This document shows positions 1-64,000 of a stretch of DNA of 64,000 nt, piece by piece. The notes beneath the pieces were generated by a model. The model saw nothing but the letters and a program-made list of their open reading frames with translations. It was not told the DNA's origin and ran no database searches. This stretch comes from a virus (lineage: Duplodnaviria > Caudoviricetes). The position numbers and the translations under genes were made by a program. How positions within the stretch are numbered: position 1 is the first letter of the stretch; each line of letters starts with the position of its first letter. The stretch is taken from positions 32,001 through 96,000 of the IMG/VR virus record IMGVR_UViG_3300025389_001172; one strand, given 5' to 3'.

Positions 1-846
1 TAGTCCCTGTTTAATAACTAACACAGCTGAATCTTTCTGTTCTTCGCTATCGCCAAACAGATCTATATTGGTATACATCCAAGTATAGAGTTCTTCGATT
101 TCCTCTGGACGGATACGACCACAGATCAGTCGACGAGCCGCTTGTATGTTACCCTGCTTGAATAATTCTATCATTTCAATCTTGTAATCCCCACCACCTG
201 TTTCGTCCACAGTAGGACTGACCAATCGACCGTCTGTGGTATTCTGTTGTACCTGATTGATACACTTTCTCAAATCGGGATATGTTAATTTCACATAGGT
301 GTCTAAGGTATCTAGATCAAACTCTACATTCTCTGTGACTAGGATAGTGGCCACACGAGCAGTAAACTCTGTCTGATCAGTTTTCTCGACATGGAATCCT
401 TGGCAACGACTGTGCAGTGCTGGAATGATACGATTGGGATAGTTGCAGGTCAGGATGAATCTGCTGGTTGAGCTATAGGTCTCCATGACTCCACGCAAGA
501 TAGCCTGGGCACCGGGAGTCAGGTAATCAGCCTCATCTAACAAGACGATCTTGTAGGGACTGAAAGGAATCATCTGCACGAAGTTGACGATCTTGTCACG
601 AACAGTTTCTACATTGTTTTCACGTGACGCATTGATCTCTAAGACATCATAATCTTCTATGCCCAGTTCATTGATCAGGACCTTGGCCAGTGTGGTCTTG
701 CCGATACCTGCCGCACCACTGAACAACAGGTGTGGTATGGCCTTTTCTTTGACCCAAGATTCTACCTGTCGTTTCTGTCCTGCATCCTTGAACACATAGT
801 CGGCGATGGTCTTTGGCCTATATAATTCTGTCCACAATTCTTTCAT
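1..846 (-). CDS. Clamp loader AAA+ subunit (RFC small subunit / T4 gp44-like), runs off the window start
   Basis: Manual translation: MKELWTELYRPKT, Walker A FSGAAGIGKTT, EINAS, Walker B LLDEAD, FILTCNY, SRC motif. Confidence 0.92.
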   Translation of the reverse strand, partial: MKELWTELYRPKTIADYVFKDAGQKRQVESWVKEKAIPHLLFSGAAGIGKTTLAKVLINELGIEDYDVLEINASRENNVETVRDKIVNFVQMIPFSPYKIVLLDEADYLTPGAQAILRGVMETYSSTSRFILTCNYPNRIIPALHSRCQGFHVEKTDQTEFTARVATILVTENVEFDLDTLDTYVKLTYPDLRKCINQVQQNTTDGRLVSPTVDETGGGDYKIEMIELFKQGNIQAARRLICGRIRPEEIEELYTWMYTNIDLFGDSEEQKDSAVLVIKQGL

Positions 847-1028
847 ACTAGATCCTTAAACATTGTTTTACGTCCTTCTTCTCCTAAATGGAGATCGAAT
901 ACTTCTCTCACACGCTGTAGCATGGCACAGGCCATCATCAGTTGATCCTCTCGGCCATCACACATCATCAACTGCTGTTCTACAGGCATCATCAATTCAC
1001 TCATACGGCTTTCTATCGGGCTCATCAA
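843..1028 (-). CDS. Hypothetical protein
   Basis: 61-aa ORF overlapping the clamp loader start, same strand as neighbours. Confidence 0.55.
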   Translation of the reverse strand: MMSPIESRMSELMMPVEQQLMMCDGREDQLMMACAMLQRVREVFDLHLGEEGRKTMFKDLV

Positions 1029-1187
1029 AACCCTCTAAACCAGTTTATTAAATTATATATTCTAGCCTTGTAGTTGTCATTTAATATTTCTTTTAACATG
1101 CTCGGTCGGTGTGGGCAACGACCCTGATACCAGGTACAGGTTTGTATAAGTTCTTCGGTCAAGGGCAATCCGCAATTTTTACATTTA

Positions 1188-1493
1188 TCAGCCACGTAAC
1201 GTCTCCATAGTAATAATCTTGCCTATTTCTTCACCGAGATCCTTGTCGTCGGTTATGATGTGTAATCGATAGTTGTTGTCATCGCTCTTGCGATCGTAGC
1301 AACGAGTTTCTACGATGGTTCCGCCTGCGGCTCTATATATGCTTAAATTCATAGGTGATGTGTTCAAACCGCTGGTGTCAATATGTAGAGCTTCGTGGTC
1401 AGCTACACTGCCGTCATCCATCAACCAATCTCTAAATCTTTCTTTGAGACTGGGTCGTTTCAATCTAATAGTACTGGTTCCTCGTCTGCCCAT
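1188..1493 (-). CDS. Hypothetical protein
   Basis: 101-aa ORF coupled to the upstream gene (TAATG). Confidence 0.65.
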   Translation of the reverse strand: MGRRGTSTIRLKRPSLKERFRDWLMDDGSVADHEALHIDTSGLNTSPMNLSIYRAAGGTIVETRCYDRKSDDNNYRLHIITDDKDLGEEIGKIITMETLRG

Positions 1494-1975
1494 TATTTTT
1501 CGCCTTTCAATATCTTGTTCTGTTCTGCGATAACCACACGTTTTCTCAGACTGCTGGAGCTGAACGAATGATCTCTACCATTGAATACCAAATCGATATT
1601 ACGATTATAACACTCTTCCATACCGGTAAAATCTTTATCTCGATACTCTACACCTAATATTCTAACATCAATAGGCAGGATAAGCAAGAGATCTATGACA
1701 TCTTGTTCAGTTTGATAAACCACCACTTCATCCACATAACGGCAGGCGGCTAACTGTATCTGTCGTTCCACGATGCTCTGTACGGGTTTATTTTTGGTAT
1801 CTGGACGATCTATGGTTGGATCTGTTTGCAAGGCGGCGATCAGATAATCACAGTGGTTTTTAGCTTCGGCTAACATGGCGATATGACCAGCATGTGGACC
1901 AAGATCAAAGGTACTGAAAGTAATTCCGATCCTTTTGCCGTCTTGTTTGAGTTTTTTCACGTGATTGAATATCAT
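1493..1975 (-). CDS. Cytidylyltransferase, glycerol-3-phosphate cytidylyltransferase (TagD)-like
   Basis: TFD..HAGH (HxGH) motif, RYVDEVV, and RDHSFSSSSLR matching the RTxGISTT-type motif. Confidence 0.85.
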   Translation of the reverse strand: MIFNHVKKLKQDGKRIGITFSTFDLGPHAGHIAMLAEAKNHCDYLIAALQTDPTIDRPDTKNKPVQSIVERQIQLAACRYVDEVVVYQTEQDVIDLLLILPIDVRILGVEYRDKDFTGMEECYNRNIDLVFNGRDHSFSSSSLRKRVVIAEQNKILKGEK

Positions 1976-2256
1976 GGATTATAGTCTTCTCTCAATATGT
2001 CTAGTATCTTTTTCTGTTCTTGTTCTTTTAACCAATCCGACTCCGGTCCGAAGGTGGGACACCGTTGGATAGCATCTTCTACTATCCATTTAATCTTGTA
2101 TAGGTCCTGTTTAGCCATCCACTGTGTAAACCCATCATTTTGAGGGGCAGTAGACTCCATCCTGGCTATATTGATCTGTCGGGCTACGTTGGCAACGTCC
2201 CAGTTCTTTTTGAATCCCATACTACAACTATAGCATGGGCATCGCATATATGTCAA
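1972..2256 (-). CDS. Hypothetical protein
   Basis: ORF in the co-directional operon; start probably at MGFKK. Confidence 0.6.
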   Translation of the reverse strand: MTYMRCPCYSCSMGFKKNWDVANVARQINIARMESTAPQNDGFTQWMAKQDLYKIKWIVEDAIQRCPTFGPESDWLKEQEQKKILDILREDYNP

Positions 2257-2598
2257 CTAATTTGATGCTCGATATATGTCTTCAGTCGGTCGATCATCGG
2301 TGCTCATCATGATGGCATCTCCGTCTACCATACGAACTTCTAATACCGATCCATCGTCTTGCTCTACTTCTATAGTACGAGTCCAACGACCATGTTCGAC
2401 TAGGATCCACTCTCCGATAGTCACATCTTCTTGTTCAGGACCAACAGCCCATACCCTACCCCAGCGTGGGGAGATACCTTCTGCCTTGCCATTGGCACTG
2501 GGTATATATAATCCGCCGGCTGTTTTTTGGGCACCAAACTCCATGTCTGACACAAACACCTTATCTTTTAATGGTAAAATCGTTCCTGTGATTTTCAT
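2257..2598 (-). CDS. groES: GroES/Cpn10 co-chaperonin
   Basis: PLKDKVFV, KTAGGLYIP mobile loop, GRVWAVGP, VTIGEWIL. Confidence 0.85.
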   Translation of the reverse strand: MKITGTILPLKDKVFVSDMEFGAQKTAGGLYIPSANGKAEGISPRWGRVWAVGPEQEDVTIGEWILVEHGRWTRTIEVEQDDGSVLEVRMVDGDAIMMSTDDRPTEDIYRASN

Positions 2599-2895
2599 TT
2601 ATTCTCCTGCTTTGGATTTTTTAACAGGCACAAATTCTTCACCTTCTTCTAGAGCAGGCTCTGGTGCAGGCTGTACAGCTACAGGTTTAGCCTGGCGAGC
2701 CGCTGGCTGTGCCGCTGGATTATCTTCGTAGTAGGCCGCTACTATGTCTTCACGTTTACGTATGATCTTTCCCCCAGGTCCTAACTCATCTCCCCTCGCA
2801 TTTACCCGCATATTTCCAATAGCTGGCATTAGTTCGTTCTGACTGATCAATTTGTCCATGTCGATAGTCTTACCTTGCATTGTTCTTCTTGACAT
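2599..2895 (-). CDS. Hypothetical protein
   Basis: 98-aa ORF with an AAGGAG RBS. Confidence 0.7.
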   Translation of the reverse strand: MSRRTMQGKTIDMDKLISQNELMPAIGNMRVNARGDELGPGGKIIRKREDIVAAYYEDNPAAQPAARQAKPVAVQPAPEPALEEGEEFVPVKKSKAGE

Positions 2896-2905
2896 TGTGT
2901 TCTCC

Positions 2906-3424
2906 TTATTTTAAGAATTCTCTTATATCTAATTCATACTTGATAGAATCAACCTTATGGACTCCTATCAAATATAATACATAACTGGCCACACTGCTTC
3001 CCCTACCTACACCCCATACGATATCGTTTTTACGCATGGTATCTACTAAGTATTTAATGTACTTGAGTAGGTCAATCATGTTATGTTGGGCAAAGAGTTT
3101 TAATTCCTCAGTGACGCGATCTTTTTGTTCCGGAGTCCGACATTCGTAGTATAACCAATCTACGATATCATGCAGTCTATATTCTTCGGGCATGTACCAT
3201 TGACTCTGATTCTGTTGATCAAATTCCTCAACAGTCATATCTGGTATTACCAATTCTTCTAGTGCTGGAAATCTATCACCTAACAGTGCTCGGGCCTGAT
3301 TGAATACGGAACGATCGGGTTCGGAGATGTATACACCTGTTAGAGATTTGATTTTACCAGAGTATAGGCTATCTACAGCTTCATCAGCAGTTATCTCAAC
3401 CTGTCCATATTCATTGATCTTCAT
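2906..3424 (-). CDS. DNA polymerase III alpha (DnaE)-like fragment
   Basis: GVGRGSSVASYVLYLIGVHKVDSIKYEL matches the DnaE GRGSxAGSLVAYxLGITxVDP motif; ends before PDIDIDF. Confidence 0.8.
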   Translation of the reverse strand: MKINEYGQVEITADEAVDSLYSGKIKSLTGVYISEPDRSVFNQARALLGDRFPALEELVIPDMTVEEFDQQNQSQWYMPEEYRLHDIVDWLYYECRTPEQKDRVTEELKLFAQHNMIDLLKYIKYLVDTMRKNDIVWGVGRGSSVASYVLYLIGVHKVDSIKYELDIREFLK

Positions 3425-3430
3425 CTAGTC

Positions 3431-3459
3431 ATTATAACACCATTGACGATCAGTGTCAA
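3431..3459 (-). promoter_or_regulatory. Sigma70-type promoter; probably leaderless mRNA for the DnaE fragment
   Basis: TTGACA-N17-TATAAT, with ATG 6 nt after the -10. Confidence 0.7.
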
Positions 3460-3725
3460 TCTACATTGATGAGACTGTCCAGATCACCGTTTTGTTTTTT
3501 CATGGTGTCAGCCATGGCCCTTGCCTGTCGGCGATGTTGTTCTGCCTTGTAGGCATCTAGGATCAGTGATATCTGTTGGCAGGCCATTCCCTGTCCCATA
3601 CGAGCGGCTATGCCATATTTCTTGCCCAGATCTAGTATCTTGGCATCGAGGTCTTGGTCTTTTAGCAAGCTGGGATCATCTAATAGTGGATGGAACATGT
3701 TTATACTTATCAGGCTGTTAGCCAC
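3456..3725 (-). CDS. Hypothetical protein
   Basis: Helical ORF; start probably at MFHPLL. Confidence 0.6.
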   Translation of the reverse strand: MANSLISINMFHPLLDDPSLLKDQDLDAKILDLGKKYGIAARMGQGMACQQISLILDAYKAEQHRRQARAMADTMKKQNGDLDSLINVD

Positions 3726-5512
3726 TTGTAGATAAAATATAGTGATCGATACTGTGGCAAGTTGCTATAGGCACTGGTTGTTCCTGTACTATCTACAGTG
3801 ATACGAGTCTCTAGTTCTATTCCTGTTCCTTGGCTAGGAGTATGTCCTTGTTTATCGCTGAAGGTATATTCTGGACTGGTCAGCCATTGTGCCGCGATGG
3901 CTGTGGCTTCTGAAGTAAATCCCCAATATATCTTTTCTTGTGGAGAAGGATCATAAGGTCCTTCTACATTATTGGTAGGATCTGGAAATGGACTTGTGGT
4001 ATTAGGCCCTACAGCAAGGTGGTGATGTCCTGGATCATGTACTGCAAATGTTGTAGCAGTCCCTAAGTGTGTATGAGATTGAAGTACACCCTGCGTGCTA
4101 CCACCTTGGGTGATCTGATGATTCCTATAGTCAGTTACAGTTGGAACACCATTTAATTCGCTATCGGCACCTACTACAAACTGATTACGTAGATCTGGTA
4201 CAGTGGTACCATTGGGAGCGATACTGCCATCACATAACCACCAACCATACGGAATCTTTGTTCTACTCTTTGACCACATGATGATACTTCCAGCGGGCAA
4301 CCATTGATGAGCTATTCCTACAGTAACTATATCGTTTGAGCTGGTATTGGTTATAGTAGTTGATACCTTAAATTCTACGGTATTGAGGTCAGTTCCATTT
4401 GGATCGGCATAGGTAACCTGTAGAGTATTTTGATCTGCATATACAGTGCCTTTGAGATTATATGCAGATCCTGTAGATACAGATCCATAATAATCGATTG
4501 ACGCAATGTCAGACATAGTCATCACTGTAGGTTGAGGAAATTGATTACCGATAAATGTTACAGTATCACCAACATTGGTATAACCGATATCAAAAGGACC
4601 AGTTAAATTTACTAATGTTCCCACGGTATTGGCCACTGTGTAATAAGATGTTGTCCCTGCAAATCTTACCCTGTCTCCAGGATATACTCCTGTCGTATCT
4701 GTGACTCCTATGCTATAAGCAGTACCTCCGGCGATTCCTACTAGGGTTCCAGTGACCACCGCCTGTGTTATCCTTGGAACTAATCCGATATTGCCAGTGG
4801 CTGTGCTGGTTTGGTTTATTCCGGAAACTACTACATTTTTTAGGTTATTGACAGTATAGGTTAATATCCCTAGAGTCAGCGTGTTGAATGAGGCTGTGTC
4901 TCCGAGTAATGTATCACTGCTCACAGTTGCGTTTAATTTGGGATAGATGATATCTTGGCTGATCTTTTTTACATAGATATAAGGAATATCTCCGGTATAA
5001 TCATTCCATAATTTGAAAAAATAGGGAGTCGAAGAACCTAGATTGAATGGTTGATCTTCTGGACCTAAGCTAATCACAGTAGCTTCATCGCTGATAAATG
5101 TTACAGTGGTATCTGCTGTAGTAGTGGATATACTAACCGTTAATACACCTGTACCTGTATTACTGGGCATATTTTGTATACTGAGTGAATGGTTTCCACT
5201 GTTTAACAGAGTTATCGGCCAATAGTTAGCCCGACTATAATCGATAATACTGGTGCCATATCCTGGTAAGGCCGCAGAAATATTACCATGTTCTAAATTT
5301 ACATTTATAAAATTGTAACCATTGATGTCATTGTCTATAAAATGTTTTACAGTCAGAGTAGACAATTCATCTATGCTGGTATTGATTGTTTTTAATGCAG
5401 ATTGTATATCACGGAAATTATTTCGAAATCCCTGGCTATCGTTGCGCTGTCCGGCAACAGGAAAATTTTCATTGATAGCAAGTATATAGATGCTGGCTGT
5501 TGATGTATTCAC
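3710..5512 (-). CDS. Tail fibre / baseplate protein with phage tail-collar domain
   Basis: LPAGSIIMWS..IPYGWWLCDG..PDLRNQFVVGA collar motif; HTH/DPGHHH metal-binding repeats; NLPQY C-terminus. Confidence 0.85.
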   Translation of the reverse strand: MNTSTASIYILAINENFPVAGQRNDSQGFRNNFRDIQSALKTINTSIDELSTLTVKHFIDNDINGYNFINVNLEHGNISAALPGYGTSIIDYSRANYWPITLLNSGNHSLSIQNMPSNTGTGVLTVSISTTTADTTVTFISDEATVISLGPEDQPFNLGSSTPYFFKLWNDYTGDIPYIYVKKISQDIIYPKLNATVSSDTLLGDTASFNTLTLGILTYTVNNLKNVVVSGINQTSTATGNIGLVPRITQAVVTGTLVGIAGGTAYSIGVTDTTGVYPGDRVRFAGTTSYYTVANTVGTLVNLTGPFDIGYTNVGDTVTFIGNQFPQPTVMTMSDIASIDYYGSVSTGSAYNLKGTVYADQNTLQVTYADPNGTDLNTVEFKVSTTITNTSSNDIVTVGIAHQWLPAGSIIMWSKSRTKIPYGWWLCDGSIAPNGTTVPDLRNQFVVGADSELNGVPTVTDYRNHQITQGGSTQGVLQSHTHLGTATTFAVHDPGHHHLAVGPNTTSPFPDPTNNVEGPYDPSPQEKIYWGFTSEATAIAAQWLTSPEYTFSDKQGHTPSQGTGIELETRITVDSTGTTSAYSNLPQYRSLYFIYKWLTA

Positions 5513-5527
5513 AGTGGCTCCGGACGA

Positions 5528-7336
5528 TTACCCTATCCACTTATAGATATAATATAAGGCCATATAAGGAGGAAGATTAGCGTAAGCTCCACTGTCAGTA
5601 CCGGTGCTTTCTATAGTGATATTGGTTTGCAAGACTACACCGCCCCCCACTGGAGTAGATCCCTGTTGATCTTGGAATGTATATTCTTTACTGGTATACC
5701 ATTGTACAGCATTGGCGGCGGTATATTCGTCAAATCCCCACCATGTCTGACCTACAGGAGCATTACCGTAAGGACCGTTAGGATTAGGAGTAGCTCCTGA
5801 CTTTTGGTTGGCACCTACGCTGGCGTGTTGATGACCGGGATCACTTACAGCAAAGGTTGTACCTGTGCCAATATGGTTGTGTGATACAATAACACTAGTT
5901 GATGTTCCGCCGCTGATAGTTTGAACTCCTGTAACTTCTGTAGCAGGCACTATTTGATTTCCCTGTATAGTATCACTAGCCGCACCTATGACAAATTGAT
6001 TTCGTAGATCTGGAGTTTGAACTCCATTTGGTGCTGTGGTACCATCACAGATAACCCAACCATATGGCAGTGCGAATTCGCTACCATACCACATGATCAC
6101 TGATCCGGAAGGTAATAGATTGTGCATAAATCCTACAGTGGCCACATCATTAGTGGCAGTGTTGCTGGTCGCTGTAGATACTGTGATGCTGAAGGTATTA
6201 GGAGTGACTCCGTCTGGATCAGCATAGGTGACCTGTAGGCTGGTACTATTGGCATAGACAGTGCCTTTGAGATTACGTGCCGCACCTGGAGTCACAGTAC
6301 CGAATTTATCCAATGCCGGGATAGTACTGAACTGCATGGTTGTGGCCTGTGTGGCAGTAAACTGCGGATTGATGAATGTTATGCTCTGGCCTATCTGTGT
6401 ATAATGCACATTGTACTGATTGGTTGTGTATACAGTGTTTCCGCCTACGCTGGCCACGGTATATGGTGTGTTAGTACCTGCGAAATATACCTTGGCTCCT
6501 GCACGTATACCCACTGGATTGAATATGCTGACCTGGTTGGTCAAACCACCTGGAGGACTGCTAGGGACATTAGTTATTTCTGTAGTGACTATGTTAGGTA
6601 ATAGAGCTATATTACCGTAGTATGATCCATCTGATACAACAGTAGCTCCGTAGGAACCTGCGAATGTGCCTGTGGTAAATGTATTACCACCTATAGTCAG
6701 TGAACGATTGAATACAGCACTGCCGCCTGTATAGGTAGTAGCATTGACTATGCCATTGAGATATGCCGCGTCGGCTATGCCTTCTGATAATTTTTTAACA
6801 TAGATTTTAGAATCAACTGAGGTTGAATCATTCCATATCTCAAATAAACATGGAGTACTGGTAGATATGCCAAATGGTTGAGGACCAGGACCTACACTGA
6901 TCACTGTGCCTACAGTAGCGGTAAATTGTACGTTGGTATATTGGCTGTCGGCCATGACACTGACTATCATGTTTCCTGATCTCTGCGCCTGTGGCATGTT
7001 AGTTATAGTGAGTATATTGTTGCCATTGTTAGGCAATATCACAGGCCAGAAAGTAGCAGTGGTATAGTCTAGGTTGACAGTGCCATCTGTGACACCGGCT
7101 ATGGGTGTACTGGCATTGACCAGATTGACATTCTTGATGGCGTAGCCACCGAAGTCGTTGTCTTGATTGGTCAACAGAGCTGTGATTTGTAAATTTACCA
7201 GATCTATATTAGTCGCACTGATTGCGGCTTTTATATTGCTAAAATTATTCCTAAAGCCTTGGCTGTCATTATTCTGTCCAGCGACGGGATAATTTGCATT
7301 GATAGATTGTATGTAGTAACTTGCTGTGGTGCTCAA
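5528..7336 (-). CDS. Tail fibre / baseplate protein with tail-collar domain, paralog of 3710..5512
   Basis: Same N-terminus (PVAGQxNDSQGFRNNF); LPSGSVIMW..GWVICDG..PDLRNQFVIGA; NLPPYMALYYI. Confidence 0.85.
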   Translation of the reverse strand: MSTTASYYIQSINANYPVAGQNNDSQGFRNNFSNIKAAISATNIDLVNLQITALLTNQDNDFGGYAIKNVNLVNASTPIAGVTDGTVNLDYTTATFWPVILPNNGNNILTITNMPQAQRSGNMIVSVMADSQYTNVQFTATVGTVISVGPGPQPFGISTSTPCLFEIWNDSTSVDSKIYVKKLSEGIADAAYLNGIVNATTYTGGSAVFNRSLTIGGNTFTTGTFAGSYGATVVSDGSYYGNIALLPNIVTTEITNVPSSPPGGLTNQVSIFNPVGIRAGAKVYFAGTNTPYTVASVGGNTVYTTNQYNVHYTQIGQSITFINPQFTATQATTMQFSTIPALDKFGTVTPGAARNLKGTVYANSTSLQVTYADPDGVTPNTFSITVSTATSNTATNDVATVGFMHNLLPSGSVIMWYGSEFALPYGWVICDGTTAPNGVQTPDLRNQFVIGAASDTIQGNQIVPATEVTGVQTISGGTSTSVIVSHNHIGTGTTFAVSDPGHQHASVGANQKSGATPNPNGPYGNAPVGQTWWGFDEYTAANAVQWYTSKEYTFQDQQGSTPVGGGVVLQTNITIESTGTDSGAYANLPPYMALYYIYKWIG

Positions 7337-7352
7337 CTTATAAACTCCGTGT

Positions 7353-9113
7353 TCAAGGTAGTTTCTTCTTTATATCGTCTAGTTCAGATTTAAGTTCTCG
7401 GATAGCGGCAAAGGCTAATGCACAGAGTTTTTCGTAATCGACTGCTAATTGTCCATTAGATCTCGTTCTTACTGCTAGAGGGAATACTGATTGAACATCC
7501 TGAGCTATCACTCCAAAATCATGTTTACGTACATAATAAGGATCGGTCCCGCCTTGTGCGTTGAGATAATCGTCAGTCCAATCAAAGGTCTTACCACCGA
7601 TAAATGCTACAGCATCTAGAGCATTCTGGATATCTGCGATATTTTCTTTGAGGTTGCGATCTGAACTATAGTAGCTATAGATATCACCCCAGGCATAGAT
7701 ATTACCATAGCCTGCACCTGAGTTTACGTTGTCTACATTTAGGTTTCCATCGATGGTGATGTTGCCCGTGCCAGCAGTACTGTTTATATAACCTACTGCA
7801 CCTACACCTGCTATGGTTCCATTGTTATTGTATAAAAGTGTTGTGTTTGGTGCAAGAGTGAGAGATATACTTCCCACGTATCCTGCGATACCCTTGCTGC
7901 CTGTAAACCCTACATCACCTCGGCTACCTGTATAACCATCACGTCCAATGACTCCGTCGGTACCTGGATCTCCCTTACTACCCGTATATCCTATGAGGCC
8001 ATCTGCCCCTCCACTACCTGTATAACCAATATCACCTTTTGATCCTGTGTAACCGGTATCCCCACCTGGCCCTAACGAGCCTGTGTATCCAACTCCTCGT
8101 GATCCTGTATAGCCTACAGCGGCGAAGTCTCCTGGGATACCCTGGGCGCCTCGGCTGCCTGTGAATCCTATGGCTGAAAAAGCGCCCGGTGATCCTGTAT
8201 AACCTGTGGCCGAGTATCCGCCATCTTTACCCTGACTGCCCGTATAACCTTGATAAACTGAGGCACCTGAACTACCTGTAAATCCTATAGACCCTGTGTA
8301 TCCGGATCCTGAGTAACCTCGGCTACCTGTATATCCTGTTCCCCCAGATCCTGTATATCCGGATCCTGTGTAACCTCTGCTGCCAGTGAACCCATCAAAT
8401 CCGCGGCTACCATTGTATCCACTGCTACCCACATAACCTCGACCAGCATATGAACCGGAGAATCCTATGGGGCCTTGACTACCTGTGTAGCCATCGCGTC
8501 CTACATAACCCGACGAACCTGTGAAACCTACAGCGGCATACGCTCCTGAACTACCCACGTAGCCTAGCTCGCCTTTGCTACCCGTGTAGCCTAAACTGCC
8601 GATAAATCCATGGGAACCAGTGAATCCAGCTCCTTGGCTACCTGTGAAACCTATGCTACCTGCGTATCCAGGTATGGTACTGGCACTACCTGTATAACCT
8701 GCTCCCTGACTACCTGTGAAACCTACACTGCCTATGTATCCCGGTATGGTGCTAGCACTGCCTGTGTATCCTGCGCCTCGACTACCTACATAGCCTAGAT
8801 CACCTTGGCTGCCTGTATAACCTTGACTGCCTATAAATCCTATGCTACCCGTAAATCCGATACTGCCCGTGAATCCAATACTTCCCGTGAATCCGATACT
8901 GCCGGTGTAGCCTAGACTACCTGTAAATCCGATACTGCCTGTAAACCCGATACTGCCTGTGAATCCCTGTATACCTTGGCTACCACTATAGCCCCTAACC
9001 TGTAATAATGATTGGGCCTGTGATACTGTAATGGTTTGTTCGACTCCCTGGTCTACTACTACTACCAGAGTTTGTCCAGAAGTGGGGTTGATTAGTGGTG
9101 GAAAAATTGGCAT
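7353..9113 (-). CDS. Collagen-like (G-Y/F-T-G-S-x repeat) fibre with C-terminal peptidase S74 intramolecular chaperone
   Basis: Dozens of GYTGS/GFTGS repeats; SDRNLKENI cleavage motif, GVIAQDV, VDYEKL, terminal coiled coil. Confidence 0.85.
   Translation of the reverse strand: MPIFPPLINPTSGQTLVVVVDQGVEQTITVSQAQSLLQVRGYSGSQGIQGFTGSIGFTGSIGFTGSLGYTGSIGFTGSIGFTGSIGFTGSIGFIGSQGYTGSQGDLGYVGSRGAGYTGSASTIPGYIGSVGFTGSQGAGYTGSASTIPGYAGSIGFTGSQGAGFTGSHGFIGSLGYTGSKGELGYVGSSGAYAAVGFTGSSGYVGRDGYTGSQGPIGFSGSYAGRGYVGSSGYNGSRGFDGFTGSRGYTGSGYTGSGGTGYTGSRGYSGSGYTGSIGFTGSSGASVYQGYTGSQGKDGGYSATGYTGSPGAFSAIGFTGSRGAQGIPGDFAAVGYTGSRGVGYTGSLGPGGDTGYTGSKGDIGYTGSGGADGLIGYTGSKGDPGTDGVIGRDGYTGSRGDVGFTGSKGIAGYVGSISLTLAPNTTLLYNNNGTIAGVGAVGYINSTAGTGNITIDGNLNVDNVNSGAGYGNIYAWGDIYSYYSSDRNLKENIADIQNALDAVAFIGGKTFDWTDDYLNAQGGTDPYYVRKHDFGVIAQDVQSVFPLAVRTRSNGQLAVDYEKLCALAFAAIRELKSELDDIKKKLP
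8820..8965. repeat. 18-bp imperfect tandem repeat encoding GFTGSI
   Basis: Successive units such as cctgtaaatccgatactg, cctgtaaacccgatactg and cccgtgaatccgatactg. Confidence 0.75.
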
Positions 9114-9169
9114 CTTCTAGGCTCTTAATAAGTTTATAACATATTTAGCCGGAATGATAGATATCCAGT

Positions 9170-9391
9170 TTAGTGTATAGTGCGTCCTTCTGTGGCATCT
9201 ATACCGGATATACCGAATATTTTTAGGATTAACTGTATTTCTTCTGGAGGATCACCCAGGAGATCTTCTGGGTACATGATGCTTTTGAGCTCGCCATCTG
9301 CTGAGATTATGAATCCATAATCAGTAGGATCAAACTCGTCATCTTCTTCTAGTTCTAGTTCTACTGCTGGTACTGTTGTATTATTAGGCAT
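9170..9391 (-). CDS. Acidic hypothetical protein
   Basis: 73-aa ORF with a GGAG RBS. Confidence 0.6.
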   Translation of the reverse strand: MPNNTTVPAVELELEEDDEFDPTDYGFIISADGELKSIMYPEDLLGDPPEEIQLILKIFGISGIDATEGRTIH

Positions 9392-9469
9392 TATTAACTC
9401 CGAAATAGTTTTACTGCTGTGTTACCGCTGATTTATGTAAAATGCCCTCCTGCTCTGTAATTCTATTTA

Positions 9470-10009
9470 TTAGAGTCTCTGATTGATCACGTCCCAATCG
9501 ATGATTTTCCATTGATTATTTAGATATGCTTCCTTGTCCCACTTGTAGTCTAGGGACCAACTATGTTCCCACCAGTCTATCAGTAGTATGATGTCGTTCT
9601 TGATCTCGTGGTTTTTGATGGTTTTGATCTCACCGTTCTTGGCCAGATAAGCCCATCCTGATCCCTGTATTTTCATAGCAGTCTCTTTGAACCGGTCCTT
9701 GAACTGGTCAAAAGATTTCCAGTGCTCTTCGATGAACTCCTTAGATTTCCCCACAGGTTGATTTGAACCTTTGGGTGGTCTGAATTGTGTGAAATAGATA
9801 TCGTGTAAGAAAGCACCTGCTTCATTGAAATCTGGATCACCTTCACGCTTGTTGTAACGATCTACATAGGCCTTGTAGAGATGACCATAGTGATAATCTA
9901 TAGCGGCCTTGCTAAGGCTACGGCCCAATGCATCACGGGCATAAGGTAATGGAGTTTGGACTAGGTCTTTGGCCTTACCTTCGTTTAGGTATCTGATAAA
10001 ATTATACAT
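9470..10009 (-). CDS. Fe/Mn superoxide dismutase
   Basis: LPY, YHYGHLYKAYV, H ligand in FLHDIYF, GSGWAYL, DWWEHSW (DxWEHxY-like), WKIIDW. Confidence 0.9.
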   Translation of the reverse strand: MYNFIRYLNEGKAKDLVQTPLPYARDALGRSLSKAAIDYHYGHLYKAYVDRYNKREGDPDFNEAGAFLHDIYFTQFRPPKGSNQPVGKSKEFIEEHWKSFDQFKDRFKETAMKIQGSGWAYLAKNGEIKTIKNHEIKNDIILLIDWWEHSWSLDYKWDKEAYLNNQWKIIDWDVINQRL

Positions 10010-10020
10010 ATAAATATTCC

Positions 10021-10120
10021 GTCAAGTGGTTAACGGGGCATCCGAGGACCCCTAGCTATGAACTTTCCCTGTTTTTGCGTAGCACAGCCAATGTGGCTCA
10101 AAGGTAAATCGGCGCTTGAC
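10021..10120 (+). ncRNA. Candidate structured ncRNA (multi-stem) downstream of a TATAAATA late promoter
   Basis: Closing stem GTCAAGTG/CGCTTGAC; internal stems GGGG..CCCC, GCTATG/CGTAGC, AGCCA/TGGCT; G-U pairs favour the + strand. Confidence 0.5.
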
Positions 10121-10194
10121 ACTGAATTCAGTTTAATCATACTGTTATTTATTCATGGTTAAATAAACGTACATAAAATGAAAGGAATCCTATC

Positions 10195-10494
10195 ATGGAA
10201 ATCATTATCGCTATTGCTATAGTAATTGGTGCTGTTGCTGTGTATTTCAACCGTAAGCCAAAGACTGTAGAAGTTACAACAGAAGTACCTTACAAGGTAG
10301 AAACACCTACAGTTGAAGAAGCTCCTGTTGTTACTACAGAGACTGTCGAAGCTGTTATCGCTGGAGTACCAGCTGCCAAGAAGCCACGTAAACCACGTGC
10401 TCCAAAAGCAGAAGCTACTGCTAAGAAACCAGCCGCAAAAAAAGCCCCAGCAAAAGCCAGGGCTACTAAAACAGTAAAATCAAAGAAAGCCTAA
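10195..10494 (+). CDS. Membrane-anchored protein with Lys/Ala/Pro-rich (histone H1-like) tail
   Basis: N-terminal hydrophobic helix; C-terminal KKPAAKKAPAK repeats. Confidence 0.7.
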   Translation: MEIIIAIAIVIGAVAVYFNRKPKTVEVTTEVPYKVETPTVEEAPVVTTETVEAVIAGVPAAKKPRKPRAPKAEATAKKPAAKKAPAKARATKTVKSKKA

Positions 10495-11508
10495 TTTCTG
10501 CGCTTGCCTAGCTAGTTCAAAACTGGCTAGGTTTTTTCCCTTACTCTCACACATTATATCGAATTGATCTAGAAACCCTAGGGCCCACGTGTTCACCGCT
10601 GTGTTCCACATAAAGTCAGAGTGGGCACGAAGTTTTTGCTTTTTATATCCCTGTTCGAGTAAGAGATTATAATCAGGGGAAATGTCTTGTGGATGATCGA
10701 CGAGATAGTCTTCCCTTGATTGGCTAAAATGACATACAGGGCGAATTCCACGCCAGCTATCTAGCAGTCTGGGGATGCGTGGGTCAGTGGGCTGGATGTA
10801 TTCGCCTTCGCGAATAAAGTAATGATGGACATCTAAAACCGTTGGTATGATGTCACTGAGACTGAGGCAGTCGTCAAGACCCCAAGAGTTTTCTTCGTTT
10901 TCAATTGTAATACAGTTGCGGGCTTCGGGTGAGAGGCGACTGTAGGCACTTCTGATACCCGCTGGACCGGCTCTACCCGCGATGTGGACATTAATTTTAA
11001 GGTCCTGGAATTTCTTACCATAGCCCATGAATCGTGCCATATCAGCATGATATTCAAACTCCTCTAATGATCTGTCGACGATGTCTGGGTTATCACTAGC
11101 CAGTACAGTAAACTGACCAGGATGAAAACTAAGACGTACATTGTGTTCACGAGCAATTTCGCCCACCCGGGCAAATCCTTGACCGAGGTATTGATCCACA
11201 TCAGGCCGAAGCCAAAAATAACTCCAAGACCGCTCAGTATAGACAGGAAGGATATCACTCCCAAGGCGGACCATGCGAAGGTGTTCATCTAGTGTACTGA
11301 CCCTTTCAACCAGCTTACGTACCGATTCTATGTTCTGTACCATTAGGTCCCAGAGCCGTTGTTCAGCTACGTCTTTGCTCTGTCTATTTAGCCAGGCCAC
11401 TGTAGTGGCGCCGGTGTTGTATTGTTTGGCATCATCAGTGGATTTGATGCCATCGACCTGGTGAGGATGGTCAATCCACTTACAGGCCCAGCCTATACGT
11501 TTGATCAT
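10480..11508 (-). CDS. uvsE: UV-damage endonuclease (UvsE/UVDE)
   Basis: RIGWAC, RLGSDILP, RLSFHPGQF, INVH, IENEE, LDVHH, HFSQS, RAHSDF, DIMCESKGK. Confidence 0.92.
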   Translation of the reverse strand: MIKRIGWACKWIDHPHQVDGIKSTDDAKQYNTGATTVAWLNRQSKDVAEQRLWDLMVQNIESVRKLVERVSTLDEHLRMVRLGSDILPVYTERSWSYFWLRPDVDQYLGQGFARVGEIAREHNVRLSFHPGQFTVLASDNPDIVDRSLEEFEYHADMARFMGYGKKFQDLKINVHIAGRAGPAGIRSAYSRLSPEARNCITIENEENSWGLDDCLSLSDIIPTVLDVHHYFIREGEYIQPTDPRIPRLLDSWRGIRPVCHFSQSREDYLVDHPQDISPDYNLLLEQGYKKQKLRAHSDFMWNTAVNTWALGFLDQFDIMCESKGKNLASFELARQAQKLGFL

Positions 11509-11707
11509 TATGACCTTTTATTAAATGATAGGTTGAGAAAAATTAATACTAAATCTATTGCTAGACCTCCCCAGTTTCCTATGGAAAAATCATGTAGTGC
11601 AGACAGACTTAACCAACCGATCAAGAACCAAGTGATCTCAGTATGATAGGTACGATACCACGTTCTAAACTTATCCATATAGACCTTTCTGTTGTAATAC
11701 TACTATT

Positions 11708-12646
11708 TTACACGATATTTCGGAAATAGTCAATGGTTTTTACCAACCCTTCTTCTAAAGGAATAGTCGGAGTCCAGCCCAATTTGCTGTTAGCTTTGGT
11801 GATGTCTGGACGTCTTTGTTTCGGATCATCTAACGGTAAGGGTTGCTGTACGATCTGGCTGGTACTGCCTGTGAGTTCTATGACCTTTTGGGCTAATTCC
11901 ATCATGGTAAACTCGCCAGGATTGCCCAGATTGATAGGACCAGGCACGCTGACATCAGGATCTAATGCCATATAACGCATCATACCATCTATGAGATCGT
12001 CGACGTAACAGAATGAGCGAGTCTGCTGTCCACTGCCATACATGGTGATATTCTCGCCACGCAGGGCCTGTACGATGAAGTTACTGACCACACGTCCATC
12101 ATTCTTGTTCATTCTAGGACCATAGGTGTTGAATATGCGAACGATACGCACATCTACATCGTGTACACGCCAGTAGTCCATGAACAGAGTTTCAGCGGCA
12201 CGCTTGCCCTCATCATAGCATGAACGGATGCCTATGGGATTAACATTGCCCCAGTATTCTTCTGGCTGTGGATGCACAGTAGGATCACCATAGCATTCAC
12301 TGGTACTTGCCTGCAGGATTCGAGCACCTGTTCGTTTGGCCAAGCCTAGTAGGTTATATGATCCCAACACTGAGGTCTTCATGGTCTGTATCGGATCCCA
12401 TTGATAAAAGAACGGGCTAGCTGGGCAAGCCAAGTTGTAGATCTCGTCTACTTCTACATATAATGGAAAGCAGACATCCTGTCGCATAACTTCGAAGTTC
12501 TTGTGATCTAATAGATGAGCTATATTGGCCTTGCTACCTGTGAAATAGTTATCCACGCAGAGCACGTGATGACCTTGTTCTACCAATCGATCACATAGGT
12601 GACTGCCTAAAAAACCAGCACCACCTGTTACTAATATTTTTTTCAT
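11708..12646 (-). CDS. UDP-glucuronate decarboxylase (UXS-like) NAD-dependent SDR
   Basis: [57 protein letters not shown]. Confidence 0.92.
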
Positions 12647-12786
12647 TGTTTATCCTTTTTGTGCTCAATACCATACTGTTGGAACAGCCAATCTATAAAA
12701 TTCGATACCTGTATCTGACTGCCAAACTTTCGTTCATAGACTTCAAAAGCCCGTTCTACTCGATCTAACCATTCTTTGTCACCCAT
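12643..12786 (-). CDS. Small hypothetical protein (MGDKEWL...)
   Basis: ATG immediately after the full-length queD stop. Confidence 0.5.
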
Positions 12787-12788
12787 AT

Positions 12789-13238
12789 CTATCCCTCGTA
12801 AATCGCTGAATTGGCACCATGCTCGGCGCACTCTACTCTAACACACCAGCAACGTCCGTTGCTGGTGTGTTAGAGTAGAGTGCGCGCATAATTGAACGCA
12901 TGGTAGGCAAACTTCTCAGCACCTACACCAGCAAATATTCTAATCTCTGCTAGATCTAATGCTTCCAATTCCTGGAATTTAGATAGGTAAGGGTCATGTT
13001 GATCCAAACACAGTTTGTGATCAAACCTATCTTCCAACCAGGCTTTGAGCTTTTTAAGTCCGCCAAAGTCTACTGCCCAATTCTTGTCATCCAGTGAGTC
13101 ACATCCAAATGTGAATGTAAATGCTAGACTGTAACCATGTAGCAGGTGACAGTGACTGTGATCCGCATTGGGCTGTCGGAATACCGCTGACAGGCCAATA
13201 TTGTGCCCGTAATGCTTTGTTGAATAATATTTTGCCAT
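12789..13238 (-). CDS. queD: 6-carboxy-tetrahydropterin synthase QueD, interrupted by an in-frame TAA at 12870-12872
   Basis: CHLLHGY, VDFGGLK, FDHKL, AEKFA; the in-frame continuation after TAA (GRCWCVRVECAEHGANSAIYEG) carries the C-terminal Glu motif. Confidence 0.85.
12826..12885. repeat. Perfect inverted repeat, 29-bp arms with a 2-nt loop
   Basis: GCGCACTCTACTCTAACACACCAGCAACG-TC-CGTTGCTGGTGTGTTAGAGTAGAGTGCGC. Confidence 0.97.
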
Positions 13239-13263
13239 TACATTCTCCTATAAGATTAGCAAT

Positions 13264-13303
13264 GGCGGCAGAGTTTATGAATCGGGATGACGCCTAGACC
13301 GAT
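13264..13303 (-). promoter_or_regulatory. preQ1-I-like riboswitch candidate (H-type pseudoknot) in the queD leader
   Basis: AUCGG-UCUAGGCGUCAUC-CCGAU-UCAUAAACUCUGC-CGCC: 5-bp P1, A-containing tail, loop GGCG pairs with CGCC. Confidence 0.6.
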
Positions 13304-13309
13304 ATATAG

Positions 13310-13338
13310 ATTATACACGCAGATATAATCTCTGTCAA
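13310..13338 (-). promoter_or_regulatory. Sigma70-type promoter for queD
   Basis: TTGACA-N17-TATAAT. Confidence 0.7.
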
Positions 13339-13352
13339 TATTTATTGGTAGT

Positions 13353-13556
13353 TTATTTCAGTTCTTTGATTTCAGATTTGATCTGTGTGATATCTGTCTT
13401 GATATCTTGGATCATTTGTATCTGTATATTCTTCATACTAGATAAGTGATTGTATGTCAGCGCAAATAATATCCAGCCTGCGGATCCACCGACAATCAGT
13501 AGTAGAATTAAAAAAATGTAGTCTTGTTGTGCCATAATGTATTCTCCCATAATCAC
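13353..13556 (-). CDS. Small membrane protein with coiled-coil tail
   Basis: One hydrophobic helix followed by a heptad-like C-terminus. Confidence 0.55.
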   Translation of the reverse strand: MIMGEYIMAQQDYIFLILLLIVGGSAGWILFALTYNHLSSMKNIQIQMIQDIKTDITQIKSEIKELK

Positions 13557-13596
13557 TTTTATTTAATCAGTCTTATGGGAGACTTTTGTCGGTAGT

Positions 13597-14190
13597 TTAT
13601 CTGCTCTCGACGATCTTATCGCATAGCCCATAGGCCAATGCCTGTTCAGCCGTCATGAATGTGTCTCGATCCATATCTCGTTCGAAATCTTCGTAGGTCT
13701 TGCCTGCGGTATTGTGTTTGACATAGAGACGGGTCAACATATCTTTCATGTGCATGATTTCTTTATAACTGATCTCTATGTCCGATGCCATACCACTGGC
13801 ACCACCTGAGGGCTGATGTATCATATGACGAGCGTAGGGCAACATGAAACGCTTGCCTGGATGTCCAGCCTGTGCTAGGAATGAGCCCATACTACAGGCC
13901 TGTCCTATGACATAGGTGCAGACATTGGGTTTGATAAATTGCATTACGTCATATATTCCCATACCAGCTGTGATAACACCACCTGGGCTATTGATATAAA
14001 AGTGTATGTCTTTGTCACTGTCTGCTGATTCTAAGTGTAGCATCTGTGCTATGACCAAGCTGGCCGATCCATCATGGACGGCACCGTTGAGGAAGACTAT
14101 GCGATCGTTTAATAATCGACTGAAGATGTCAAAGGCACGCTCACCCTGGCCTGTCTTCTCCACTACCATTGGTACTAAATCTGAATACAT
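13597..14190 (-). CDS. clpP: ATP-dependent Clp protease proteolytic subunit
   Basis: [23 protein letters not shown] catalytic Ser, MIHQP, DRDTFM. Confidence 0.96.
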
Positions 14191-14378
14191 TATTTTTCCT
14201 TATTTTTCATTCTACAATCTTCGATCACACGAGCCGGGAAGTCTGGATGCCATCCTCCGATCAGCATGCGGCAATCATAACGTACTTCTACGGTATGTGA
14301 CTCTGTATAATTTATGGCAAAGATCAATCCGCAACAGATCAAGGCCACACCCGAACTCAACATCAATATCAATTTCAT
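14190..14378 (-). CDS. Small secreted/membrane hypothetical protein
   Basis: Hydrophobic N-terminus; coupled to clpP. Confidence 0.55.
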
Positions 14379-14614
14379 CGTTCTAGCTTTCTCAGTCGTA
14401 GGCTGATATCTCTGTCTTCTGTGGTTAAACGATTTTCCATCTCAGTGATCTTCCTATTCAATCTGCGTATGAGAACATGGGCATATACTATGCCCACGAC
14501 TACTAGGGTAAATGTCAGACCCCATCCGGCGATGATGCCCACGACCCAATCCCAGAGTCCGTTTACTTCGCTTATGGTCTGTTCCAGTGTTTCTACTATC
14601 ATTCTTCCCCCCAT
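14375..14614 (-). CDS. Membrane hypothetical protein
   Basis: TM helix plus coiled coil. Confidence 0.55.
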   Translation of the reverse strand: MGGRMIVETLEQTISEVNGLWDWVVGIIAGWGLTFTLVVVGIVYAHVLIRRLNRKITEMENRLTTEDRDISLRLRKLER

Positions 14615-14814
14615 CCTGGTGTGTTATAGTGTCGTACATAGGTATGTCTCTCGAGAAACTGTTCTTGTAGAGTCACAAATATTTTCTCTCCATCAGCATA
14701 CTTGTATTCTATCATGCTACCGTAGATCTTCTGTGTGAATACTTCTCGACCCTCGGCGTCAAGATATATCTGATAGGCCAGTAGTTTTGTCATGTTCTTC
14801 CTCTGCGTATTCAC
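14599..14814 (-). CDS. Hypothetical protein
   Basis: Co-directional small ORF. Confidence 0.5.
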   Translation of the reverse strand: MNTQRKNMTKLLAYQIYLDAEGREVFTQKIYGSMIEYKYADGEKIFVTLQEQFLERHTYVRHYNTPGWGEE

Positions 14815-15205
14815 CGTAGCCCATGTATTGTGAGACCATGTCGCACATACATGAGAAACAGGTTGGACAGAATGCCATGGGCAGGATTCCGAAGTCTCCT
14901 TCTACTCCACCTTCATCATCTGAGTATTCACAGCCACAGGCATTGCACTTGTGTGTATCCTCTTTCTTTTCTTGATCGTATCGCTTGACCATAGCATAGA
15001 GTGGATCCAGCCGATCCTGGAATATCTGTGGAGCAAGGTCGCTGACTCTCTCCATATCGTAGGCAGAGGGATAGTGTCTCAAGGCACTCTGGGCACGCTG
15101 TCTGATTGCCGTAGGCACTCTTGGAGTTCGCTGTGGCACTACTAGATCAACTAGCAAATTGTGGGCCTGCATTACGGCACGGTATCTTTCATCTGGTAAG
15201 GTCAT
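14759..15205 (-). CDS. Hypothetical protein with C-terminal CxxC..CxxC zinc finger
   Basis: MTLPDERYRA N-domain fused to CNAC...CPTC. Confidence 0.65.
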   Translation of the reverse strand: MTLPDERYRAVMQAHNLLVDLVVPQRTPRVPTAIRQRAQSALRHYPSAYDMERVSDLAPQIFQDRLDPLYAMVKRYDQEKKEDTHKCNACGCEYSDDEGGVEGDFGILPMAFCPTCFSCMCDMVSQYMGYGEYAEEEHDKTTGLSDIS

Positions 15206-15340
15206 CGGCTTCTTTCTTTATCTCTGCTTTAATAAGTGTTACCATATCTCTTACCTTGGATAAGAGTTTTTGTCCTTCGATAGCATGATGCCAGGCCTGG
15301 TTCTCTAGTTCTCCTAGTATCTTTTCAAGTTCTTTTAAGG

Positions 15341-15790
15341 TCATAGTATGTCATTCTTTAGGCTATCGGTTAGGAATTCTGCACGTTTCTTGTTTCGGGC
15401 TTCCTGGCAGGGCTCACAGGTAGTATGTACCCAACTACTGTTCCAATCTGTTTTAGCAACGGAGCCACAGGATTCGCAGGTGACCTCTGACATGGATTCT
15501 GCCATGGATACCAATCCACGGACGTAGTCGTCGCCACCTCTATAATAAAATCTCAGAGTACCAAACTTTTCTTTGATCTGTTCTACCACTACCTGTGCCA
15601 CTAGTTCACTATCTCGATTCTTCCAATCGATATGGCGTTGGATGAGGCCGCATAGATGATCCAGTATATTGAACCAACCATCTCCGCAGGCGAGGCCCCA
15701 GCACATTGCAGTCTCGGTCATTGGTAGGTCGCGTTCTATGAACAGTTTTGGATACTTATTACATAGATAATCGTCTAGTTCTTGTTTCAT
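15341..15790 (-). CDS. Conserved phage protein (QIKEKFGTLRFY family) with zinc ribbon
   Basis: GDGW, QIKEKFGTLRFY, CESCG..CEPC. Confidence 0.75.
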   Translation of the reverse strand: MKQELDDYLCNKYPKLFIERDLPMTETAMCWGLACGDGWFNILDHLCGLIQRHIDWKNRDSELVAQVVVEQIKEKFGTLRFYYRGGDDYVRGLVSMAESMSEVTCESCGSVAKTDWNSSWVHTTCEPCQEARNKKRAEFLTDSLKNDIL

Positions 15791-16095
15791 ATTGTTACTA
15801 TCTCCATAGTTCCTATACCGCTTTCTTCCAATTGTTTTCGGTAGGTTTCATAAACTCCGCTGGTATAGGCACTCATACCTTCGGCACCCTTGATGCATTT
15901 ATATACAGACCCCGACGATCCAACTATATCATAGTAGTCACCTTGGTCGATGACCTTTTCTATACCCGAGTTCATCCTCCAGGAATCTGATCCGGCAAAC
16001 CCGCCATACCACGAACCTAACACTTTACGAATCCGGCCGTGTTCGGGGCTGTTGATTTCTACGATGATCCAACGGTCTGGTGTATATTCGCTCAT
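15787..16095 (-). CDS. Conserved phage hypothetical protein
   Basis: YTPDRW, WYGGFAGSDSWRMNSGI, GSSGSVYKC. Confidence 0.7.
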   Translation of the reverse strand: MSEYTPDRWIIVEINSPEHGRIRKVLGSWYGGFAGSDSWRMNSGIEKVIDQGDYYDIVGSSGSVYKCIKGAEGMSAYTSGVYETYRKQLEESGIGTMEIVTI

Positions 16096-16305
16096 ACCTG
16101 TTCTCTCTTTATATGTATGATACAGCTTGGTGTTGCTACAGGTTGGACCCAGTTTCGTATGGCTCCTGCATTTATCCTACTGGCGTCTCCTTGTGTGGGC
16201 CCAACCAATGCACCTCGTTCTACATTGTTATAATAGATACTATTATGTCCAGGATACCAAAACTGATAAGGGTTAATCTTCATAATATATATTATAACAG
16301 ATTTT

Positions 16306-16506
16306 CTATGATTTGTCAAACCAATGATCGAAATGCTTTCCTAGTAATTCAGCCGCATCATCATAGCCATTAGCACGTAGCTCACGCTGGCACTCTTCTA
16401 CCACACCAAATCCATAACGCACACTCTGTTGATGCCACAAGGGGCTTTGGTGTATGCCAAAATGTGTATCTTCAGCTATTTGATTTATCTTCTTGTTGCT
16501 CTTCAT
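16306..16506 (-). CDS. Small protein, MNxRI..EC..HF family
   Basis: KKINQIAE..VVEEC..KHF resembles neighbouring ORFs. Confidence 0.5.
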   Translation of the reverse strand: MKSNKKINQIAEDTHFGIHQSPLWHQQSVRYGFGVVEECQRELRANGYDDAAELLGKHFDHWFDKS

Positions 16507-16708
16507 TCCAATAGTCTCCAAGTTTAGTCGCTAATTCATCATAGCCCTGTTCGTCGATGAACACACAGCTTTCCAATATGATCAGATTGGCCAAGTCTAT
16601 GAGTTCTTCTCCTGTCCAAGCGGCACAGTTATAGGGCCAGTCACCTTTGTATATTTCCTTGGCCTGCTTGTTACAGCGTTCGGCCAGTTCCTTGATTCTT
16701 TTATTCAT
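16472..16708 (-). CDS. Small protein, MNKRIKELAE family
   Basis: MNKRIKELA..LANLIILES. Confidence 0.6.
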   Translation of the reverse strand: MNKRIKELAERCNKQAKEIYKGDWPYNCAAWTGEELIDLANLIILESCVFIDEQGYDELATKLGDYWNEEQQEDKSNS

Positions 16709-16953
16709 ACTGGTCCTTTTGATTCAAATCCACACTTGTATCCTGCTTGATGTTCCCAAGTCAGCAGTCCTGCTCTTGGTGAGTCGGGATTAGCACACAC
16801 TCCCCAATCTGCGTCTAGCTCTCGCCAATGACGACACCCACTGGAACAATCTGGATAGTCTTTGTCGGAATCAGCCCAACGCTCTACTAGGCCTCCATAA
16901 TCTGAGTAATCACTGGGCAGACGTTTCAGCACAGTCCACAATGGGTCGTTCAT
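16705..16953 (-). CDS. Cys/His-rich hypothetical protein
   Basis: CSSGCRHW..WGVC..EHQAGYKC. Confidence 0.6.
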   Translation of the reverse strand: MNDPLWTVLKRLPSDYSDYGGLVERWADSDKDYPDCSSGCRHWRELDADWGVCANPDSPRAGLLTWEHQAGYKCGFESKGPV

Positions 16954-17204
16954 TCTTCAACTCCAAAATGTAGTTTAATCTTCTTGCTATTCTTTTCAAA
17001 TTCTTTTAAGGCCAAATCGCTCGTGTAACATTCTTCCGTCCACAATGACTCGGCACATTCTTTCACAATCAACTCAGCAAACTTTTCGAACCATTGATTT
17101 TGGTAATCAAGTTTTTCACCATTATTGAGTTCACCATAATGTCTGGCCTCCCAATCAATTTTAGGTTGTGATTGTTTGACAAGTTGTTTAATTCGTTCGT
17201 TCAT
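16950..17204 (-). CDS. Small protein, MNERIK..EKFAELIVKEC..HFGVE family
   Basis: Shares motifs with 17520..17729. Confidence 0.65.
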   Translation of the reverse strand: MNERIKQLVKQSQPKIDWEARHYGELNNGEKLDYQNQWFEKFAELIVKECAESLWTEECYTSDLALKEFEKNSKKIKLHFGVEE

Positions 17205-17519
17205 TTGTTGACCTTATAAAATTTATCCAGAGTACCTTCATGCACCCTGTGATTCTTGTTAGATGATCCTTCATTTACTTTAACAGAATTCCAATGTCCG
17301 TTTCCATTGTGTCGAGATGTAAGTCTGATTTTAACTGAACTTGTAACAGATTCGAGTATCATACCAGCTCGATATTTCACGATTCGACTCCTCTTGTGTA
17401 TTTCATCTGCATAATAAAATACATTATATCTTGTTTTGTTTCATAATTCAATGGCCGACCTTCAAGAATAACCGCATCAATCAAATTATACAAATCTTCA
17501 ATGTCATTAAGTATGTGCA

Positions 17520-17729
17520 TTATTCAACTCCAAAATGTCGTTGTATTCTGCGTACCAGAGTCTGTACCAACTCAGGCGGATGAGCGTGTGGTGGATTCGT
17601 ACGGACTCCGGTTAAGACCTGTTCCACACATTCGGCCACAATCAACTCGGCCAACTTCTGCCCACGTCCTGCCATTTCGGGTGCCGCATAACCGGCTTCC
17701 AACATCAGTTCTCTCAATCTCGCGTTCAT
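17520..17729 (-). CDS. Small protein, MNARL..KLAELIVAEC..HFGVE family
   Basis: Shares motifs with 16950..17204. Confidence 0.65.
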   Translation of the reverse strand: MNARLRELMLEAGYAAPEMAGRGQKLAELIVAECVEQVLTGVRTNPPHAHPPELVQTLVRRIQRHFGVE

Positions 17730-18916
17730 TTATACACCTTTAGGATAACCACATCGTCTGACATACGTCCGTTGAGATTCGTCTCTGTGGTCTTCACTGT
17801 CTTCTGGAACCAGGTTTCGAAACGCTTCTGCGTGTTCTGATCTTTGAATTCTCGGATCTGTAGTTCAGGTTTGCGCAGAGTCTTCTGTACGCTCTTGTCT
17901 GTGAAGTTGCTGAGCGAGCTGTTCTTAACCACTAACCCTGCACTATTCAATGCTATATAGTAGCCTATCTTGCGTGTGCGTGTATTGTAGACTACACAGC
18001 CTTGTGCACCTACTATGGTGGCCGGCGGTACTGATGTGACGCCCAACTTGTCATCACCTACTTTGAACTTCAGCTTCTTTACTATTTCTTCTGCGGGTTT
18101 GGCCTTCTTGGCACGAGGCTTTTTAAGCACCTTGGCTTCTGCGGCGATCTGATCACAGGCCGCCATGACCAAACTGTAGAACTCTATCAGCTTTTTAACG
18201 TTCTTGCGATTGTTATGTGAGTAGGCTTCACGCAGTTGTTCATCGGCTTCACCACTGGCCAGTTCCAATAACTCATCGTAGCCTGTCTTGAAATAGGCTT
18301 TGATAAAACGAGAATGAGCGGCTTTGGCACCTTTACCACGCAGGAGATTGGTCATCTTGAACTCTTTTGGATCAAAGGCTTCTGGATCAGCTATCCAACT
18401 GTCTATGGCATAGTCGATCTCTTCGCTCATATCACCTGCGGCTTCACGGAGTCTATCCTGTATAGTCACCACCGGAGCCTGGGCTACTGCTTTTTTATCT
18501 TCTACTACGACCTCAACGTCCCACTTACCAGCTTCAATCGTTTTGGCGATCTCACCACGCAACCATTCTGCTGTGTCTTTACCACCGTTGAAATCTGCTC
18601 TCACAGTGGGCATACCCTTGATCAGGCAGGCGGCGATAGCACCCATAGTGCCCGAACAACGATAATCTTTGGTACGTTTGAATGCGTCAATTTCGTCTTT
18701 AGAGTAGTCATTACGGCCCATCCAATCTATGACCTTGGGCTTGAGATCCTTGCTGGATTTCTCCAAACGATACCAAGTCATAGCAGAGTGGAACTTCTTA
18801 AGGTATTCACCTTCTGTGAGTTTTTCAACATCGTCCCACTTTGGGCTCAGGTCTTTACCACGATTTTCTCGTAGGGTCTGTACTGCGTCTTTGGGTTTAA
18901 CTGCTCTTGTTGCCAT
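17726..18916 (-). CDS. Basic hypothetical protein (396 aa), first gene after an early promoter
   Basis: Long ORF with an AGGAG RBS. Confidence 0.8.
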   Translation of the reverse strand: MATRAVKPKDAVQTLRENRGKDLSPKWDDVEKLTEGEYLKKFHSAMTWYRLEKSSKDLKPKVIDWMGRNDYSKDEIDAFKRTKDYRCSGTMGAIAACLIKGMPTVRADFNGGKDTAEWLRGEIAKTIEAGKWDVEVVVEDKKAVAQAPVVTIQDRLREAAGDMSEEIDYAIDSWIADPEAFDPKEFKMTNLLRGKGAKAAHSRFIKAYFKTGYDELLELASGEADEQLREAYSHNNRKNVKKLIEFYSLVMAACDQIAAEAKVLKKPRAKKAKPAEEIVKKLKFKVGDDKLGVTSVPPATIVGAQGCVVYNTRTRKIGYYIALNSAGLVVKNSSLSNFTDKSVQKTLRKPELQIREFKDQNTQKRFETWFQKTVKTTETNLNGRMSDDVVILKVYK

Positions 18917-18948
18917 ATCGTCTGCTCCTAAAATTAAACTATACTTAT

Positions 18949-18977
18949 ATTATACGGTATATTTGGTAAAAAGTCAA
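18949..18977 (-). promoter_or_regulatory. Sigma70-type early promoter with TTTTACCA spacer motif
   Basis: TTGACT-TTTTACCAAATATACCG-TATAAT. Confidence 0.75.
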
Positions 18978-18984
18978 GCAGAAT

Positions 18985-19368
18985 TTAGTCTTCCCAAGGT
19001 ATAGGAACCCATCCTAACTGTTTGAAATCATTGGCGATTTCTTCAGTTACTACACCCTCAGCCACATAACCCACACCTCGATCAGCGGATAATCCGTAGC
19101 CTTTATCAGTATCTCCTATTCCCGAACAGTACCAACTCAAATAGTCGCCCTCTCCTGTAATATCTGACACGATACGTCCGGCCGCTCGCCAACTACAGCT
19201 CCAGAGATCGTCTTTCAGTATGGACATAGTGTCTTGGGCAGAATCGCCTGAGATCTTGCACCAACGCATATTACACAGGGCCGCATAGATATTTTGGGCA
19301 TAGTATCTGAGTTCTCGTGCCCTTGATACTATATATTCGGAATTTTCCAGATCTTCTGCTAGGTCCAT
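18985..19368 (-). CDS. Conserved phage hypothetical protein
   Basis: YAQNIYAALCN, WSCSWRAAG, DYLSWYCSG. Confidence 0.7.
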   Translation of the reverse strand: MDLAEDLENSEYIVSRARELRYYAQNIYAALCNMRWCKISGDSAQDTMSILKDDLWSCSWRAAGRIVSDITGEGDYLSWYCSGIGDTDKGYGLSADRGVGYVAEGVVTEEIANDFKQLGWVPIPWED

Positions 19369-20186
19369 AAGGCATCTCGTATCTTGATCAGTCGGATCAT
19401 CATGGCCTCGTCTTCAGCTTCGTATTCAGCTTCCATTTTGGTGAGCTGTTTATGGGCACGATCGTATTCTTTCTTCAGCTCTTTTGGTGTGGCAAAAGAA
19501 AGACGCCCACCGTTGATCTCACGAGCACGCTCACAAATAGCAGTCCAACCGCTCGCCTCATAGGGATCTGGCCTGCAGACTCGAGTACACTTCCACCAGG
19601 TATAGAGATCAAGTATCTCCTGTGCTCTTATAGCCTGTGGTGTAGGTTTACCGTAGAGTTTATGATCTTCCCCTACTCCGTCACCTTCTCCGTGAGTCAG
19701 CTTAATTTGCCAATCGAGATTATCCAATCCAGCCTGTGCAGATCTCCATGTACGCCAGCGGAACCAACCACGGGCCCAAAAAGGAGCCTGATACTTTTTG
19801 CCTGCTTCTTTGTCCCAAGCTATGTGCCACCAGGCTAATTCTACCTCAACAAAATCAACAAGCTCGTTAAAAAGACAAGGTAAAAAACGATTGCCCACAT
19901 CACACCAAGTACCAGGCTTGATATCACGATTATGGGCAGTAAGACTATGAGTTCTAGTAACCCAACGATTATTGATATAATACTTGAGATCATAGATCCT
20001 CCTTGGTATATACATTATGATATCTTGTAGACGGTCAAGTCCGGTCTCAGCTATCCAATAGCGTACAGGTGAGGCTTTACGGGCTTCATCTTCCCAAGAT
20101 CCCCAAGCGTCTAATTCCATTGCATATGGCTTCGCGGTACCGCGGATCCAATCTGCTAGCCTACTATTTGACCAATATTCTCTCAT
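19359..20186 (-). CDS. Trp-rich conserved phage hypothetical protein
   Basis: 275-aa ORF overlapping its neighbours. Confidence 0.75.
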   Translation of the reverse strand: MREYWSNSRLADWIRGTAKPYAMELDAWGSWEDEARKASPVRYWIAETGLDRLQDIIMYIPRRIYDLKYYINNRWVTRTHSLTAHNRDIKPGTWCDVGNRFLPCLFNELVDFVEVELAWWHIAWDKEAGKKYQAPFWARGWFRWRTWRSAQAGLDNLDWQIKLTHGEGDGVGEDHKLYGKPTPQAIRAQEILDLYTWWKCTRVCRPDPYEASGWTAICERAREINGGRLSFATPKELKKEYDRAHKQLTKMEAEYEAEDEAMMIRLIKIRDALWT

Positions 20187-20521
20187 TTTGCTTTCCTAAA
20201 TTCTTCTACATCTTCTACAGCGTCTTGTAGTATTGTAGCATAATTCATGGCCTGTTGTCTATCCATAATGATGTTCGATTCATATTTTATGTAACCCTTG
20301 GTCAACAGACGCCAAATATGGTGCCAACGGGTCCGGCTCCACCAATTAGTTTTACTTGTGGTATAGACAGTTACAGTAACGCCTGATTCATCTGCTTCGA
20401 CGAATATGTCATGGTTGTGATCATCCTGACCACACTCGCAGACTACCTTATACTGTTTGGCATCACCCCAATCATTTTTGATTAAGACGCCACGGGCTGG
20501 TTTTTCTGCTTTCATAATCAT
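20183..20521 (-). CDS. Hypothetical protein (CxC..H)
   Basis: Coupled ORF. Confidence 0.65.
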   Translation of the reverse strand: MIMKAEKPARGVLIKNDWGDAKQYKVVCECGQDDHNHDIFVEADESGVTVTVYTTSKTNWWSRTRWHHIWRLLTKGYIKYESNIIMDRQQAMNYATILQDAVEDVEEFRKAK

Positions 20522-20757
20522 CCTCTTAATCCTGTACTGGTACGTGTTATCGCAGGTCCAGCTGATTCGAAATCCATACCAGCTGAGCGACCTTCGTAGT
20601 ATCTACCATTCCATTTCATAGATATCTTCACAGCCTTATTTACTATGACATTGAGTTTGACCTTGTCCTCAAAGGATTCTACCACTGCGGTAGTTTCTTT
20701 TGAGCTCTTGGCCATTTTGATCGTGCAGGTTTCTGCGTGGCGTACTATTTCACTCAT
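20518..20757 (-). CDS. Hypothetical protein
   Basis: Coupled ORF. Confidence 0.65.
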   Translation of the reverse strand: MSEIVRHAETCTIKMAKSSKETTAVVESFEDKVKLNVIVNKAVKISMKWNGRYYEGRSAGMDFESAGPAITRTSTGLRG

Positions 20758-21410
20758 TATTTTTTCTCAAAGTAAACATTTAATTCATTACCCATATGAT
20801 CATTTGATTCGATCTCGGTTATGGTAAATCCTTTTGATTCTAGGTATTCGCAGACATCATCTACGAAGTTTGTGCTTTCTTTATATAACTTGATTTCTTG
20901 ATCTCTTGCACACTCGATTTTACCAGTACGGATTAGATTGATATAGTCTCCCATCCCTTTGAGTACCTTGAGATCACTGCCCTGTGTATCACAATGGAAA
21001 AAATCTATATGATCTAGATCTGGTATGTTGTCTTTTATCCATGTGTCTAATCTGGATACCTTGACTGTGATTGAGCCCACGGCTGACAATTCATCTACCC
21101 TAGGAACTCCTTCAGCACTTAACCAATATTTTTCGATGGCTTCTTTATCGAATTGATTTAACGAGTTACAGCCCATTCCTGGATTATTCTGTATGAAGAA
21201 TTCAGCCTCGCCGTCGAATTCCTCGATAGCAGATTCTACCACAGTATATCTATCGCTGAAACTTCTGCTGGCATTTTTTAGGTGATTGGCTATATGGGGA
21301 GTGGGTTCAAAGGCCCAAACTACCACATTAGAGTCTTTCGCGCAGTTAGGAAGGCTGTCATCTCCCCAATTGGCTCCTACGTCAAACAACACGTAATTTG
21401 TTTCAAACAT
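20757..21410 (-). CDS. FkbM-family SAM-dependent methyltransferase
   Basis: FDVGANWG, WAFEP, IDFFHCDTQGSDLKVLKG. Confidence 0.85.
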   Translation of the reverse strand: MFETNYVLFDVGANWGDDSLPNCAKDSNVVVWAFEPTPHIANHLKNASRSFSDRYTVVESAIEEFDGEAEFFIQNNPGMGCNSLNQFDKEAIEKYWLSAEGVPRVDELSAVGSITVKVSRLDTWIKDNIPDLDHIDFFHCDTQGSDLKVLKGMGDYINLIRTGKIECARDQEIKLYKESTNFVDDVCEYLESKGFTITEIESNDHMGNELNVYFEKK

Positions 21411-21768
21411 CGGTCTTTCCCCATCTTAAATAAAATTCAGTTAGTTTCTTCTCTTCTAGTTCAGCCAGGATATAATAGGTCCAACCCCAGAGCATGGGAT
21501 TCTGTATCCTTTCCCATCTCGGTTTGATCACAGCGTTATCCATGATCCACTTGCCTGCATCTGTTTGTTGCCAGTTCCAGATAGGTTCTGCCACCATAAG
21601 ATCTGGATCCTCGACATCGCCCATATTGATCTTGTGTACGATGACTTCTCTTATTTTACGCACAGTGGTATCATCACCAGGATCTAATTCGTACCTTACT
21701 CTGCCCATTTCAGTGCGAACAAGGTAGCCTGATGTGGATCTTCGAACTTGAATTTGAATGTACCCCAC
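21403..21768 (-). CDS. Hypothetical protein ending FYLRW
   Basis: C-terminus resembles the FxLRW family at 59-62.6 kb. Confidence 0.65.
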   Translation of the reverse strand: MGYIQIQVRRSTSGYLVRTEMGRVRYELDPGDDTTVRKIREVIVHKINMGDVEDPDLMVAEPIWNWQQTDAGKWIMDNAVIKPRWERIQNPMLWGWTYYILAELEEKKLTEFYLRWGKTDV

Positions 21769-21868
21769 TGATGGCCGATCATTTCAATCTCCCATCCATC
21801 CTCAGAAAACTCGTCTATGCACCACTGGGTAGCGTGTAATGCTCTAGTGTTGGTGACGATGAACTCGG

Positions 21869-22327
21869 TCACACCTTTTTCCTACGATTGAAGTTTCTAC
21901 GATTACCTGTTCTAGGTTTATTCTCTTTGACCATTAATGGTGCGTGTTCTACGGCCTTTTGGCTACGTTCCAGTGCGGCATGGATTTCATCTGGGCTAGG
22001 TTCTTCTACGTCCGGAGTTTCATATTCTGGATCATATTCATATCCAGCCTGCGCCATCTTTTTGTTGGCGGCATCCATTTCTGATACAGCGATCATTTCA
22101 CGTAGAGAACCTACAGGTCCCTTACTGTCTTGACTGATGGTATCCCAGCTACGTACTTCTAATAGAGCTTCGATACTACTAGGTACTGATACTACATACT
22201 GTACTTCTGTATATCCATCAGGAGTAAACTCATAAACGATTTTACCCTGGGTGAGTTTGTGGTTATTACGGCTAACACCGTAAATCCACACAGTATCACC
22301 TACTGCATAAGTCTTTTTGATTGTCAT
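21869..22327 (-). CDS. Hypothetical protein (SH3-like N-terminus)
   Basis: YAVGDTVWI start. Confidence 0.65.
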   Translation of the reverse strand: MTIKKTYAVGDTVWIYGVSRNNHKLTQGKIVYEFTPDGYTEVQYVVSVPSSIEALLEVRSWDTISQDSKGPVGSLREMIAVSEMDAANKKMAQAGYEYDPEYETPDVEEPSPDEIHAALERSQKAVEHAPLMVKENKPRTGNRRNFNRRKKV

Positions 22328-22330
22328 ATT

Positions 22331-22501
22331 TTACGCCGCTAATACCGGCTCTTTTGTTTTATTCTCGAGTAGATCTTTGACAAATCGGATAGCTTTACGA
22401 TCAGTGTCATAGACATACTCTTGATCATCGTCACCATTGTCCGTTCTCAGCGTTACGATAACACCATTACATACTTTACGGATTTCTATGGATTCAAACA
22501 T
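22331..22501 (-). CDS. Small hypothetical protein (MFESIEIRKV...)
   Basis: AAGGTG RBS after the upstream stop. Confidence 0.55.
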   Translation of the reverse strand: MFESIEIRKVCNGVIVTLRTDNGDDDQEYVYDTDRKAIRFVKDLLENKTKEPVLAA

Positions 22502-22511
22502 GGTTTCACCT

Positions 22512-23261
22512 TTATTGTGGTACTGACAGATTATAATTAAAATGGAAAATACCGATGTGAGCAGTTTCACGACTTAACTGCTGATCACACCATATCTGAT
22601 ATCCTGCCTTTTGAGCCTGCTGACAGAAATAGATATCCTCACCGATTTCCAAATTCAGTGCGGGGATAAACTCTTGTAGATAATGCGGCTGTGGAATCTT
22701 TTCATAGACTTCACGCTTGGCCATAACCAACCCATGCGGAAGAACATCGATCAATTCCATATCTGGTGAATTGTCTGTGGTCTGGAATTCTGTAAACTGA
22801 CCAGCCCCACCACTCATACCTGTGAAGTTTGGATTTGGAAAACGACGGCGGCGATAGTTGGCACCGACGATTTCTTTGTTACGAGCCAACAATCTCATCG
22901 GAGCATCGATTGGAAACTTCATATCCGAATCTACCCAAAAGATATGACTGAAGTCACTCTTGAGGAAAATGTCTACTAGGTTACGTCGAGCGATTGTGAT
23001 AACTGATCCAATATTAAAAGCACAGTTGATCTTGATGCCATTAGCTACCATATTAGCTGCCGCCATAGCCAAGTGTTGTGCAAACTCCGCATTAACCATT
23101 TCCATAGCAGGCACAGCTATCATCACTGATGGTTTATTTCCACCAGCTACCTGACCTGGTTGGAATGTCTGTCCAGGTTGGAAAGTCTGTCCGGCGGCCT
23201 GCGCTGTAGGACGCTGTGGTACTGGTGGCCGGCTTGGAATGTTTAGTTTGTTCTTTTTCAT
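22512..23261 (-). CDS. GT-A fold (GT2-like) glycosyltransferase
   Basis: VMIAVP, ARRNLV..FL, FWVDSD (DxD), GEDIYFC. Confidence 0.75.
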   Translation of the reverse strand: MKKNKLNIPSRPPVPQRPTAQAAGQTFQPGQTFQPGQVAGGNKPSVMIAVPAMEMVNAEFAQHLAMAAANMVANGIKINCAFNIGSVITIARRNLVDIFLKSDFSHIFWVDSDMKFPIDAPMRLLARNKEIVGANYRRRRFPNPNFTGMSGGAGQFTEFQTTDNSPDMELIDVLPHGLVMAKREVYEKIPQPHYLQEFIPALNLEIGEDIYFCQQAQKAGYQIWCDQQLSRETAHIGIFHFNYNLSVPQ

Positions 23262-23358
23262 TGTTTACCTTTTATAGTTTATATTATAGCAGAGAATTCC
23301 GCTGTGAGCAATGTTATTATTATTTAAGTTTGCCAAAATATGTATCTGCATCTTTTGG

Positions 23359-24117
23359 TTATCTCGGAGCAAATTCCTGTTGCAGTTTGATATTGTCAAA
23401 GAACTCTTTCTTGGTAGCAGGATCGGTCAAGAACGCACCTTTGAGCACCGTGGTCTGCGTCAATGAACTGTGTGCCATGATTCCTCTATTTTCACAACAT
23501 CCGTGAGTGGCTTGGATGTAGACTCCGACGTTTTCTGAATCTGTTGCTTTTGCAATCTCTCTAGCAATATCGTTGCATAACTCTTCCTGTAAAGTTCCGC
23601 GGCGAGCGCACCACTGAGCAATCCTAGTATATTTGCTAAGTCCAATGAGTTTATTTGCGGCGATGATGCCAATATATGCAACGCCAGCCACAGGTTGGTG
23701 ATGATGACTACACATACTACGCAATTCACTACGTACAACCAACATACCTTCATATCTATCCTCCGAATCATTGGGAAACGCTGTTGCGTCAGGAGCAGGA
23801 TCATATCTACCTGCCATGATTTCGTTGTAATACATTTTAGCTAATCGTCGAGCTGTGCCCTTTGAATTTGGATCGTTCTCTCTATCAATAAGTAGTGCAT
23901 CTAGCACACCTTCAAATGCCACAGTGGCCTGATCAATTAGTTGAGACTTAACTGCATCGTTGTTGACGTACTCGCTGATGTTGTCTCCTGCCCAAAATCT
24001 CTTACCATCTCTCTTCATAGAGTTCCTTAAGACCAGTGCTAGGTTAGGAGCATTTGGATTCTCCCACTCTACTGTTTCGCCTTCTTTGAAATCTTTGTAT
24101 GCTTTATCGTATCCCAT
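23359..24117 (-). CDS. folE: GTP cyclohydrolase I
   Basis: TARRLAKMY, SMCSHHHQP, GLSKYTRI, LQEEL, HGCCENRGI. Confidence 0.95.
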   Translation of the reverse strand: MGYDKAYKDFKEGETVEWENPNAPNLALVLRNSMKRDGKRFWAGDNISEYVNNDAVKSQLIDQATVAFEGVLDALLIDRENDPNSKGTARRLAKMYYNEIMAGRYDPAPDATAFPNDSEDRYEGMLVVRSELRSMCSHHHQPVAGVAYIGIIAANKLIGLSKYTRIAQWCARRGTLQEELCNDIAREIAKATDSENVGVYIQATHGCCENRGIMAHSSLTQTTVLKGAFLTDPATKKEFFDNIKLQQEFAPR

Positions 24118-24150
24118 TTATTCTCCTGATTGTTTATTTTACGAGATTAT

Positions 24151-24384
24151 TTAGGCGCCTGTCAAGCCCATGAATAATTTTTCACGTTCTGTGATATGGG
24201 CGATTGGTCGGATCCAACCACGCTCCAGTGCCTGCGCTATGATGATGGCATAAGAATTTGGACACTCGCCGTCGATTTCTATACTGGCACGATTGGCGAT
24301 AGTGATGCCATCAACGATTTGATATCCAGGTTCTCCTGGTTTGAGTGAGTGTATCTTGCTTGAAGTGATTGTGAATTCTGTCAT
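24151..24384 (-). CDS. Hypothetical protein
   Basis: ORF downstream of a TTGACA..TATACT promoter. Confidence 0.6.
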   Translation of the reverse strand: MTEFTITSSKIHSLKPGEPGYQIVDGITIANRASIEIDGECPNSYAIIIAQALERGWIRPIAHITEREKLFMGLTGA

Positions 24385-24418
24385 AGTGCTACAAGTATAG
24401 CACCTGACTTAGATTATG

Positions 24419-25156
24419 TCAACGCTGAATCCAATCTTTTGGTTGGAAAGGTTTAGAAACTTGACTACGGCTGAGATAATATATCGAACGCTTTTTGATC
24501 TTCTTGACCACTCGATGGTTTTGATCATAGTTAAACGTCTTGAGATAACTGCACCAAGTATCATAGCTACGCCTACGCTTGCCCTTCTGCTCTTGGTTGA
24601 GATAGTTCACGATTTGGGTCATATCGTCTCCGAACCTGTCTTTGAGTTCGCAGGCCATGTTGAAGGCATAGGCATCGATTTCATCCGAATCACCAAAATA
24701 TTCCTGCTGTTCTCTCAGCTTGGTGCTCTGTGCTGTAGAGCTGTATCCAGGTAATTCTTTGAATTTACGCTTGCGGGCCTGGCGCATATGGATGATTTCG
24801 TGTAGGATCACGTCAGCGATACGCCAGCATAATCGGTTAAATCTACGGGTAGTGAGGCATAGACTGGTGTCAGTTGGGCAATAGGCAAAACTGACTTCTA
24901 TACTCTTGAGTCTATCTATGTCATGTTGGGTATGGTAAACACCGCCTACGAAGGCATACGTGGGGGAAACCTGTGGTTCTCGACTCTTAGTGACTCTAAC
25001 AGGCATAGATCTTTTGAGATGATTGCCCATGATAGTATGGAAACGATCTATAGTGAGTTCTTGATTAGCAATACGATCTTTGACTTCGCTGACCATCTGG
25101 GCTATAGATTCTCTATCCCATTGTGTCCAATCGTAGCGAGCAGGTCTGCTAAACAT
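24419..25156 (-). CDS. HEXXH zinc-metallopeptidase-like protein
   Basis: ILHEIIHMRQ followed by EY..DEIDAYA. Confidence 0.65.
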   Translation of the reverse strand: MFSRPARYDWTQWDRESIAQMVSEVKDRIANQELTIDRFHTIMGNHLKRSMPVRVTKSREPQVSPTYAFVGGVYHTQHDIDRLKSIEVSFAYCPTDTSLCLTTRRFNRLCWRIADVILHEIIHMRQARKRKFKELPGYSSTAQSTKLREQQEYFGDSDEIDAYAFNMACELKDRFGDDMTQIVNYLNQEQKGKRRRSYDTWCSYLKTFNYDQNHRVVKKIKKRSIYYLSRSQVSKPFQPKDWIQR

Positions 25157-25245
25157 GATCTTCTCCTATATAACTTATTTATTTACTATGTATTGCTAGT
25201 ATGTTACAGTTTTTGGAGTATTTCAAACTTTATCTACCCACAGAA

Positions 25246-25358
25246 TGATGCGGTTGGCAGGGTTTGAACCTGCAAGAGTAACGTGTCTAAGACTTTACCC
25301 CATCCCGCAACGGCTCGAAACCGTATTTTGGAGGTCTTCCAATTCCACTCACAACCGC
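25246..25358 (-). ncRNA. Enlarged tRNA-like RNA (113 nt)
   Basis: Acceptor GCGGTTG/CAACCGC, D loop TGGAATTGG, T arm GCAGG-TTCAAAC-CCTGC; oversized anticodon and variable regions; ends in TCA. Confidence 0.7.
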
Positions 25359-25394
25359 ACTATTAGTATATAGCACAGTTGTGAAGGTGTCAAA

Positions 25395-25628
25395 CTATTT
25401 GATTTTATTGATGATGTCGGTGTCGAATTCACCGTTTTGAAGCTCGAGTAGAGCTGTGATTATGGGACGTTGATGTTCCGGCTGTTGGCTAGTACGATGT
25501 GTATGACGGATTTCACGGGCTCTGGCCGCGGCCATGATGCACATATCATATCTGCTGTTACCTGCTCCAGCGACACATTTCTGCATGTCTATGCTGGCAA
25601 CTTTGTTTTCGAACTCTATCCTAGACAT
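25395..25628 (-). CDS. rpoZ: RNA polymerase omega subunit-like protein
   Basis: SRYDMCIMAAARAREI..PIITALLEL matches the RpoZ NRF.LVL.AA.RARQL..KP...AL.EI pattern. Confidence 0.72.
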   Translation of the reverse strand: MSRIEFENKVASIDMQKCVAGAGNSRYDMCIMAAARAREIRHTHRTSQQPEHQRPIITALLELQNGEFDTDIINKIK

Positions 25629-25809
25629 TTTTAGCCATCCTTACGTTTAATTGAACCCGTTTTACTGCCTGATGAGCCTGTTCTTTGAGAGCTCGCATGT
25701 CATGGGCGATCTTGTCACGCTTTTCGCTCTTGCTCAACTGCCCTGCTAATGTCTTGCTCAATTGGGTACTGTCCTGCTTTTTAGGTTTCTTATCTGCCAT
25801 GGTGTATCC

Positions 25810-26043
25810 TTATTGTGGTTGTGCTTCTAGAGTAGATACGATTTCTTCTACGATTGCTTCTATGGGTTTAACATAGCCCGGGCGGCTCTTGAGTTCTCTC
25901 AGACGATTGAGGATCTTTGATTTTTCTTTTGGTCTAGCAGTTTTCTCTAGCATAGATTCCAACTGCTGGATGTTGAGGGGACCTAGGCGTGTTTTGCCAG
26001 TCTTGGTCTTCATTGGGTCTGACTTTCTATTTTTCTGTGACAT
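25810..26043 (-). CDS. Basic hypothetical protein
   Basis: AAGGAG RBS. Confidence 0.6.
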   Translation of the reverse strand: MSQKNRKSDPMKTKTGKTRLGPLNIQQLESMLEKTARPKEKSKILNRLRELKSRPGYVKPIEAIVEEIVSTLEAQPQ

Positions 26044-26081
26044 ACTACTCCTTTGTTAAACTTTTGATTCTAAATTCTGTT

Positions 26082-26168
26082 TGGTGGGGAAGGTCGGACT
26101 CGAACCGACACGCCACTAAGGACCCTTGCTTCTAAGGCAAAGAAGACTACCAATTCCATCACTCCCCC
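26082..26168 (-). tRNA. tRNA-Leu(TAG)
   Basis: Cloverleaf; TTTGC-CTTAGAA-GCAAG anticodon arm, long variable arm, GTTCGAGTC, encoded CCA. Confidence 0.9.
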
Positions 26169-26860
26169 AATAAATCTAAAAACCCTTGTCCAGAAAAATG
26201 TCGTTTCTTAAACTCTTCTACTGGAACTCTAATAACTTTATATCCTTTACTACTAAACCATAAATCTCTAACAGCATCTTGTTCTACGGTTTTTCTATGT
26301 TGTGTGCCATCTAATTCTATAATCAACTTCTTTTCTTCGAAGATAAAATCTGGAAAGTAATTCTTTCTTAAATCTTCGTTCCAAAAATGAACTTCTGTAT
26401 CCCATCCTGTAATACCATTATACCTGAGGTAGTCCTCAAATGTCAACTCCATCCAACTTCTTTTATGTCTGCCTAGATTCTTTCTGTTTAGAGGATTTTT
26501 TAACCACTCTGTGCGTGCCTTAGATATTCTAGCTTTTGTTTCTTCTGTATGAGGTCTGCTTACTCCTGGTCTTCCTTTGAGCTTGTCTGCAACTATCGCA
26601 ATACTAGGATGAGTATCTTTAGATAGCCCTTTAGCCCAATTCATTCTGTCTTTGGATTCTTGAGAAAGATTGTTATAGGTAGCTACATAATCTCTTCCGG
26701 AATTTTTCAGACCTTGGCTATTTTTCCTTTTATTCTCTGGACAACTATTACTGCTTCTACAGCACATCAATCTCTTAGATCCATTGATATATTGAGCGAT
26801 ATTACCACAACCATAGGAGCATAGTTCTGTAGTTGTTATAGGGTCGGCTATTCTTTTCAC
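26159..26860 (-). CDS. Free-standing putative homing endonuclease (NUMOD3-like plus DUF559/Vsr-like nuclease)
   Basis: CSYGCG, HTEETKARIS, PDF..IIELDGTQH..DAVRD..GYKVIR; AT-rich; overlaps the tRNA-Leu 5' end. Confidence 0.75.
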   Translation of the reverse strand: MKRIADPITTTELCSYGCGNIAQYINGSKRLMCCRSSNSCPENKRKNSQGLKNSGRDYVATYNNLSQESKDRMNWAKGLSKDTHPSIAIVADKLKGRPGVSRPHTEETKARISKARTEWLKNPLNRKNLGRHKRSWMELTFEDYLRYNGITGWDTEVHFWNEDLRKNYFPDFIFEEKKLIIELDGTQHRKTVEQDAVRDLWFSSKGYKVIRVPVEEFKKRHFSGQGFLDLLGE

Positions 26861-26897
26861 ATAGTTATTTATACAAAAAGACTAGCTTGTCTACCAA

Positions 26898-27515
26898 TTA
26901 CTTGAACTTTGGACCCAAACACCAGATCACTATGCTACGGCGACAACCTTTCTTGACAGGTTTCACAGCATGGATCACATAGCTGGGGAACGCCAAGACA
27001 CGACCACGCTTCTGTAGTGCAATCTCGGGATTTTTACCGCCCGTGTCGAACTCGAACTCGCCGCCTGTGTATTCTGATGGATCACTCAATATGAGACTGA
27101 GGCTTAACTTGCGAGGGGTCTTCATATCTGGGGGAACGCGGTCGCCCATGATCATGTCCATATGTCGATCATATTTAGATCCCTTGTCTCTATACTCTGT
27201 GTATTGGAAGAACTCAAATCCTAAGAGATCCATGCAGTAGAAATTCTTGTTGATATGATCTGTGAGATTAAGCATCTTGTCGAAGAACCATTGATTTTCT
27301 GGAGTTATGTGATGCATACAGACTTCGCTCTTGCGGACGGTTTCATCTGTAGATCCTTTGACATCTGAAACGATAGTTCCAGTAGTTAGTTCACCTGTGG
27401 TAGCACAGTAGGTCTCTATGGCCTTGATTTCATCTTCTGAGAACCAACCATCCCAATAGACATAGGGATAGGTGATGTTGTAGTTTGAATTTGGTCTATA
27501 ACTTAAAAATGTCAT
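26898..27515 (-). CDS. 2OG-Fe(II) oxygenase
   Basis: HMD, RKLSLS, YTGGEFEF, FPSYVIHAVKPV, RRSIVIW. Confidence 0.88.
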   Translation of the reverse strand: MTFLSYRPNSNYNITYPYVYWDGWFSEDEIKAIETYCATTGELTTGTIVSDVKGSTDETVRKSEVCMHHITPENQWFFDKMLNLTDHINKNFYCMDLLGFEFFQYTEYRDKGSKYDRHMDMIMGDRVPPDMKTPRKLSLSLILSDPSEYTGGEFEFDTGGKNPEIALQKRGRVLAFPSYVIHAVKPVKKGCRRSIVIWCLGPKFK

Positions 27516-27523
27516 GAGTGTCC

Positions 27524-28096
27524 TTAAAATGGATTTTTAACCAAGCCTAACATTGGACGCTTGTCCAAGGCCCATTCGGCATACTTGCCATCTAGATCTA
27601 CATAGTGCAGGAACACCTGTATGACCTGCGTATCTACGTCTAATGGATCACGCCAGTGTTCGATATCACAACCTTGATATACCACTAGGTCGCCTGGCTT
27701 CAACGTGACCTTTTTGCCTGCCATGTAGATGGGCCAGGGTTTTGGATCATTGTCCAGACACAGGGTCACTGAGTATTGACAGCTGGGTCGATCTGTATGT
27801 CGATCCAGAGTAGCACCACGCCAATAGATGCGGCTATAGCTGTAGGTTGGGCTCAATCTCTTACCAGTCACACCCTCTATGATAGGCTGTACAGACAGCA
27901 GTAGAGCTTCGCAGACTGAATGTCCATAGTTTACAAAACTGTGGGCACACTGTTCGTCTCCGAATGCAGTGGTGTTGTCTGAGGGAATGTTGTTGATGTA
28001 GTACTGGAGATCTTTGGTGATTACCAGTGCATCCTTGGCCAGCTTGCATACTTCTGGTGATACTGCGTTTTTTACCACCTTATATAATGTTTTCAT
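27524..28096 (-). CDS. 2OG-Fe(II) oxygenase
   Basis: PTYSYSRIY, HTDRPSC, PGDLVVYQGC..HWR, QVFLHYV. Confidence 0.82.
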   Translation of the reverse strand: MKTLYKVVKNAVSPEVCKLAKDALVITKDLQYYINNIPSDNTTAFGDEQCAHSFVNYGHSVCEALLLSVQPIIEGVTGKRLSPTYSYSRIYWRGATLDRHTDRPSCQYSVTLCLDNDPKPWPIYMAGKKVTLKPGDLVVYQGCDIEHWRDPLDVDTQVIQVFLHYVDLDGKYAEWALDKRPMLGLVKNPF

Positions 28097-28165
28097 CGGT
28101 ATCCTCTATGCTTTGATTATACTTATCGTGAGGGAAAAGGTCAAGCCCCTTTTCTGAGACCTGAC

Positions 28166-28771
28166 CTAATCTATGACAGGGCCGTTGCCATTACGGAAGC
28201 CCACTGTGCCTCCCTCTGCTTCAATCCGTTTGATAACGTCTTCAAAGAGTATTGGAGCAAAGTCTGTGGCTTCTACGCAAACGCAGTGGTAGCGAGGATC
28301 AATCTCATCGCTGTATAAGACTTCTCCAGTTCGGGCATCAACACCTCTCGCCTTCATAACTCTGTTAGCGTGTAAGTGTCCGTGTATATTACAACCAAAC
28401 CTGCCAAGGCTTGCTTCGTGAACAGGAATATGACTTAAAATAAGTCCATTCATCACATGGTAGGCCCGTAATTCTCTAAAGTACTGCCTATACTCATCAT
28501 CACGGAAGATATCGTGATTACCGCGAATAAGCACTTTGTCACCGTTGAGCCGAGCAAGGGTGCTCATAGCCCGACGGTTAATGACAACGTCACCAAGGTG
28601 GTAAACTTTGTCGTTAGGGCGAACACGTTCATTCCAGGCCTGGACCATGGCTTCATCCATCTCCTCAGGATTGTCCCATGGCCGTAATTTTGTTACGCCG
28701 TCGTTACGCATGAAGCGGCATACACCTGCGTGACCGAAGTGTGTGTCGCTGACTAAAAATACTGAGGGCAT
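28166..28771 (-). CDS. Calcineurin-like metallophosphoesterase
   Basis: SDTHFGH, HLGD, GNHD, SHIP, HGHLH. Confidence 0.9.
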   Translation of the reverse strand: MPSVFLVSDTHFGHAGVCRFMRNDGVTKLRPWDNPEEMDEAMVQAWNERVRPNDKVYHLGDVVINRRAMSTLARLNGDKVLIRGNHDIFRDDEYRQYFRELRAYHVMNGLILSHIPVHEASLGRFGCNIHGHLHANRVMKARGVDARTGEVLYSDEIDPRYHCVCVEATDFAPILFEDVIKRIEAEGGTVGFRNGNGPVID

Positions 28772-28784
28772 ATACTACTCCTTT

Positions 28785-29093
28785 CTAGGCTACTAGCCAT
28801 TTGATCTGATCTTTGAGTATGATTGTTTCATTACCATCATACTCGTCTATCTTAAATTCTGTTCCTTCTGGAATCCACTTGATCACTAGATCTCCGAGTC
28901 CACTTAGATATAGGTCTGGGTATTTCAGATCCACATAGGTTTCCAGTTTGTCCAATTCCTGTGTCTCTACATAATGCACTATAGTTGGATCGAATAGGAT
29001 TTCTGGATTCTGTAGATTCCACGTGTACCATCCTGCTCCAAATTGAGGAGAGAATACCACAGCTACCTTTCCATCTCTGACTACCTTTTCCAT
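28785..29093 (-). CDS. Conserved phage hypothetical protein
   Basis: SPQFGAGWYTWN..IDEYDGNE. Confidence 0.7.
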   Translation of the reverse strand: MEKVVRDGKVAVVFSPQFGAGWYTWNLQNPEILFDPTIVHYVETQELDKLETYVDLKYPDLYLSGLGDLVIKWIPEGTEFKIDEYDGNETIILKDQIKWLVA

Positions 29094-29118
29094 AGATCTC
29101 TCCTCTCATTAAACACTT

Positions 29119-36821: not shown

Positions 36822-37526
36822 ATGACATACATCAAGACAGAAGAAACAAACAACGATATCATTATCAAGAAAGATGGGGAATTCAGTTCTCCTATGGGCA
36901 AACTATTGTATCAGGCATTTGACAATGCGGTAAATGACCAGTTTAAGATCACAGAAGAAGTATTAGCCATGTTGGGCATGAGTGGAAGGAAGTATCGTAA
37001 ATTTATCAATAACCTCATAGAGACCATGCCAGATCCCCGATATCTCGAAACAGGCAGTCTCAAAGGAAGCACAGTCTGTGCGGCCATGTATGGCAACCGG
37101 CTCAAGGCCACCTGTATCGAAAGCTGGCATTGGCCCGTACATCGTCCAGATTTTTTCACCAACACAGACAGCGTGAGAACCAGCGATGTAGATTTCACTC
37201 TTATCGAAAGCGATTTCCGTGCTGTTGATTATAACAACATCGGCAAATACAATGTCTATCTATTTGACGGACCTCACTCGGCTAGAGATCAATACGATGG
37301 AGTATATCTAGCACAGCCTGCGCTAGATGATACCTATATCTTGATCGTAGACGACTGGAACTGGCAAGATGTACAACATGGTACATGGTCAGCTTTGAAA
37401 TATCTCAACTGCCGGGTCACGGACATAATCGAAGTCTTTGCTACCGAGCACGGTCCAGAAGTTGGTAAAGGTAATGAAACCAGCGAATGGCACAAAGGAT
37501 ATTTTTTCGCAGTCGTTGAAAAATGA
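36822..37526 (+). CDS. SAM-dependent methyltransferase
   Basis: YLETGSLKGST, YLFDGPH, LIVDDWNW. Confidence 0.8.
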   Translation: MTYIKTEETNNDIIIKKDGEFSSPMGKLLYQAFDNAVNDQFKITEEVLAMLGMSGRKYRKFINNLIETMPDPRYLETGSLKGSTVCAAMYGNRLKATCIESWHWPVHRPDFFTNTDSVRTSDVDFTLIESDFRAVDYNNIGKYNVYLFDGPHSARDQYDGVYLAQPALDDTYILIVDDWNWQDVQHGTWSALKYLNCRVTDIIEVFATEHGPEVGKGNETSEWHKGYFFAVVEK

Positions 37527-38281
37527 GACTAGCACTGATCACTGGAGGACAACCTAGGTTTACTCCAGATTTTACTGACCTAATGAATCAATTGACAGGA
37601 TTTGATTCTGCTGATATCTATATGACCTTATGGAAATCAGAATGGGCTTCTACAGAATCTCAAGCACGATCTAAGATAGAAAATATACTGTTGCCTAATT
37701 ATAATCTCGCCAAGGTTGATGTCGTAGACTTTCCAGAATATGAATTTCCTCCGCACAAGGATCCTATCGCTGACCCTGCACCAGAAAATACCCATTGGTG
37801 GTATAAGCGTGTCATGGGCCAGATAATTAGTCTATCTATGGTATATGATCTATTAGAAGGTGAATACGATGCTGTAGTTAGATTCAGGCTAGATGCTTCT
37901 CTTGACAGACCTATCGATATCAACAATTATGATTTAAAACGAGATCCTATTATTTTTCCCAACGGTCCGGTCACTGGATTTCCAGGTTATGAATGCAACG
38001 ACATGTTTGCCATAGGTACGCAGGAAGCGATGAAACTCTACTGTTCTTTAGGTAAAAATTATCTAGATATGATACCTTTAGCTGATCCCCATTGGGAAAC
38101 ATCCGATCATGGTCCTTGGAGAGGTGAGTGGTTATTAGGTACCTGGCTCAAGCACAACAACTATCCATCTCCTTTGTATCAAGGTGAATTTAATATGAGA
38201 TTGAATACCTATGGTAGATCAAAATACACTGACAAGCACTATCATCATAGAATAGCAACAGACCCTACCGGCAATCAATGA
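37523..38281 (+). CDS. Putative glycosyltransferase-like protein
   Basis: MRLALITGGQPR..YDAVVRFRLD..NDMFAIG. Confidence 0.65.
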   Translation: MRLALITGGQPRFTPDFTDLMNQLTGFDSADIYMTLWKSEWASTESQARSKIENILLPNYNLAKVDVVDFPEYEFPPHKDPIADPAPENTHWWYKRVMGQIISLSMVYDLLEGEYDAVVRFRLDASLDRPIDINNYDLKRDPIIFPNGPVTGFPGYECNDMFAIGTQEAMKLYCSLGKNYLDMIPLADPHWETSDHGPWRGEWLLGTWLKHNNYPSPLYQGEFNMRLNTYGRSKYTDKHYHHRIATDPTGNQ

Positions 38282-39024
38282 TCAAGATTATAAAAGAGCT
38301 GAAAGGATTTTCCGGAAATCGTATCTTCTTGGTGGATAACGATAACAGATTGTCGATAAGGAAAAGAGGCAGTGTGGCTCGAAATATAGAAAGAATGAGG
38401 GCACTGGCAGATCAATATCCAGTGCCAAAGATATACGCCTATACCAAAAACAGCCTGGAGATGGAGTACATACATGGGCTGGATATACGTTCATATCTAA
38501 AAATATACCCCTATGAAACTTTATTGAATTTCATCGAGGATACCTTGGATAGATTTAAGCAGACTTCCGTACCCAAAGACTATTCAGAAATTTATAAGAA
38601 TAAATTATCAAAGATAGATCGTATCAGTGACCTGGGATTTAGCCAAGACGAGCTATTCAATCGACTACCGAAGATCCTACCTGCATCGGTCTATCACGGT
38701 GATATGACTTTAGAAAATATCATCTACAACATCAACACAGGCAAGTTCGTGTTGATAGATCCTGTTACCACAGAGTATGACTCTTACATATTCGATATAG
38801 CCAAGATGCGACAGGATCTACATTGTGGATGGTTTATCAGGAACGATCCGGTCATGATTGATGTTAAAATAAAACATATACAACAGCAACTCTTCTCTCG
38901 TTATCCAGAATCAAACAATGACTATCTATTGATACTGATGTTGTTGAGAGTCTACTGCTATACCACCCCTGGTTCATTTGAACACAGATTTCTCACAGAA
39001 AGGATACAATCACTATGGAAGTAA
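38278..39024 (+). CDS. APH/choline-kinase-like phosphotransferase
   Basis: GFSG, MEYI, YHGDMTLENI, LIDP, DIAK. Confidence 0.82.
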   Translation: MIKIIKELKGFSGNRIFLVDNDNRLSIRKRGSVARNIERMRALADQYPVPKIYAYTKNSLEMEYIHGLDIRSYLKIYPYETLLNFIEDTLDRFKQTSVPKDYSEIYKNKLSKIDRISDLGFSQDELFNRLPKILPASVYHGDMTLENIIYNINTGKFVLIDPVTTEYDSYIFDIAKMRQDLHCGWFIRNDPVMIDVKIKHIQQQLFSRYPESNNDYLLILMLLRVYCYTTPGSFEHRFLTERIQSLWK

Positions 39025-40037
39025 TAGTACCGGCAGCAGGATTATCTACTAGATTTCCCAATATGCGACCAAAATATACCCTGACTGATTTCTCAGGCAA
39101 GCTGATGCTGGAAAGATCAATAGCACCTTTCTTGGGCAAACATCACATCACTGTGGGAATATTGAAAGAACACAATGATCAATATCATACTGGTCGATAT
39201 ATAGAAGACAACTATCCAGATCAGATATCTGTGGTCATTCTAGAAAATCGCACACAGGGTCCTGCTGACACTGTTGATCAGATCATCAAGCAGGCAGGAT
39301 TCACTTCTGAACCTATCCTAGTCAAAGACTGCGACAGTTTCTTTGACTATCCAGCCACTGACGAAAATGCCGTCTGTGTGGCCCGGGTAGAAGACTACGA
39401 AGTGATCAAAAGACTAGCTGCCAAAAGTTTTATCATAAGCAATGATCAAGGAATCGTTATAGATATCATAGAAAAACAGGTGGTGTCTAACAAATTCTGC
39501 GTAGGTGGATATAAATTCAAATCAGCTGATATGTTCACCTCCGCATATCAACAGTTGCGTGATGCACAGATCAAAGAAATATTCGTCAGCCATGTGATAG
39601 AACAGTGTCTCGATCTTGGAGCCATATTCAAAGAACATGTAGTATCAAACTACGTAGATGTAGGAACCGCAGAAGAATGGTTCGAATACAATGATAAAAG
39701 CGTTATATTCTGTGATATAGATGGAACCATCGTCCGAGCACAGGGTAGGCACGAGTGGAATGATGTTCCAACTCCCTTAGCAGATAATATCTCTAGACTA
39801 CAGGAATTAGTAGCACAGGGCAGTAAGATAATTTTCACCACCGCACGTCCCGCACGGGCACATCAGAGAACCTACGAAATGCTGGTAGAATTGGGATTTA
39901 GAGACTTCGAATTGATCAGCAATTTACCCAATGTCAAACGAGTACTGATAAACGACTATAACAATGCCAATCCGTATCCACGAGCCATAGCCGTTAATCT
40001 CCGGAGAGATTCGGATAATCTCCGTGATTTTTTCTAA
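39015..40037 (+). CDS. Nucleotidyltransferase fused to a HAD-family phosphatase
   Basis: IVPAAGLSTRF..PK N-domain; FCDIDGT, FTTAR, LIND C-domain. Confidence 0.85.
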   Translation: MEVIVPAAGLSTRFPNMRPKYTLTDFSGKLMLERSIAPFLGKHHITVGILKEHNDQYHTGRYIEDNYPDQISVVILENRTQGPADTVDQIIKQAGFTSEPILVKDCDSFFDYPATDENAVCVARVEDYEVIKRLAAKSFIISNDQGIVIDIIEKQVVSNKFCVGGYKFKSADMFTSAYQQLRDAQIKEIFVSHVIEQCLDLGAIFKEHVVSNYVDVGTAEEWFEYNDKSVIFCDIDGTIVRAQGRHEWNDVPTPLADNISRLQELVAQGSKIIFTTARPARAHQRTYEMLVELGFRDFELISNLPNVKRVLINDYNNANPYPRAIAVNLRRDSDNLRDFF

Positions 40038-40102
40038 TTAAATGCACATATAATTAAGATTATATACGTAGTAAATACTTGAACACATACAAGGAGCGAA
40101 CC

Positions 40103-40381
40103 ATGGATGTTTTCAAGATCATAGCTGATCTGGGTATGCCAGTAGCGGCAGCCTTAGCAGGTGGCTATTTCATTTTTCTCACAATCAAACTGCTATTACA
40201 GGGTGTGCTGGGCAGTATCAAAGGCATGGCCGGCATTATCACAGCCCTAGACAATCGTGTCAAAACCATGAATCACGATGTTATACGTATCGATACCGTG
40301 GTAAGCAACGCACTAGGTCTACGCCCTGATGTGGATCGTATCAGTCGTGCTGACGGTAAAACTGATGCGAGGAGAGATTAA
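40103..40381 (+). CDS. Small membrane protein
   Basis: IADLGMPVAAAL TM segment; ALDNRVKTMNHDVIRI; similar to 40717..41091. Confidence 0.7.
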   Translation: MDVFKIIADLGMPVAAALAGGYFIFLTIKLLLQGVLGSIKGMAGIITALDNRVKTMNHDVIRIDTVVSNALGLRPDVDRISRADGKTDARRD

Positions 40382-40566
40382 TGTTCCATTATGATTACTC
40401 ATGGGATCTGTTTCCTAACTATCTTAGACTAGACGACGAACTTCCTACTGATCACCTAGGGTGGAAACATGGAGACCTATTCCGTTTTGAAGAAGTCGAT
40501 GGAATAAGGATGCTGAAGAAGGTTGACCCTTTGGAAAAATTCGTGAGAGGATATGGAGATGAATAA
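40381..40566 (+). CDS. Hypothetical protein
   Basis: Coupled ORF. Confidence 0.55.
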   Translation: MFHYDYSWDLFPNYLRLDDELPTDHLGWKHGDLFRFEEVDGIRMLKKVDPLEKFVRGYGDE

Positions 40567-40716
40567 GTGGGCTAAATGGTATGACAGCCAACCACAGCAT
40601 GTTAAAAACTGGATGGATCAACCGAGAGCACTATGGTATGATAGCGATATGTGGAAAGCAGGATTCGTAGGAATGTTTGTTGGAATAGTAATAGGAATAA
40701 TATTTAGAGGATAATC

Positions 40717-41091
40717 ATGGATATCGCTGAGTTAATTAATAAGTTTGGGTTTCCTATAGTCATGGCATTGGGCATGGGATATATTATAAAATATGTATGG
40801 GAATGGTCAACGAAAGAAGTCAAACCTGTTATCTCAGAAGCTAATACAGTTCTCATAGCTCTTATCGATCGGATCCGTATGCTAGACAACGATTTGATAC
40901 GATTAAATCAAAAGGTCAATACTGTGTTGACCATACGCGGTAAAATGATTGAAAGTGATCGTGTCATGGAGACCGCTCTAGTTGAAGCACAGGCCAACAA
41001 GAAATTCCACGACGCGATGGAAGAAGCTGACAAACTCGCTGGCAAAAATAAAACGTCAGATGACCGAGAAGCAGCCGGCGGCAACGGTTAA
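40717..41091 (+). CDS. Small membrane protein, paralog of 40103..40381
   Basis: INKFGFPIVMAL TM segment; ALIDRIRMLDNDLIRL. Confidence 0.7.
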   Translation: MDIAELINKFGFPIVMALGMGYIIKYVWEWSTKEVKPVISEANTVLIALIDRIRMLDNDLIRLNQKVNTVLTIRGKMIESDRVMETALVEAQANKKFHDAMEEADKLAGKNKTSDDREAAGGNG

Positions 41092-41140
41092 TTTTCTCCC
41101 ATATCTATAATCTAATAAATATTCATAATAGGAATGAATC

Positions 41141-42112
41141 ATGGTCATTAGTTTCGGAGCTGGTATACAAATCGGAGTAGGCGCACCGAATCCCAACGCT
41201 ATAGGAGTCGGTCTCCCTACGGTTGTCCCTCCATTGACATCATATAGTGTTAACTATTTGGTAGTGGCTGGTGGCGGCGGTGGTGGTGGTTATTATGGAG
41301 CAGGTGGTGGTGCTGGTGGATTGCTCACAGGAACTTTTACGGCTAATGTTGGAAGTACATACACAGTCCGTGTGGGTAGTGGTGGAACAGGTGGTCCAGG
41401 GACAATTCCAGGAGCCGGCGCCACAAGTGGAACTAACTCTACAATAACAGGTACGGGGATCTCTATCGTGACCTACGGGGGAGGATATGGGGGTATTACA
41501 TGCAGTCCTAACTCGTCTGGAGGACCAGGAGGGTCTGGAGGAGGATTTGCAAATTTTACTCCCTTTTTAAGCCCCACGCAGAAAGTTGGTGCAGGCACAC
41601 CCGGCCAAGGTAATCCTGGCGGATCTGGCGGACCAGGCGGGAGCCAGAACACTTACAGAGGTGGTGGAGGTGGCGGTGCTGGCGGTGTTGGTGGTACAGG
41701 AGTTTTTGCCGGCCTTTGCCAGCCTACAGGACACGGCCCAGGACAGAATCATGCAGGAAATGGCGGAACGGGAACCAACAGCAAGATCACAGGAACACCT
41801 ACCTACTATGCGGGAGGTGGCGGTGCTGGTGGTCCAGGAACTGCCTGCTCGCCTGGTACTGCCAGTGGTTATGGCGGACTCGGTGGTGGTGGGGGTCGTG
41901 AAACACCAGGAAAGACCAATACCGGAGGTGGTGGCGGTGGTGGTGCTGGCTATCCTGCAGGAAAAGGTGGTTCTGGTATAGTGGTAATCAGCTACGAATA
42001 CAACTCACAACTGGGCACAGGCGGCAACTCGATCTACAGCACCGCTACGGGATTGACGACCAATACCAATTGGGTCCATGTGTTTACGACAAGCGGATTC
42101 TATATAGCCTAA
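41141..42112 (+). CDS. Glycine-rich virion/fibre-associated protein
   Basis: YLVVAGGGGGG..GGGGAGG, NTGGGGGG, GGSGIVVI, HVFTTSG. Confidence 0.8.
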   Translation: MVISFGAGIQIGVGAPNPNAIGVGLPTVVPPLTSYSVNYLVVAGGGGGGGYYGAGGGAGGLLTGTFTANVGSTYTVRVGSGGTGGPGTIPGAGATSGTNSTITGTGISIVTYGGGYGGITCSPNSSGGPGGSGGGFANFTPFLSPTQKVGAGTPGQGNPGGSGGPGGSQNTYRGGGGGGAGGVGGTGVFAGLCQPTGHGPGQNHAGNGGTGTNSKITGTPTYYAGGGGAGGPGTACSPGTASGYGGLGGGGGRETPGKTNTGGGGGGGAGYPAGKGGSGIVVISYEYNSQLGTGGNSIYSTATGLTTNTNWVHVFTTSGFYIA

Positions 42113-42113
42113 T

Positions 42114-42815
42114 ATGAACATAATATTATATACTCTAATAGTGACGCACATCACCATCATATCAGTGACACTGTATCTGCATCGTGGTCAGGCACACAGA
42201 GGAATCACGTTCCACCCTATCTTAGAACATTTCATGCGTTTTTGGCTATGGCTTACCACAGGTATGATAACCAAACAGTGGGTGGCCATACATCGCAAGC
42301 ATCATCAATACTCAGATAAACCAGGTGATCCACACTCACCTCACGTATATGGTATCAAGAACATATTTTTGAGAGGAGTGTACTATTATTATCTAGCTGC
42401 CAAAGACTCTCGCATGACATTGACCTATGGTCGAGGTACTCCCGATGATTGGATAGAACGCAAGCTATACTCTAAACATAGCCGTCTAGGAGTAACCTTG
42501 ATGGGCTTTATAAATCTAGCCCTATTCGGCCCTTGGGGATTATTAGTATTGTTGGTTCAAATATTTTGGATACCGTTCTGGGCCGCAGGTGTAGTTAATG
42601 GCCTAGCCCATTGGTGGGGTTATAGAAATGGAGAAACTCGTGATAGATCTAGAAATCTTGTACCTATAGATTTTATCGTTGGCGGTGAGCTCTTGCACAA
42701 TAATCACCATCTTGATCCAGCTAATCCTAAAATGAGTCGTCGTTGGTTTGAGTTTGACATTGGTTGGATGTGGTTAGGCATATTTAGAATATTAAGGCTT
42801 GCTAAACTACGTTAA
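42114..42815 (+). CDS. Membrane fatty-acid (delta-9 acyl-CoA type) desaturase
   Basis: His boxes HRGQAH, HRKHH, HNNHH; GDPHSP; EFDIGW. Confidence 0.93.
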   Translation: MNIILYTLIVTHITIISVTLYLHRGQAHRGITFHPILEHFMRFWLWLTTGMITKQWVAIHRKHHQYSDKPGDPHSPHVYGIKNIFLRGVYYYYLAAKDSRMTLTYGRGTPDDWIERKLYSKHSRLGVTLMGFINLALFGPWGLLVLLVQIFWIPFWAAGVVNGLAHWWGYRNGETRDRSRNLVPIDFIVGGELLHNNHHLDPANPKMSRRWFEFDIGWMWLGIFRILRLAKLR

Positions 42816-44855
42816 TCACTTCTCCGTTGCTATCCATTCGCCGTTCCAGTTGGGTGGTAAATCTTGTTGCTTCATAAACTCGCAACGTTCAATCCAAATC
42901 TTGTAGTACTTGTCCATTTGTCCACCGAAGCTGCCTTTTAGTTGTTTACACAGGTCGGCAGCTTCATCAAACTTCTTGGCTTTATATAAGTCATGCATCG
43001 CTTCATGCTGTTCTTGATCCTTACTGTAATCGTTACCTTTGGTACGTAGTGCTGTATAGATCAAGTCCGCCACTGTTTTGCCTTTTGGTTGTAGATTATC
43101 TAACATCAGGTAGAAGAAATCATCTCGAGTACGATTGTAGGTTTCTGCACCGATAATACATAGCACACCATAAGCCTTGCAACGTGCTTCTAGTCGTGCC
43201 GCAGTTGAAACCATATCTCCCAAGATGTCGTAACCGTGTCTATCAGTTGATCCCATCTCACCAATGAAGCCAATACCTGAATTACACCCCCAACCCATTG
43301 CGGCTGGTGGCAGGCCTTTGGCTTCCATGATCTTGGTATACTCATCTACACGGTCCAACATCTCTAGTCCTACTCGAACCATTGTACGAGCGTGGTTGGG
43401 ATCTTCTATAGGAGCACCATGGATGTGCATACTGGCATCGCCCACATACTTGATGATCATACCTTTGTTTTCTATCATTGGCTGGCTGATAGCATCCATG
43501 TAGCCATTCATGTACTGACCGAGGCCTGCTACATCATCACCGTAGTGTTCGCCGATAGGAGTGAATCCACGTAGATCAGAGAACATGACGCTGACATCTT
43601 TACGCACACCACGTTTGATTAAGTCTGGATCTTTTTGTAGCATCTCTACCACTTCTTTAGAGCAGTAGCCGGCAAACTGTTTCTTTATCTGAAGTTTTTC
43701 CAAGTACTCAGCCACAAACTTAACTCCATAAGCATGGAGCATGACAAGGACAAGAGCACCACAGATATAAGCACCATCTCCAAGCCAAAGATTCTGCACA
43801 AAAAGATAACGACTGAGGGCAACACAACCAATAGAACTAATAATACCAAAAAGAATGCCAACATAGGTCCACCTCGTTAAAAATAACAGTATAATGCCTA
43901 ATCCTGCCAAGGTCAATATCTCAGCCCCATCTGCCCAATCTGGACGCTGTATCGTCACACCATTGATCATTGTGGCCAACACAGCGGCCTGTACATCTGA
44001 CGGCCATACCGCACCCTTGGATGTTGGAACAGGATTACCTAGGCCCGCGGCTGTTACACCCACTATGACCACAGCACCGCCTAAATCTTTGGGTAGATCT
44101 ACAGCACTCACTGACCTGCTTTGCTGGCTCCAATCTATCCAGATACGACCAAAATTATCTGTGGTAATAGGACCAAACTTTGGAATACGCATCTTTTCTA
44201 CACCCAGCTCGTTCAGTTTGACCTGCACTGTGGTGTCCTGTGCCAGTACACGTAGAGCCTCCATGCTTAGGCTAGGATATAGTTTACCATCTATGGTAGC
44301 TATCAAAGGTATGCGGCGATTCACACCATCTATCTCAGGTAGTGTGTTTACTGTGCCTATGCCCACTGCTGATTCTTCTAGTTCTGGACGATTGGCGATC
44401 ATGCCCGGATAGGTTATGATACGATCTAGGTATTCAGGACCTAGTACTGCAGACCCTGGAGGTCTGGGTTCATTCTTGGTTTTCTGTGAGGGCATGTTGG
44501 GCAATACCACAGGATACTCAGCGAGTGTTTTTGCCAGTTGAGCATCCTTGCCCATACGATCTGGTTCGGCCATGAGCACGTTGAATACTACAAGTCCAGC
44601 CCCACGTCGATACAAATCTCGTATTAGTTTAGCATAACGATCTCTGGGCAGAGGCCATTGTCCATATTTGTCCAGAGTGGCTTCATCTATGTTGACCGTG
44701 ACTATGTTGTTTTCAGTAGGTGCTTTGCTGGTTATCAGAGTATCAAAATAACGCAAGCGGACACTTTCTACGAATGAAGGATCCCATATTCTAATGGCCA
44801 GCATGACGGCCAGTGTAATCAGGGCCATCCAAGGATTCAGTAAGATTTTTTTCAT
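42816..44855 (-). CDS. CHASE2-domain class III adenylate/guanylate cyclase
   Basis: IDEATL..GQWPLPR, DGVNRR (CHASE2); three TM helices; FSDLRGFT, KYVGD, GDMVSTAARLE. Confidence 0.93.
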   Translation of the reverse strand: MKKILLNPWMALITLAVMLAIRIWDPSFVESVRLRYFDTLITSKAPTENNIVTVNIDEATLDKYGQWPLPRDRYAKLIRDLYRRGAGLVVFNVLMAEPDRMGKDAQLAKTLAEYPVVLPNMPSQKTKNEPRPPGSAVLGPEYLDRIITYPGMIANRPELEESAVGIGTVNTLPEIDGVNRRIPLIATIDGKLYPSLSMEALRVLAQDTTVQVKLNELGVEKMRIPKFGPITTDNFGRIWIDWSQQSRSVSAVDLPKDLGGAVVIVGVTAAGLGNPVPTSKGAVWPSDVQAAVLATMINGVTIQRPDWADGAEILTLAGLGIILLFLTRWTYVGILFGIISSIGCVALSRYLFVQNLWLGDGAYICGALVLVMLHAYGVKFVAEYLEKLQIKKQFAGYCSKEVVEMLQKDPDLIKRGVRKDVSVMFSDLRGFTPIGEHYGDDVAGLGQYMNGYMDAISQPMIENKGMIIKYVGDASMHIHGAPIEDPNHARTMVRVGLEMLDRVDEYTKIMEAKGLPPAAMGWGCNSGIGFIGEMGSTDRHGYDILGDMVSTAARLEARCKAYGVLCIIGAETYNRTRDDFFYLMLDNLQPKGKTVADLIYTALRTKGNDYSKDQEQHEAMHDLYKAKKFDEAADLCKQLKGSFGGQMDKYYKIWIERCEFMKQQDLPPNWNGEWIATEK

Positions 44856-44863
44856 AGTAATAT

Positions 44864-45523
44864 TTATAGCAGGCGTTCTAGCCAGCGTTGATTTACAGCC
44901 TTGAGATCTATCAGTGTGACTACATCTGCTGTGTGGAATACAGGATCCCAGCTGGGGTCACTGACAACACAGGCACCTAGTTTTTGATAGACCTGTAGGA
45001 GTTTGGGTATAGCACCTGTTGAAGTATCTTCTTCAAGATAGGGATTCAAAGGCACAGCGTGAGCTCCATCTAGATATCTATAGGTTTCTCTCCAATGATC
45101 ACGTGCGGCGATCACAGCGGTTTCGCTAGGCTTAAGGCTGGTAGCTCCCATGATGTATTCACAGTTTAGGCGCTTGGATAGATCGAACAGATTACCCCAC
45201 AGCATGGGAATCACTGCGGCGTTGCGATAGTCTGGATGCACAGCGGCACGCCCTATCTCTAGTATCTTTGAGTGATCTAATTTTAGGTTGGCTAGATCAA
45301 ATTCGCTTTCTGTATAAAATCCTAGATCACTGTTGACTATGGCTCTGTAGTAGCCCACTACCTTGCGATCACTGACAGCTATCACGTGATAGGCATCTTG
45401 ATCCCATTGATCTTCATCTTGTTCAGGATCTATACCAAAAGCTGACTGCATCATCTTGGCTCGGAATTTAAGAGCAGATTCTATATCATCTTCATATCCT
45501 AGTATTTTGATCTTTAATGACAT
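44864..45523 (-). CDS. GNAT acyltransferase, ornithine-lipid synthase OlsB-like
   Basis: D..D..AYH, VVGYYR, FYTESEFDL, LEIGRAAVHPDYR, PKLLQVY..LGA, DPVFHTAD. Confidence 0.8.
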   Translation of the reverse strand: MSLKIKILGYEDDIESALKFRAKMMQSAFGIDPEQDEDQWDQDAYHVIAVSDRKVVGYYRAIVNSDLGFYTESEFDLANLKLDHSKILEIGRAAVHPDYRNAAVIPMLWGNLFDLSKRLNCEYIMGATSLKPSETAVIAARDHWRETYRYLDGAHAVPLNPYLEEDTSTGAIPKLLQVYQKLGACVVSDPSWDPVFHTADVVTLIDLKAVNQRWLERLL

Positions 45524-46407
45524 TACTGTATCTTGAACCTTACGTATTCTGTGATAAGGTCAGCTACATCTACATCACAATAGGTTTCAAAACCCTTGAA
45601 TCCTGGATTTGAGTTGGCTTCGCATACACGGAACCCACGGTCATCGAACAGCAGATCTACACCAGCTATGTCTAGATTAAGAGCTCGGGCGGTTTCACGA
45701 GCGATGTAGTCAATTTCATCTGTGATCTCATATCGGCTACCAGTACCGCCACCTGTTATGTTAGCACGGAAATCACCTTCTGGTGCTGTGCGTAGCATGG
45801 CCCCCATGACCTTACCACCTATGACCAACACTCGCAGATCCTCACCTGGGCGATCACCTAGATATTCCTGCACGATCATGGTCTTCTTGTTGCCTAGATT
45901 TTCTACGAACTCTACTAATTTCTTGTAGTCTTTCTTACGCTCGCAGAGATGCACGCCTTCGCCATATGAACCTGTTACCACTTTGACCACACAGGGGAAT
46001 CCTATGTTGTCCGTCACCAGGCGATCTTCTATGGGCCAACGTACCAACATGGTGTTGGGTATGGCTATGCCCGCACGGCTCAGGATCTGGCTACTGCGAA
46101 GTTTGTCTTTGACAGTTTCTATGGCCATACTGCCATTTACACAGGGAACACCTGCCTGTTCGAAATGTCGTATAACAGCCAATTGGAAAGGCAGGATGCC
46201 AGCACCTAGCCTGACTAGGACTAATCGTGGCAGTTCCATGTCCTGACCTTTGTATTTGATACCACTCTTGATGTTGCGATCCACGATGATATCAAAATCA
46301 TCAGGATGGCAGGCACGAGCTTCTATACCTTTGGCAGCGAAGCTTTCTATGAGTCTAGTAGACTCATATTCGTTCCGTTCGTTTTTAGTCAAGATCAATA
46401 CTGTCAT
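45523..46407 (-). CDS. rimK: RimK-family ATP-grasp amino-acid ligase
   Basis: DKLRS, FPCVVK..GSYGEGV, VQEY, DLRVLVIG, DFRANITGGG, AGVDLL, EANSNPG. Confidence 0.9.
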   Translation of the reverse strand: MTVLILTKNERNEYESTRLIESFAAKGIEARACHPDDFDIIVDRNIKSGIKYKGQDMELPRLVLVRLGAGILPFQLAVIRHFEQAGVPCVNGSMAIETVKDKLRSSQILSRAGIAIPNTMLVRWPIEDRLVTDNIGFPCVVKVVTGSYGEGVHLCERKKDYKKLVEFVENLGNKKTMIVQEYLGDRPGEDLRVLVIGGKVMGAMLRTAPEGDFRANITGGGTGSRYEITDEIDYIARETARALNLDIAGVDLLFDDRGFRVCEANSNPGFKGFETYCDVDVADLITEYVRFKIQ

Positions 46408-47156
46408 TTACCGCTCCATTCTATTATTTCCCAGGTGCCATCCCAGTTCTCTACCAAGGCTGTACAGCTCTCAACCCAATCCCCGTCATTCATATAGACA
46501 ACACCATCTATATCTCGGATCTCAGCTGTATGTATGTGTCCACATATTATACCATCATAGCCCTTGGTTTTGCAATAGTCTGCGAGTAATTTCTCAAAAT
46601 TTAATATATAACCCACTGCCTGTTTGGTGTTCTGTTTTATCCATTTACTGATGCTCCAGTATGGCAGGCCCATACGGCTACGGATCATGGCCCAATAGTC
46701 GTTTAGTCTCACTATGAGATCATATAACCAATCGCCGACGTGCATCAATAGTCTACCGCTAGATACCTGCATGAGACCATCAAACAGATCTCCGTGTATG
46801 ATTAGATACCTACGTCCATCTAATCCGATATAATCCTCACGATTGGAAAATGTTAGACGTCCTAGATTGGGTATGTAGTGTAACCATTTGCGTATAGCTT
46901 CATCGTGATTGCCTGCTATATAGAATACTCGAGTACCTTTCTTGGCCAGTTTCAGTACCCTGCGAATTACGTCTGAATGACTCTGTGGCCAATACCAATT
47001 TTGTTTAAGTCTCCATCCATCTACTATGTCACCTACTAGGTATAGGTTGTCTGATGAATTACGTTTAAGGAAATCCAGTAGTAGTTCTGCTTTACAGCCT
47101 CTCGATCCTAGATGTATGTCGCTGATAAAAATAGAGCGATAATTTGGCTTTTTCAT
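46404..47156 (-). CDS. UDP-2,3-diacylglucosamine hydrolase (LpxH)-like metallophosphoesterase
   Basis: SDIHLG, GDIVDGW, GNHD, HGDLFD, CGHIH, NDGDWVES. Confidence 0.85.
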   Translation of the reverse strand: MKKPNYRSIFISDIHLGSRGCKAELLLDFLKRNSSDNLYLVGDIVDGWRLKQNWYWPQSHSDVIRRVLKLAKKGTRVFYIAGNHDEAIRKWLHYIPNLGRLTFSNREDYIGLDGRRYLIIHGDLFDGLMQVSSGRLLMHVGDWLYDLIVRLNDYWAMIRSRMGLPYWSISKWIKQNTKQAVGYILNFEKLLADYCKTKGYDGIICGHIHTAEIRDIDGVVYMNDGDWVESCTALVENWDGTWEIIEWSGK

Positions 47157-47399
47157 ACCAATATTTATCGCCCTATATATTACTGTACTTTTTCTGTGTG
47201 TTTATGATTGAGACTTTTCTTTAGGATCTTGAACCAGATCTTTTTGACCTTCTCTAGATTGTGTTCAATTTCAGCCTTGTTCAACTTTGTTACTAATTTT
47301 TGGATTTTCATAATCGGCCCTCCTTGGATAGATATTTATAATAGAAAAACGGAAACAATATTAAACTATCGTTTCCGTTCTGTTACTGACGCTACAGAT

Positions 47400-49331
47400 T
47401 TAGAATGCTATCTGTACTGAAGCCTGTGCTGAATTGTTAACGAAGCCATTAAATCTTTGGCTGTTGAATCCCAGACGAACCTGTGTACGATCCTTGACAT
47501 TGGTACTGAGTCCAGCACTGACTGTGTTAAGATCCTGTGTATTCCTAGATACTTCAGCATAGACATTGGTACTAGGTAATAGCGGTATGACCTGCTCAAC
47601 TCTCACACCTGATTCATAGCTGGTCTGGCTCTGACGTATTGGATCATAGGTCACAGCAGTCATATCACTACCAGCATCGGCTGCACCGTTGGTCTTGGTA
47701 AGATCATAGCGTGCTCCAACGAATGGACGTATGCCACGATAGGCCGGAGCATAGGCACGACCGTTGACCCAAAGATCAACACCGTTAGTGCTGGCACTGT
47801 TAGCATAGCCTAATTCAGGTAAACTGTGTGCTGTGGAATATCTGTTTACAGCACCTGCGACATCTGCTTTGAATAACCAATCTTTATAACTCTTAAGAGC
47901 ATAAACACCTAGAGCATCTTTCTGTAGTTGTCCACTGCTGTTATCAGAACTCATGTTGACCTGCACACGATGATACTGTGCTCCGACTGTTAGGTCAGAA
48001 CTAATACGGTGATCATAGCCCACACCAATACGACTTGTGTTGAAACTGGTGCTGTCTGGAGTATTGCTACGACTTCCCTGTACATTTACCCAATCAACTC
48101 CGTCACGTCCATTCCAGCCCTGTGTACCATCAGGGTGACGACCTAGTATGTCGCTGTCTAGTCCATGGTTAAGGGCACCGTTGATCTGTCCTAATTTGGC
48201 CAACTGATCGATACGTGTTGTGTAGTCTTGTGGTACTGCTACTACTCCTGTGGCGCTACCATTGGTAGTAACTGTGACCACATTGTTGGCCACCGAACTA
48301 GTCACTACTGGTGTTCCGTTGGTTACCACTACGCTACCGTCACTGTAGGTATCTGTGGTAACAGGTGTTGTTGTAACTGTAGTTGTAACAGGAGTTGTGG
48401 TAACTGTGGTCAATACCCAAGGAGTCACTGTTGTAGTTGTTGTAGTCCTAGTAACTGTTAGTACCTGAGGTGTTTGACCTCTACGAGCATCAGTGAGAGC
48501 CACAGTGCTTGTTGGAGCACCATAGGCTGTGCTGTTGGTAACCACCGGGGTACCGTTGACTGAACTCGAACTCACAGAATTAGCAGTAGTTGAACTCACT
48601 ATAGTTGGAGCTGGAGGTGGAGGTGGATTGGTATTTCCAGCATTACTACCCACGGCTGGAGTGGCCAACGTGGTAAATCCTGAACCTGCTCTCATGCTAC
48701 AGTTTGCCGCGGCTATAGTCACGTCAGCACAGGCGCCAGCATAGACGCCTATCTGGACCCCACTGTTAACTGTGTTATTACCATAAACACTGAATGACAG
48801 TGAATATGTGATTCCAGAAGTAAGGCTAACACCTTGATAGATACCATCGAAACTACCAACGGCACCGTCGATCCAAGAACCTGCTGTTGAGGTGTTGACT
48901 CCTTGTCCACCGTTATAAACCACATTCTGCCAATTCTGTCCTGGTGCTTGCCAAGTACCTGCGGCAGCCGGGGTAGTACCATTCTGATACCATACACCCC
49001 AATACTGCGGAGCCTGTAGTCCATTTTGTCCAGGTATCGCTCCACCTGTGGCAAAATTACCATTGGTGACTAGATTACTACCGCCACCTGTGTTGAGTAA
49101 TACGTTGCCCAGTGTCCAATAGGCCGGATCCTGTCTAAAAGCAAATCCCACATAGTTAGCACCTGTTGTTGATGGTGAGAATGTGTAGGTATAGTTCTGC
49201 CAAGTGTTAGCAGAAGTATATGCTATACCTGTGCTACTGCTGATATTGTCTACTGTGGGTAATAGCTGTGCTATACCAGTGGTTGATACAAAGATCAACA
49301 AGGCCGCAATGGCCCTTTTGATTAATTTCAT
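47400..49331 (-). CDS. Autotransporter-like outer-membrane protein
   Basis: Signal peptide, beta-sandwich passenger, poly-Pro linker, Thr/Val-rich stalk, amphipathic beta-barrel ending in Phe (VQIAF). Confidence 0.75.
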   Translation of the reverse strand: MKLIKRAIAALLIFVSTTGIAQLLPTVDNISSSTGIAYTSANTWQNYTYTFSPSTTGANYVGFAFRQDPAYWTLGNVLLNTGGGSNLVTNGNFATGGAIPGQNGLQAPQYWGVWYQNGTTPAAAGTWQAPGQNWQNVVYNGGQGVNTSTAGSWIDGAVGSFDGIYQGVSLTSGITYSLSFSVYGNNTVNSGVQIGVYAGACADVTIAAANCSMRAGSGFTTLATPAVGSNAGNTNPPPPPAPTIVSSTTANSVSSSSVNGTPVVTNSTAYGAPTSTVALTDARRGQTPQVLTVTRTTTTTTVTPWVLTTVTTTPVTTTVTTTPVTTDTYSDGSVVVTNGTPVVTSSVANNVVTVTTNGSATGVVAVPQDYTTRIDQLAKLGQINGALNHGLDSDILGRHPDGTQGWNGRDGVDWVNVQGSRSNTPDSTSFNTSRIGVGYDHRISSDLTVGAQYHRVQVNMSSDNSSGQLQKDALGVYALKSYKDWLFKADVAGAVNRYSTAHSLPELGYANSASTNGVDLWVNGRAYAPAYRGIRPFVGARYDLTKTNGAADAGSDMTAVTYDPIRQSQTSYESGVRVEQVIPLLPSTNVYAEVSRNTQDLNTVSAGLSTNVKDRTQVRLGFNSQRFNGFVNNSAQASVQIAF

Positions 49332-49387
49332 ACGTCGCTCCCGTAATGATGTTAGTGTGCTATTATTTACTGCTTATATTATTATAA

Positions 49388-49957
49388 TTAATTGCGTATA
49401 TAACTCCAGCCCGATCCACAAGGATTGCACTGTATGTTCATGCCGCCTTGACTGGCCTGTGTGGGATTGGTCTGCTGAATGGTTACACCAGCACCAGTGG
49501 CACCATTTAGCCAGAGATTGAATGTTTTATCTGCACCGGCACCGCCACTTTGTGTGACATCTACAGTATTGTTATTATTAGTTGTACCTGCAACACCGGT
49601 TATGGTCATGCTGTGATTACCGGCACCGGTCTGCGTGATACCTATGTTGTTGGCCGATCCGTTTAGGTTCTGTATGTTGGCAGTATGATTGCCTGTGCCG
49701 TCTTGGAACATGATAACCCCATTGTTAATACCCGACGGTATGTCTACTGTGGCAGTTTTAGCACCTGTACCCTGCTGTGTTATGTTTATCGTAGTGTTGT
49801 CCGCAGGACTGGTTTTACCTAAGGTTAATGTTGCTGAATGCCCTGATCCATCTTGCGTGATTGAGATGGTGTTGTTGTCACCTACCTGATCTATGTTAAC
49901 AGTATTATCTGCTGCCCACACATTGAAACAGACTAGAGCTAATAGAAATCGTTTCAT
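49388..49957 (-). CDS. Curlin-repeat protein (CsgA/CsgB-like)
   Basis: Signal peptide; repeats such as NTVNIDQVGDNN and NTISITQDGSGH. Confidence 0.75.
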   Translation of the reverse strand: MKRFLLALVCFNVWAADNTVNIDQVGDNNTISITQDGSGHSATLTLGKTSPADNTTINITQQGTGAKTATVDIPSGINNGVIMFQDGTGNHTANIQNLNGSANNIGITQTGAGNHSMTITGVAGTTNNNNTVDVTQSGGAGADKTFNLWLNGATGAGVTIQQTNPTQASQGGMNIQCNPCGSGWSYIRN

Positions 49958-51066
49958 TTTTGTATTAAGGTAATGGTGGTGTTACTGCCCGAGTTTACTC
50001 GGTTCTTAAAATCTAAAGGGCCCTGTGTCATATAAATGGTGCTGTTTTGATTTTTAGGTACAGTTACACTCATTACGTCACTGCCGTTATCCCGACTTAG
50101 AGTTACAGTATTGTCATCTACTGTGGCTACTATGCCAGATATAGCAGTATAATCTGGCAATAGTCCTGATTTGGTATTGTTCAGCAGGTCTAGCTGTGCA
50201 GCCAACTGTGCATTGATAATGTCCAAGATATTGGCCAAGAACGTTTGATCCAGGAAATTGCGGCTCAGTGTATCTTTGAATAGGTCTTTTTCCTGTGCAT
50301 CAAACGCATTAACCAGGCCGGTTTCTTTTAAGAAGTCTACATCAAGTGCACCTTTAGAGTCTACTCGAACTTGTGTTTTTTCGTTGTTTTGTTGTAGTTG
50401 TTTAGGTGGTGCTACTATTAGCATATTGTTGATAGCATCTTCGCCTATTCGCAACACCACTGGTTTCAATGGCATGACACCGCGAGTTTCTACTTTGGTC
50501 GCTTGAAATGCCTGATCTAGCAGAACTTTACCCACATCGGTTATAACCTCAATCGAGCCAGTTTTACAATCACGTTCTACATCTCGATATCCAGCCGGGC
50601 AACTGGGTAATAGTATGATGGTACTAGCACCTAACTCGTCTACAGTGGCACTGAAATCAGTACCTCGTACAGCAATAGTGGCACTAGGAGTATTGAGAGC
50701 AACCTTACTAGGATCGTTTTTAGCAATAGCACCTGACGCATAACGTACAGTACCCGATGCCATATTAAGCGCCAGCTTGCCTACAGCAGGTCGTTTGGGA
50801 TCGTAGACAAAATCATCAATGACTAACCGGCTGTTTTCGTTTACCTGTACTCGAGTATCATCCTGGAAGGTTATTCCCACCTTGCCCCGGGCTGTCCGTA
50901 TCGCATCCTGCATCTCCACCCCCGAGCCCCGAGTTCCCTCCAAGGTCGTCTTCGACCGTTGTATCGAAGGCGGCACATTAACCTGTTCCGTTATGGTCCC
51001 TATCGCCGCGATGGTGTCTTGCGATGAGATCAGCAAGAGTACGCATAATACTTCCTTCCATATCAA
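49954..51066 (-). CDS. FecR-domain periplasmic protein
   Basis: DAIRT, ITFQDDTRVQVNENSRL, GTVRY, TPSATIAVRGTDF; start probably TTG at 51066 rather than 51198. Confidence 0.85.
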   Translation of the reverse strand: MIWKEVLCVLLLISSQDTIAAIGTITEQVNVPPSIQRSKTTLEGTRGSGVEMQDAIRTARGKVGITFQDDTRVQVNENSRLVIDDFVYDPKRPAVGKLALNMASGTVRYASGAIAKNDPSKVALNTPSATIAVRGTDFSATVDELGASTIILLPSCPAGYRDVERDCKTGSIEVITDVGKVLLDQAFQATKVETRGVMPLKPVVLRIGEDAINNMLIVAPPKQLQQNNEKTQVRVDSKGALDVDFLKETGLVNAFDAQEKDLFKDTLSRNFLDQTFLANILDIINAQLAAQLDLLNNTKSGLLPDYTAISGIVATVDDNTVTLSRDNGSDVMSVTVPKNQNSTIYMTQGPLDFKNRVNSGSNTTITLIQK

Positions 51067-51233
51067 TCTCCTCTTAAAAACCATGAACATTTCTGTAGTT
51101 CTTTCATTATCTGATCGGCCGTGGTACCGTGTACACGAGCTGCCATCTCCACGAAATCTAACCAACGCTGTGCCGCATTGGTCTGTCCGTCGGCCCATTG
51201 CTGATACATATTTTTAAGTGTCCACTGATCCAT
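51063..51233 (-). CDS. Small hypothetical protein (56 aa, MDQWTLKNMY...)
   Basis: Manual translation; fills the gap between curlin and FecR. Confidence 0.45.
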   Translation of the reverse strand: MDQWTLKNMYQQWADGQTNAAQRWLDFVEMAARVHGTTADQIMKELQKCSWFLRGD

Positions 51234-51234
51234 A

Positions 51235-52017
51235 TTAGTGATTGTTTTGATTTATAGTCATACTACCTCCACTGCCAGCGATCTTTAGGTTAGCAATATT
51301 ATCACCACCAGTACCAGTCTGTGTAACACCTACAGTATTACCAGAGCCGGTAATATCAATAGTAGATTGATGACCGTTTACTCCACCGGTTTGCAGGACA
51401 TTGACTGTGTTTGTAGCACCTGCTATGGTCACAGCACTGGTTCCACCTGGACTCTGTAGATCCATGCTGACAGTATTACCGCCCCCGCCGGTTATAGCCA
51501 AGGTACCTGTGATATTATCACCTAGAGCACCAATGGTAGCTGAGTTATTGGCTCCACCAGCTGTGTTGACCGTTATAGTGTTGCTAGCACCAATGGATTT
51601 AATATCGGCCGAGCTGGCATTACCTGATTGTGTCACCCCAATGTTGTTGCCTGAGCTGTTGGTTGTGTTACTACCAAGCTGTATAGTAGCTGAGCTATTC
51701 ATACTGTTACTAACGCTGTAGTTAACTGTACTAGCTGCCACTGATGTGTCAGTCTGTATGCCCAGTCGTAGTGTATTACCGCTACCGACCTGACTTACCG
51801 ATACCTGATTACCATCTCCGTAGATTTTGGCAGGTGTAGTAGAACTTGTACCTACACCTGGTAGGCCCCTAACCACGTTGCCTGCTCCATCCTGTGATAT
51901 GGCTACTATGGCGTTATCGCCGGCCTGATCAATATAGATACTATTGTCTGCGGCCCAACTGTTTATGTTCATAATGGCTAGCATTAGTAGTGTTATTTTA
52001 GCTAGTTTTGTTTTCAT
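51235..52017 (-). CDS. Curlin-repeat protein (CsgA/CsgB-like)
   Basis: Signal peptide; NSIYIDQAGDN, NQVSVSQVGSGN, NTVGVTQTG repeats. Confidence 0.75.
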   Translation of the reverse strand: MKTKLAKITLLMLAIMNINSWAADNSIYIDQAGDNAIVAISQDGAGNVVRGLPGVGTSSTTPAKIYGDGNQVSVSQVGSGNTLRLGIQTDTSVAASTVNYSVSNSMNSSATIQLGSNTTNSSGNNIGVTQSGNASSADIKSIGASNTITVNTAGGANNSATIGALGDNITGTLAITGGGGNTVSMDLQSPGGTSAVTIAGATNTVNVLQTGGVNGHQSTIDITGSGNTVGVTQTGTGGDNIANLKIAGSGGSMTINQNNH

Positions 52018-52037
52018 TTTGGTTTCCTTACGGTCTG

Positions 52038-53108
52038 TTAGTTGGCCGCTCTTAATCGCTCTCTTTTTACGAATCCTTTTACTCCTATCGCTATTTCTAC
52101 TTCTACTACATCCTTCACGTCTGTGTCTTTAACCGTTGCTACAGTGTTGGCTGGTACTACTACGAAAGGTCCATATAAGGGTCCTTCGAGATTTGATTTA
52201 CGTTTATAAACTTTGGTATTAGCCGCAAACACCATCTTTACTATTTTGGGTTCTTCTGCTTTTTTGACTTCTGGAACTACTACTACTGGAGGTGGAGGCG
52301 GTGCTACAGGTGCCTGCACAGATTCAGGTTTACGATAGTCCCAGATACCCTTGCGCTCACCTTCCTTGATTAGTTCTACCACAGCGGCTTCGATCGTGGC
52401 CTTGACAGCTAGCGTACCTGGTTCGTTTATGGTTAATCCTGCTTCAGCTTCAAATGCCTGTGTACCGTCGTCTAGGAATTTTAACACGGCAAAACTGTCG
52501 GCAGTGCTGTACACTATCTTGGTCACGTGTACAGCCGCCAAGACCTTGCCGGTATTGACACTTATGGCTCGCAAACTGATAGTCACTGTGTCTTTGCTGT
52601 ACTGTGTCTGTGTGCCTATACCCAGGAAACGATGTGCGGCTCCGCCTGATTCAGATCCCGAATCATAACCAATGATACCACCTTCCATGATGATGCCGGC
52701 AAACTGCATGGGCATGAGCGGTTTGGCATTGACACCTTCATAGGCTTCACGCATCTGGCGTATGATTGTGCGTTCTTTGGTTAAAGCATCTATATTGATT
52801 CTTTCTACAACATCAAACCATTGCCCGTGCCCCACATCCTGTAGGGCCTTGATCAAGAACACTTCGGCCCCTTGTGTGACTGCTGTACTCAGACTAGCAA
52901 TACCCGATACTGGTTTGCGTTGTCCGGTTTTATCAGCAAAATTATACACTGCCACGCTGAGCTTTCGCCCCTCTGGTGGTGGTATCGAATCAAACTCTTT
53001 TTGCATGCGATTTGGCACCACTTCGGGTTGGTATTCAAAACCGGCTTTTTGAACTATAGCACAACCTGCAAGTGCAAGTATCATGACGAGGGATAGAATT
53101 TTTTTCAT
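52038..53108 (-). CDS. csgG: Curli secretion channel lipoprotein CsgG
   Basis: Lipobox LAGC, VAVYNFADKTGQRK, STAVTQG, WFDVVER, ERTIIR, EGGIIGYD, NEP, AIEAAV-like motif. Confidence 0.93.
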   Translation of the reverse strand: MKKILSLVMILALAGCAIVQKAGFEYQPEVVPNRMQKEFDSIPPPEGRKLSVAVYNFADKTGQRKPVSGIASLSTAVTQGAEVFLIKALQDVGHGQWFDVVERINIDALTKERTIIRQMREAYEGVNAKPLMPMQFAGIIMEGGIIGYDSGSESGGAAHRFLGIGTQTQYSKDTVTISLRAISVNTGKVLAAVHVTKIVYSTADSFAVLKFLDDGTQAFEAEAGLTINEPGTLAVKATIEAAVVELIKEGERKGIWDYRKPESVQAPVAPPPPPVVVVPEVKKAEEPKIVKMVFAANTKVYKRKSNLEGPLYGPFVVVPANTVATVKDTDVKDVVEVEIAIGVKGFVKRERLRAAN

Positions 53109-53109
53109 A

Positions 53110-53565
53110 TTAAAATTGGAATTGTCCTAGAGGTACTGTGACCTGTGTTTGATTGCCCACTGTGTCAGTCACTGTGAGGTATACATTTGAGCTATCTTTG
53201 GTCCAGAATATGGTATTGCCTTCAAAGTTCAATGACCCACTTGTACTACCACCCGATGCAAACATGGCAGTGGCTAGATTCTGGCTGATCTGTGCGTAGA
53301 TACGGCTTTCTAGATTGTTCAAGAACTTGGCCAAATTGGTGTTCTGTGCGGCTGCCGCCTGTGCCTGTAGTGCAGCCTGTATGTCTTTGGCTATCTGTTG
53401 CTGACGTGTGTATTCCTGGTTTTCTATGGTCAACACATGACTGCTGTAACCGTTGCCGTTAAAACTAGGACTTTTGAAACTGTAATCAGCCATTGGTGTA
53501 GAAACGGCTAGGGGCGTCCAGGATAGGATACCAGCAGTAAGTAAGATTTTGTATAGTGTATTCAA
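53110..53565 (-). CDS. csgF: Curli assembly component CsgF
   Basis: Signal peptide; YSFKSPSFNG (CsgF F.NP.FGG-like), FLNNLESR, G.QTQVTVP; adjacent to csgG. Confidence 0.82.
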   Translation of the reverse strand: MNTLYKILLTAGILSWTPLAVSTPMADYSFKSPSFNGNGYSSHVLTIENQEYTRQQQIAKDIQAALQAQAAAAQNTNLAKFLNNLESRIYAQISQNLATAMFASGGSTSGSLNFEGNTIFWTKDSSNVYLTVTDTVGNQTQVTVPLGQFQF

Positions 53566-53613
53566 GGTTTGACTCCTATTAGTATTTAACAGGAATCTGA
53601 TGTTTTTATTGTG

Positions 53614-54669
53614 TTAGATTATATCTTTGGGTATAGGAAGTTGATTTCCTTCTTGATCTACGTAAATAACATCTTTTGTTCCTGATTTTCCAAATGCTCG
53701 TGTAGCAGTAGCCGCGTGTACTCCTAATCCTCTAATACCAGTTTTAGATCTATCATTTTGATTTCTGATGGTAAAATACATCATATGACTTTTTGGAACA
53801 TCTGCTAATTTTGTAATTACAGCATGACACTCTATTTCTATAAAGTTTCCATTTTGTACAAAATGATGTGGTTGGAAATCTTGTATAACTATACCCCCAT
53901 GTGGATTGATATCAGTCCCAAATATAGTTTTAAGTACATCTTCAGGAGTAGGTTGAACAACAATTTCTCTATCAATCCTGTAAATTGGAACAATCTGACC
54001 TTTAATTTCTCTATCTTTAAGTTTAGACAATTTAACCAAACCGTCGTTTATTAATTTTTTTATAATTGGAAACGCTCTTGGTCCAAATAAAGAATCAGCA
54101 GTTTCCCAATTTTCAGCATCGGTTTGTTTAATAGAAACAGGAATTCTTCTATCTGGACTAAAAAGTGCTACATCACCCTTCAATCCGCCTTGAGTTTTAC
54201 TTCCAATATGTTCAACTCTGTTAACTTTTGGAACATCCAAAATTCTTCCTTGATCATCCTTAAATCTCACGTTTACCGAGCCAGATGCATCGATTTCTTT
54301 TTGTATTAATTTTGCTAGAGCTATTTCATTCGCCTTACCACTATGTTTAGTCCCTTGTGTTTTATTATTTTTGTAGGCAATAGTGAACGGGCTACCATCA
54401 ATAACGATACCCCCTAAACTAGAAGTATTTTTATTAGGATCAAAATGTGTATTACGACCTAATTCTTTAGCCAATACAGGTACTAATTGTTGCATGGCAT
54501 TTAATCGCCATTTGTTTTGATCCTTATCCGGAAAATCAATTAATGGTAATATTTTGTTGCCATTTTTTTTGATACCTTTAATATCCGGAACAATCCTATT
54601 GAGAACTAACTCTAAATCGTTATAGGTTAACGAATCTGATATTTCAAAAAGTAAGTCAATTATACGCAT
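53614..54669 (-). CDS. AT-rich protein with putative PD-(D/E)XK nuclease motif
   Basis: GKANE...KGDVAL..VSIK; visibly more AT-rich than its neighbours. Confidence 0.5.
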   Translation of the reverse strand: MRIIDLLFEISDSLTYNDLELVLNRIVPDIKGIKKNGNKILPLIDFPDKDQNKWRLNAMQQLVPVLAKELGRNTHFDPNKNTSSLGGIVIDGSPFTIAYKNNKTQGTKHSGKANEIALAKLIQKEIDASGSVNVRFKDDQGRILDVPKVNRVEHIGSKTQGGLKGDVALFSPDRRIPVSIKQTDAENWETADSLFGPRAFPIIKKLINDGLVKLSKLKDREIKGQIVPIYRIDREIVVQPTPEDVLKTIFGTDINPHGGIVIQDFQPHHFVQNGNFIEIECHAVITKLADVPKSHMMYFTIRNQNDRSKTGIRGLGVHAATATRAFGKSGTKDVIYVDQEGNQLPIPKDII

Positions 54670-54679
54670 AATACGTTAT

Positions 54680-55351
54680 TTACCCAAATTCAGGAAACAG
54701 TATCTCATCTACGAATTTGCGTATTACAGTTTCTTCTACACCCATTGAGACCATACTGCGTACTACATGCGGATTCTGCTTTTGATAACGGCAGTATCGA
54801 TCTTGCTCCGCACGATAATCCGCATCTTCTTGCTTATAGCTTCCTATATTGGCCAGATAGTAGTGTAGGCTTTTCATCGCTATATGGCACAGTGATTCTA
54901 GTTCTGCTTCTTCATTGACATTGCCCGCGGCTATCATGCTAGGACTGAATATGGCTCGGGCCCAATCGGGTAATTCTCTAGGCTTGTTCCACTGTAGATC
55001 TTCTGTTTCTTCGGCAAACCATGACATCATAGGATGTTGAGGATCCGCAGTAGCTGAGAAATCTAGGAATGTGCCTGTGATCTTGTTTGGACCGCAGACA
55101 GCATCAAATCCCCAGATCGGACCTGGATCATTTAATTTTGGAAATATAGTGCAGTGTAAGATGTATATTTTATGACTCTGTCGTTTATCTACGATTTCTA
55201 CGTGGGCTCTACGGTATGAACCGCTGTGGAATATGGCATTGTGCCAATCGTACCCTTCGATATGATTATTAAACAGTTTACCTGATGTGGCTAATTTATA
55301 TTCTATATCTCGGGCTAATTTTTCTATACGGTCTTGTACATTAACAGTCAT
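54680..55351 (-). CDS. Ferredoxin-dependent bilin reductase (PcyA/PcyX-like)
   Basis: RRAHVE, ILHCTIFP, PIWGFDAV, KITGTFLDFS, RELPDWARAIFSP, YCRYQKQN. Confidence 0.85.
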   Translation of the reverse strand: MTVNVQDRIEKLARDIEYKLATSGKLFNNHIEGYDWHNAIFHSGSYRRAHVEIVDKRQSHKIYILHCTIFPKLNDPGPIWGFDAVCGPNKITGTFLDFSATADPQHPMMSWFAEETEDLQWNKPRELPDWARAIFSPSMIAAGNVNEEAELESLCHIAMKSLHYYLANIGSYKQEDADYRAEQDRYCRYQKQNPHVVRSMVSMGVEETVIRKFVDEILFPEFG

Positions 55352-55868
55352 AGGTCCCTAGTATCTTGATAGCCCAATCAAAAGCCACGTTGGCTTCATC
55401 AGCCATACTGTCATCTAGCATACCACGCAATACGAACATGAGGTCTTTGCTGTTTTCGAACTCTAGATGACTATGTGGAGCATCTATGATCTTCTTGATC
55501 ATCTGTCCGCCAAACATATCACCCATGTGCCAGGTATACAGGTGTGCCAGCACTGCGTTAGGATCGGTAAGGTCTCTGATATAACCGCAGTAGTCTGTGG
55601 TCTCTAGCTTTAAGAAATGTCGGTCATCTCTGCCCTGCATCATTTCTTCATAGTCTGCCAGTATGAGTTCTGCACGTTCGATGCCTGGGAGATCGTCTAA
55701 CAGCCCTAGAGCCTGGCAGCGAATCTCGATACTCTTGTACCAAGAGTATTTTTGATAGGTATAATCGATCCATACCTCCATCGGCAGTGTGTGATCAAAT
55801 ACGGCCTGCATGAATCGAGTACTTTCTGCGGCCTTGTGGCGTTCTTGTGTTAGTTCTTTGAGGCTCAT
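55341..55868 (-). CDS. Heme oxygenase
   Basis: LKELTQERHKAAE (proximal His), AHLYTWHMGDMFGGQMI, EANVAF. Confidence 0.9.
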   Translation of the reverse strand: MSLKELTQERHKAAESTRFMQAVFDHTLPMEVWIDYTYQKYSWYKSIEIRCQALGLLDDLPGIERAELILADYEEMMQGRDDRHFLKLETTDYCGYIRDLTDPNAVLAHLYTWHMGDMFGGQMIKKIIDAPHSHLEFENSKDLMFVLRGMLDDSMADEANVAFDWAIKILGTYDC

Positions 55869-56176
55869 TCTGGTACTGCCTTGATCAATAATGGGAAGTT
55901 ATTAGCACGGCTTAGCTCAGTGGCATCTATGACTTTCTGCTCAGCTATTTCGTGCGTGTAGATGCCCGCTACTCCGGAGCCTTCATCGTGTATCTGTTGG
56001 GTGATCCTGATCGCCGAATCAGTGGTATGTCTAAATATTCTAACCAGTAATAGAATTACAAATTCCACGGTTGTATAATCGTCATTGAGGATTACCACTT
56101 TATACCTGCTGGGTTCTTTGATCCGTTTATCGGTAGTGTTGTCTACGATTACTACTTCTTCTATGTCAGTTGCCAT
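55865..56176 (-). CDS. clpS: ATP-dependent Clp protease adaptor ClpS
   Basis: YKVVILNDDYTTVEFV, IHDEG.GVAG, EIAEQK, FPL. Confidence 0.93.
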   Translation of the reverse strand: MATDIEEVVIVDNTTDKRIKEPSRYKVVILNDDYTTVEFVILLLVRIFRHTTDSAIRITQQIHDEGSGVAGIYTHEIAEQKVIDATELSRANNFPLLIKAVPE

Positions 56177-56200
56177 GATCTGTGTCGGTAGATAAAATTA

Positions 56201-56224
56201 AGTTGGGGGAGGATTCCCCCAACT
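56201..56224 (-). terminator. Hairpin/terminator after hsp20
   Basis: 10-bp stem AGTTGGGGGA/TCCCCCAACT followed by TAATTTT on the minus strand. Confidence 0.55.
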
Positions 56225-56227
56225 GTG

Positions 56228-56662
56228 TCACTCAGCCTTGATTTTTAATATTCTCGGCTTTAATGCTTCTGGAATAACACGAGTAAGTTCTATGGTCAGC
56301 ACACCATTTCGTATGCGACCTTCACCTACTTCCATGTGTTCTGCCAGTGTCCAGCTACGAGTGAAATCACGTGTAGCCAGGCCACGCTGTAGATACACAG
56401 TATCTTCATCGTCGGCACCTTTTCGATGGCCTTTTACAACCAACTGATTTTGATCAACTTCGACTGCAATCTCGTCTGGTTCAAATCCTGTCACAGCGAT
56501 CTCGATCTCATATGAGTTCTCATCGTGTTTCAATATATTGAACGGAGGATAGTTGTTGTTGATTTGATTTGCAAAGCGTGCCTCGAAGTTATCGAATAAG
56601 CTGTCAAATCCTAATAGTGCTCTGTTTAGAGCGTTGGTGTCGAAACGTACTAATTGTGTCAT
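56228..56662 (-). CDS. Small heat-shock protein Hsp20 (IbpA-like)
   Basis: GFDSLF, NYPPFNI, IEIAVTGF, YLQRGLATRDF, NGVLTIEL, PEALKPR. Confidence 0.95.
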   Translation of the reverse strand: MTQLVRFDTNALNRALLGFDSLFDNFEARFANQINNNYPPFNILKHDENSYEIEIAVTGFEPDEIAVEVDQNQLVVKGHRKGADDEDTVYLQRGLATRDFTRSWTLAEHMEVGEGRIRNGVLTIELTRVIPEALKPRILKIKAE

Positions 56663-56746
56663 TGTTTTCTCCTTGTTTAAGTAAGATATATGTAAGGCCC
56701 ATTAGGTACCCTACATATATATTTATACACTGATTTATTACCCCTG

Positions 56747-58642
56747 TCAATCTTTTTTCACTTCTGTAGCATCCACATCTACTACACCGTCATCTGCGGG
56801 CGGAGTATCAGTAGTAGCATCAGCAGGAGGCTCTTTGGCCTTTTGGATTGGCTGTGCTGCCGCATATAGGTCGCTGGTCTTCTGTGTGATCACTTCTCTG
56901 TCTTCACCCTTGACTGCTTCCTCTACTTCTGCCATGGCCGATTCGATCTTGGTGACTTCATCTGGTGTTAGTTTGTCTTTGACTTCTGCTAGATCAGCTC
57001 GGACTGAGTTCAACTGTGACTCTGCGAAGTTACGGGTTTCGATCAGCTCACGTTGCTTCTTGTCATCCTCGGCATTGGCTTCGGCTTCCTTGATCATGCG
57101 ATCGATCTCTTCCTTGCTGAGTCCAGAATCACTCTTGATGGTGATCTTGTTTTCTTTGCCTGTACCCTTGTCCTTGGCACTGATCTTCATGATACCGTTG
57201 GCATCGATGTCAAAGGTCACTTCGATCTGCGGAGTACCACGGCGTGCTGGAGGAATACCAGTTAGGTCGAACTCGCCCAATAACTTGTTATAGTTGGCCA
57301 GTTCACGCTCACCTTGGAATACCTTGATAGTCACGGCAGGTTGATTGTCTTCAGCTGTGGAGAACACCTGGCTGGTCTTGGTAGGGATAGTGGTGTTCTT
57401 CTGGATCACCTTGGTCATGACCCCGCCCATGGTCTCGATACCTAGACTCAAAGGAGTCACGTCTAGCAACAGGACATCAGTTCGTCCACCACCTAGTACA
57501 TCACCTTGGATGGCAGCACCAGCGGCCACCGCTTCGTCTGGGTTTACATCCTTGCGAGGAGCCTTGCCAAACAGTTTCTCTACGGCTTCCTGTACCTTGG
57601 GCATGCGAGTCATACCACCTACCAGTATCACTTCGTCGATGTCGTCTGTAGTGACACCTGCATCTGTCATAGCGGTCTTGCATGGTGCTAGGCTTCGTTG
57701 GATCAACTCATCAACTAGGCTTTCCAGTTTGGCACGAGTCAGTTTGATATTAAGATGTTTTGGACCACTGGCATCTGCTGTGATGTAGGGCAGGTTGACA
57801 TCTGTCTGTGCTGAACTAGACAGTTCGATCTTGGCTTTTTCTGCGGCTTCTTTCAAGCGTTGCAGTGCCAATACGTCTTTGGTTAGATCAACACCTGAAT
57901 CTTTCTTGAATGAGTCAACCAAGAAGTCCATGATGCGTTGGTCGAAGTCTTCACCGCCGAGGAATGTGTCACCGTTGGTAGACAAGACTTCGATCTGCTT
58001 TTCACCTTCCACGTTGGCGATCTCGATAATGCTGACATCAAATGTACCACCACCTAGATCATAGACAGCGATCTTGCGATCTTTTTTATCCTGTTTGTCT
58101 ACACCATAGGCCAAGGCAGCCGCTGTGGGTTCGTTGATGATACGCAGGACTTCTAAGCCTGCGATCTTTCCTGCATCTTTGGTAGCTTGACGTTGTGAAT
58201 CATTGAAGTAGGCTGGAACTGTGATAACCGCCTGATCAACTTCGTAGCCAAGATAGTCTTCAGCGGTCTTTTTCATCTTGCGGAGAACTTCTGCTGAGAT
58301 CTGCGGAGGTGCTAGTTTTTCACCGTTGGCTTCTACCCACGCATCTCCGTTGTCTGCTTGGATGATCTGGTAGGGCATCAAGTCGATGTCTTTCTGTACA
58401 GCATCTTCTGTAAATTTACGACCGATCAAGCGTTTAGACGCATAGATCGTGTTCTTTGGATTGGTCACTGCCTGGCGTTTAGCTGAGGCACCGACTAGGA
58501 TTTCATCGTTGGCATAGGCCACGATGGATGGCGTTGTACGAGCGCCTTCTGAATTTTCGATTACTTTGGGGATTCCGCCTTCGATAACAGCCACGCAACT
58601 ATTAGTGGTGCCAAGGTCAATTCCGATCACAACTTTACTCAT
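56747..58642 (-). CDS. dnaK: Chaperone DnaK (Hsp70)
   Basis: [54 protein letters not shown]. Confidence 0.98.
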
Positions 58643-58731
58643 TAGTTTTCTCCTTATTAAGTGAGTATATCCGGGCACTATGCCCATTCGTAGCATCCAT
58701 TAGGTATACCACACCTTTATTTAGTATACAT

Positions 58732-59040
58732 TTAATCTATCTTTTTGTCAACCTGATCTTCGTCAATCACATGATCCGCCACTGGTCCAAACCGATCTAG
58801 ATAGTTTTCTTTGTAGCTCTTTTTAGATGCTTCAGCATCGTATTCTGCCTGCAATTCGCTATTTTCCTTGATTTTTAACAGCCAAGGATGGAGCAGTTTA
58901 TCAGTGATCCTGCGACTCAGTTCTTCTATGACCTGTTCAGCGGGCTCGCCCTGTGCGATACGTTGTAGTGCTATGCCGTACTCATAGATGCGGACACGTT
59001 CTACCCACTTTTCATATTCTTCGTTAGGATCGTATTTCAT
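58732..59040 (-). CDS. Stand-alone glutamyl-tRNA reductase dimerization-domain-like protein
   Basis: ALQRIAQGEPAEQVIEELSRRITDKLLHP resembles the HemA C-terminal L..G.....VLE.L...LTNKLLH.P pattern. Confidence 0.6.
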   Translation of the reverse strand: MKYDPNEEYEKWVERVRIYEYGIALQRIAQGEPAEQVIEELSRRITDKLLHPWLLKIKENSELQAEYDAEASKKSYKENYLDRFGPVADHVIDEDQVDKKID

Positions 59041-59264
59041 CCGCCCCACCTCAACATAAACATAAGCTGATCCTGTTCTGTCTTGAAAAAATATGTGCTA
59101 CGATAGTCTGGATCGAATACTGCCGCCGCGGGATCTTCTCCTAACTTGTACCAAGTTTCATTCCAAGGTCCTATATTTTCTACGCACCACTGCTGTACCT
59201 CGGGCCACCGATGTTTGGTATAGGCTGTATATATTAATCTTTTGTTAAGTTTAGGATAGGTCAT
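59037..59264 (-). CDS. FxLRW-family small protein
   Basis: QWCVENIG..W..FKTEQDQLMFMLRWG. Confidence 0.7.
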   Translation of the reverse strand: MTYPKLNKRLIYTAYTKHRWPEVQQWCVENIGPWNETWYKLGEDPAAAVFDPDYRSTYFFKTEQDQLMFMLRWGG

Positions 59265-59479
59265 TATGATCCCCACCTCAATAAGAACATCATATGATCT
59301 TGGGCACTGTGGAACTCAAAAACACCGTCTCCAATGTACCACCATCCTCGATGGCCAAATCTCTCTTCACACCATTCCAGGCAAGGCTTCCAACCCAGAT
59401 AACGATGGCCTGATATAGTGTTTAGTGATTCATATGGTGCAGGTATGCTGGCTATATGTCTTTTTGATATTTCGTTCAT
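59264..59479 (-). CDS. FxLRW-family small protein
   Basis: EWCEERFG..FEFHSAQDHMMFLLRWGS. Confidence 0.7.
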   Translation of the reverse strand: MNEISKRHIASIPAPYESLNTISGHRYLGWKPCLEWCEERFGHRGWWYIGDGVFEFHSAQDHMMFLLRWGS

Positions 59480-59664
59480 TATGAACCCCACCTTAATAAG
59501 AACATCATATGATCCTGAGCATTGTAGAAATATATACACCTGTTTCTTTCAAACCAAGTCTTGTGTCCAACAGGTCCAAACTGTCGGTAGCACCAGCTTA
59601 AAACCTCCAGATCCACCTGATTGTTTAACTCAACTATGTGGTATTCGTGACGATCTACCTTCAT
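59479..59664 (-). CDS. FxLRW-family small protein
   Basis: SWCYRQFG..FYNAQDHMMFLLRWGS. Confidence 0.7.
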   Translation of the reverse strand: MKVDRHEYHIVELNNQVDLEVLSWCYRQFGPVGHKTWFERNRCIYFYNAQDHMMFLLRWGS

Positions 59665-59864
59665 AGCCACCTCAACACAAACATTAAATAATCCTGCTCA
59701 CGATTAAACTCAAATACACCTTCACCCTGGTACCGCCAACCGGCCTTGACAGTTTGCTCGCACCAGCGTATGCAGGGTGACCATCCTGGATAGGTTAGGC
59801 CCATAATTTCCTGCTGACCTGGAGATGAGACGCTGGCTATATATCTATCTTGTTGACTGTTCAC
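59661..59864 (-). CDS. FxLRW-family small protein
   Basis: RWCEQ..FEFNREQDYLMFVLRWL. Confidence 0.7.
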   Translation of the reverse strand: MNSQQDRYIASVSSPGQQEIMGLTYPGWSPCIRWCEQTVKAGWRYQGEGVFEFNREQDYLMFVLRWL

Positions 59865-60175
59865 GACCACCTCAAAATAAACATAGTAGCATCTTTTTCT
59901 TTTTCAAAGATAAAGTCTCGGCCCCGACGCTCGTATGCACCTTTACAATTTTCTTCCAACCAGTACCTGATATCTATGGCGTGTTTGTTATCTACTAGAG
60001 TAGGCAACATAACACGAGTCCATCCTATACTTTTGAGCATACCCCAAAGTATTTCACGATCAATTTCTTCTTGCATTTCCTTGGCCTTAGCTTCTATCAT
60101 TTCTTTTTCTAAGATAGTCTGCTGGTCATTTACCCACGTTTTCATACTGTCTATACATTCTGGACTTAGATTCAT
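59861..60175 (-). CDS. FxLRW-family small protein
   Basis: EIDREIL..WLEENC..FEKEKDATMFILRWS. Confidence 0.7.
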   Translation of the reverse strand: MNLSPECIDSMKTWVNDQQTILEKEMIEAKAKEMQEEIDREILWGMLKSIGWTRVMLPTLVDNKHAIDIRYWLEENCKGAYERRGRDFIFEKEKDATMFILRWS

Positions 60176-60420
60176 GCCCACCTCAGGGTAAACAACAAAT
60201 AATCCCGTTCATCCTGCCACACCACCCGGTCAGGATTATACATAATTCTAACACCGGGATTTAGCTCTTCAAACTTACGATCAAATAACCGTTCTCGAGT
60301 ATGATTATTACAATCTGGATAATTTGAACTTATGTAATACACACAGTTTAACAAAGATTTGGGTATCTTTTTCATTCGTTCTTCGTGTGGAAAATCTACA
60401 GGAATTACAATTTCTATCAT
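60172..60420 (-). CDS. FxLRW-family small protein
   Basis: WQDERDYLLFTLRWA. Confidence 0.7.
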   Translation of the reverse strand: MIEIVIPVDFPHEERMKKIPKSLLNCVYYISSNYPDCNNHTRERLFDRKFEELNPGVRIMYNPDRVVWQDERDYLLFTLRWA

Positions 60421-60635
60421 GACCACCTCAATAAAAACAATGTGTATAATTTTTTGTCGAGTTGGTAGCATCTCTGGCCGTCCCGGGTCTCCCCTACCGT
60501 CCAGGGACCTTGTTGTCTTATCCAGATTTCAATTTCTTCTCGATAGACTTCTACCACAACAATATGATGCGTTTTGCCTAAAACTTGAAATCCGGGCATG
60601 ACCTTACCAAAACAATCAAGGTATATATATGTCAT
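60417..60635 (-). CDS. FxLRW-family small protein
   Basis: LYTLFLLRWS. Confidence 0.7.
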   Translation of the reverse strand: MTYIYLDCFGKVMPGFQVLGKTHHIVVVEVYREEIEIWIRQQGPWTVGETRDGQRCYQLDKKLYTLFLLRWS

Positions 60636-60822
60636 AGCCACCTCAGTGCAAATAGTGCGGCTTTTTTTGGACAGTCGAATTCCCACCGTCGGCCCATACC
60701 GCGTTCTCGCCTAGATATCGGCCCAGTCTGAATTTGAGACCCAGAGATTCTATTATTTCCCGGTCAATTTGGTCTTGCATTGCCTTTGCTATTGATGTCA
60801 TTATTGCATCTTCTGTAATCAT
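60632..60822 (-). pseudogene. Frameshifted FxLRW-family gene
   Basis: N-terminus QIDREII in one frame; RWEFDCPKKAALFALRWL* in the -1 frame. Confidence 0.65.
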
Positions 60823-61049
60823 AGCCACCTCAACAAGAACATGGCCAGATCTTGTTCTTTCTCGAAACGAAAGATATGATAGGCCATACGAGCGTGATAA
60901 CCCAGGGTGTCAATACACCACTGATTGATCTCATCATAGATCGATTCTGTGAGGGGAACGGCATAATCTACACCAGATAGTTTATACGAGGGTTGATCCC
61001 ACACCTCGGCTACCCATTTACGTCCCTGTCGTCTGTAGTCTATGTCCAT
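60819..61049 (-). CDS. FxLRW-family small protein
   Basis: QWCIDTLG..FRFEKEQDLAMFLLRWL. Confidence 0.7.
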   Translation of the reverse strand: MDIDYRRQGRKWVAEVWDQPSYKLSGVDYAVPLTESIYDEINQWCIDTLGYHARMAYHIFRFEKEQDLAMFLLRWL

Positions 61050-61294
61050 TCTGCGTATTTCATCTTAAACATCAGTATATCCTTGTCATCCCAGAAGTAA
61101 AATCCATAACAGACGTCATACATGGGACTGACGTCGCTGGTGTTGACTTCTTCCATCCATAGGAAACTATGGCAGTTCTCTATGGCCCAGTATTTGATAT
61201 CTTTGATCTTTGGCGGATCTCCTAACACTATCAGCGTACACTGATCTAGGAGTTCCTGTGGAGGTTCATAGGGAAATAAGTAGTTACTGATCAT
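61040..61294 (-). CDS. Divergent FxLRW-family small protein
   Basis: WAIENC..FYFWDDKDILMFKMKY. Confidence 0.6.
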   Translation of the reverse strand: MISNYLFPYEPPQELLDQCTLIVLGDPPKIKDIKYWAIENCHSFLWMEEVNTSDVSPMYDVCYGFYFWDDKDILMFKMKYAEWT

Positions 61295-61551
61295 CTCATC
61301 AGGCTCCCTACAAACTCCACGGTGATCTGAGACTCAGGTATGACATCCCCTCCATGTTCCAATATAAACATAGTAGCATCTTTTTCACTGACAAAATGCC
61401 AGTCCATCCAATCTGTATCTATATTGGTCATGTATCTATCACCGGGCAGTCCGAACTGTTCAAAGGTGCGTGCCAAGATCTCATTCCACATGACATGCTC
61501 GTTGGCAGGATCATTGATCTCATTCCAATAGAGTCGCACAGTTGTGGTCAT
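61291..61551 (-). CDS. Divergent FxLRW-family small protein
   Basis: EQFGLPG..FVSEKDATMFIL. Confidence 0.6.
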   Translation of the reverse strand: MTTTVRLYWNEINDPANEHVMWNEILARTFEQFGLPGDRYMTNIDTDWMDWHFVSEKDATMFILEHGGDVIPESQITVEFVGSLMR

Positions 61552-62372
61552 ACAGTAAACGAAAATCCAGGATCAAAATGGTCTGTGGGCTCATAGCCAA
61601 CATAGCCACGAGGATTACTGACAACACGAGTCTCACCGATATAATAACTTACCGGATCGTGCATATGGCCATGTACCCAAGTATGGATGTTGGGATTGTC
61701 CAGAATGAACTGATCCATGTTGCTGGAGTATCCACCATTCATAGTGGTATCATACCGATATTTCTCGTTGACACTCTGGAAGCTGGGAGAGTGATGAGTA
61801 ATCACAACAAAGGGCTTGTCACGGTTCAACTCCAATATGGTCTTGAAATACTGTTTGGTCTTGAAGTGTATCTCAGCAGTACGTTCCGGCGTCAGCTTGT
61901 GCCAGACGCTTCTATCAGGATAGAATTCTGTGATTGCCCTGTAGTCATTCATCCCCATCTTGAGATGCATGGCCGTGATTGGGTCGCCTCCATTGAGGTC
62001 GGTCCATAGGGTAGAGCCCATAAACATGACTCCACGATATTCTTCTACCTGATCCTCTAGCAGGGTCACGTTGGCTGGCAAGATCTTTAGGAGTTCATCG
62101 TAGGTCTTGTAGAGTTTGCCACCATAGTGCTCGTGATTGCCCATGACCATGAATACCTTGTCATATTTGGCGCATTCTACACGGAAGAATTCACTACAGG
62201 GAAATTCTCGATTGGGTTCTCCGGTTGGGTATAGAGTTTTGGTACTGTGGAATTCTGTGGTGAGCCTGCGAGCTTCGCAGACGTCACCGGCGAGAATTAA
62301 AACCTCCCCACCTGGGAGTTCGCAGTATCCACCAACATCTAGATGTAAATCACTTACCAAACTCACCTTCAT
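61548..62372 (-). CDS. Calcineurin-like metallophosphoesterase
   Basis: SDLHL, LAGD, GNHE, THHSP, HGHMH, NPRGY. Confidence 0.9.
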   Translation of the reverse strand: MKVSLVSDLHLDVGGYCELPGGEVLILAGDVCEARRLTTEFHSTKTLYPTGEPNREFPCSEFFRVECAKYDKVFMVMGNHEHYGGKLYKTYDELLKILPANVTLLEDQVEEYRGVMFMGSTLWTDLNGGDPITAMHLKMGMNDYRAITEFYPDRSVWHKLTPERTAEIHFKTKQYFKTILELNRDKPFVVITHHSPSFQSVNEKYRYDTTMNGGYSSNMDQFILDNPNIHTWVHGHMHDPVSYYIGETRVVSNPRGYVGYEPTDHFDPGFSFTV

Positions 62373-62373
62373 A

Positions 62374-62640
62374 TCAACTCCACCTTAATCCAAAATGTGC
62401 GGCTTCTTTTTCAGAGCCAAAATAGATACGGATCCTACCGTTGTCGGCACTCATCCACGCCCACAGTGTATTCTTTTTACCAGTTTTATAGTAGTAGTCC
62501 AGCTCACAGCTAGGTCCCCAGGTTTCCCAGCACCACTGTCTGTGTTCTACAAATGTGTCGGCATCTTTATAGATATACTGAACCATATGGGTAAACGTAT
62601 CTCCACCTGAGTATTGACGTGTTAGTTTTTTGATCTTCAT
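62374..62640 (-). CDS. FxLRW-family small protein
   Basis: QWCWETWGP..YFGSEKEAAHFGLRWS. Confidence 0.7.
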   Translation of the reverse strand: MKIKKLTRQYSGGDTFTHMVQYIYKDADTFVEHRQWCWETWGPSCELDYYYKTGKKNTLWAWMSADNGRIRIYFGSEKEAAHFGLRWS

Positions 62641-62646
62641 ATTATT

Positions 62647-62675
62647 ATTATACAATCTTTTTGGTAAAAAGTCAA
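62647..62675 (-). promoter_or_regulatory. Sigma70-type early promoter with TTTTACCA spacer; probably leaderless
   Basis: TTGACT-TTTTACCAAAAAGATTG-TATAAT, with ATG 6 nt downstream. Confidence 0.75.
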
Positions 62676-62963
62676 CATATAAATATACTTATGAACAACA
62701 ATGATGAGTACATTGAACCACCTCCAGAACCACTAACACAGGGAGAGTGGATCTTCTTCGGAATAGCACTCACTTTCCTATTTTTCGAACTATACTACAT
62801 GTGGACATGGTGCCAATGGATATCAAATTGCCCCAGATGAACAGAGAATTTTGGAAAGAAGCGGTAGATATCTGGACGGAAATACTAGCCGCACTCGCCG
62901 AAACTAGATAGTAATACCGGGAATCTCAACCGGATTTAATTTTTCTTTTTTAATTTTTACCGG

Positions 62964-63530
62964 TTAAACTGGTGGAGGTAAATTCTCAAGTCCTATTTTC
63001 TTTTGATGAGCTTCTTTTTTCTTTTTCTTTTCTTCTAACAGAGCTTGTTTTTCTTGTTTGGCATTTAGTCTTGCTTGACGAGCACGGGCGTTCTCTTCAG
63101 TCTTTCTACGTGCGGGTCCCATTGGTTTAAAATTATATCCATATTTGAGAGCATCTTTGCATTGTATATTCTGTTCTACAATATGACGTAGATCTTCACG
63201 TCCACATAGTAATCTTTCACGGCATAGATCTACATTATCGATCATTAGGTCAACGCCGTAGATGGTTCGGAGTGCCTGCTCAAACGTACTACCATTTTCC
63301 ATTTTACGGATTAGTACTTCCCCTAAAAACTGTCCGTCACCGCAACTCGGGTCAAGGAAGGTCTTTGCGGGATCTGTAAACTGCTCAGCAGGAATTTGTT
63401 CCAGCATCTCACGCACCAGTTCAGTAGGAGTAAAAACCTCACCAGTGGCCTTTACCCTCAGTTTATCACGTTCTACTCCACCCATATAGGCACGGTTGCG
63501 AATGTGATCTATAACTTCTTCAATTTTCAT
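62964..63530 (-). CDS. N6-adenine DNA methyltransferase N-terminal (SAM-binding) half
   Basis: GEVFTP, FLDPSCGDGQF, IYGVDL; no NPPY motif; Lys-rich tail. Confidence 0.75.
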   Translation of the reverse strand: MKIEEVIDHIRNRAYMGGVERDKLRVKATGEVFTPTELVREMLEQIPAEQFTDPAKTFLDPSCGDGQFLGEVLIRKMENGSTFEQALRTIYGVDLMIDNVDLCRERLLCGREDLRHIVEQNIQCKDALKYGYNFKPMGPARRKTEENARARQARLNAKQEKQALLEEKKKKKEAHQKKIGLENLPPPV

Positions 63531-64000
63531 TTATACCAGTTTTTCTTAAAAGACTTAAACATTCCATAATCTGTATAGTAAGTATTCCATTTAGTAGATG
63601 CAATTAATCTCTTGCCTTTGTCACTATTAAGAAACTCTATAATTTCTTCTCCTTCTTCTTCAGAAGAAATAGGAATACCAAATGTAAGTTGACTCATACC
63701 GTACTCACCCTTAAAATCGTTGTAAGGATATTGGAGTTCATTCTGATTTAACAGAACCTTTGCTACACCAAAATGTGTAGTGTCATTTTCTTGTGACTTA
63801 TCAAAGTATTTTATACCAAGGCCGGATTTATTAATAGTATGTACAACTTGATACTTGTAATCTTTTGTTTGAACATCACTGTGTTTCTTTTGTGTATGAT
63901 AGAAGGTATTATACAACACTGATGTCCCTTTTCCTAACAATTGAGAAATCTCATCAATTGCATAGTTAGGGAGCCAATCAAAATTGACAAGATCTAAATC
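63527..64000 (-). CDS. C-terminal part of a probable methyltransferase/target-recognition protein, runs off the window end
   Basis: Open frame to the window edge; KVLL..YPYND.KGEYG..FLNS resembles TRD regions; adjacent to the MTase half. Confidence 0.45.
   Translation of the reverse strand, partial: DLDLVNFDWLPNYAIDEISQLLGKGTSVLYNTFYHTQKKHSDVQTKDYKYQVVHTINKSGLGIKYFDKSQENDTTHFGVAKVLLNQNELQYPYNDFKGEYGMSQLTFGIPISSEEEGEEIIEFLNSDKGKRLIASTKWNTYYTDYGMFKSFKKNWYK

Follow-up and report, generated by a model that had tools for sequence, protein, structure and literature searches.

A preQ1-I-shaped pseudoknot at the 5' end of phage queD-like mRNAs: a candidate translational riboswitch

Class I preQ1 riboswitches (RF00522) of types I to III, as in B. 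subtilis queC, T. tengcongensis, C. antarcticum and E. coli, are small H-type pseudoknots at the 5' end of mRNAs of the 7-deazaguanine/queuosine pathway. Their helix P2 includes Shine-Dalgarno (SD) bases, and the specificity cytosine is preceded by U in type I and by A in types II and III (PMC11625349). The B. subtilis preQ1-I sequence (PMC10639078) can be divided into AGAGG UU CUAG CUACAC CCUCU AUAAAAAA CUAA. Guanidine-III, SAM-II, SAM-V, preQ1-II and NAD+-II riboswitches are further examples in which one compact pseudoknot forms the whole aptamer and controls translation; guanidine-III is of the ON type. Among phages, the pseudoknot at the 5' end of the T4 gene 32 mRNA is the operator for autoregulation by the gene product.

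A window of 64,000 nucleotides from a 141-kb record of a giant lake phage (IMG/VR) was analysed. On its minus strand, at 13303-13264, the first-pass annotation had described a stem AUCGG/CCGAU with loop, tail and a CGCC segment able to pair with GGCG of the loop. All these elements were found at this site (Table 1). From 13303 the RNA reads AUCGG UCUA GGCG U CA UC CCGAU UCAUAAACUC UG C CGCC, followed by AUUGCUAAUCUUAUAGGAGAAUGUA and AUG. The pairing of GGCG with CGCC stood, but P2 goes further than was described, past a mismatch to the pairs C13289-G13269 and A13288-U13270. Family-wide, P2 consists of four to seven variable pairs, the U/C mismatch, a C-G and an A-U pair (7-10 positions), and leaders with a longer P2 have a longer L1. 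The mismatch has U in 140 and C in 140 of 141 sequences, with covarying pairs on both flanks; it may be a site of ligand or tertiary contacts. In all, the invariant bases without a partner number about a dozen. Those that are invariant or nearly so include the C and U of L1, both mismatch bases (U and C), the L2 cytosine next to the P1 3' strand, and three A, one U and one C in L3. In 127 leaders the base before the invariant C of L2 is U (88), C (18) or A (9), or two bases are found (12); G never occurs. L3 has 10 nt in 125 of these 127 leaders.

Table 1. Features of the leader, the regulated gene and its surroundings (positions in the window)
Feature	Sequence	Position	Strand	Remark
Promoter, sigma-70 type	TTGACA, 17-nt spacer, TATAAT	13310-13338 (TTGACA 13338-13333; TATAAT 13315-13310)	-	12/12 consensus positions
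P1, 5' strand	AUCGG	13299-13303	-	pairs with 13285-13281; 97-99% of cells paired
Loop	UCUAGGCGUCAUC	13298-13286	-	between the two P1 strands
L1	UCUA	13295-13298	-	C13297 and U13296 invariant family-wide (alignments A1, A2, A4, A5)
P2, 5' strand, variable part	GGCG	13291-13294	-	partner 13267-13264; columns of highest mutual information
Mismatch, 5' side	U	13290	-	opposite C13268; near-invariant mismatch within P2
P2, 5' strand, conserved part	CA	13288-13289	-	C13289-G13269 and A13288-U13270
L2	UC	13286-13287	-	C13286 invariant
P1, 3' strand	CCGAU	13281-13285	-	covariation in 61 and 141 leaders
Tail	UCAUAAAC	3' of P1	-	read from the sequence
L3	UCAUAAACUC	13271-13280	-	10 nt, A-rich, invariant U-C at the end
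P2, 3' strand, conserved part	UG	13269-13270	-	natural-variant scans of IMG/VR
Mismatch, 3' side	C	13268	-	faces U13290; conserved P2 mismatch
P2, 3' strand, variable part	CGCC	13264-13267	-	last three bases common to the anti-start helix
Alternative helix, 5' strand	GCCAUUGC	13259-13266	-	MFE fold; overlaps P2 at 13266-13264 (GCC)
Shine-Dalgarno	AGGAG	13245-13249	-	read off the sequence; 6 nt ahead of AUG, within the loop that the alternative helix closes
Alternative helix, 3' strand	GUAAUGGC	13234-13241	-	contains AUG 13238-13236
QueD/PTPS-like ORF, regulated gene		12870-13238	-	Pfam PF01242, 2.8e-11
ClpP protease		13597-14190	-	same-strand run with the queD unit
NAD-dependent epimerase/dehydratase		11708-12646	-	same-strand run with the queD unit
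UvdE UV endonuclease		10480-11508	-	same-strand run with the queD unit
Fe/Mn superoxide dismutase		9470-10009	-	same-strand run with the queD unit

In layout the phage motif is close to preQ1-I. Both are small H-type pseudoknots at the 5' end of an mRNA of the 7-deazaguanine/queuosine pathway, with a 5-bp P1 topped by G-C pairs, a pyrimidine L1, an A-rich L3 and an invariant C as the last base before the P1 3' strand, mostly with U or A ahead of it. By analogy, C13286 would sit like C17, the specificity cytosine of the B. subtilis aptamer (PMC11625349). Furthermore, UCUAG is common to the phage loop and the B. subtilis loop UUCUAGCUACAC. In contrast to preQ1-I, L1 of the phage motif carries an invariant CU, and its L3, which in preQ1-I is an A-rich stretch of 6-8 nt, is 10 nt long and closes with an invariant UC. 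P2 comprises 7-10 positions with two conserved pairs and the invariant U/C mismatch, whereas it has 3-4 bp in preQ1-I. The 3' strand of P2 contains SD bases in preQ1-I (OFF), but is complementary to the ribosome-binding site (RBS) in the phage motif (ON predicted). Unlike preQ1-I, the motif is almost confined to uncultured phages.

The pseudoknot is real and is under strong purifying and compensatory selection. In an alignment of 61 distinct leaders (A1) 91.8% of the pair cells held standard pairs, compared with 32-49% after the 3' partners were slid by one to three columns. For 141 distinct leaders (A4) the values were 87.9% and 36-51%. Changes on both sides were found at 11 of 14 pairs in A1, and the observed covariation was reached by none of 500 shuffles of this alignment. 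For P1 alone both-sided changes were found at four of five pairs in A1 and at three of five in A4. Because the leader sequences are phylogenetically related, all counts of this kind overstate the number of independent events. Variants of P1 are AUCGG/CCGAU, AGCGG/CCGCU, ACCGG/CCGGU, AGAGG/CCUCU, AGUGG/CCACU and UGCGG/CCGCA, and those of P2 are GGCG/CGCC, GAUG/CAUC, GGUG/CACC, GGCAU/AUGCC, GACGC/GUGUC and AUGACAU/AUGUCAU. Covariation among phage queD leaders, which the first-pass annotation had proposed as a check, was thus obtained for both helices in 61 and 141 leaders. Two positions of L3 (A4 columns 37 and 39) also covary with the middle P1 pair 5-31 (mutual information 0.84-0.99 bits). Such a link would arise if L3 lies in the minor groove of P1. 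It suggests minor-groove base triples, but could also come from shared ancestry.

The conserved pairs of P2 were probed by pattern scans for natural variants across all of IMG/VR. The wild-type core pattern gave at least 120 matches, and all 80 that were fetched have a P1 of 4-5 bp and a PTPS gene downstream. The compensated exchange of A-U by G-C (UCG...CCGC) also gave at least 120 matches, 74 of 80 fetched being genuine. Both uncompensated forms stayed at chance level: A x C was matched 11 times (0-1 genuine) and G.U six times (none genuine). For the conserved C-G pair, 10-11 of 19 matches to the compensated U-A form were genuine, compared with none of 11 for the uncompensated C x A and none of 14 for a flipped G-C. 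Leaders with G-C in place of A-U at the junction-proximal P2 pair form a large second subfamily (L255-L334). Ahead of its P1 3' strand mostly AC instead of UC is found, the invariant C of L2 thus being preceded mostly by A, and a true anti-SD (ACACUCC...GGAGU) overlaps P2. In a small third variant (L408-L421) the conserved C-G pair is replaced by U-A.

A covariance model (R2) was built from 70 leaders, excluding this window and its relatives with an AUCGG stem. With filters off and on both strands of the 64-kb window it gave a single match, at 13259-13305 (-), with 30.5 bits and an E-value of 3e-4.

Regarding gene association, six phage records (the present one and five related records of 243-367 kb) each carry a single copy of the motif, always preceding a PTPS gene. 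More than 596 relatives of the QueD-like protein were found in IMG/VR, and among the best 78 loci with readable upstream sequence the motif is in the same place at 73. Matches to the motif pattern, in which the gene was not used, had a PTPS homologue of 30-89% identity downstream in 80 of 80 fetched cases; a PTPS/QueD-like gene followed in 76 of 80 fetched matches to the G-C form. The motif is therefore conserved upstream of queD homologues; a lack of such conservation had been named in the first-pass annotation as counting against its reading. No other context was seen among the 160 pattern matches listed, which were searched for other regulated genes. The neighbours of the motif-queD loci are varied and include UvdE, a DAHP-synthase-like gene, a phosphoribosyltransferase, an epimerase and Vut_1. 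At three IMG/VR loci (within L093-L172) a gene of the Vut_1/YhhQ family lies downstream of the motif-queD unit. Members of this family transport preQ0/preQ1, and in bacteria their genes are often controlled by preQ1 riboswitches.

Outside of uncultured phages the motif is nearly absent. In 185,579 cellular genomes, one per bacterial or archaeal species, 37 pattern matches were found; by the pairing test about 30 failed and are chance matches, and about seven are genuine. Genuine copies are found in a Haliscomenobacter MAG (L219, 183-kb contig), in the Rickettsiales MAG MED657 (L226/L241), in a Nitrospira MAG (L244) and in L229 and L247. All of the genuine copies lie on MAG contigs, which are probably prophages or phage DNA that was binned with bacterial genomes. 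Blastn of locus and motif against 50,697 cultured phage records gave no real match. Five cultured phages (Pan1, BUCT-ZZ01, Motura, Phosso and IME-SM1) encode the same QueD subfamily, and no motif was found in their QueD leaders with the covariance model R1. From this near-absence in cellular genomes and cultured phages, the element is essentially specific to uncultured, mainly aquatic phages. No description of the motif was found in the full-text literature, which did not include subscription journals, and prior publication is possible.

The start codon of the regulated ORF is the AUG at 13238-13236. Its product is a 6-carboxytetrahydropterin synthase-like protein of the PTPS/QueD family. With the QueD equivalog model (NCBI) it scored 35 bits, far below the cut-off of 89, it has CxxxHGY where QueD has CxxxHGH, and it is 44-53% identical to the QueD proteins of 148-149 aa from 7-deazaguanine phage clusters (Iggy, phiST, phiSM, BUCT-ZZ01). 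A sequence search of the PDB with the protein gave no match. The ORF has 122 aa here, compared with 149 aa in relatives of 82-89% identity; 72 of 80 relatives have this length. A perfect inverted repeat of 29 nt with a 2-nt spacer (12826-12854/12857-12885) was observed within the gene. It creates an in-frame TAA (12872-12870) at codon 123, beyond which the frame runs on to the normal C-terminus (...CVRVECAEHGANSAIYEG). The interruption could reflect a template switch (perhaps a recent one), decay to a pseudogene or an error of assembly. Hence, this copy of the leader, which is itself intact, may regulate a broken gene. The queD unit is part of a series of auxiliary genes that share its strand (9470-14190; Table 1).

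A gene for FolE (GTP cyclohydrolase I, 252 aa) was found in the same window at 23362-24117 (-). Among 240 motif loci a QueE-like radical-SAM gene is nearby in 57 and FolE in about 60. Four relatives with a completeness of 96-100% (G001-G004; loci L088-L091 and L392-L395) all have FolE, the QueD-like gene and a divergent QueE-like radical-SAM gene. QueC (PF06508) and TGT/DpdA (PF01702) were not found in these four, nor was a clear homologue of phiST gp042, which we guess to be DpdA3. Thus, CDG seems to be where the pathway ends. Phages described by Cui et al. 2023 (PMC10516641) have FolE, QueD and QueE but lack QueC, and put CDG-derived bases into DNA via divergent DpdA enzymes. The jumbo phages described here may do likewise, or may supply CDG to queuosine synthesis in the host.

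P1 begins 7 nt past the -10 hexamer of a promoter that agrees with the consensus at all 12 positions, so that the transcript should start within 1-2 bases of 13303. This places the predicted start at the first base of P1, in line with the first-pass annotation. No terminator-like site was found 3' of the motif. In about half of 200 distinct upstream regions a promoter-like element lies just ahead of P1. A sigma-70-like TTGACA/TATAAT pair was seen in about a quarter of these regions (loci L001-L334), and a T4-late-like TAAATA box 3-14 nt ahead of P1 in another quarter. Hence, promoters that differ in timing class drive this one RNA element.

In the MFE fold of the leader, GCCAUUGC and GUAAUGGC form 8 bp which bury the start codon. 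At least five unrelated platform sequences were found in the family, and in each of them the 3' strand of P2 can pair with the SD or the AUG. Thus, CCUAUG/CAUAGG buries part of the SD and UGCCAU/AUGGCA the start codon. The G-C subfamily has true anti-SD sequences inside or overlapping this strand, with the pairings ACUCC/GGAGU and UCUCUUU/AAAGGAGA. The variants CGCC, CAUC, GUGUC and ACACU of this strand are complementary to the SD or AUG region. UGC together with the 3' part of P2 showed greater complementarity to the RBS window than to shuffled RBS windows (mean duplex z -1.77). In MFE folds of 190 distinct leaders at least 3 nt of the strand pair with the window from the SD to AUG+5 in 89%, compared with 62% after shuffling of the strand, a modest margin, and in some platform classes the overlap of platform and P2 is just 2-3 nt.

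Taken as a whole, the motif is a phage-specific cis-regulatory pseudoknot of roughly 40 nt at the 5' end of the mRNA and most likely the aptamer of a translational riboswitch (probability about 0.6). Without ligand, the P2 3' strand would pair with the SD or start-codon region and the start would stay sequestered. A small ligand with a guanine-like face, such as a pterin, 7-deazapurine or purine of the pathway from GTP to CDG, would stabilise the pseudoknot, and the RBS thereby freed would allow translation of queD. Since formation of P2 and sequestration of the RBS compete, a ligand stabilising the pseudoknot should turn translation on, and the pairings predicted from nested-fold thermodynamics somewhat favour an ON switch. 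The feedback control proposed in the first-pass annotation is not supported: by predicted pairing the 3' strand of P2 can also act against the SD or the start codon, which points to a ligand-stabilised ON state instead of repression. An ON switch would be unusual on a biosynthetic gene if the ligand is the end product of the pathway, which counts against this reading. The invariant C, placed like the preQ1-I specificity base, would fit any 2-amino-4-oxo face (pterins, 7-deazapurines, guanine) and so does not single out one ligand.

It is unlikely, by comparison, that the pseudoknot works without a ligand, as a protein operator, as protection of the 5' end from RNases, as a folding timer or thermosensor, or as a standby element for the ribosome. 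Its place right at the transcript's 5' end would suit such roles, and phages use 5' pseudoknots as protein operators, as in T4 gene 32. In both systems an H-type pseudoknot opens the leader of a phage mRNA and controls translation, the latter being a prediction for the present motif. The conserved loop bases could form purely stabilising triples, in keeping with the covariation of L3 and P1. However, the exclusive tie to one enzyme family, with PTPS proteins down to about 30% identity in many neighbourhoods and behind many types of promoter, is typical of metabolite sensing. The pocket-like invariant mismatch within a covarying helix and the invariant cytosine of L2 point the same way, and such pocket-like invariant unpaired bases distinguish the RNA from that of T4 gene 32. 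The gene 32 protein binds single-stranded nucleic acids and nucleates at its pseudoknot, whereas the gene regulated here encodes a T-fold pterin enzyme. In this PTPS/T-fold product no RNA-binding domain was found, and enzymes of its type are not known to bind RNA.

A little less probable still is a very divergent member of preQ1-I, which would bind preQ1 or preQ0 and repress queD as end-product feedback. The layout (H-type pseudoknot, 5-bp P1 with two G-C pairs, the C, A-rich L3), the shared UCUAG and a regulated gene within the 7-deazaguanine pathway fit this explanation. Against it stand the 10-nt L3 with invariant UC, the P2 of 7-10 positions with its invariant mismatch, and a pyrimidine-rich P2 3' strand which is complementary to the RBS instead of containing it and so predicts ON, not OFF. 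The search with the preQ1-I model, also proposed in the first-pass annotation, was negative: RF00522 gave no match at E<=10 on the 221-nt leader region 13180-13400. On five phage genomes (G000-G004) RF00522 had no match at the leader, and its best score elsewhere was 16.5 bits (gathering score 39), the control genomes being detected. With Rfam 15 at the gathering threshold, tRNAs alone were found in the whole window and in 16 diverse motif loci; at E<=10 the leader gave just chance-level matches to unrelated families. Membership in preQ1-I was rejected, as the threshold of 39 bits was not reached, no terminator is present and the P2 3' strand is not an SD. What remains of the term preQ1-I-like is the similar layout, an H-type pseudoknot with 5-bp P1 and covarying P2; the motif is thus preQ1-I-like in shape, but not a member of this family.

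For the guanidine-III, SAM-II, SAM-V, preQ1-II and NAD+-II riboswitches the likeness ends with the compact pseudoknot and translational control. Their conserved nucleotides and gene associations are unrelated to those of the phage motif, and their Rfam families had no match in the window, the leader or the 16 loci. A chance stem-loop without function is refuted by the comparative data and hardly worth considering, given hundreds of homologous instances with compensatory changes and a leave-out model that finds one site; the nested MFE of the leader, which is no better than shuffles (z = +0.79), is uninformative here because nested folding cannot model a pseudoknot.

The chances are about even that the motif is a new, phage-confined riboswitch class in which a pseudoknot of preQ1-I shape was rewired to ON, senses a pterin, 7-deazapurine or purine intermediate (H2NTP/neopterin, folate, guanine or CDG) and gates the branch point of FolE, QueD and QueE. 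At this point QueD would divert dihydroneopterin triphosphate, made by the phage FolE, into the synthesis of 7-deazaguanines, QueC and DpdA not being detected. If ligand binding is true, this would be a riboswitch class which is essentially virus-only. Its natural variants number in the hundreds, its minimal aptamer has about 40 nt, and its logic would be opposite to that of its closest structural relative. It would offer a case study of one small fold re-tuned for a new ligand or output, and synthetic biology could use it as a small ON-switch part. FolE, QueD and QueE occur in many large phages of freshwater and the sea that have neither QueC nor a detectable transglycosylase. The ligand of the switch would indicate which metabolite is monitored by the phage and so help to tell what these enzymes make.

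Follow-up and report, generated by a model that had tools for sequence, protein, structure and literature searches.

A viral cassette that combines curli (type VIII secretion, T8SS) genes with genes for a FecR protein and an adenylate cyclase was described for pelagiphages by Wittmers et al. 2022 (PMC9599517), who did not name the CHASE2 domain. The cassette genes, FecR and cyclase included, are annotated in the GenBank records of two cultured phages, the pelagiphage HTVC008M and the Methylophilales phage Melnitz. In both the order is csgF, csgG, curlin, FecR, curlin and cyclase, and csgE, csgC and csgD are absent.

Bacterial loci without curli genes also encode an exported FecR-fold protein beside a CHASE2 receptor. 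Such clusters were published for the Campylobacterota (PMC9239204) and for Burkholderia, where BiofilmReg combines a LysM-FecR protein with a CHASE2 histidine kinase (PMC5192318). Their outputs and partners vary (phosphodiesterase, TPR protein, LysM, histidine kinase), and the cited literature reports no binding between FecR and CHASE2. In S. meliloti, which has a FecR-domain protein, SMc02177 (PMC5498481), CHASE2 cyclases respond to a protein signal from outside the cell via an outer-membrane barrel: CyaD1/D2/K require the barrel NsrA (PMC13001267), and CyaD1 is constitutive once its CHASE2 domain, an inhibitory module, has been deleted (PMC5498481).

The core cassette and its relatives

The window, a stretch of 64,000 nucleotides from IMG/VR record IMGVR_UViG_3300025389_001172, carries at 42816-53565 an intact copy of the published cassette in a large uncultured phage, and this gene block is strongly conserved. 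The initial annotation had described a run of eleven genes on one strand, and an ORF check confirmed 11 of 11 at their coordinates on the minus strand, on which all features given below lie. A Pfam search of the locus recovered csgF, csgG, two curlin-repeat genes, a FecR-domain gene, a metallophosphoesterase, RimK, a GNAT and a CHASE2/class III cyclase. Pfam and fold searches agreed with the names that had been given to the core genes, RimK and the autotransporter, whereas the labels "LpxH-like" and "OlsB-like" are weak. The implied novelty did not hold, the cassette with FecR and cyclase having been in print since 2022.

The csgF gene (53110..53565; 151 aa, TTG start; Pfam CsgF, E 3.6e-13) lies directly upstream of csgG in 31/31 related viral loci. 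Its product has a signal peptide and the N-terminal F-x-x-P-x-F-x-G-x-G type motif of the E. coli and Salmonella curli system, and is predicted to be the cap and nucleation factor of the T8SS outer-membrane pore. The pore lipoprotein itself would be encoded by csgG (52038..53108; 356 aa; Pfam CsgG, E 3.8e-43); its lipobox LAGC, like the signal peptides reported before, can be read directly in the translations. Residues 1-262 align to the solved E. coli CsgG pore structures (E 1.1e-45), with the constriction residues changed from Tyr/Asn/Phe in E. coli to Val/Ser/Leu in the window. At the C-terminus, and unlike in CsgG of the published viral cassette, a Pro-rich linker leads into an SH3b-like tail of ~70 aa (about 52038-52334); the SH3_4 model is above its cut-off in the tails of relatives, and that of the window is without a Pfam match.

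Two secreted curlin-repeat proteins would provide the fibre, as in E. coli and Salmonella. Curlin A (51235..52017; 260 aa; Pfam Curlin_rpt), aligned with 20 viral homologues, has a signal peptide, an ADNSIYIDQ start and repeated G-x-x-N...Q units. Curlin B (49388..49957; 189 aa; Pfam Curlin_rpt, E 2.4e-9) follows FecR in most related loci, some of which have longer curlin fusions instead, e.g. PA14+curlin. Compared with the csgBAC-csgDEFG genes of E. coli and Salmonella, the window has no CsgE, CsgC or CsgD, has additional FecR and cyclase genes and is phage-borne. The initial annotation counted the missing csgE, csgC and csgD against ordinary curli. They are no such argument: a Henriciella operon has an equally reduced set, which is the alphaproteobacterial pattern according to PMC9599517.

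The altered constriction, together with the CsgE gate that was looked for in vain, could also suit the use proposed for Melnitz, in which the CsgG-CsgF pore has become a gated hole in the outer membrane and controls the timing of lysis or release, with FecR and the cyclase as regulators and the fibres irrelevant. Neither clumping of the cultures nor fibres were seen with Melnitz (PMC9004378). Nevertheless we hold this to be improbable: two intact secreted curlin-repeat genes are kept in nearly every copy of the cassette, the lectin-type PA14-curlin fusions point to adhesion, and the same reduced gene set occurs on a bacterial chromosome, where timing of lysis would be senseless.

Wherever a related viral contig is long enough, the core order csgF-csgG-curlin-FecR-curlin-cyclase is found again. 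FecR follows csgG in 28/28 loci of sufficient extent, and all those reaching further have the CHASE2 cyclase. The association is far beyond chance. According to the initial annotation, its interpretation would fall if FecR and cyclase did not accompany csgG in related phages; they do. The window shares 43% identity with HTVC008M and Melnitz in CsgG, 37-42% in FecR and 37-44% in the cyclase, and lacks the histidine kinase found upstream in the published cassette.

The linkage spans three phage lineages and Caulobacterales chromosomes at 37-45% protein identity. On a 396-kb Henriciella contig, csgF, csgG, a curlin-like gene, FecR and a CHASE2 cyclase lie between housekeeping genes. This operon, which is also present in Caulobacteraceae MAGs, agrees with the window in gene order and domain content (34-45% identity) but has a single long curlin-like protein (504 aa) and no second curlin, a CsgG without tail and a shorter FecR protein (346 aa) that matches the window's only to about residue 290. 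In the cyclase tree a single clade (support 100) gathers all T8SS-linked cyclases; within it the viral sequences, Melnitz included, are united (support 99), and those of the Caulobacterales lie outside the viral group as its neighbours.

The carrier is a jumbo phage, a distant relative of the PA5oct group, whereas the published cassette is found in Kyanoviridae or HTVC023P-type podoviruses. Its clamp loader is 57% identical to those of PA5oct-type jumbo phages; the record measures 141 kb at an estimated completeness of 39%, and relatives reach 265 kb.

The FecR-fold protein and the CHASE2 cyclase

Homologues place the start of the exported FecR-fold protein at the ATG at 51090 (49954..51090; 378 aa; Pfam FecR, E 3.1e-10). 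The longer ORF (49954-51198; Pfam FecR, E 4.3e-10) has 36 additional codons that are not conserved and overlap a small gene of 56 aa (51063..51233). The latter, which extends 28 nt past the FecR start, lacks a signal peptide and has no Pfam match even at E 10, and is found at the same place in eight related loci (49-82% identity). The FecR-fold protein consists of a cleavable signal peptide, a FecR domain with two invariant Cys residues, a helical linker of low confidence and a small C-terminal domain. The AF2 model, with a mean pLDDT of only 60, matches the periplasmic domain of PupR (6ovm, Z 9.2; 4m0h, Z 8.6), a domain that binds an outer-membrane transducer. The C-terminus, earlier thought to be curlin-like, is a small Ig-like beta-sandwich in the model, and its profile-profile comparison with curlin gave a probability of 0.7% over 11 columns.

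A membrane-spanning transducer of the Fec type was rejected: the protein is secreted and soluble, and has neither the cytoplasmic anti-sigma domain nor the membrane anchor of such regulators. The same observation bears on a role in iron or cofactor uptake and regulation, with CsgG as import channel and FecR as iron-citrate-type regulator, which is one option suggested in PMC9599517 and is invited by the name of the FecR domain. Since no ECF (FecI-type) sigma factor or TonB-dependent receptor was found in the phage record and the conserved bacterial partner of FecR is CHASE2 rather than FecA/FecI, this role seems very improbable.

The predicted class III adenylate cyclase (42816..44855; 679 aa; Pfam CHASE2, E 5.3e-43; Guanylate_cyc, E 2.2e-13) has a TM segment, a periplasmic CHASE2 domain, three TM segments, a catalytic domain and a conserved helical C-terminal tail. 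The alignment shows no variation at the metal-binding Asp427 and Asp473, at Lys469 or at Arg554. In the window's subclade, unlike in the published viral cassette, Ser takes the place of the transition-state Asn, and this change may lower the rate; because of it, cyclase activity is a prediction.

Accessory genes in a variable slot

The window cyclase lies 4.5 kb from curlin B. Between them, and unlike in the published viral cassette, are an autotransporter and a metallophosphoesterase-RimK-GNAT block, which together with the small 56-aa gene appear as lineage-specific additions in a variable slot. The type Va autotransporter (47400..49331; 643 aa) has a signal peptide, a Trp/Gly-rich head, a Pro and Thr-rich stalk and a 12-strand barrel. 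It has no Pfam match; its C-terminal 279 residues (pLDDT 80) match the translocators of NalP, EstA, EspP, BrkA, Hbp and AIDA-I in a fold search (best E 1.6e-17, TM 0.79), and its ESM Atlas neighbours are autotransporters. With five homologues in a large protein search and absent from 31/31 related loci, it is a local insertion outside the conserved core.

The metallophosphoesterase (46404..47156; Pfam Metallophos, E 1.2e-15) is weakly LpxH-like: its best PDB sequence matches are all LpxH (E 5e-6), and its scores against the LpxH NCBIfam models are far below cut-off. It recurs in the same slot in loci L004 and L020/L021 together with the RimK-family ATP-grasp glutamate ligase (45523..46407; Pfam RimK, E 6.4e-47; NCBIfam rimK_fam, 223.6 bits against a cut-off of 143.4). 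The GNAT (44864..45523; N-acyl amino acid synthase/OlsB type; Pfam Acetyltransf_5 (FeeM), E 1.1e-17), likewise far below the cut-offs of the OlsB models, has no match in related loci and was found only on the window's contig. The SH3b-like CsgG tail, the autotransporter and RimK block before the cyclase and the Asn-to-Ser change in the cyclase are the peculiarities of this copy of the cassette.

The eleven-gene run is probably not a single transcript, because a terminator-like hairpin (47346..47381; a stem of 15 pairs with a T run behind it, identified by pattern match only) lies 3' of the autotransporter.

Coupling of pore, fibre and cyclase

The explanation that we favour, and consider probable though well short of certain, is that the published viral curli-FecR-adenylate cyclase cassette, of Caulobacterales-like cellular origin, circulates among aquatic phages, is here carried by a jumbo phage and works in the following way. 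During infection CsgF, the lipoprotein CsgG and both curlins would leave the cytoplasm by the Sec system, as their signal peptides and lipobox suggest. By family membership, CsgG-CsgF would form the outer-membrane pore through which the curlins exit before assembling into amyloid fibres on the cell surface. A sensor pair would arise from binding between the exported FecR-fold protein and the CHASE2 domain that the inner-membrane cyclase has in the periplasm; genes for such a pair lie near each other in many bacteria without curli genes. [quoted passage not shown] Since a search of six related phage records yielded no cNMP-binding protein, the cAMP would be read by a CRP-family regulator of the host.

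Least secure is the step in which the sensor pair would monitor the pore or fibre of the curli system, for which gene order and co-inheritance argue; the coupling of fibre, FecR and cyclase is what we infer from these. A relay from the outer membrane to a CHASE2 cyclase, which according to the initial annotation could sense superinfecting phage and set lysis timing, has an experimental precedent in NsrA and CyaD1/D2/K of S. meliloti (PMC13001267). Across the loci, CHASE2 domain identity tracks FecR (rho 0.56) and CsgG (rho 0.50) and not its own catalytic domain (rho 0.17), which could be simple linkage by distance because CHASE2 is the 5' part of the cyclase gene.

The separate history of the catalytic domain would also fit two independent cassettes that are merely co-inherited, with no information flow between them: curli fibres that aggregate cells ("sibling capture") or block other phages, and a FecR-CHASE2 cyclase that senses an unrelated periplasmic cue and reprograms host metabolism via cAMP. 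FecR-CHASE2 pairs are indeed widespread without csgG (PMC9239204, PMC5192318); of 65 more distant bacterial FecR loci, 22 lack csgG and have a CHASE2 cyclase at a distance of at most 10 kb. Variable cargo and the hairpin part the window's cyclase from the rest, and in L030 and L036 the cyclase is on the opposite strand. We nevertheless think this unlikely, since the linkage is kept from Caulobacterales chromosomes to the three phage lineages at 37-45% protein identity, and since FecR has a curlin gene on either side instead of lying beside its cyclase.

The interpretation given in the initial annotation is thus partly supported, and what is new about the block is the host lineage in which it is found; the system itself was known. 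To the published account the present analysis adds that the sensor of the cyclase is CHASE2 and that FecR with CHASE2 is a widespread bacterial pair, that a five-gene operon of this kind resides on a Henriciella chromosome, that all viral cyclases belong to a single clade, and that the carrier in this case is no pelagiphage but a jumbo phage near the PA5oct group.

Gene content and phage carrier of the cassette

The interval 42816-53565 holds eleven ORFs, all of them on the minus strand. The run opens with csgF (Pfam CsgF, 50.2 bits against a cut-off of 25.8), located directly upstream of csgG (Pfam CsgG, 147.7 bits, cut-off 20.8) at a distance of 1 nt, and continues with curlin A (51235-52017), a 56-aa ORF (51063-51233) without a family match, a FecR-domain protein (49954-51090; 378 aa; Pfam FecR, 40.8 bits, cut-off 24) and curlin B (49388-49957). 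Both curlins score above the cut-off of Curlin_rpt, and their signal peptides and repeats are visible in an alignment of 20 viral homologues. They are followed by a 643-aa protein, by a metallophosphoesterase, a RimK ligase and a GNAT protein of the N-acyl amino acid synthase type (all three Pfam), and by a protein (42816-44855) that combines a CHASE2 domain (residues 15-322) with a class III cyclase domain (Guanylate_cyc, residues 419-564; Pfam). The gene run listed in the initial annotation is thus confirmed, the families by Pfam and the autotransporter, the 643-aa protein, by fold; the reported signal peptides and the CsgG lipobox (LAGC) can be read directly in the translations.

Earlier literature had noted csgF and csgG only (PMC9004378). 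Wittmers et al. (2022) described the complete type VIII secretion (T8SS) region in myovirus and podovirus pelagiphages as CsgF, CsgG and CsgA/B, then FecR, often with a second CsgA/B and an adenylate cyclase, and reported an alphaproteobacterial origin, transfer across families, a global distribution and transcription (PMC9599517). The gene order in the window, csgF-csgG-curlin-FecR-curlin-cyclase, is identical to that in two cultured phages with a published cassette, the Methylophilales phage Melnitz, in whose GenBank record FecR and the cyclase are annotated by name, and the Pelagibacter phage HTVC008M. In the podovirus versions a histidine kinase gene precedes csgF (PMC9599517), whereas such a gene is lacking at this position in the window. 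The locus is therefore a further copy of the published viral curli-FecR-cyclase cassette, found in a new phage lineage and with lineage-specific decorations. What is added to the published cassette is the CHASE2 identity of the sensor, a domain not named for its cyclase in PMC9599517, as well as a bacterial chromosomal operon and a single viral origin.

The carrier is a jumbo phage rather than a T4-like pelagiphage, since its clamp loader shares 57% identity with the clamp loader of the PA5oct-type Pseudomonas jumbo phages and related contigs reach up to 265 kb. The source record comprises 141 kb (estimated 39% complete); besides the clamp loader, the window carries tail-fibre genes and a DnaK-like gene. 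No near-identical DNA was found in the phage collection. The window's closest fragment in a metagenome-assembled genome (66% FecR identity) belongs to isolate Loc090519-5m, a title suggestive of a water body sampled by depth, and further relatives have title codes that suggest freshwater samples. A freshwater host is likely, the habitat being read from sample titles alone.

Although all eleven ORFs are co-directional, as was initially noted, the cyclase is probably not co-transcribed with the curli genes. A 15-pair terminator-like hairpin directly follows the autotransporter gene, which suggests that the cyclase probably shares a transcript with the RimK block instead. A similar hairpin at 56224-56201 suggests that the genes from heme oxygenase through the autotransporter may form a single transcription unit. 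No Rfam match was found within 42000-56500. Upstream of csgF (53614-58696) lie a DnaK-like gene, a heme oxygenase, a bilin reductase and a gene for a 351-aa viral hypothetical protein, in an order shared by many related contigs (L010-L027). The 351-aa protein has no Pfam match at E 0.01 and only viral hypotheticals as Atlas neighbours; the idea that it is the histidine kinase of the podovirus cassettes found no support, as it contains no kinase domain. At the other end, a DesA-family fatty acid desaturase gene (42114-42815, plus strand; 373.6 bits, just under the cut-off of 400) is convergent with the cyclase gene and abuts its stop codon, a position that is kept in four related loci (L010, L013, L020 and L024).

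Pore, curlins and the variable slot

CsgG aligns with the solved E. coli CsgG structures over 262 residues (E 1.1e-45), with the constriction residues Tyr/Asn/Phe of E. coli replaced by Val/Ser/Leu. Within the jumbo-phage lineage of the window the protein is extended by a Pro/Lys/Glu-rich linker and a C-terminal tail of about 70 residues (52038-52334 in the window). In three relatives this tail matches bacterial SH3_4 above the cut-off (L017:10955-11194, L019:10994-11233 and L010:10922-11161). The window's own tail has no Pfam match; it is probably SH3b-like, and too diverged to be recognized. Such a tail is missing from the CsgG of bacteria, Melnitz and HTVC008M, and would be positioned at the periplasmic mouth of the pore.

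Curli of the enterobacterial type involve a CsgE gate, a CsgC/H chaperone and a CsgD regulator. Neither CsgE nor CsgC was matched in the 141-kb record (about 39% complete), and the initial annotation took their absence as an argument against ordinary curli. This argument does not hold, because the operon of a Henriciella contig likewise lacks both genes; their absence fits the reduced alphaproteobacterial type of curli system.

The position of the second curlin can be filled by larger fusion proteins in the relatives. A PA14 lectin-type domain is fused to a curlin repeat in L032:13180-14496, and proteins of 577 and 374 residues with weak curlin-repeat matches are encoded at L016:13198-14931 and L013:13528-14652, respectively. 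Fusions of this kind would suit the display of adhesion domains on fibres.

The 643-aa protein has a signal peptide and ends in Phe. No match to Pfam Autotransporter was found, and the assignment as a type Va autotransporter relies on the predicted fold: the last 279 residues are modelled as one helix plus a 12-strand barrel (AF2, pLDDT 80), with the NalP translocator as the best match (Foldseek E 1.6e-17, TM 0.79), followed by EstA, EspP, BrkA, Hbp and AIDA-I. The ESM Atlas neighbours of the protein are in agreement. None of the 31 related loci (see below) contains the autotransporter, and the GNAT protein is likewise found on the window's contig only. By contrast, three separate contig types have a metallophosphoesterase-RimK pair in the slot that separates the second curlin from the cyclase: the window (45523-47156), L004 (13802-15441) and L020/L021 (L020:14535-16161). 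In L016 a metallophosphoesterase is located after the cyclase. The families of the proteins first labelled "LpxH-like" and "OlsB-like" are correct, yet the specific assignments to LpxH and OlsB are weak. A function of the metallophosphoesterase as a cAMP phosphodiesterase found no support, its only likeness being the weak one to LpxH.

The slot that separates FecR/curlin B from the cyclase differs in content among loci, with a tendency toward envelope or secreted proteins. Its cargo includes the PA14-curlin fusion (L032), the long curlin-containing proteins (L013, L016), a DUF481 protein (L005), a non-specific endonuclease (L007), a GH19 enzyme (L016) and a GT4 glycosyltransferase (L020).

With its export signals, pore and repeat subunits, the cassette looks like a working type VIII secretion system, one that most likely places amyloid fibres on the surface of the infected cell. 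The PA14-curlin fusions of the relatives and the autotransporter found here argue for a role in adhesion. Curlins that serve as virion components would be hard to reconcile with their Sec signals.

Distribution and origin

Scanning viral contigs for CsgG yielded 31 related loci. In all 31 csgF directly precedes csgG, FecR follows csgG in each of the 28 that are long enough to show it, and a CHASE2 cyclase, usually directly after the second curlin, is present in every locus that reaches further. FecR and the cyclase thus co-occur with csgG in related phages; a lack of this co-occurrence is what the initial annotation had named as refuting its proposal.

In the cyclase tree the T8SS-linked cyclases form one clade (support 100). 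The viral cyclases within it are a single clade (support 99) in which Melnitz is nested among the IMG/VR contigs, while the Caulobacterales sequences fall outside. The topology is consistent with a single capture, after which the cassette was passed on between phage lineages, the jumbo phages among them. A bacterial counterpart is found on a 396-kb Henriciella contig, where csgF, csgG, a gene for a 504-aa curlin-like protein, FecR and a CHASE2 cyclase lie amid ordinary metabolic genes. A number of contigs from metagenome-assembled genomes (L033-L044), labelled as Actinobacteria, Flavobacteriaceae, Pelagibacter, Luteolibacter, Legionellales, Polynucleobacter, Rhodobacteraceae, Pirellulales and Bacteroidetes, carry a cassette of the viral type and fall inside the viral cyclase clade; they probably represent phage DNA that was binned with bacteria.

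The chromosomal operon and the conserved curlins are also what a pore for lysis timing leaves unexplained; this interpretation of the CsgG channel appears quite improbable to us.

FecR and the CHASE2 cyclase as a probable sensor pair

Alignment of 17 homologues places the start of FecR at the ATG at 51090; a longer ORF extension would overlap the 56-aa gene. This small ORF overlaps the FecR start by 28 nt, lacks a signal peptide, and is found with 49-82% identity in eight related loci, while it is absent from others. In all 17 homologues a short cleavable signal peptide is immediately followed by the FecR domain, which indicates an exported, soluble protein. Fec-type signalling (FecR/FecI/FecA) has the periplasmic FecR fold in common with the window's protein, but the N-terminal cytoplasmic anti-sigma domain and the single membrane span are lacking here, so that the protein is not a membrane-spanning transducer of the Fec type. 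Nor were an ECF sigma factor (Sigma70_r2) or a TonB-dependent transducer (Plug) matched in the incomplete record. With these Fec components not found, iron signalling is a very improbable function of the locus.

At a pLDDT of 60, the structure model of FecR is only modest. Over the N-terminal 200 residues it matches the anti-sigma regulator PupR in its periplasmic domain (6ovm; Z 9.2, rmsd 3.2 over 125 residues) and, at Z 8.6, an anti-sigma factor from Bacteroides. The C-terminal 60 residues, initially described as curlin-like, are modelled as a small Ig-like sandwich whose structural matches are weak and generic (Z 3.0-3.7). Against the curlin alignment, hhalign gave a probability of 0.7%, and the resemblance comes down to an 11-residue motif; the curlin-like reading is not supported. 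A match to the RTX-adhesin anchoring domain 5ix9 (Foldseek E 0.02), which falls on the first half of the FecR domain (Z 6.8, VIA), was taken as generic sandwich likeness.

The hydrophobic stretches of the cyclase suggest a TM segment, the periplasmic CHASE2 domain, three TM segments and the cyclase domain. The metal-binding Asp427 and Asp473, as well as Lys469 and Arg554, are invariant in the alignment, and with Asp at the second specificity position the adenine-type Lys/Asp pair is retained. In the window's subclade Ser stands in place of the transition-state Asn, whereas other viral copies keep VNLASRLE; three catalytic subtypes can be distinguished, two of which have this Ser. The gene also displays mosaicism at the level of its domains. 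Compared with the window, L003 is 81% identical in CHASE2 and 47% in the catalytic domain, while L010 and L016 both show 75-76% in CHASE2 and 94% in the catalytic domain. The breakpoint coincides with the homing endonuclease site of L005, where (L005:15426-18389; L006 alike) the cyclase gene is split in two, the order being a 333-aa CHASE2 ORF, an 83-aa ORF, a NUMOD3 homing-endonuclease ORF and a 342-aa cyclase-domain ORF. No Rfam match to a group I intron was found at this split gene.

Most likely, the FecR-fold protein pairs with CHASE2 in the periplasm as a sensor by which cAMP synthesis is controlled. A cNMP-binding protein was found neither in the window's record (39% complete) nor in five related records of up to 74% completeness, and a CRP-type regulator of the host is the probable receiver of the cAMP. 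Taken together, a working curli system combined with a FecR-CHASE2 pair controlling cAMP is the reading that we consider probable.

Several observations suggest that what the sensor pair monitors is the state of the pore or the fibre. In the phages FecR is embedded between two curlin genes. Across loci, the identity of the CHASE2 domain tracks that of FecR (rho 0.56) and CsgG (rho 0.50) rather than that of its own catalytic domain (rho 0.17), a correlation that may also reflect plain linkage by distance. Finally, FecR folds bind the periplasmic domains of outer-membrane proteins, and an outer-membrane barrel is equally involved in the CHASE2 cyclases that have been studied. In these enzymes an external protein signal is received through the barrel (PMC13001267), and CHASE2 is an inhibitory module (PMC13001267, PMC5498481).

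FecR and CHASE2 are a recurrent bacterial pair also outside curli systems. Clusters of the two have been described in Campylobacterota (PMC9239204) and in Burkholderia and Pseudomonas (PMC5192318), and in S. meliloti a protein with a FecR domain, SMc02177, is one of the targets under cAMP regulation (PMC5498481). Of 65 bacterial FecR loci that are more distantly related, 22 encode a CHASE2 cyclase no more than 10 kb away and lack csgG. Such autonomous pairs, together with the loose positioning of the cyclase, would be expected if independent cassettes were merely travelling together. A linkage that survived from the Caulobacterales to three phage lineages is less well explained in that way, and we regard independence as rather unlikely. 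Starting from the preferred sensor-pair reading, FecR might physically link the curli pore, through the CsgG vestibule, the SH3b-like tail or a curlin in transit, to CHASE2, with cAMP reporting secretion load, fibre assembly or surface contact. Such a trans-envelope relay, the core of the initial proposal, is an attractive candidate idea, though in this specific form a doubtful one. If true, it would constitute a phage-carried surface-sensing circuit, and the widespread pair of FecR and CHASE2 would have an input assigned to it for the first time.

Few envelope-acting gene blocks are as widespread in aquatic phages as this cassette. The copy described here shows that it is not limited to the phages of SAR11 and OM43 but extends to a jumbo-phage lineage, where it is decorated with a putative SH3b tail on the pore and a predicted autotransporter, and in relatives with lectin-curlin fusions. 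If a cultivable Henriciella member or relative carries the five-gene operon, this would offer a route to genetics. We know of almost no ligands for CHASE2 as a sensor domain; if the coupling is real, CHASE2 would gain a defined input.

Follow-up and report, generated by a model that had tools for sequence, protein, structure and literature searches.

Why should a run of small paralogous viral genes end repeatedly in the same few codons, placed just ahead of the next gene's start? The window analysed here, a stretch of viral DNA 64,000 nucleotides long, raises this question on its minus strand at 59037-62640, where a preliminary description had reported an array of about 12 mini-genes with a conserved FxLRW end. 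We found 12 paralogous genes of 61-104 aa in this interval, together with one metallophosphatase gene. A profile built from the copies themselves recovered all 12, with E-values of 1e-14 to 1e-25 and, for the one broken copy, member E, of 2e-4. The genes are real, as pN/pS was 0.15 when orthologs were compared with those in the relatives L010 and L074, near the value of 0.09 for the phosphatase gene.

All genes of the chain lie on the minus strand. Member A (62374-62640; 88 aa; C-terminus ..HFGLRWS) comes first, and its last codons run as AGG TGG AGT TGA T ATG into the gene for a calcineurin-like metallophosphoesterase (61548-62372; 274 aa; Pfam PF00149, E 6e-9), which stands between A and B. 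This phosphatase gene is the conserved anchor of the slot, outside the mini-gene family, and its orthologs lie upstream of arrays in many relatives. Members B (61291-61551; 86 aa; FILEHGG followed by a 17-aa tail) and C (61040-61294; 84 aa; ..MFKMKYAEWT) are both without LRW; B has an ATGA overlap on each side, and in relatives a B-type cassette likewise comes first after the phosphatase gene. Member D (60819-61049; 76 aa; ..MFLLRWL; junction TTGAGGTGGCTATGA) is followed by the broken member E (60632-60822), by F (60417-60635; 72 aa; ..LFLLRWS), whose protein has a 100% identical counterpart in L074, by G (60172-60420; 82 aa; ..LFTLRWA) and by H (59861-60175; 104 aa), which has a long N-terminal helix and belongs to the most widespread subfamily (..GRDFIFE..KDATMFILRWS). 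Member I (59661-59864; 67 aa; ..MFVLRWL) begins with a GTG that overlaps the stop of H (GTGA). Members J (59479-59664; 61 aa) and K (59264-59479; 71 aa) share the 3' end AQDHMMFLLRWGS, and L (59037-59264; 75 aa; ..MFMLRWGG) passes through the junction GAGGTGGGGCGGATGA into gene M (58732-59040; 102 aa), which resembles the dimerisation domain of GlutR (HemA; Pfam PF00745, E 8e-8). The coupled chain ends with gene M, which lies outside the mini-gene family and has orthologs downstream of arrays in relatives.

A sigma-70-type promoter (62647-62675, minus strand; TTGACT, 17 nt, TATAAT; 11/12) precedes gene A, whose ATG is 6 nt past the -10 box, so the array mRNA may be leaderless. The next such promoter (58723-58751, minus strand; 11/12) stands before dnaK and delimits the array's transcription unit downstream. 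Genome-wide there were 34 promoters of this 11/12 grade, 32 of them on the coding strand, compared with 4.4 in shuffled sequences. Between 62647 and 58751, promoter matches did not exceed 9/12 and were equally frequent in shuffled sequence, and the single terminator-like match was a 5-bp hairpin within the phosphatase gene. No cassette junction held a unit of promoter and stem-loop, and the late box TATAAATA did not occur within the array. The locus thus appears to be one early-type operon of a large uncultured phage, running from the promoter at 62675 through A, the phosphatase gene and B-L to M, with early timing read only from the match to the promoter consensus.

Ten copies (A, D, E, F, G, H, I, J, K and L) end in LRW, and Arg-Trp is coded AGG TGG in 10/10, as the preliminary description had noticed, 5-11 nt before the next start. 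Seven junctions have an ATGA or GTGA overlap of stop and start codons, two have TAATG, and A is separated from the phosphatase gene by 1 nt. The sequence GAGGTG(G) lies 3-6 nt before the ATG, with GAGG at 5 nt, its modal position in the genome; genome-wide, GGAG is commonest 6 nt from the ATG, which corresponds to this same placement. A Shine-Dalgarno-like 4-mer precedes 51% of the genome's other long ORFs, compared with 12.5% in controls. It had been proposed at the outset that equal use of AGG at other Arg sites would speak against a ribosome-binding role; its use there was far lower, at 155/1953 Arg codons (7.9%) elsewhere in the genome and 3/45 non-LRW Arg codons in the array, against 9/9 at LRW (10/10 when E is included).

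We then compared 64 related loci, which yielded 97 non-redundant LRW genes that were grouped into clusters. Where the next start was 8 nt away, the Arg codon was AGG in 18 genes, CGG in 2 and AGA in none; at 5 nt the counts were 18 AGG, 14 AGA and 1 CGA; at 15 nt or more, AGG was found in 0/13. AGG was the majority codon in 20/26 clusters with a start 3-9 nt away and in 1/9 uncoupled clusters (P = 9e-4, Fisher test), and this association persisted without the present window (P = 1.5e-3). Predicted duplex energies with the anti-Shine-Dalgarno sequence, which assume its canonical form and may differ in the host, were -14.1 kcal/mol for AGG, -10.2 for CGG, -7.4 for AGA and -3.5 for CGT, CGC and CGA. 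Arg codon use broadly followed this order, with AGG dominant and CGT, CGC and CGA almost absent; the exception was CGG, which ranked second yet was rarer than AGA. Since AGA occurs at about 40% of 5-nt junctions in relatives, and also in the L010 ortholog of member A, which is 94% identical, the AGG Shine-Dalgarno sequence would aid coupling without being indispensable, for which overlap of stop and start may be sufficient by itself. Three lines of evidence, namely the association of codon choice with coupling in relatives, the spacing and the predicted duplex energies, support the proposal that the 3' motif acts at once as protein motif and as Shine-Dalgarno sequence of the next gene. Where the next start lies within about 10 nt, Leu-Arg is spelled (T/C)TG AGG, and the mRNA presents GAGGUG(G), which would pair perfectly with the 3' end of 16S rRNA and stands at the genome's usual spacing. 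Judging by these sequence statistics, ribosomes ending one cassette, or newly binding, would start the next one.

Such uniform spelling might instead have been inherited from the ancestor of tandem duplicates, without selection for a ribosome-binding site, as the copies are all paralogs whose codons are not independent observations, and the main alternative, AGA, is one synonymous step from AGG. However, protein identity among the paralogs is only 15-52%, which means that their other synonymous sites are saturated, and AGG tracks both the presence and the distance of a coupled start over 40 clusters (P ~1e-3). Uncoupled copies do not use AGG, including two in the same genome, and the Leu codon of LRW also prefers a G ending (8/10 copies), which would strengthen the duplex with the anti-Shine-Dalgarno sequence. 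We therefore consider inheritance without selection extremely unlikely. A different question is whether the Arg-Trp end is conserved mainly as nucleotides, for ribosome binding, and not for the protein; the motif does sit at the protein's extreme end, exactly where the next Shine-Dalgarno sequence must be. Against this, LKW with AAA and LRW with AGA or CGN are retained at uncoupled ends, including those without a following gene. The same genome's separate, divergent pair (21403-21872, minus strand) provides an example of LKW and one of LRW, with a 58-aa gene ending ..LFALKWAE (Lys AAA) and a second gene ending ..EFYLRWGKTDV (Arg AGA), the only plausible ATG of which sits within the AAA TGG codons of the first. 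Moreover, about 7,200 cluster representatives, which carry no genomic context, match the family profile mostly through to the C-terminus, the predicted C-terminal helix of the core finishes with the motif, and distant relatives in a cultured phage keep this helix with other endings. Conservation mainly as nucleotides is thus unlikely. As L-[RK]-W is retained with non-Shine-Dalgarno codons where no gene is coupled, the protein motif appears to be primary and the AGG spelling an add-on. On this view each protein closes with an amphipathic helix, short in length and of the form ..D-x-x-M-F-x-L-[R/K]-W, which is required at the protein level.

We also investigated how the array varies among relatives. 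It was not static, whereas a static array had been named as an outcome unfavourable to the recombination proposal: the syntenic slot, bounded by conserved genes (the phosphatase gene on one side; M, dnaK and heme oxygenase on the other), holds 4-6 members in relatives and 11 here. Within arrays, 22/39 homology breakpoints fell within 10 nt of a family stop, compared with 4.4% expected. The relatives L040 and L045 are distinguished by a single 303-nt cassette, and their crossover point falls within a shared 3' end of roughly 40 nt; L047 and L048 have a single 272-nt cassette in common, both borders of which are at junctions. L074 shares only E-3', F and G (98.5%), and its homology stops exactly at the G/H stop/start overlap. 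The near-identical 3' end of about 40 nt reported earlier for two neighbours is that of J and K, which match at 41/45 nt. Thus, the view of the 3' motif as a recombination handle gains support, the junctions being where cassettes are gained, lost and exchanged.

The same early proposal envisaged accordion-like expansion as well as shuffling, and only the latter fits. Recent tandem amplification was not seen, as there were no near-identical tandem copies: the best in-genome paralog pairs reached only 46-52% identity (alignments of at least 40 aa). In addition, 10/11 copies have a closer relative in another phage than in their own genome, and shuffling from a shared cassette pool fits these sequences better. 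All cassettes end in the same 15-45 nt of helix codons, Shine-Dalgarno sequence and stop/start overlap, so homologous or microhomology-mediated crossovers between junctions add, remove or swap whole cassettes, as the comparison of relatives shows. A junction-to-junction product is automatically in frame and translatable, and crossovers elsewhere leave scars such as member E. Conserved genes would thereby come to flank a slot of variable content, stocked from a cassette pool common to phages.

Member E had been described as frameshifted. It is indeed broken, although two gene halves are joined in it and a simple frameshift does not describe it. Its 5' part is H-like, in a frame ending at the TGA at 60643; its 3' part is the end of an E-type cassette (..RRWEFDCPKKAALFALRWL) with its stop at 60632, joined out of frame. 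Either frame reaches a stop codon no more than about 10 nt from the junction, and F retains an intact Shine-Dalgarno sequence and ATG. A programmed frameshift that keeps E functional, or an assembly or sequencing error, might be suspected from a seven-A run located 30 nt ahead of the junction, and from the sister contig L010, which ends within 2 nt of the chimera point. The frame changes upstream of the A run, however, and there is no slippery heptamer; the 3' part is homologous to a different, intact 84-aa gene in L074; and the exact 59-aa chimeric product is recorded on five contigs from several sources. These explanations are accordingly very unlikely, and E is better called a chimera, or recombination scar. 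Its existence does show that intragenic crossovers occur, which bears on a broader alternative: that recombination is random and illegitimate, with selection keeping whole-gene products and the shared junction playing no mechanistic part. Random illegitimate recombination with selection for whole genes is the classical view of phage mosaicism. Consistent with it, the clustering of breakpoints at gene ends may partly reflect selection; one extra cassette in L010, between B and C, is flanked by only 6 nt of microhomology (AGATGA); and tail synonymous sites are barely homogenised (59.5% alike within arrays, 55.1% between arrays), with no strong concerted evolution of the junction. On the other side, the L040/L045 crossover lies within a near-identical repeat in which several sister contigs also break, J and K are barely alignable upstream of their common end, and outside arrays only 5/33 breakpoints were near any ORF stop, a far smaller share than inside. 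We regard a purely random process as rather unlikely and favour crossovers at the shared junction.

The family comprises about 7,200 clusters at 50% identity. Searches of Pfam and PHROGs gave no match above cut-off for the mini-gene family, and neither homology to any characterised protein nor fusion partners were found. The best values were E 0.9 for PDB profiles, E 0.37 for Foldseek against the PDB and Z 4.5 for VIA, so that none of these searches clearly matched the family to a solved fold. In the predicted proteins, an aromatic core of helix, beta-hairpin and helix stays constant, and the N-terminal parts, loops and charge vary. Our guess is that early in infection these small soluble proteins most likely work as a set, binding different targets of host or phage.

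Overall, the locus is probably an early-type operon of chained cassettes, in which one sequence is helix motif, Shine-Dalgarno sequence and crossover junction, and in which the slot is filled from a pool. One short sequence would then be constrained at three levels, as protein helix, ribosome-binding site and crossover site. This triple use would make small genes modular, any junction-to-junction crossover giving an in-frame, translatable array. A wider reading is conceivable, and we offer it tentatively: the coding-embedded junction may be a general plug-and-play device by which an aquatic-phage family of more than 7,000 clusters of mini-proteins is exchanged ready-to-translate between co-infecting phages, the family being a diversified early arsenal whose members bind host functions or defences. 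If true, the junction would be an analogue of integron cassettes or of promoter-early stem-loops (PeSLs) that works without a recombinase. The findings point to a very large, unnamed phage protein family; given its position in an early-type operon of variable content, new host-takeover or counter-defence functions might reasonably be sought in it. For annotation, they explain chimeric or fused ORFs in such arrays and give a rule for calling true starts.

Agrobacterium jumbo phage Atu_ph07 (MF403008) was the only cultured phage found with family members. Its AUZ95037, AUZ95034, AUZ95014 and AUZ95016, all annotated as hypothetical, are distant members (profile E 7e-7 to 8e-4; fold matches weak). 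As in the array, they occur among small genes near a phosphatase gene, there with an adenine methylase gene; unlike the array, they have LRY or ITF endings with tails, lack the AGG TGG junction and do not form a chain. In virus multigene families, or 'genomic accordions', such as poxvirus K3L amplification, tandem paralog arrays differ in copy number among close relatives. Our array shares these features, but not the near-identical recent copies.

Another parallel is found in the hyperplastic regions of T4-type phages, where PeSL cassettes, each with a non-coding promoter and terminator unit, have been described (Arbiol et al. 2010, PMC2839356; Comeau et al. 2014, PMC4122927). As reported, PeSLs resemble the array in repeating a short conserved expression signal between small ORFs in a variable slot (the PeSL ORFs being non-essential), with the signal as the crossover point at which related phages come to differ by insertion, deletion or replacement of entire ORFs. 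Compared with the units described there, the array's repeated unit lies within coding sequence (last codons, Shine-Dalgarno sequence and stop/start overlap), its junction would couple translation and not transcription, no comparably strong promoter or stem-loop terminator unit separates its cassettes, and the cassettes all belong to one protein family. The array would thus extend modular shuffling of the PeSL type from transcription signals to a signal embedded in coding sequence. Ordinary ATGA/TAATG translational coupling has in common with the array a Shine-Dalgarno-like purine run 5-8 nt before the start, within the preceding ORF, and synonymous codon choice shaped by it. Here, in contrast, the Shine-Dalgarno sequence lies on a family-wide conserved amino-acid motif at ten successive junctions, which would make the junction portable between paralogs.

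All twelve members of the array (A to L, minus strand, 59037-62640) aligned as a single family with the pattern W..I..W(C/L).E..G...W...F.F....D..MF.LRW, and a profile made from them recovered all twelve plus one further weak match in the whole record. As the preliminary description had stated, ten members end in LRW, every one coded AGG TGG; the endings of B and C have drifted. A refined profile located a separate pair of members at 21403-21872 (minus strand), in which the second gene's only plausible start is the ATG within AAA TGG of the first (21696-21712, minus strand); the Lys-Trp motif there provides a start codon rather than a Shine-Dalgarno sequence. Orthologs in two other contigs had a pN/pS of 0.15, similar to the 0.09 of the neighbouring phosphatase gene, indicating real, constrained genes. 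The members are soluble, with 10-20% aromatic residues and pI values from 4.2 to 8.9.

No member had a match above cut-off in Pfam or PHROGs, and GenBank phages gave none by blastn with the array or tblastn with H, a 104 aa member of the most widespread subfamily. Structural comparisons (a profile search of the PDB, Foldseek against the same database and the wide VIA search) yielded no more than generic resemblance to two-layer alpha/beta folds; at Z 3.3, T4 Arn was rejected as not meaningful. Matches in a protein atlas were unnamed viral clusters only, and fold matches in BFVD were uncharacterised proteins of uncultured phages, with weak ones in Agrobacterium jumbo phage Atu_ph07. A profile search found at least five distant members in Atu_ph07, all annotated as hypothetical. 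Distant members at 196-200 kb and 182-185 kb of that genome (MF403008) have genes for a Ser/Thr phosphatase and an adenine methyltransferase nearby, a neighbourhood recalling the phosphatase and methylase-half genes that adjoin the array in the window.

When longer or fused versions of the family were sought, none exceeded 116 aa, and three long profile matches were disregarded, as only a W-rich stretch matched, several times. One 141-aa representative (P0155) carries two family units in one ORF (..FFILKWLASDDD.. then ..LFILKWL) and is probably a read-through fusion of adjacent cassettes. Four longer members (P0153, P0162, P0217 and P0264) have an N-terminal motif, G-x-(V/L)-R-(F/Y)-N-x-x-T-x-x-x-E-x-(F/Y/W)-x-G-x-x-W, ahead of the core, which may be a second small module. 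Our guess is that the proteins form a set of binders, which their constant aromatic core, their variable N-termini, loops and charge and a probable early operon would fit.

The amino-acid motif itself is best explained as a requirement of the protein, with the AGG spelling added where useful. L-[RK]-W is retained with AAA, AGA or CGN codons where there is no coupled gene, including in the separate pair at 21403-21872. The core profile matched approximately 7,200 representative clusters (50% identity) among 1.84 billion proteins; the representatives were nearly all 53-140 aa long, and the match extended to their last residues. In AlphaFold models (mean pLDDT: H, 79; core, 71.5), the core consists of a helix, a beta-hairpin and a final helix that the LRW motif closes; H adds to this a strand and a long N-terminal helix.

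AGG was not equally common at other arginine sites: it encodes the LRW arginine in 10/10 copies, but its share of Arg codons is 7.9% over the remainder of the genome and 3/45 at the array's other positions. Because paralogs share ancestry, the idea that AGG serves as a ribosome-binding site was tested on relatives, by scanning 64 IMG/VR loci with family members, which contained 97 non-redundant LRW genes. Where the Arg codon lay 8 nt from the next start, it was AGG in 18 cases, CGG in two and AGA in none; at 5 nt there were 18 AGG, 14 AGA and one CGA, and at 15 nt or more AGG was found in 0/13. Ten junctions at 11 nt were of an LRWG(T/S/A)x type and had CGN in all ten; their Shine-Dalgarno sequence is probably the TGGGGA of the Trp-Gly codons. 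When each 60%-identity cluster was counted once, AGG was the majority codon in 20/26 coupled clusters versus 1/9 uncoupled ones (p = 9e-4; 1.5e-3 without the window). The AGG background within these LRW genes themselves was 5.5%.

Shine-Dalgarno-like 4-mers precede 51% of this genome's other genes versus 12.5% in controls, and GGAG is commonest 6 nt before ATG, which is the register of the array's GAGG at 5 nt. Predicted duplex energies with the canonical anti-Shine-Dalgarno sequence were -14.1 kcal/mol for AGG, -10.2 for CGG, -7.4 for AGA and -3.5 for CGT, CGC and CGA, with TTG or CTG ahead of the Arg codon better than TTA or CTA. This ranking broadly matches codon use, except that CGG is rarer than AGA. 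The proposal that the junction bases are read both as protein motif and as Shine-Dalgarno sequence is well supported by the codon and distance pattern in relatives, the genome's Shine-Dalgarno habit and the duplex energies, although the rule is not absolute. AGA suffices in many relatives, and a 94%-identical ortholog of A reads AGA TGG AGT, in which the Trp-Ser codons supply a GGAG that can act as a substitute. We considered whether the in-frame ATG of AGA TGG or AAA TGG explains AGA at 5-nt junctions, but AGA is absent at 8-nt junctions, where the same would apply. Its presence is explained more simply by AGA being one step from AGG and having an intermediate duplex energy.

The source record is a 141 kb IMG/VR virus with a CheckV completeness estimate of 39%, so the phage is large. 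It carries dnaK along with tRNAs and genes for tail fibres; PF07068 (Gp23) had no match in this 39%-complete record, a result without weight, as control genomes likewise gave none. A near-consensus sigma-70-type promoter (TTGACT, 17 nt, TATAAT) lies upstream of A at 62675-62647 (minus strand), and the next of equal quality lies directly before dnaK (58751-58723, minus strand). The gene chain after the first runs A, metallophosphoesterase, then B to L in order and M, a GlutR-like gene. Between the two promoters, promoter matches reached only 9 of 12, no more than in shuffled sequence, and the one short terminator-like hairpin is inside the phosphatase gene. The array thus looks like one early-type operon, as far as these sequence signals indicate. 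In the whole record there were 34 promoter matches of at least 11/12 (32 on the minus, main coding, strand) versus 4.4 in shuffles, so the phage appears to use host-type promoters widely; such reliance is unusually heavy for a large phage. The ATG of A is only 6 nt downstream of the -10 box, suggesting a leaderless first gene. Three near-consensus promoters have an ATG 6-7 nt past the -10 box (62640-62652, 3424-3436 and approximately 16283-16296, minus strand), followed each time by AAGAT (ATGAAGAT..), which suggests that early mRNAs of this phage may be leaderless.

In many relatives the arrays occupy the same genomic slot, with the phosphatase gene upstream and M, dnaK and heme-oxygenase/bilin-reductase genes downstream. 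The similarity of M (58732-59040, minus strand) to glutamyl-tRNA reductase is limited to the dimerisation domain (PF00745, E 8e-8). The array is not static: relatives have 4-6 members between the anchor genes, versus 11 here plus A, and one relative has an extra cassette. For ten of 11 members, the nearest relative in another phage (54-100% identity) is much closer than any paralog in the home genome, where the best identity is at most 52% (alignments of at least 40 aa). Recent in-situ amplification was rejected on this comparison, and the accordion-like expansion that had been envisaged was not borne out; we infer instead that the array was built from old, shared cassette lineages. A locus search with K and F as queries returned no viral loci, whereas proteins identical to E, F, H and K are recorded on 4-10 further contigs.

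The relative with the extra cassette (L010) has 94-96% nucleotide identity to the window and agrees with it from the promoter through A and the phosphatase gene to B. One additional family cassette (83 aa, ..MFLLKYGDYLQDDQ) comes next, and then C, D and the first part of E; the indel borders are ATGA overlaps, with AGATGA in common (6 nt of microhomology only). Homology between the window and another locus, L074, is confined to 540 nt (window 60711-60172, 98.5% identity) that comprise F, G and the 3' part of E. The cassettes to either side also belong to the family but are unrelated, and the right border coincides exactly with the G/H overlap. When all loci were compared with one another, 39 homology breakpoints fell inside arrays; 22 of these, from at least five separate contig groups, lay no more than 10 nt from the stop codon of a family member (expected 4.4%). 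Outside arrays, only 5/33 lay that close to any ORF stop. A single 303-nt cassette distinguishes loci L040 and L045. The one L045 junction combines the left flank of an L040 junction with the right flank of the following one, around a common stretch of approximately 40 nt, and has the form of a textbook unequal crossover. L047 and L048 have only one 272-nt cassette in common, with both borders at junctions. Within the array, J and K are alike at 41/45 nt of their 3' ends and little alike upstream. The cassette shuffling at junctions proposed in the preliminary description is supported by these comparisons. Selection acting on random recombinants remains a partial alternative for why borders fall at junctions: where tail residues are identical, their codons agree only slightly more often within an array than across arrays, a small excess on which we do not rely, and the L010 indel has just 6 nt of microhomology.

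Member E (60632-60822) had been described as frameshifted. The copy is indeed broken, but it is best read as a deletion scar between two cassettes, not as a shifted gene, because its 5' part is H-like and its 3' part comes from a different intact gene. In its N-terminal frame, 60822-60643 is similar to the beginning of H (AKAMQDQIDREII versus AKEMQEEIDREIL), and its last 80 nt, in another frame, equal the 3' terminus of an 84-aa gene that is intact in L074. As the two halves match different genes, a programmed frameshift was rejected. The exact chimeric product is present on five contigs of differing origin (several sources), and this recurrence speaks against an isolated assembly error. Each of the two frames ends at the junction or no more than approximately 10 nt from it, and F retains an intact Shine-Dalgarno sequence and ATG. 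The L010 contig (IMGVR_UViG_3300013093_004065) ends at the equivalent of window position 60713, at most 2 nt from the chimera point (60711); a polymorphic junction could have broken the assembly.

The closest described concept is the PeSL-mediated modular shuffling of T4-type phages (PMC2839356, PMC4122927). The PeSL unit is a promoter-terminator, whereas the repeated unit here is coding and would act in translation.
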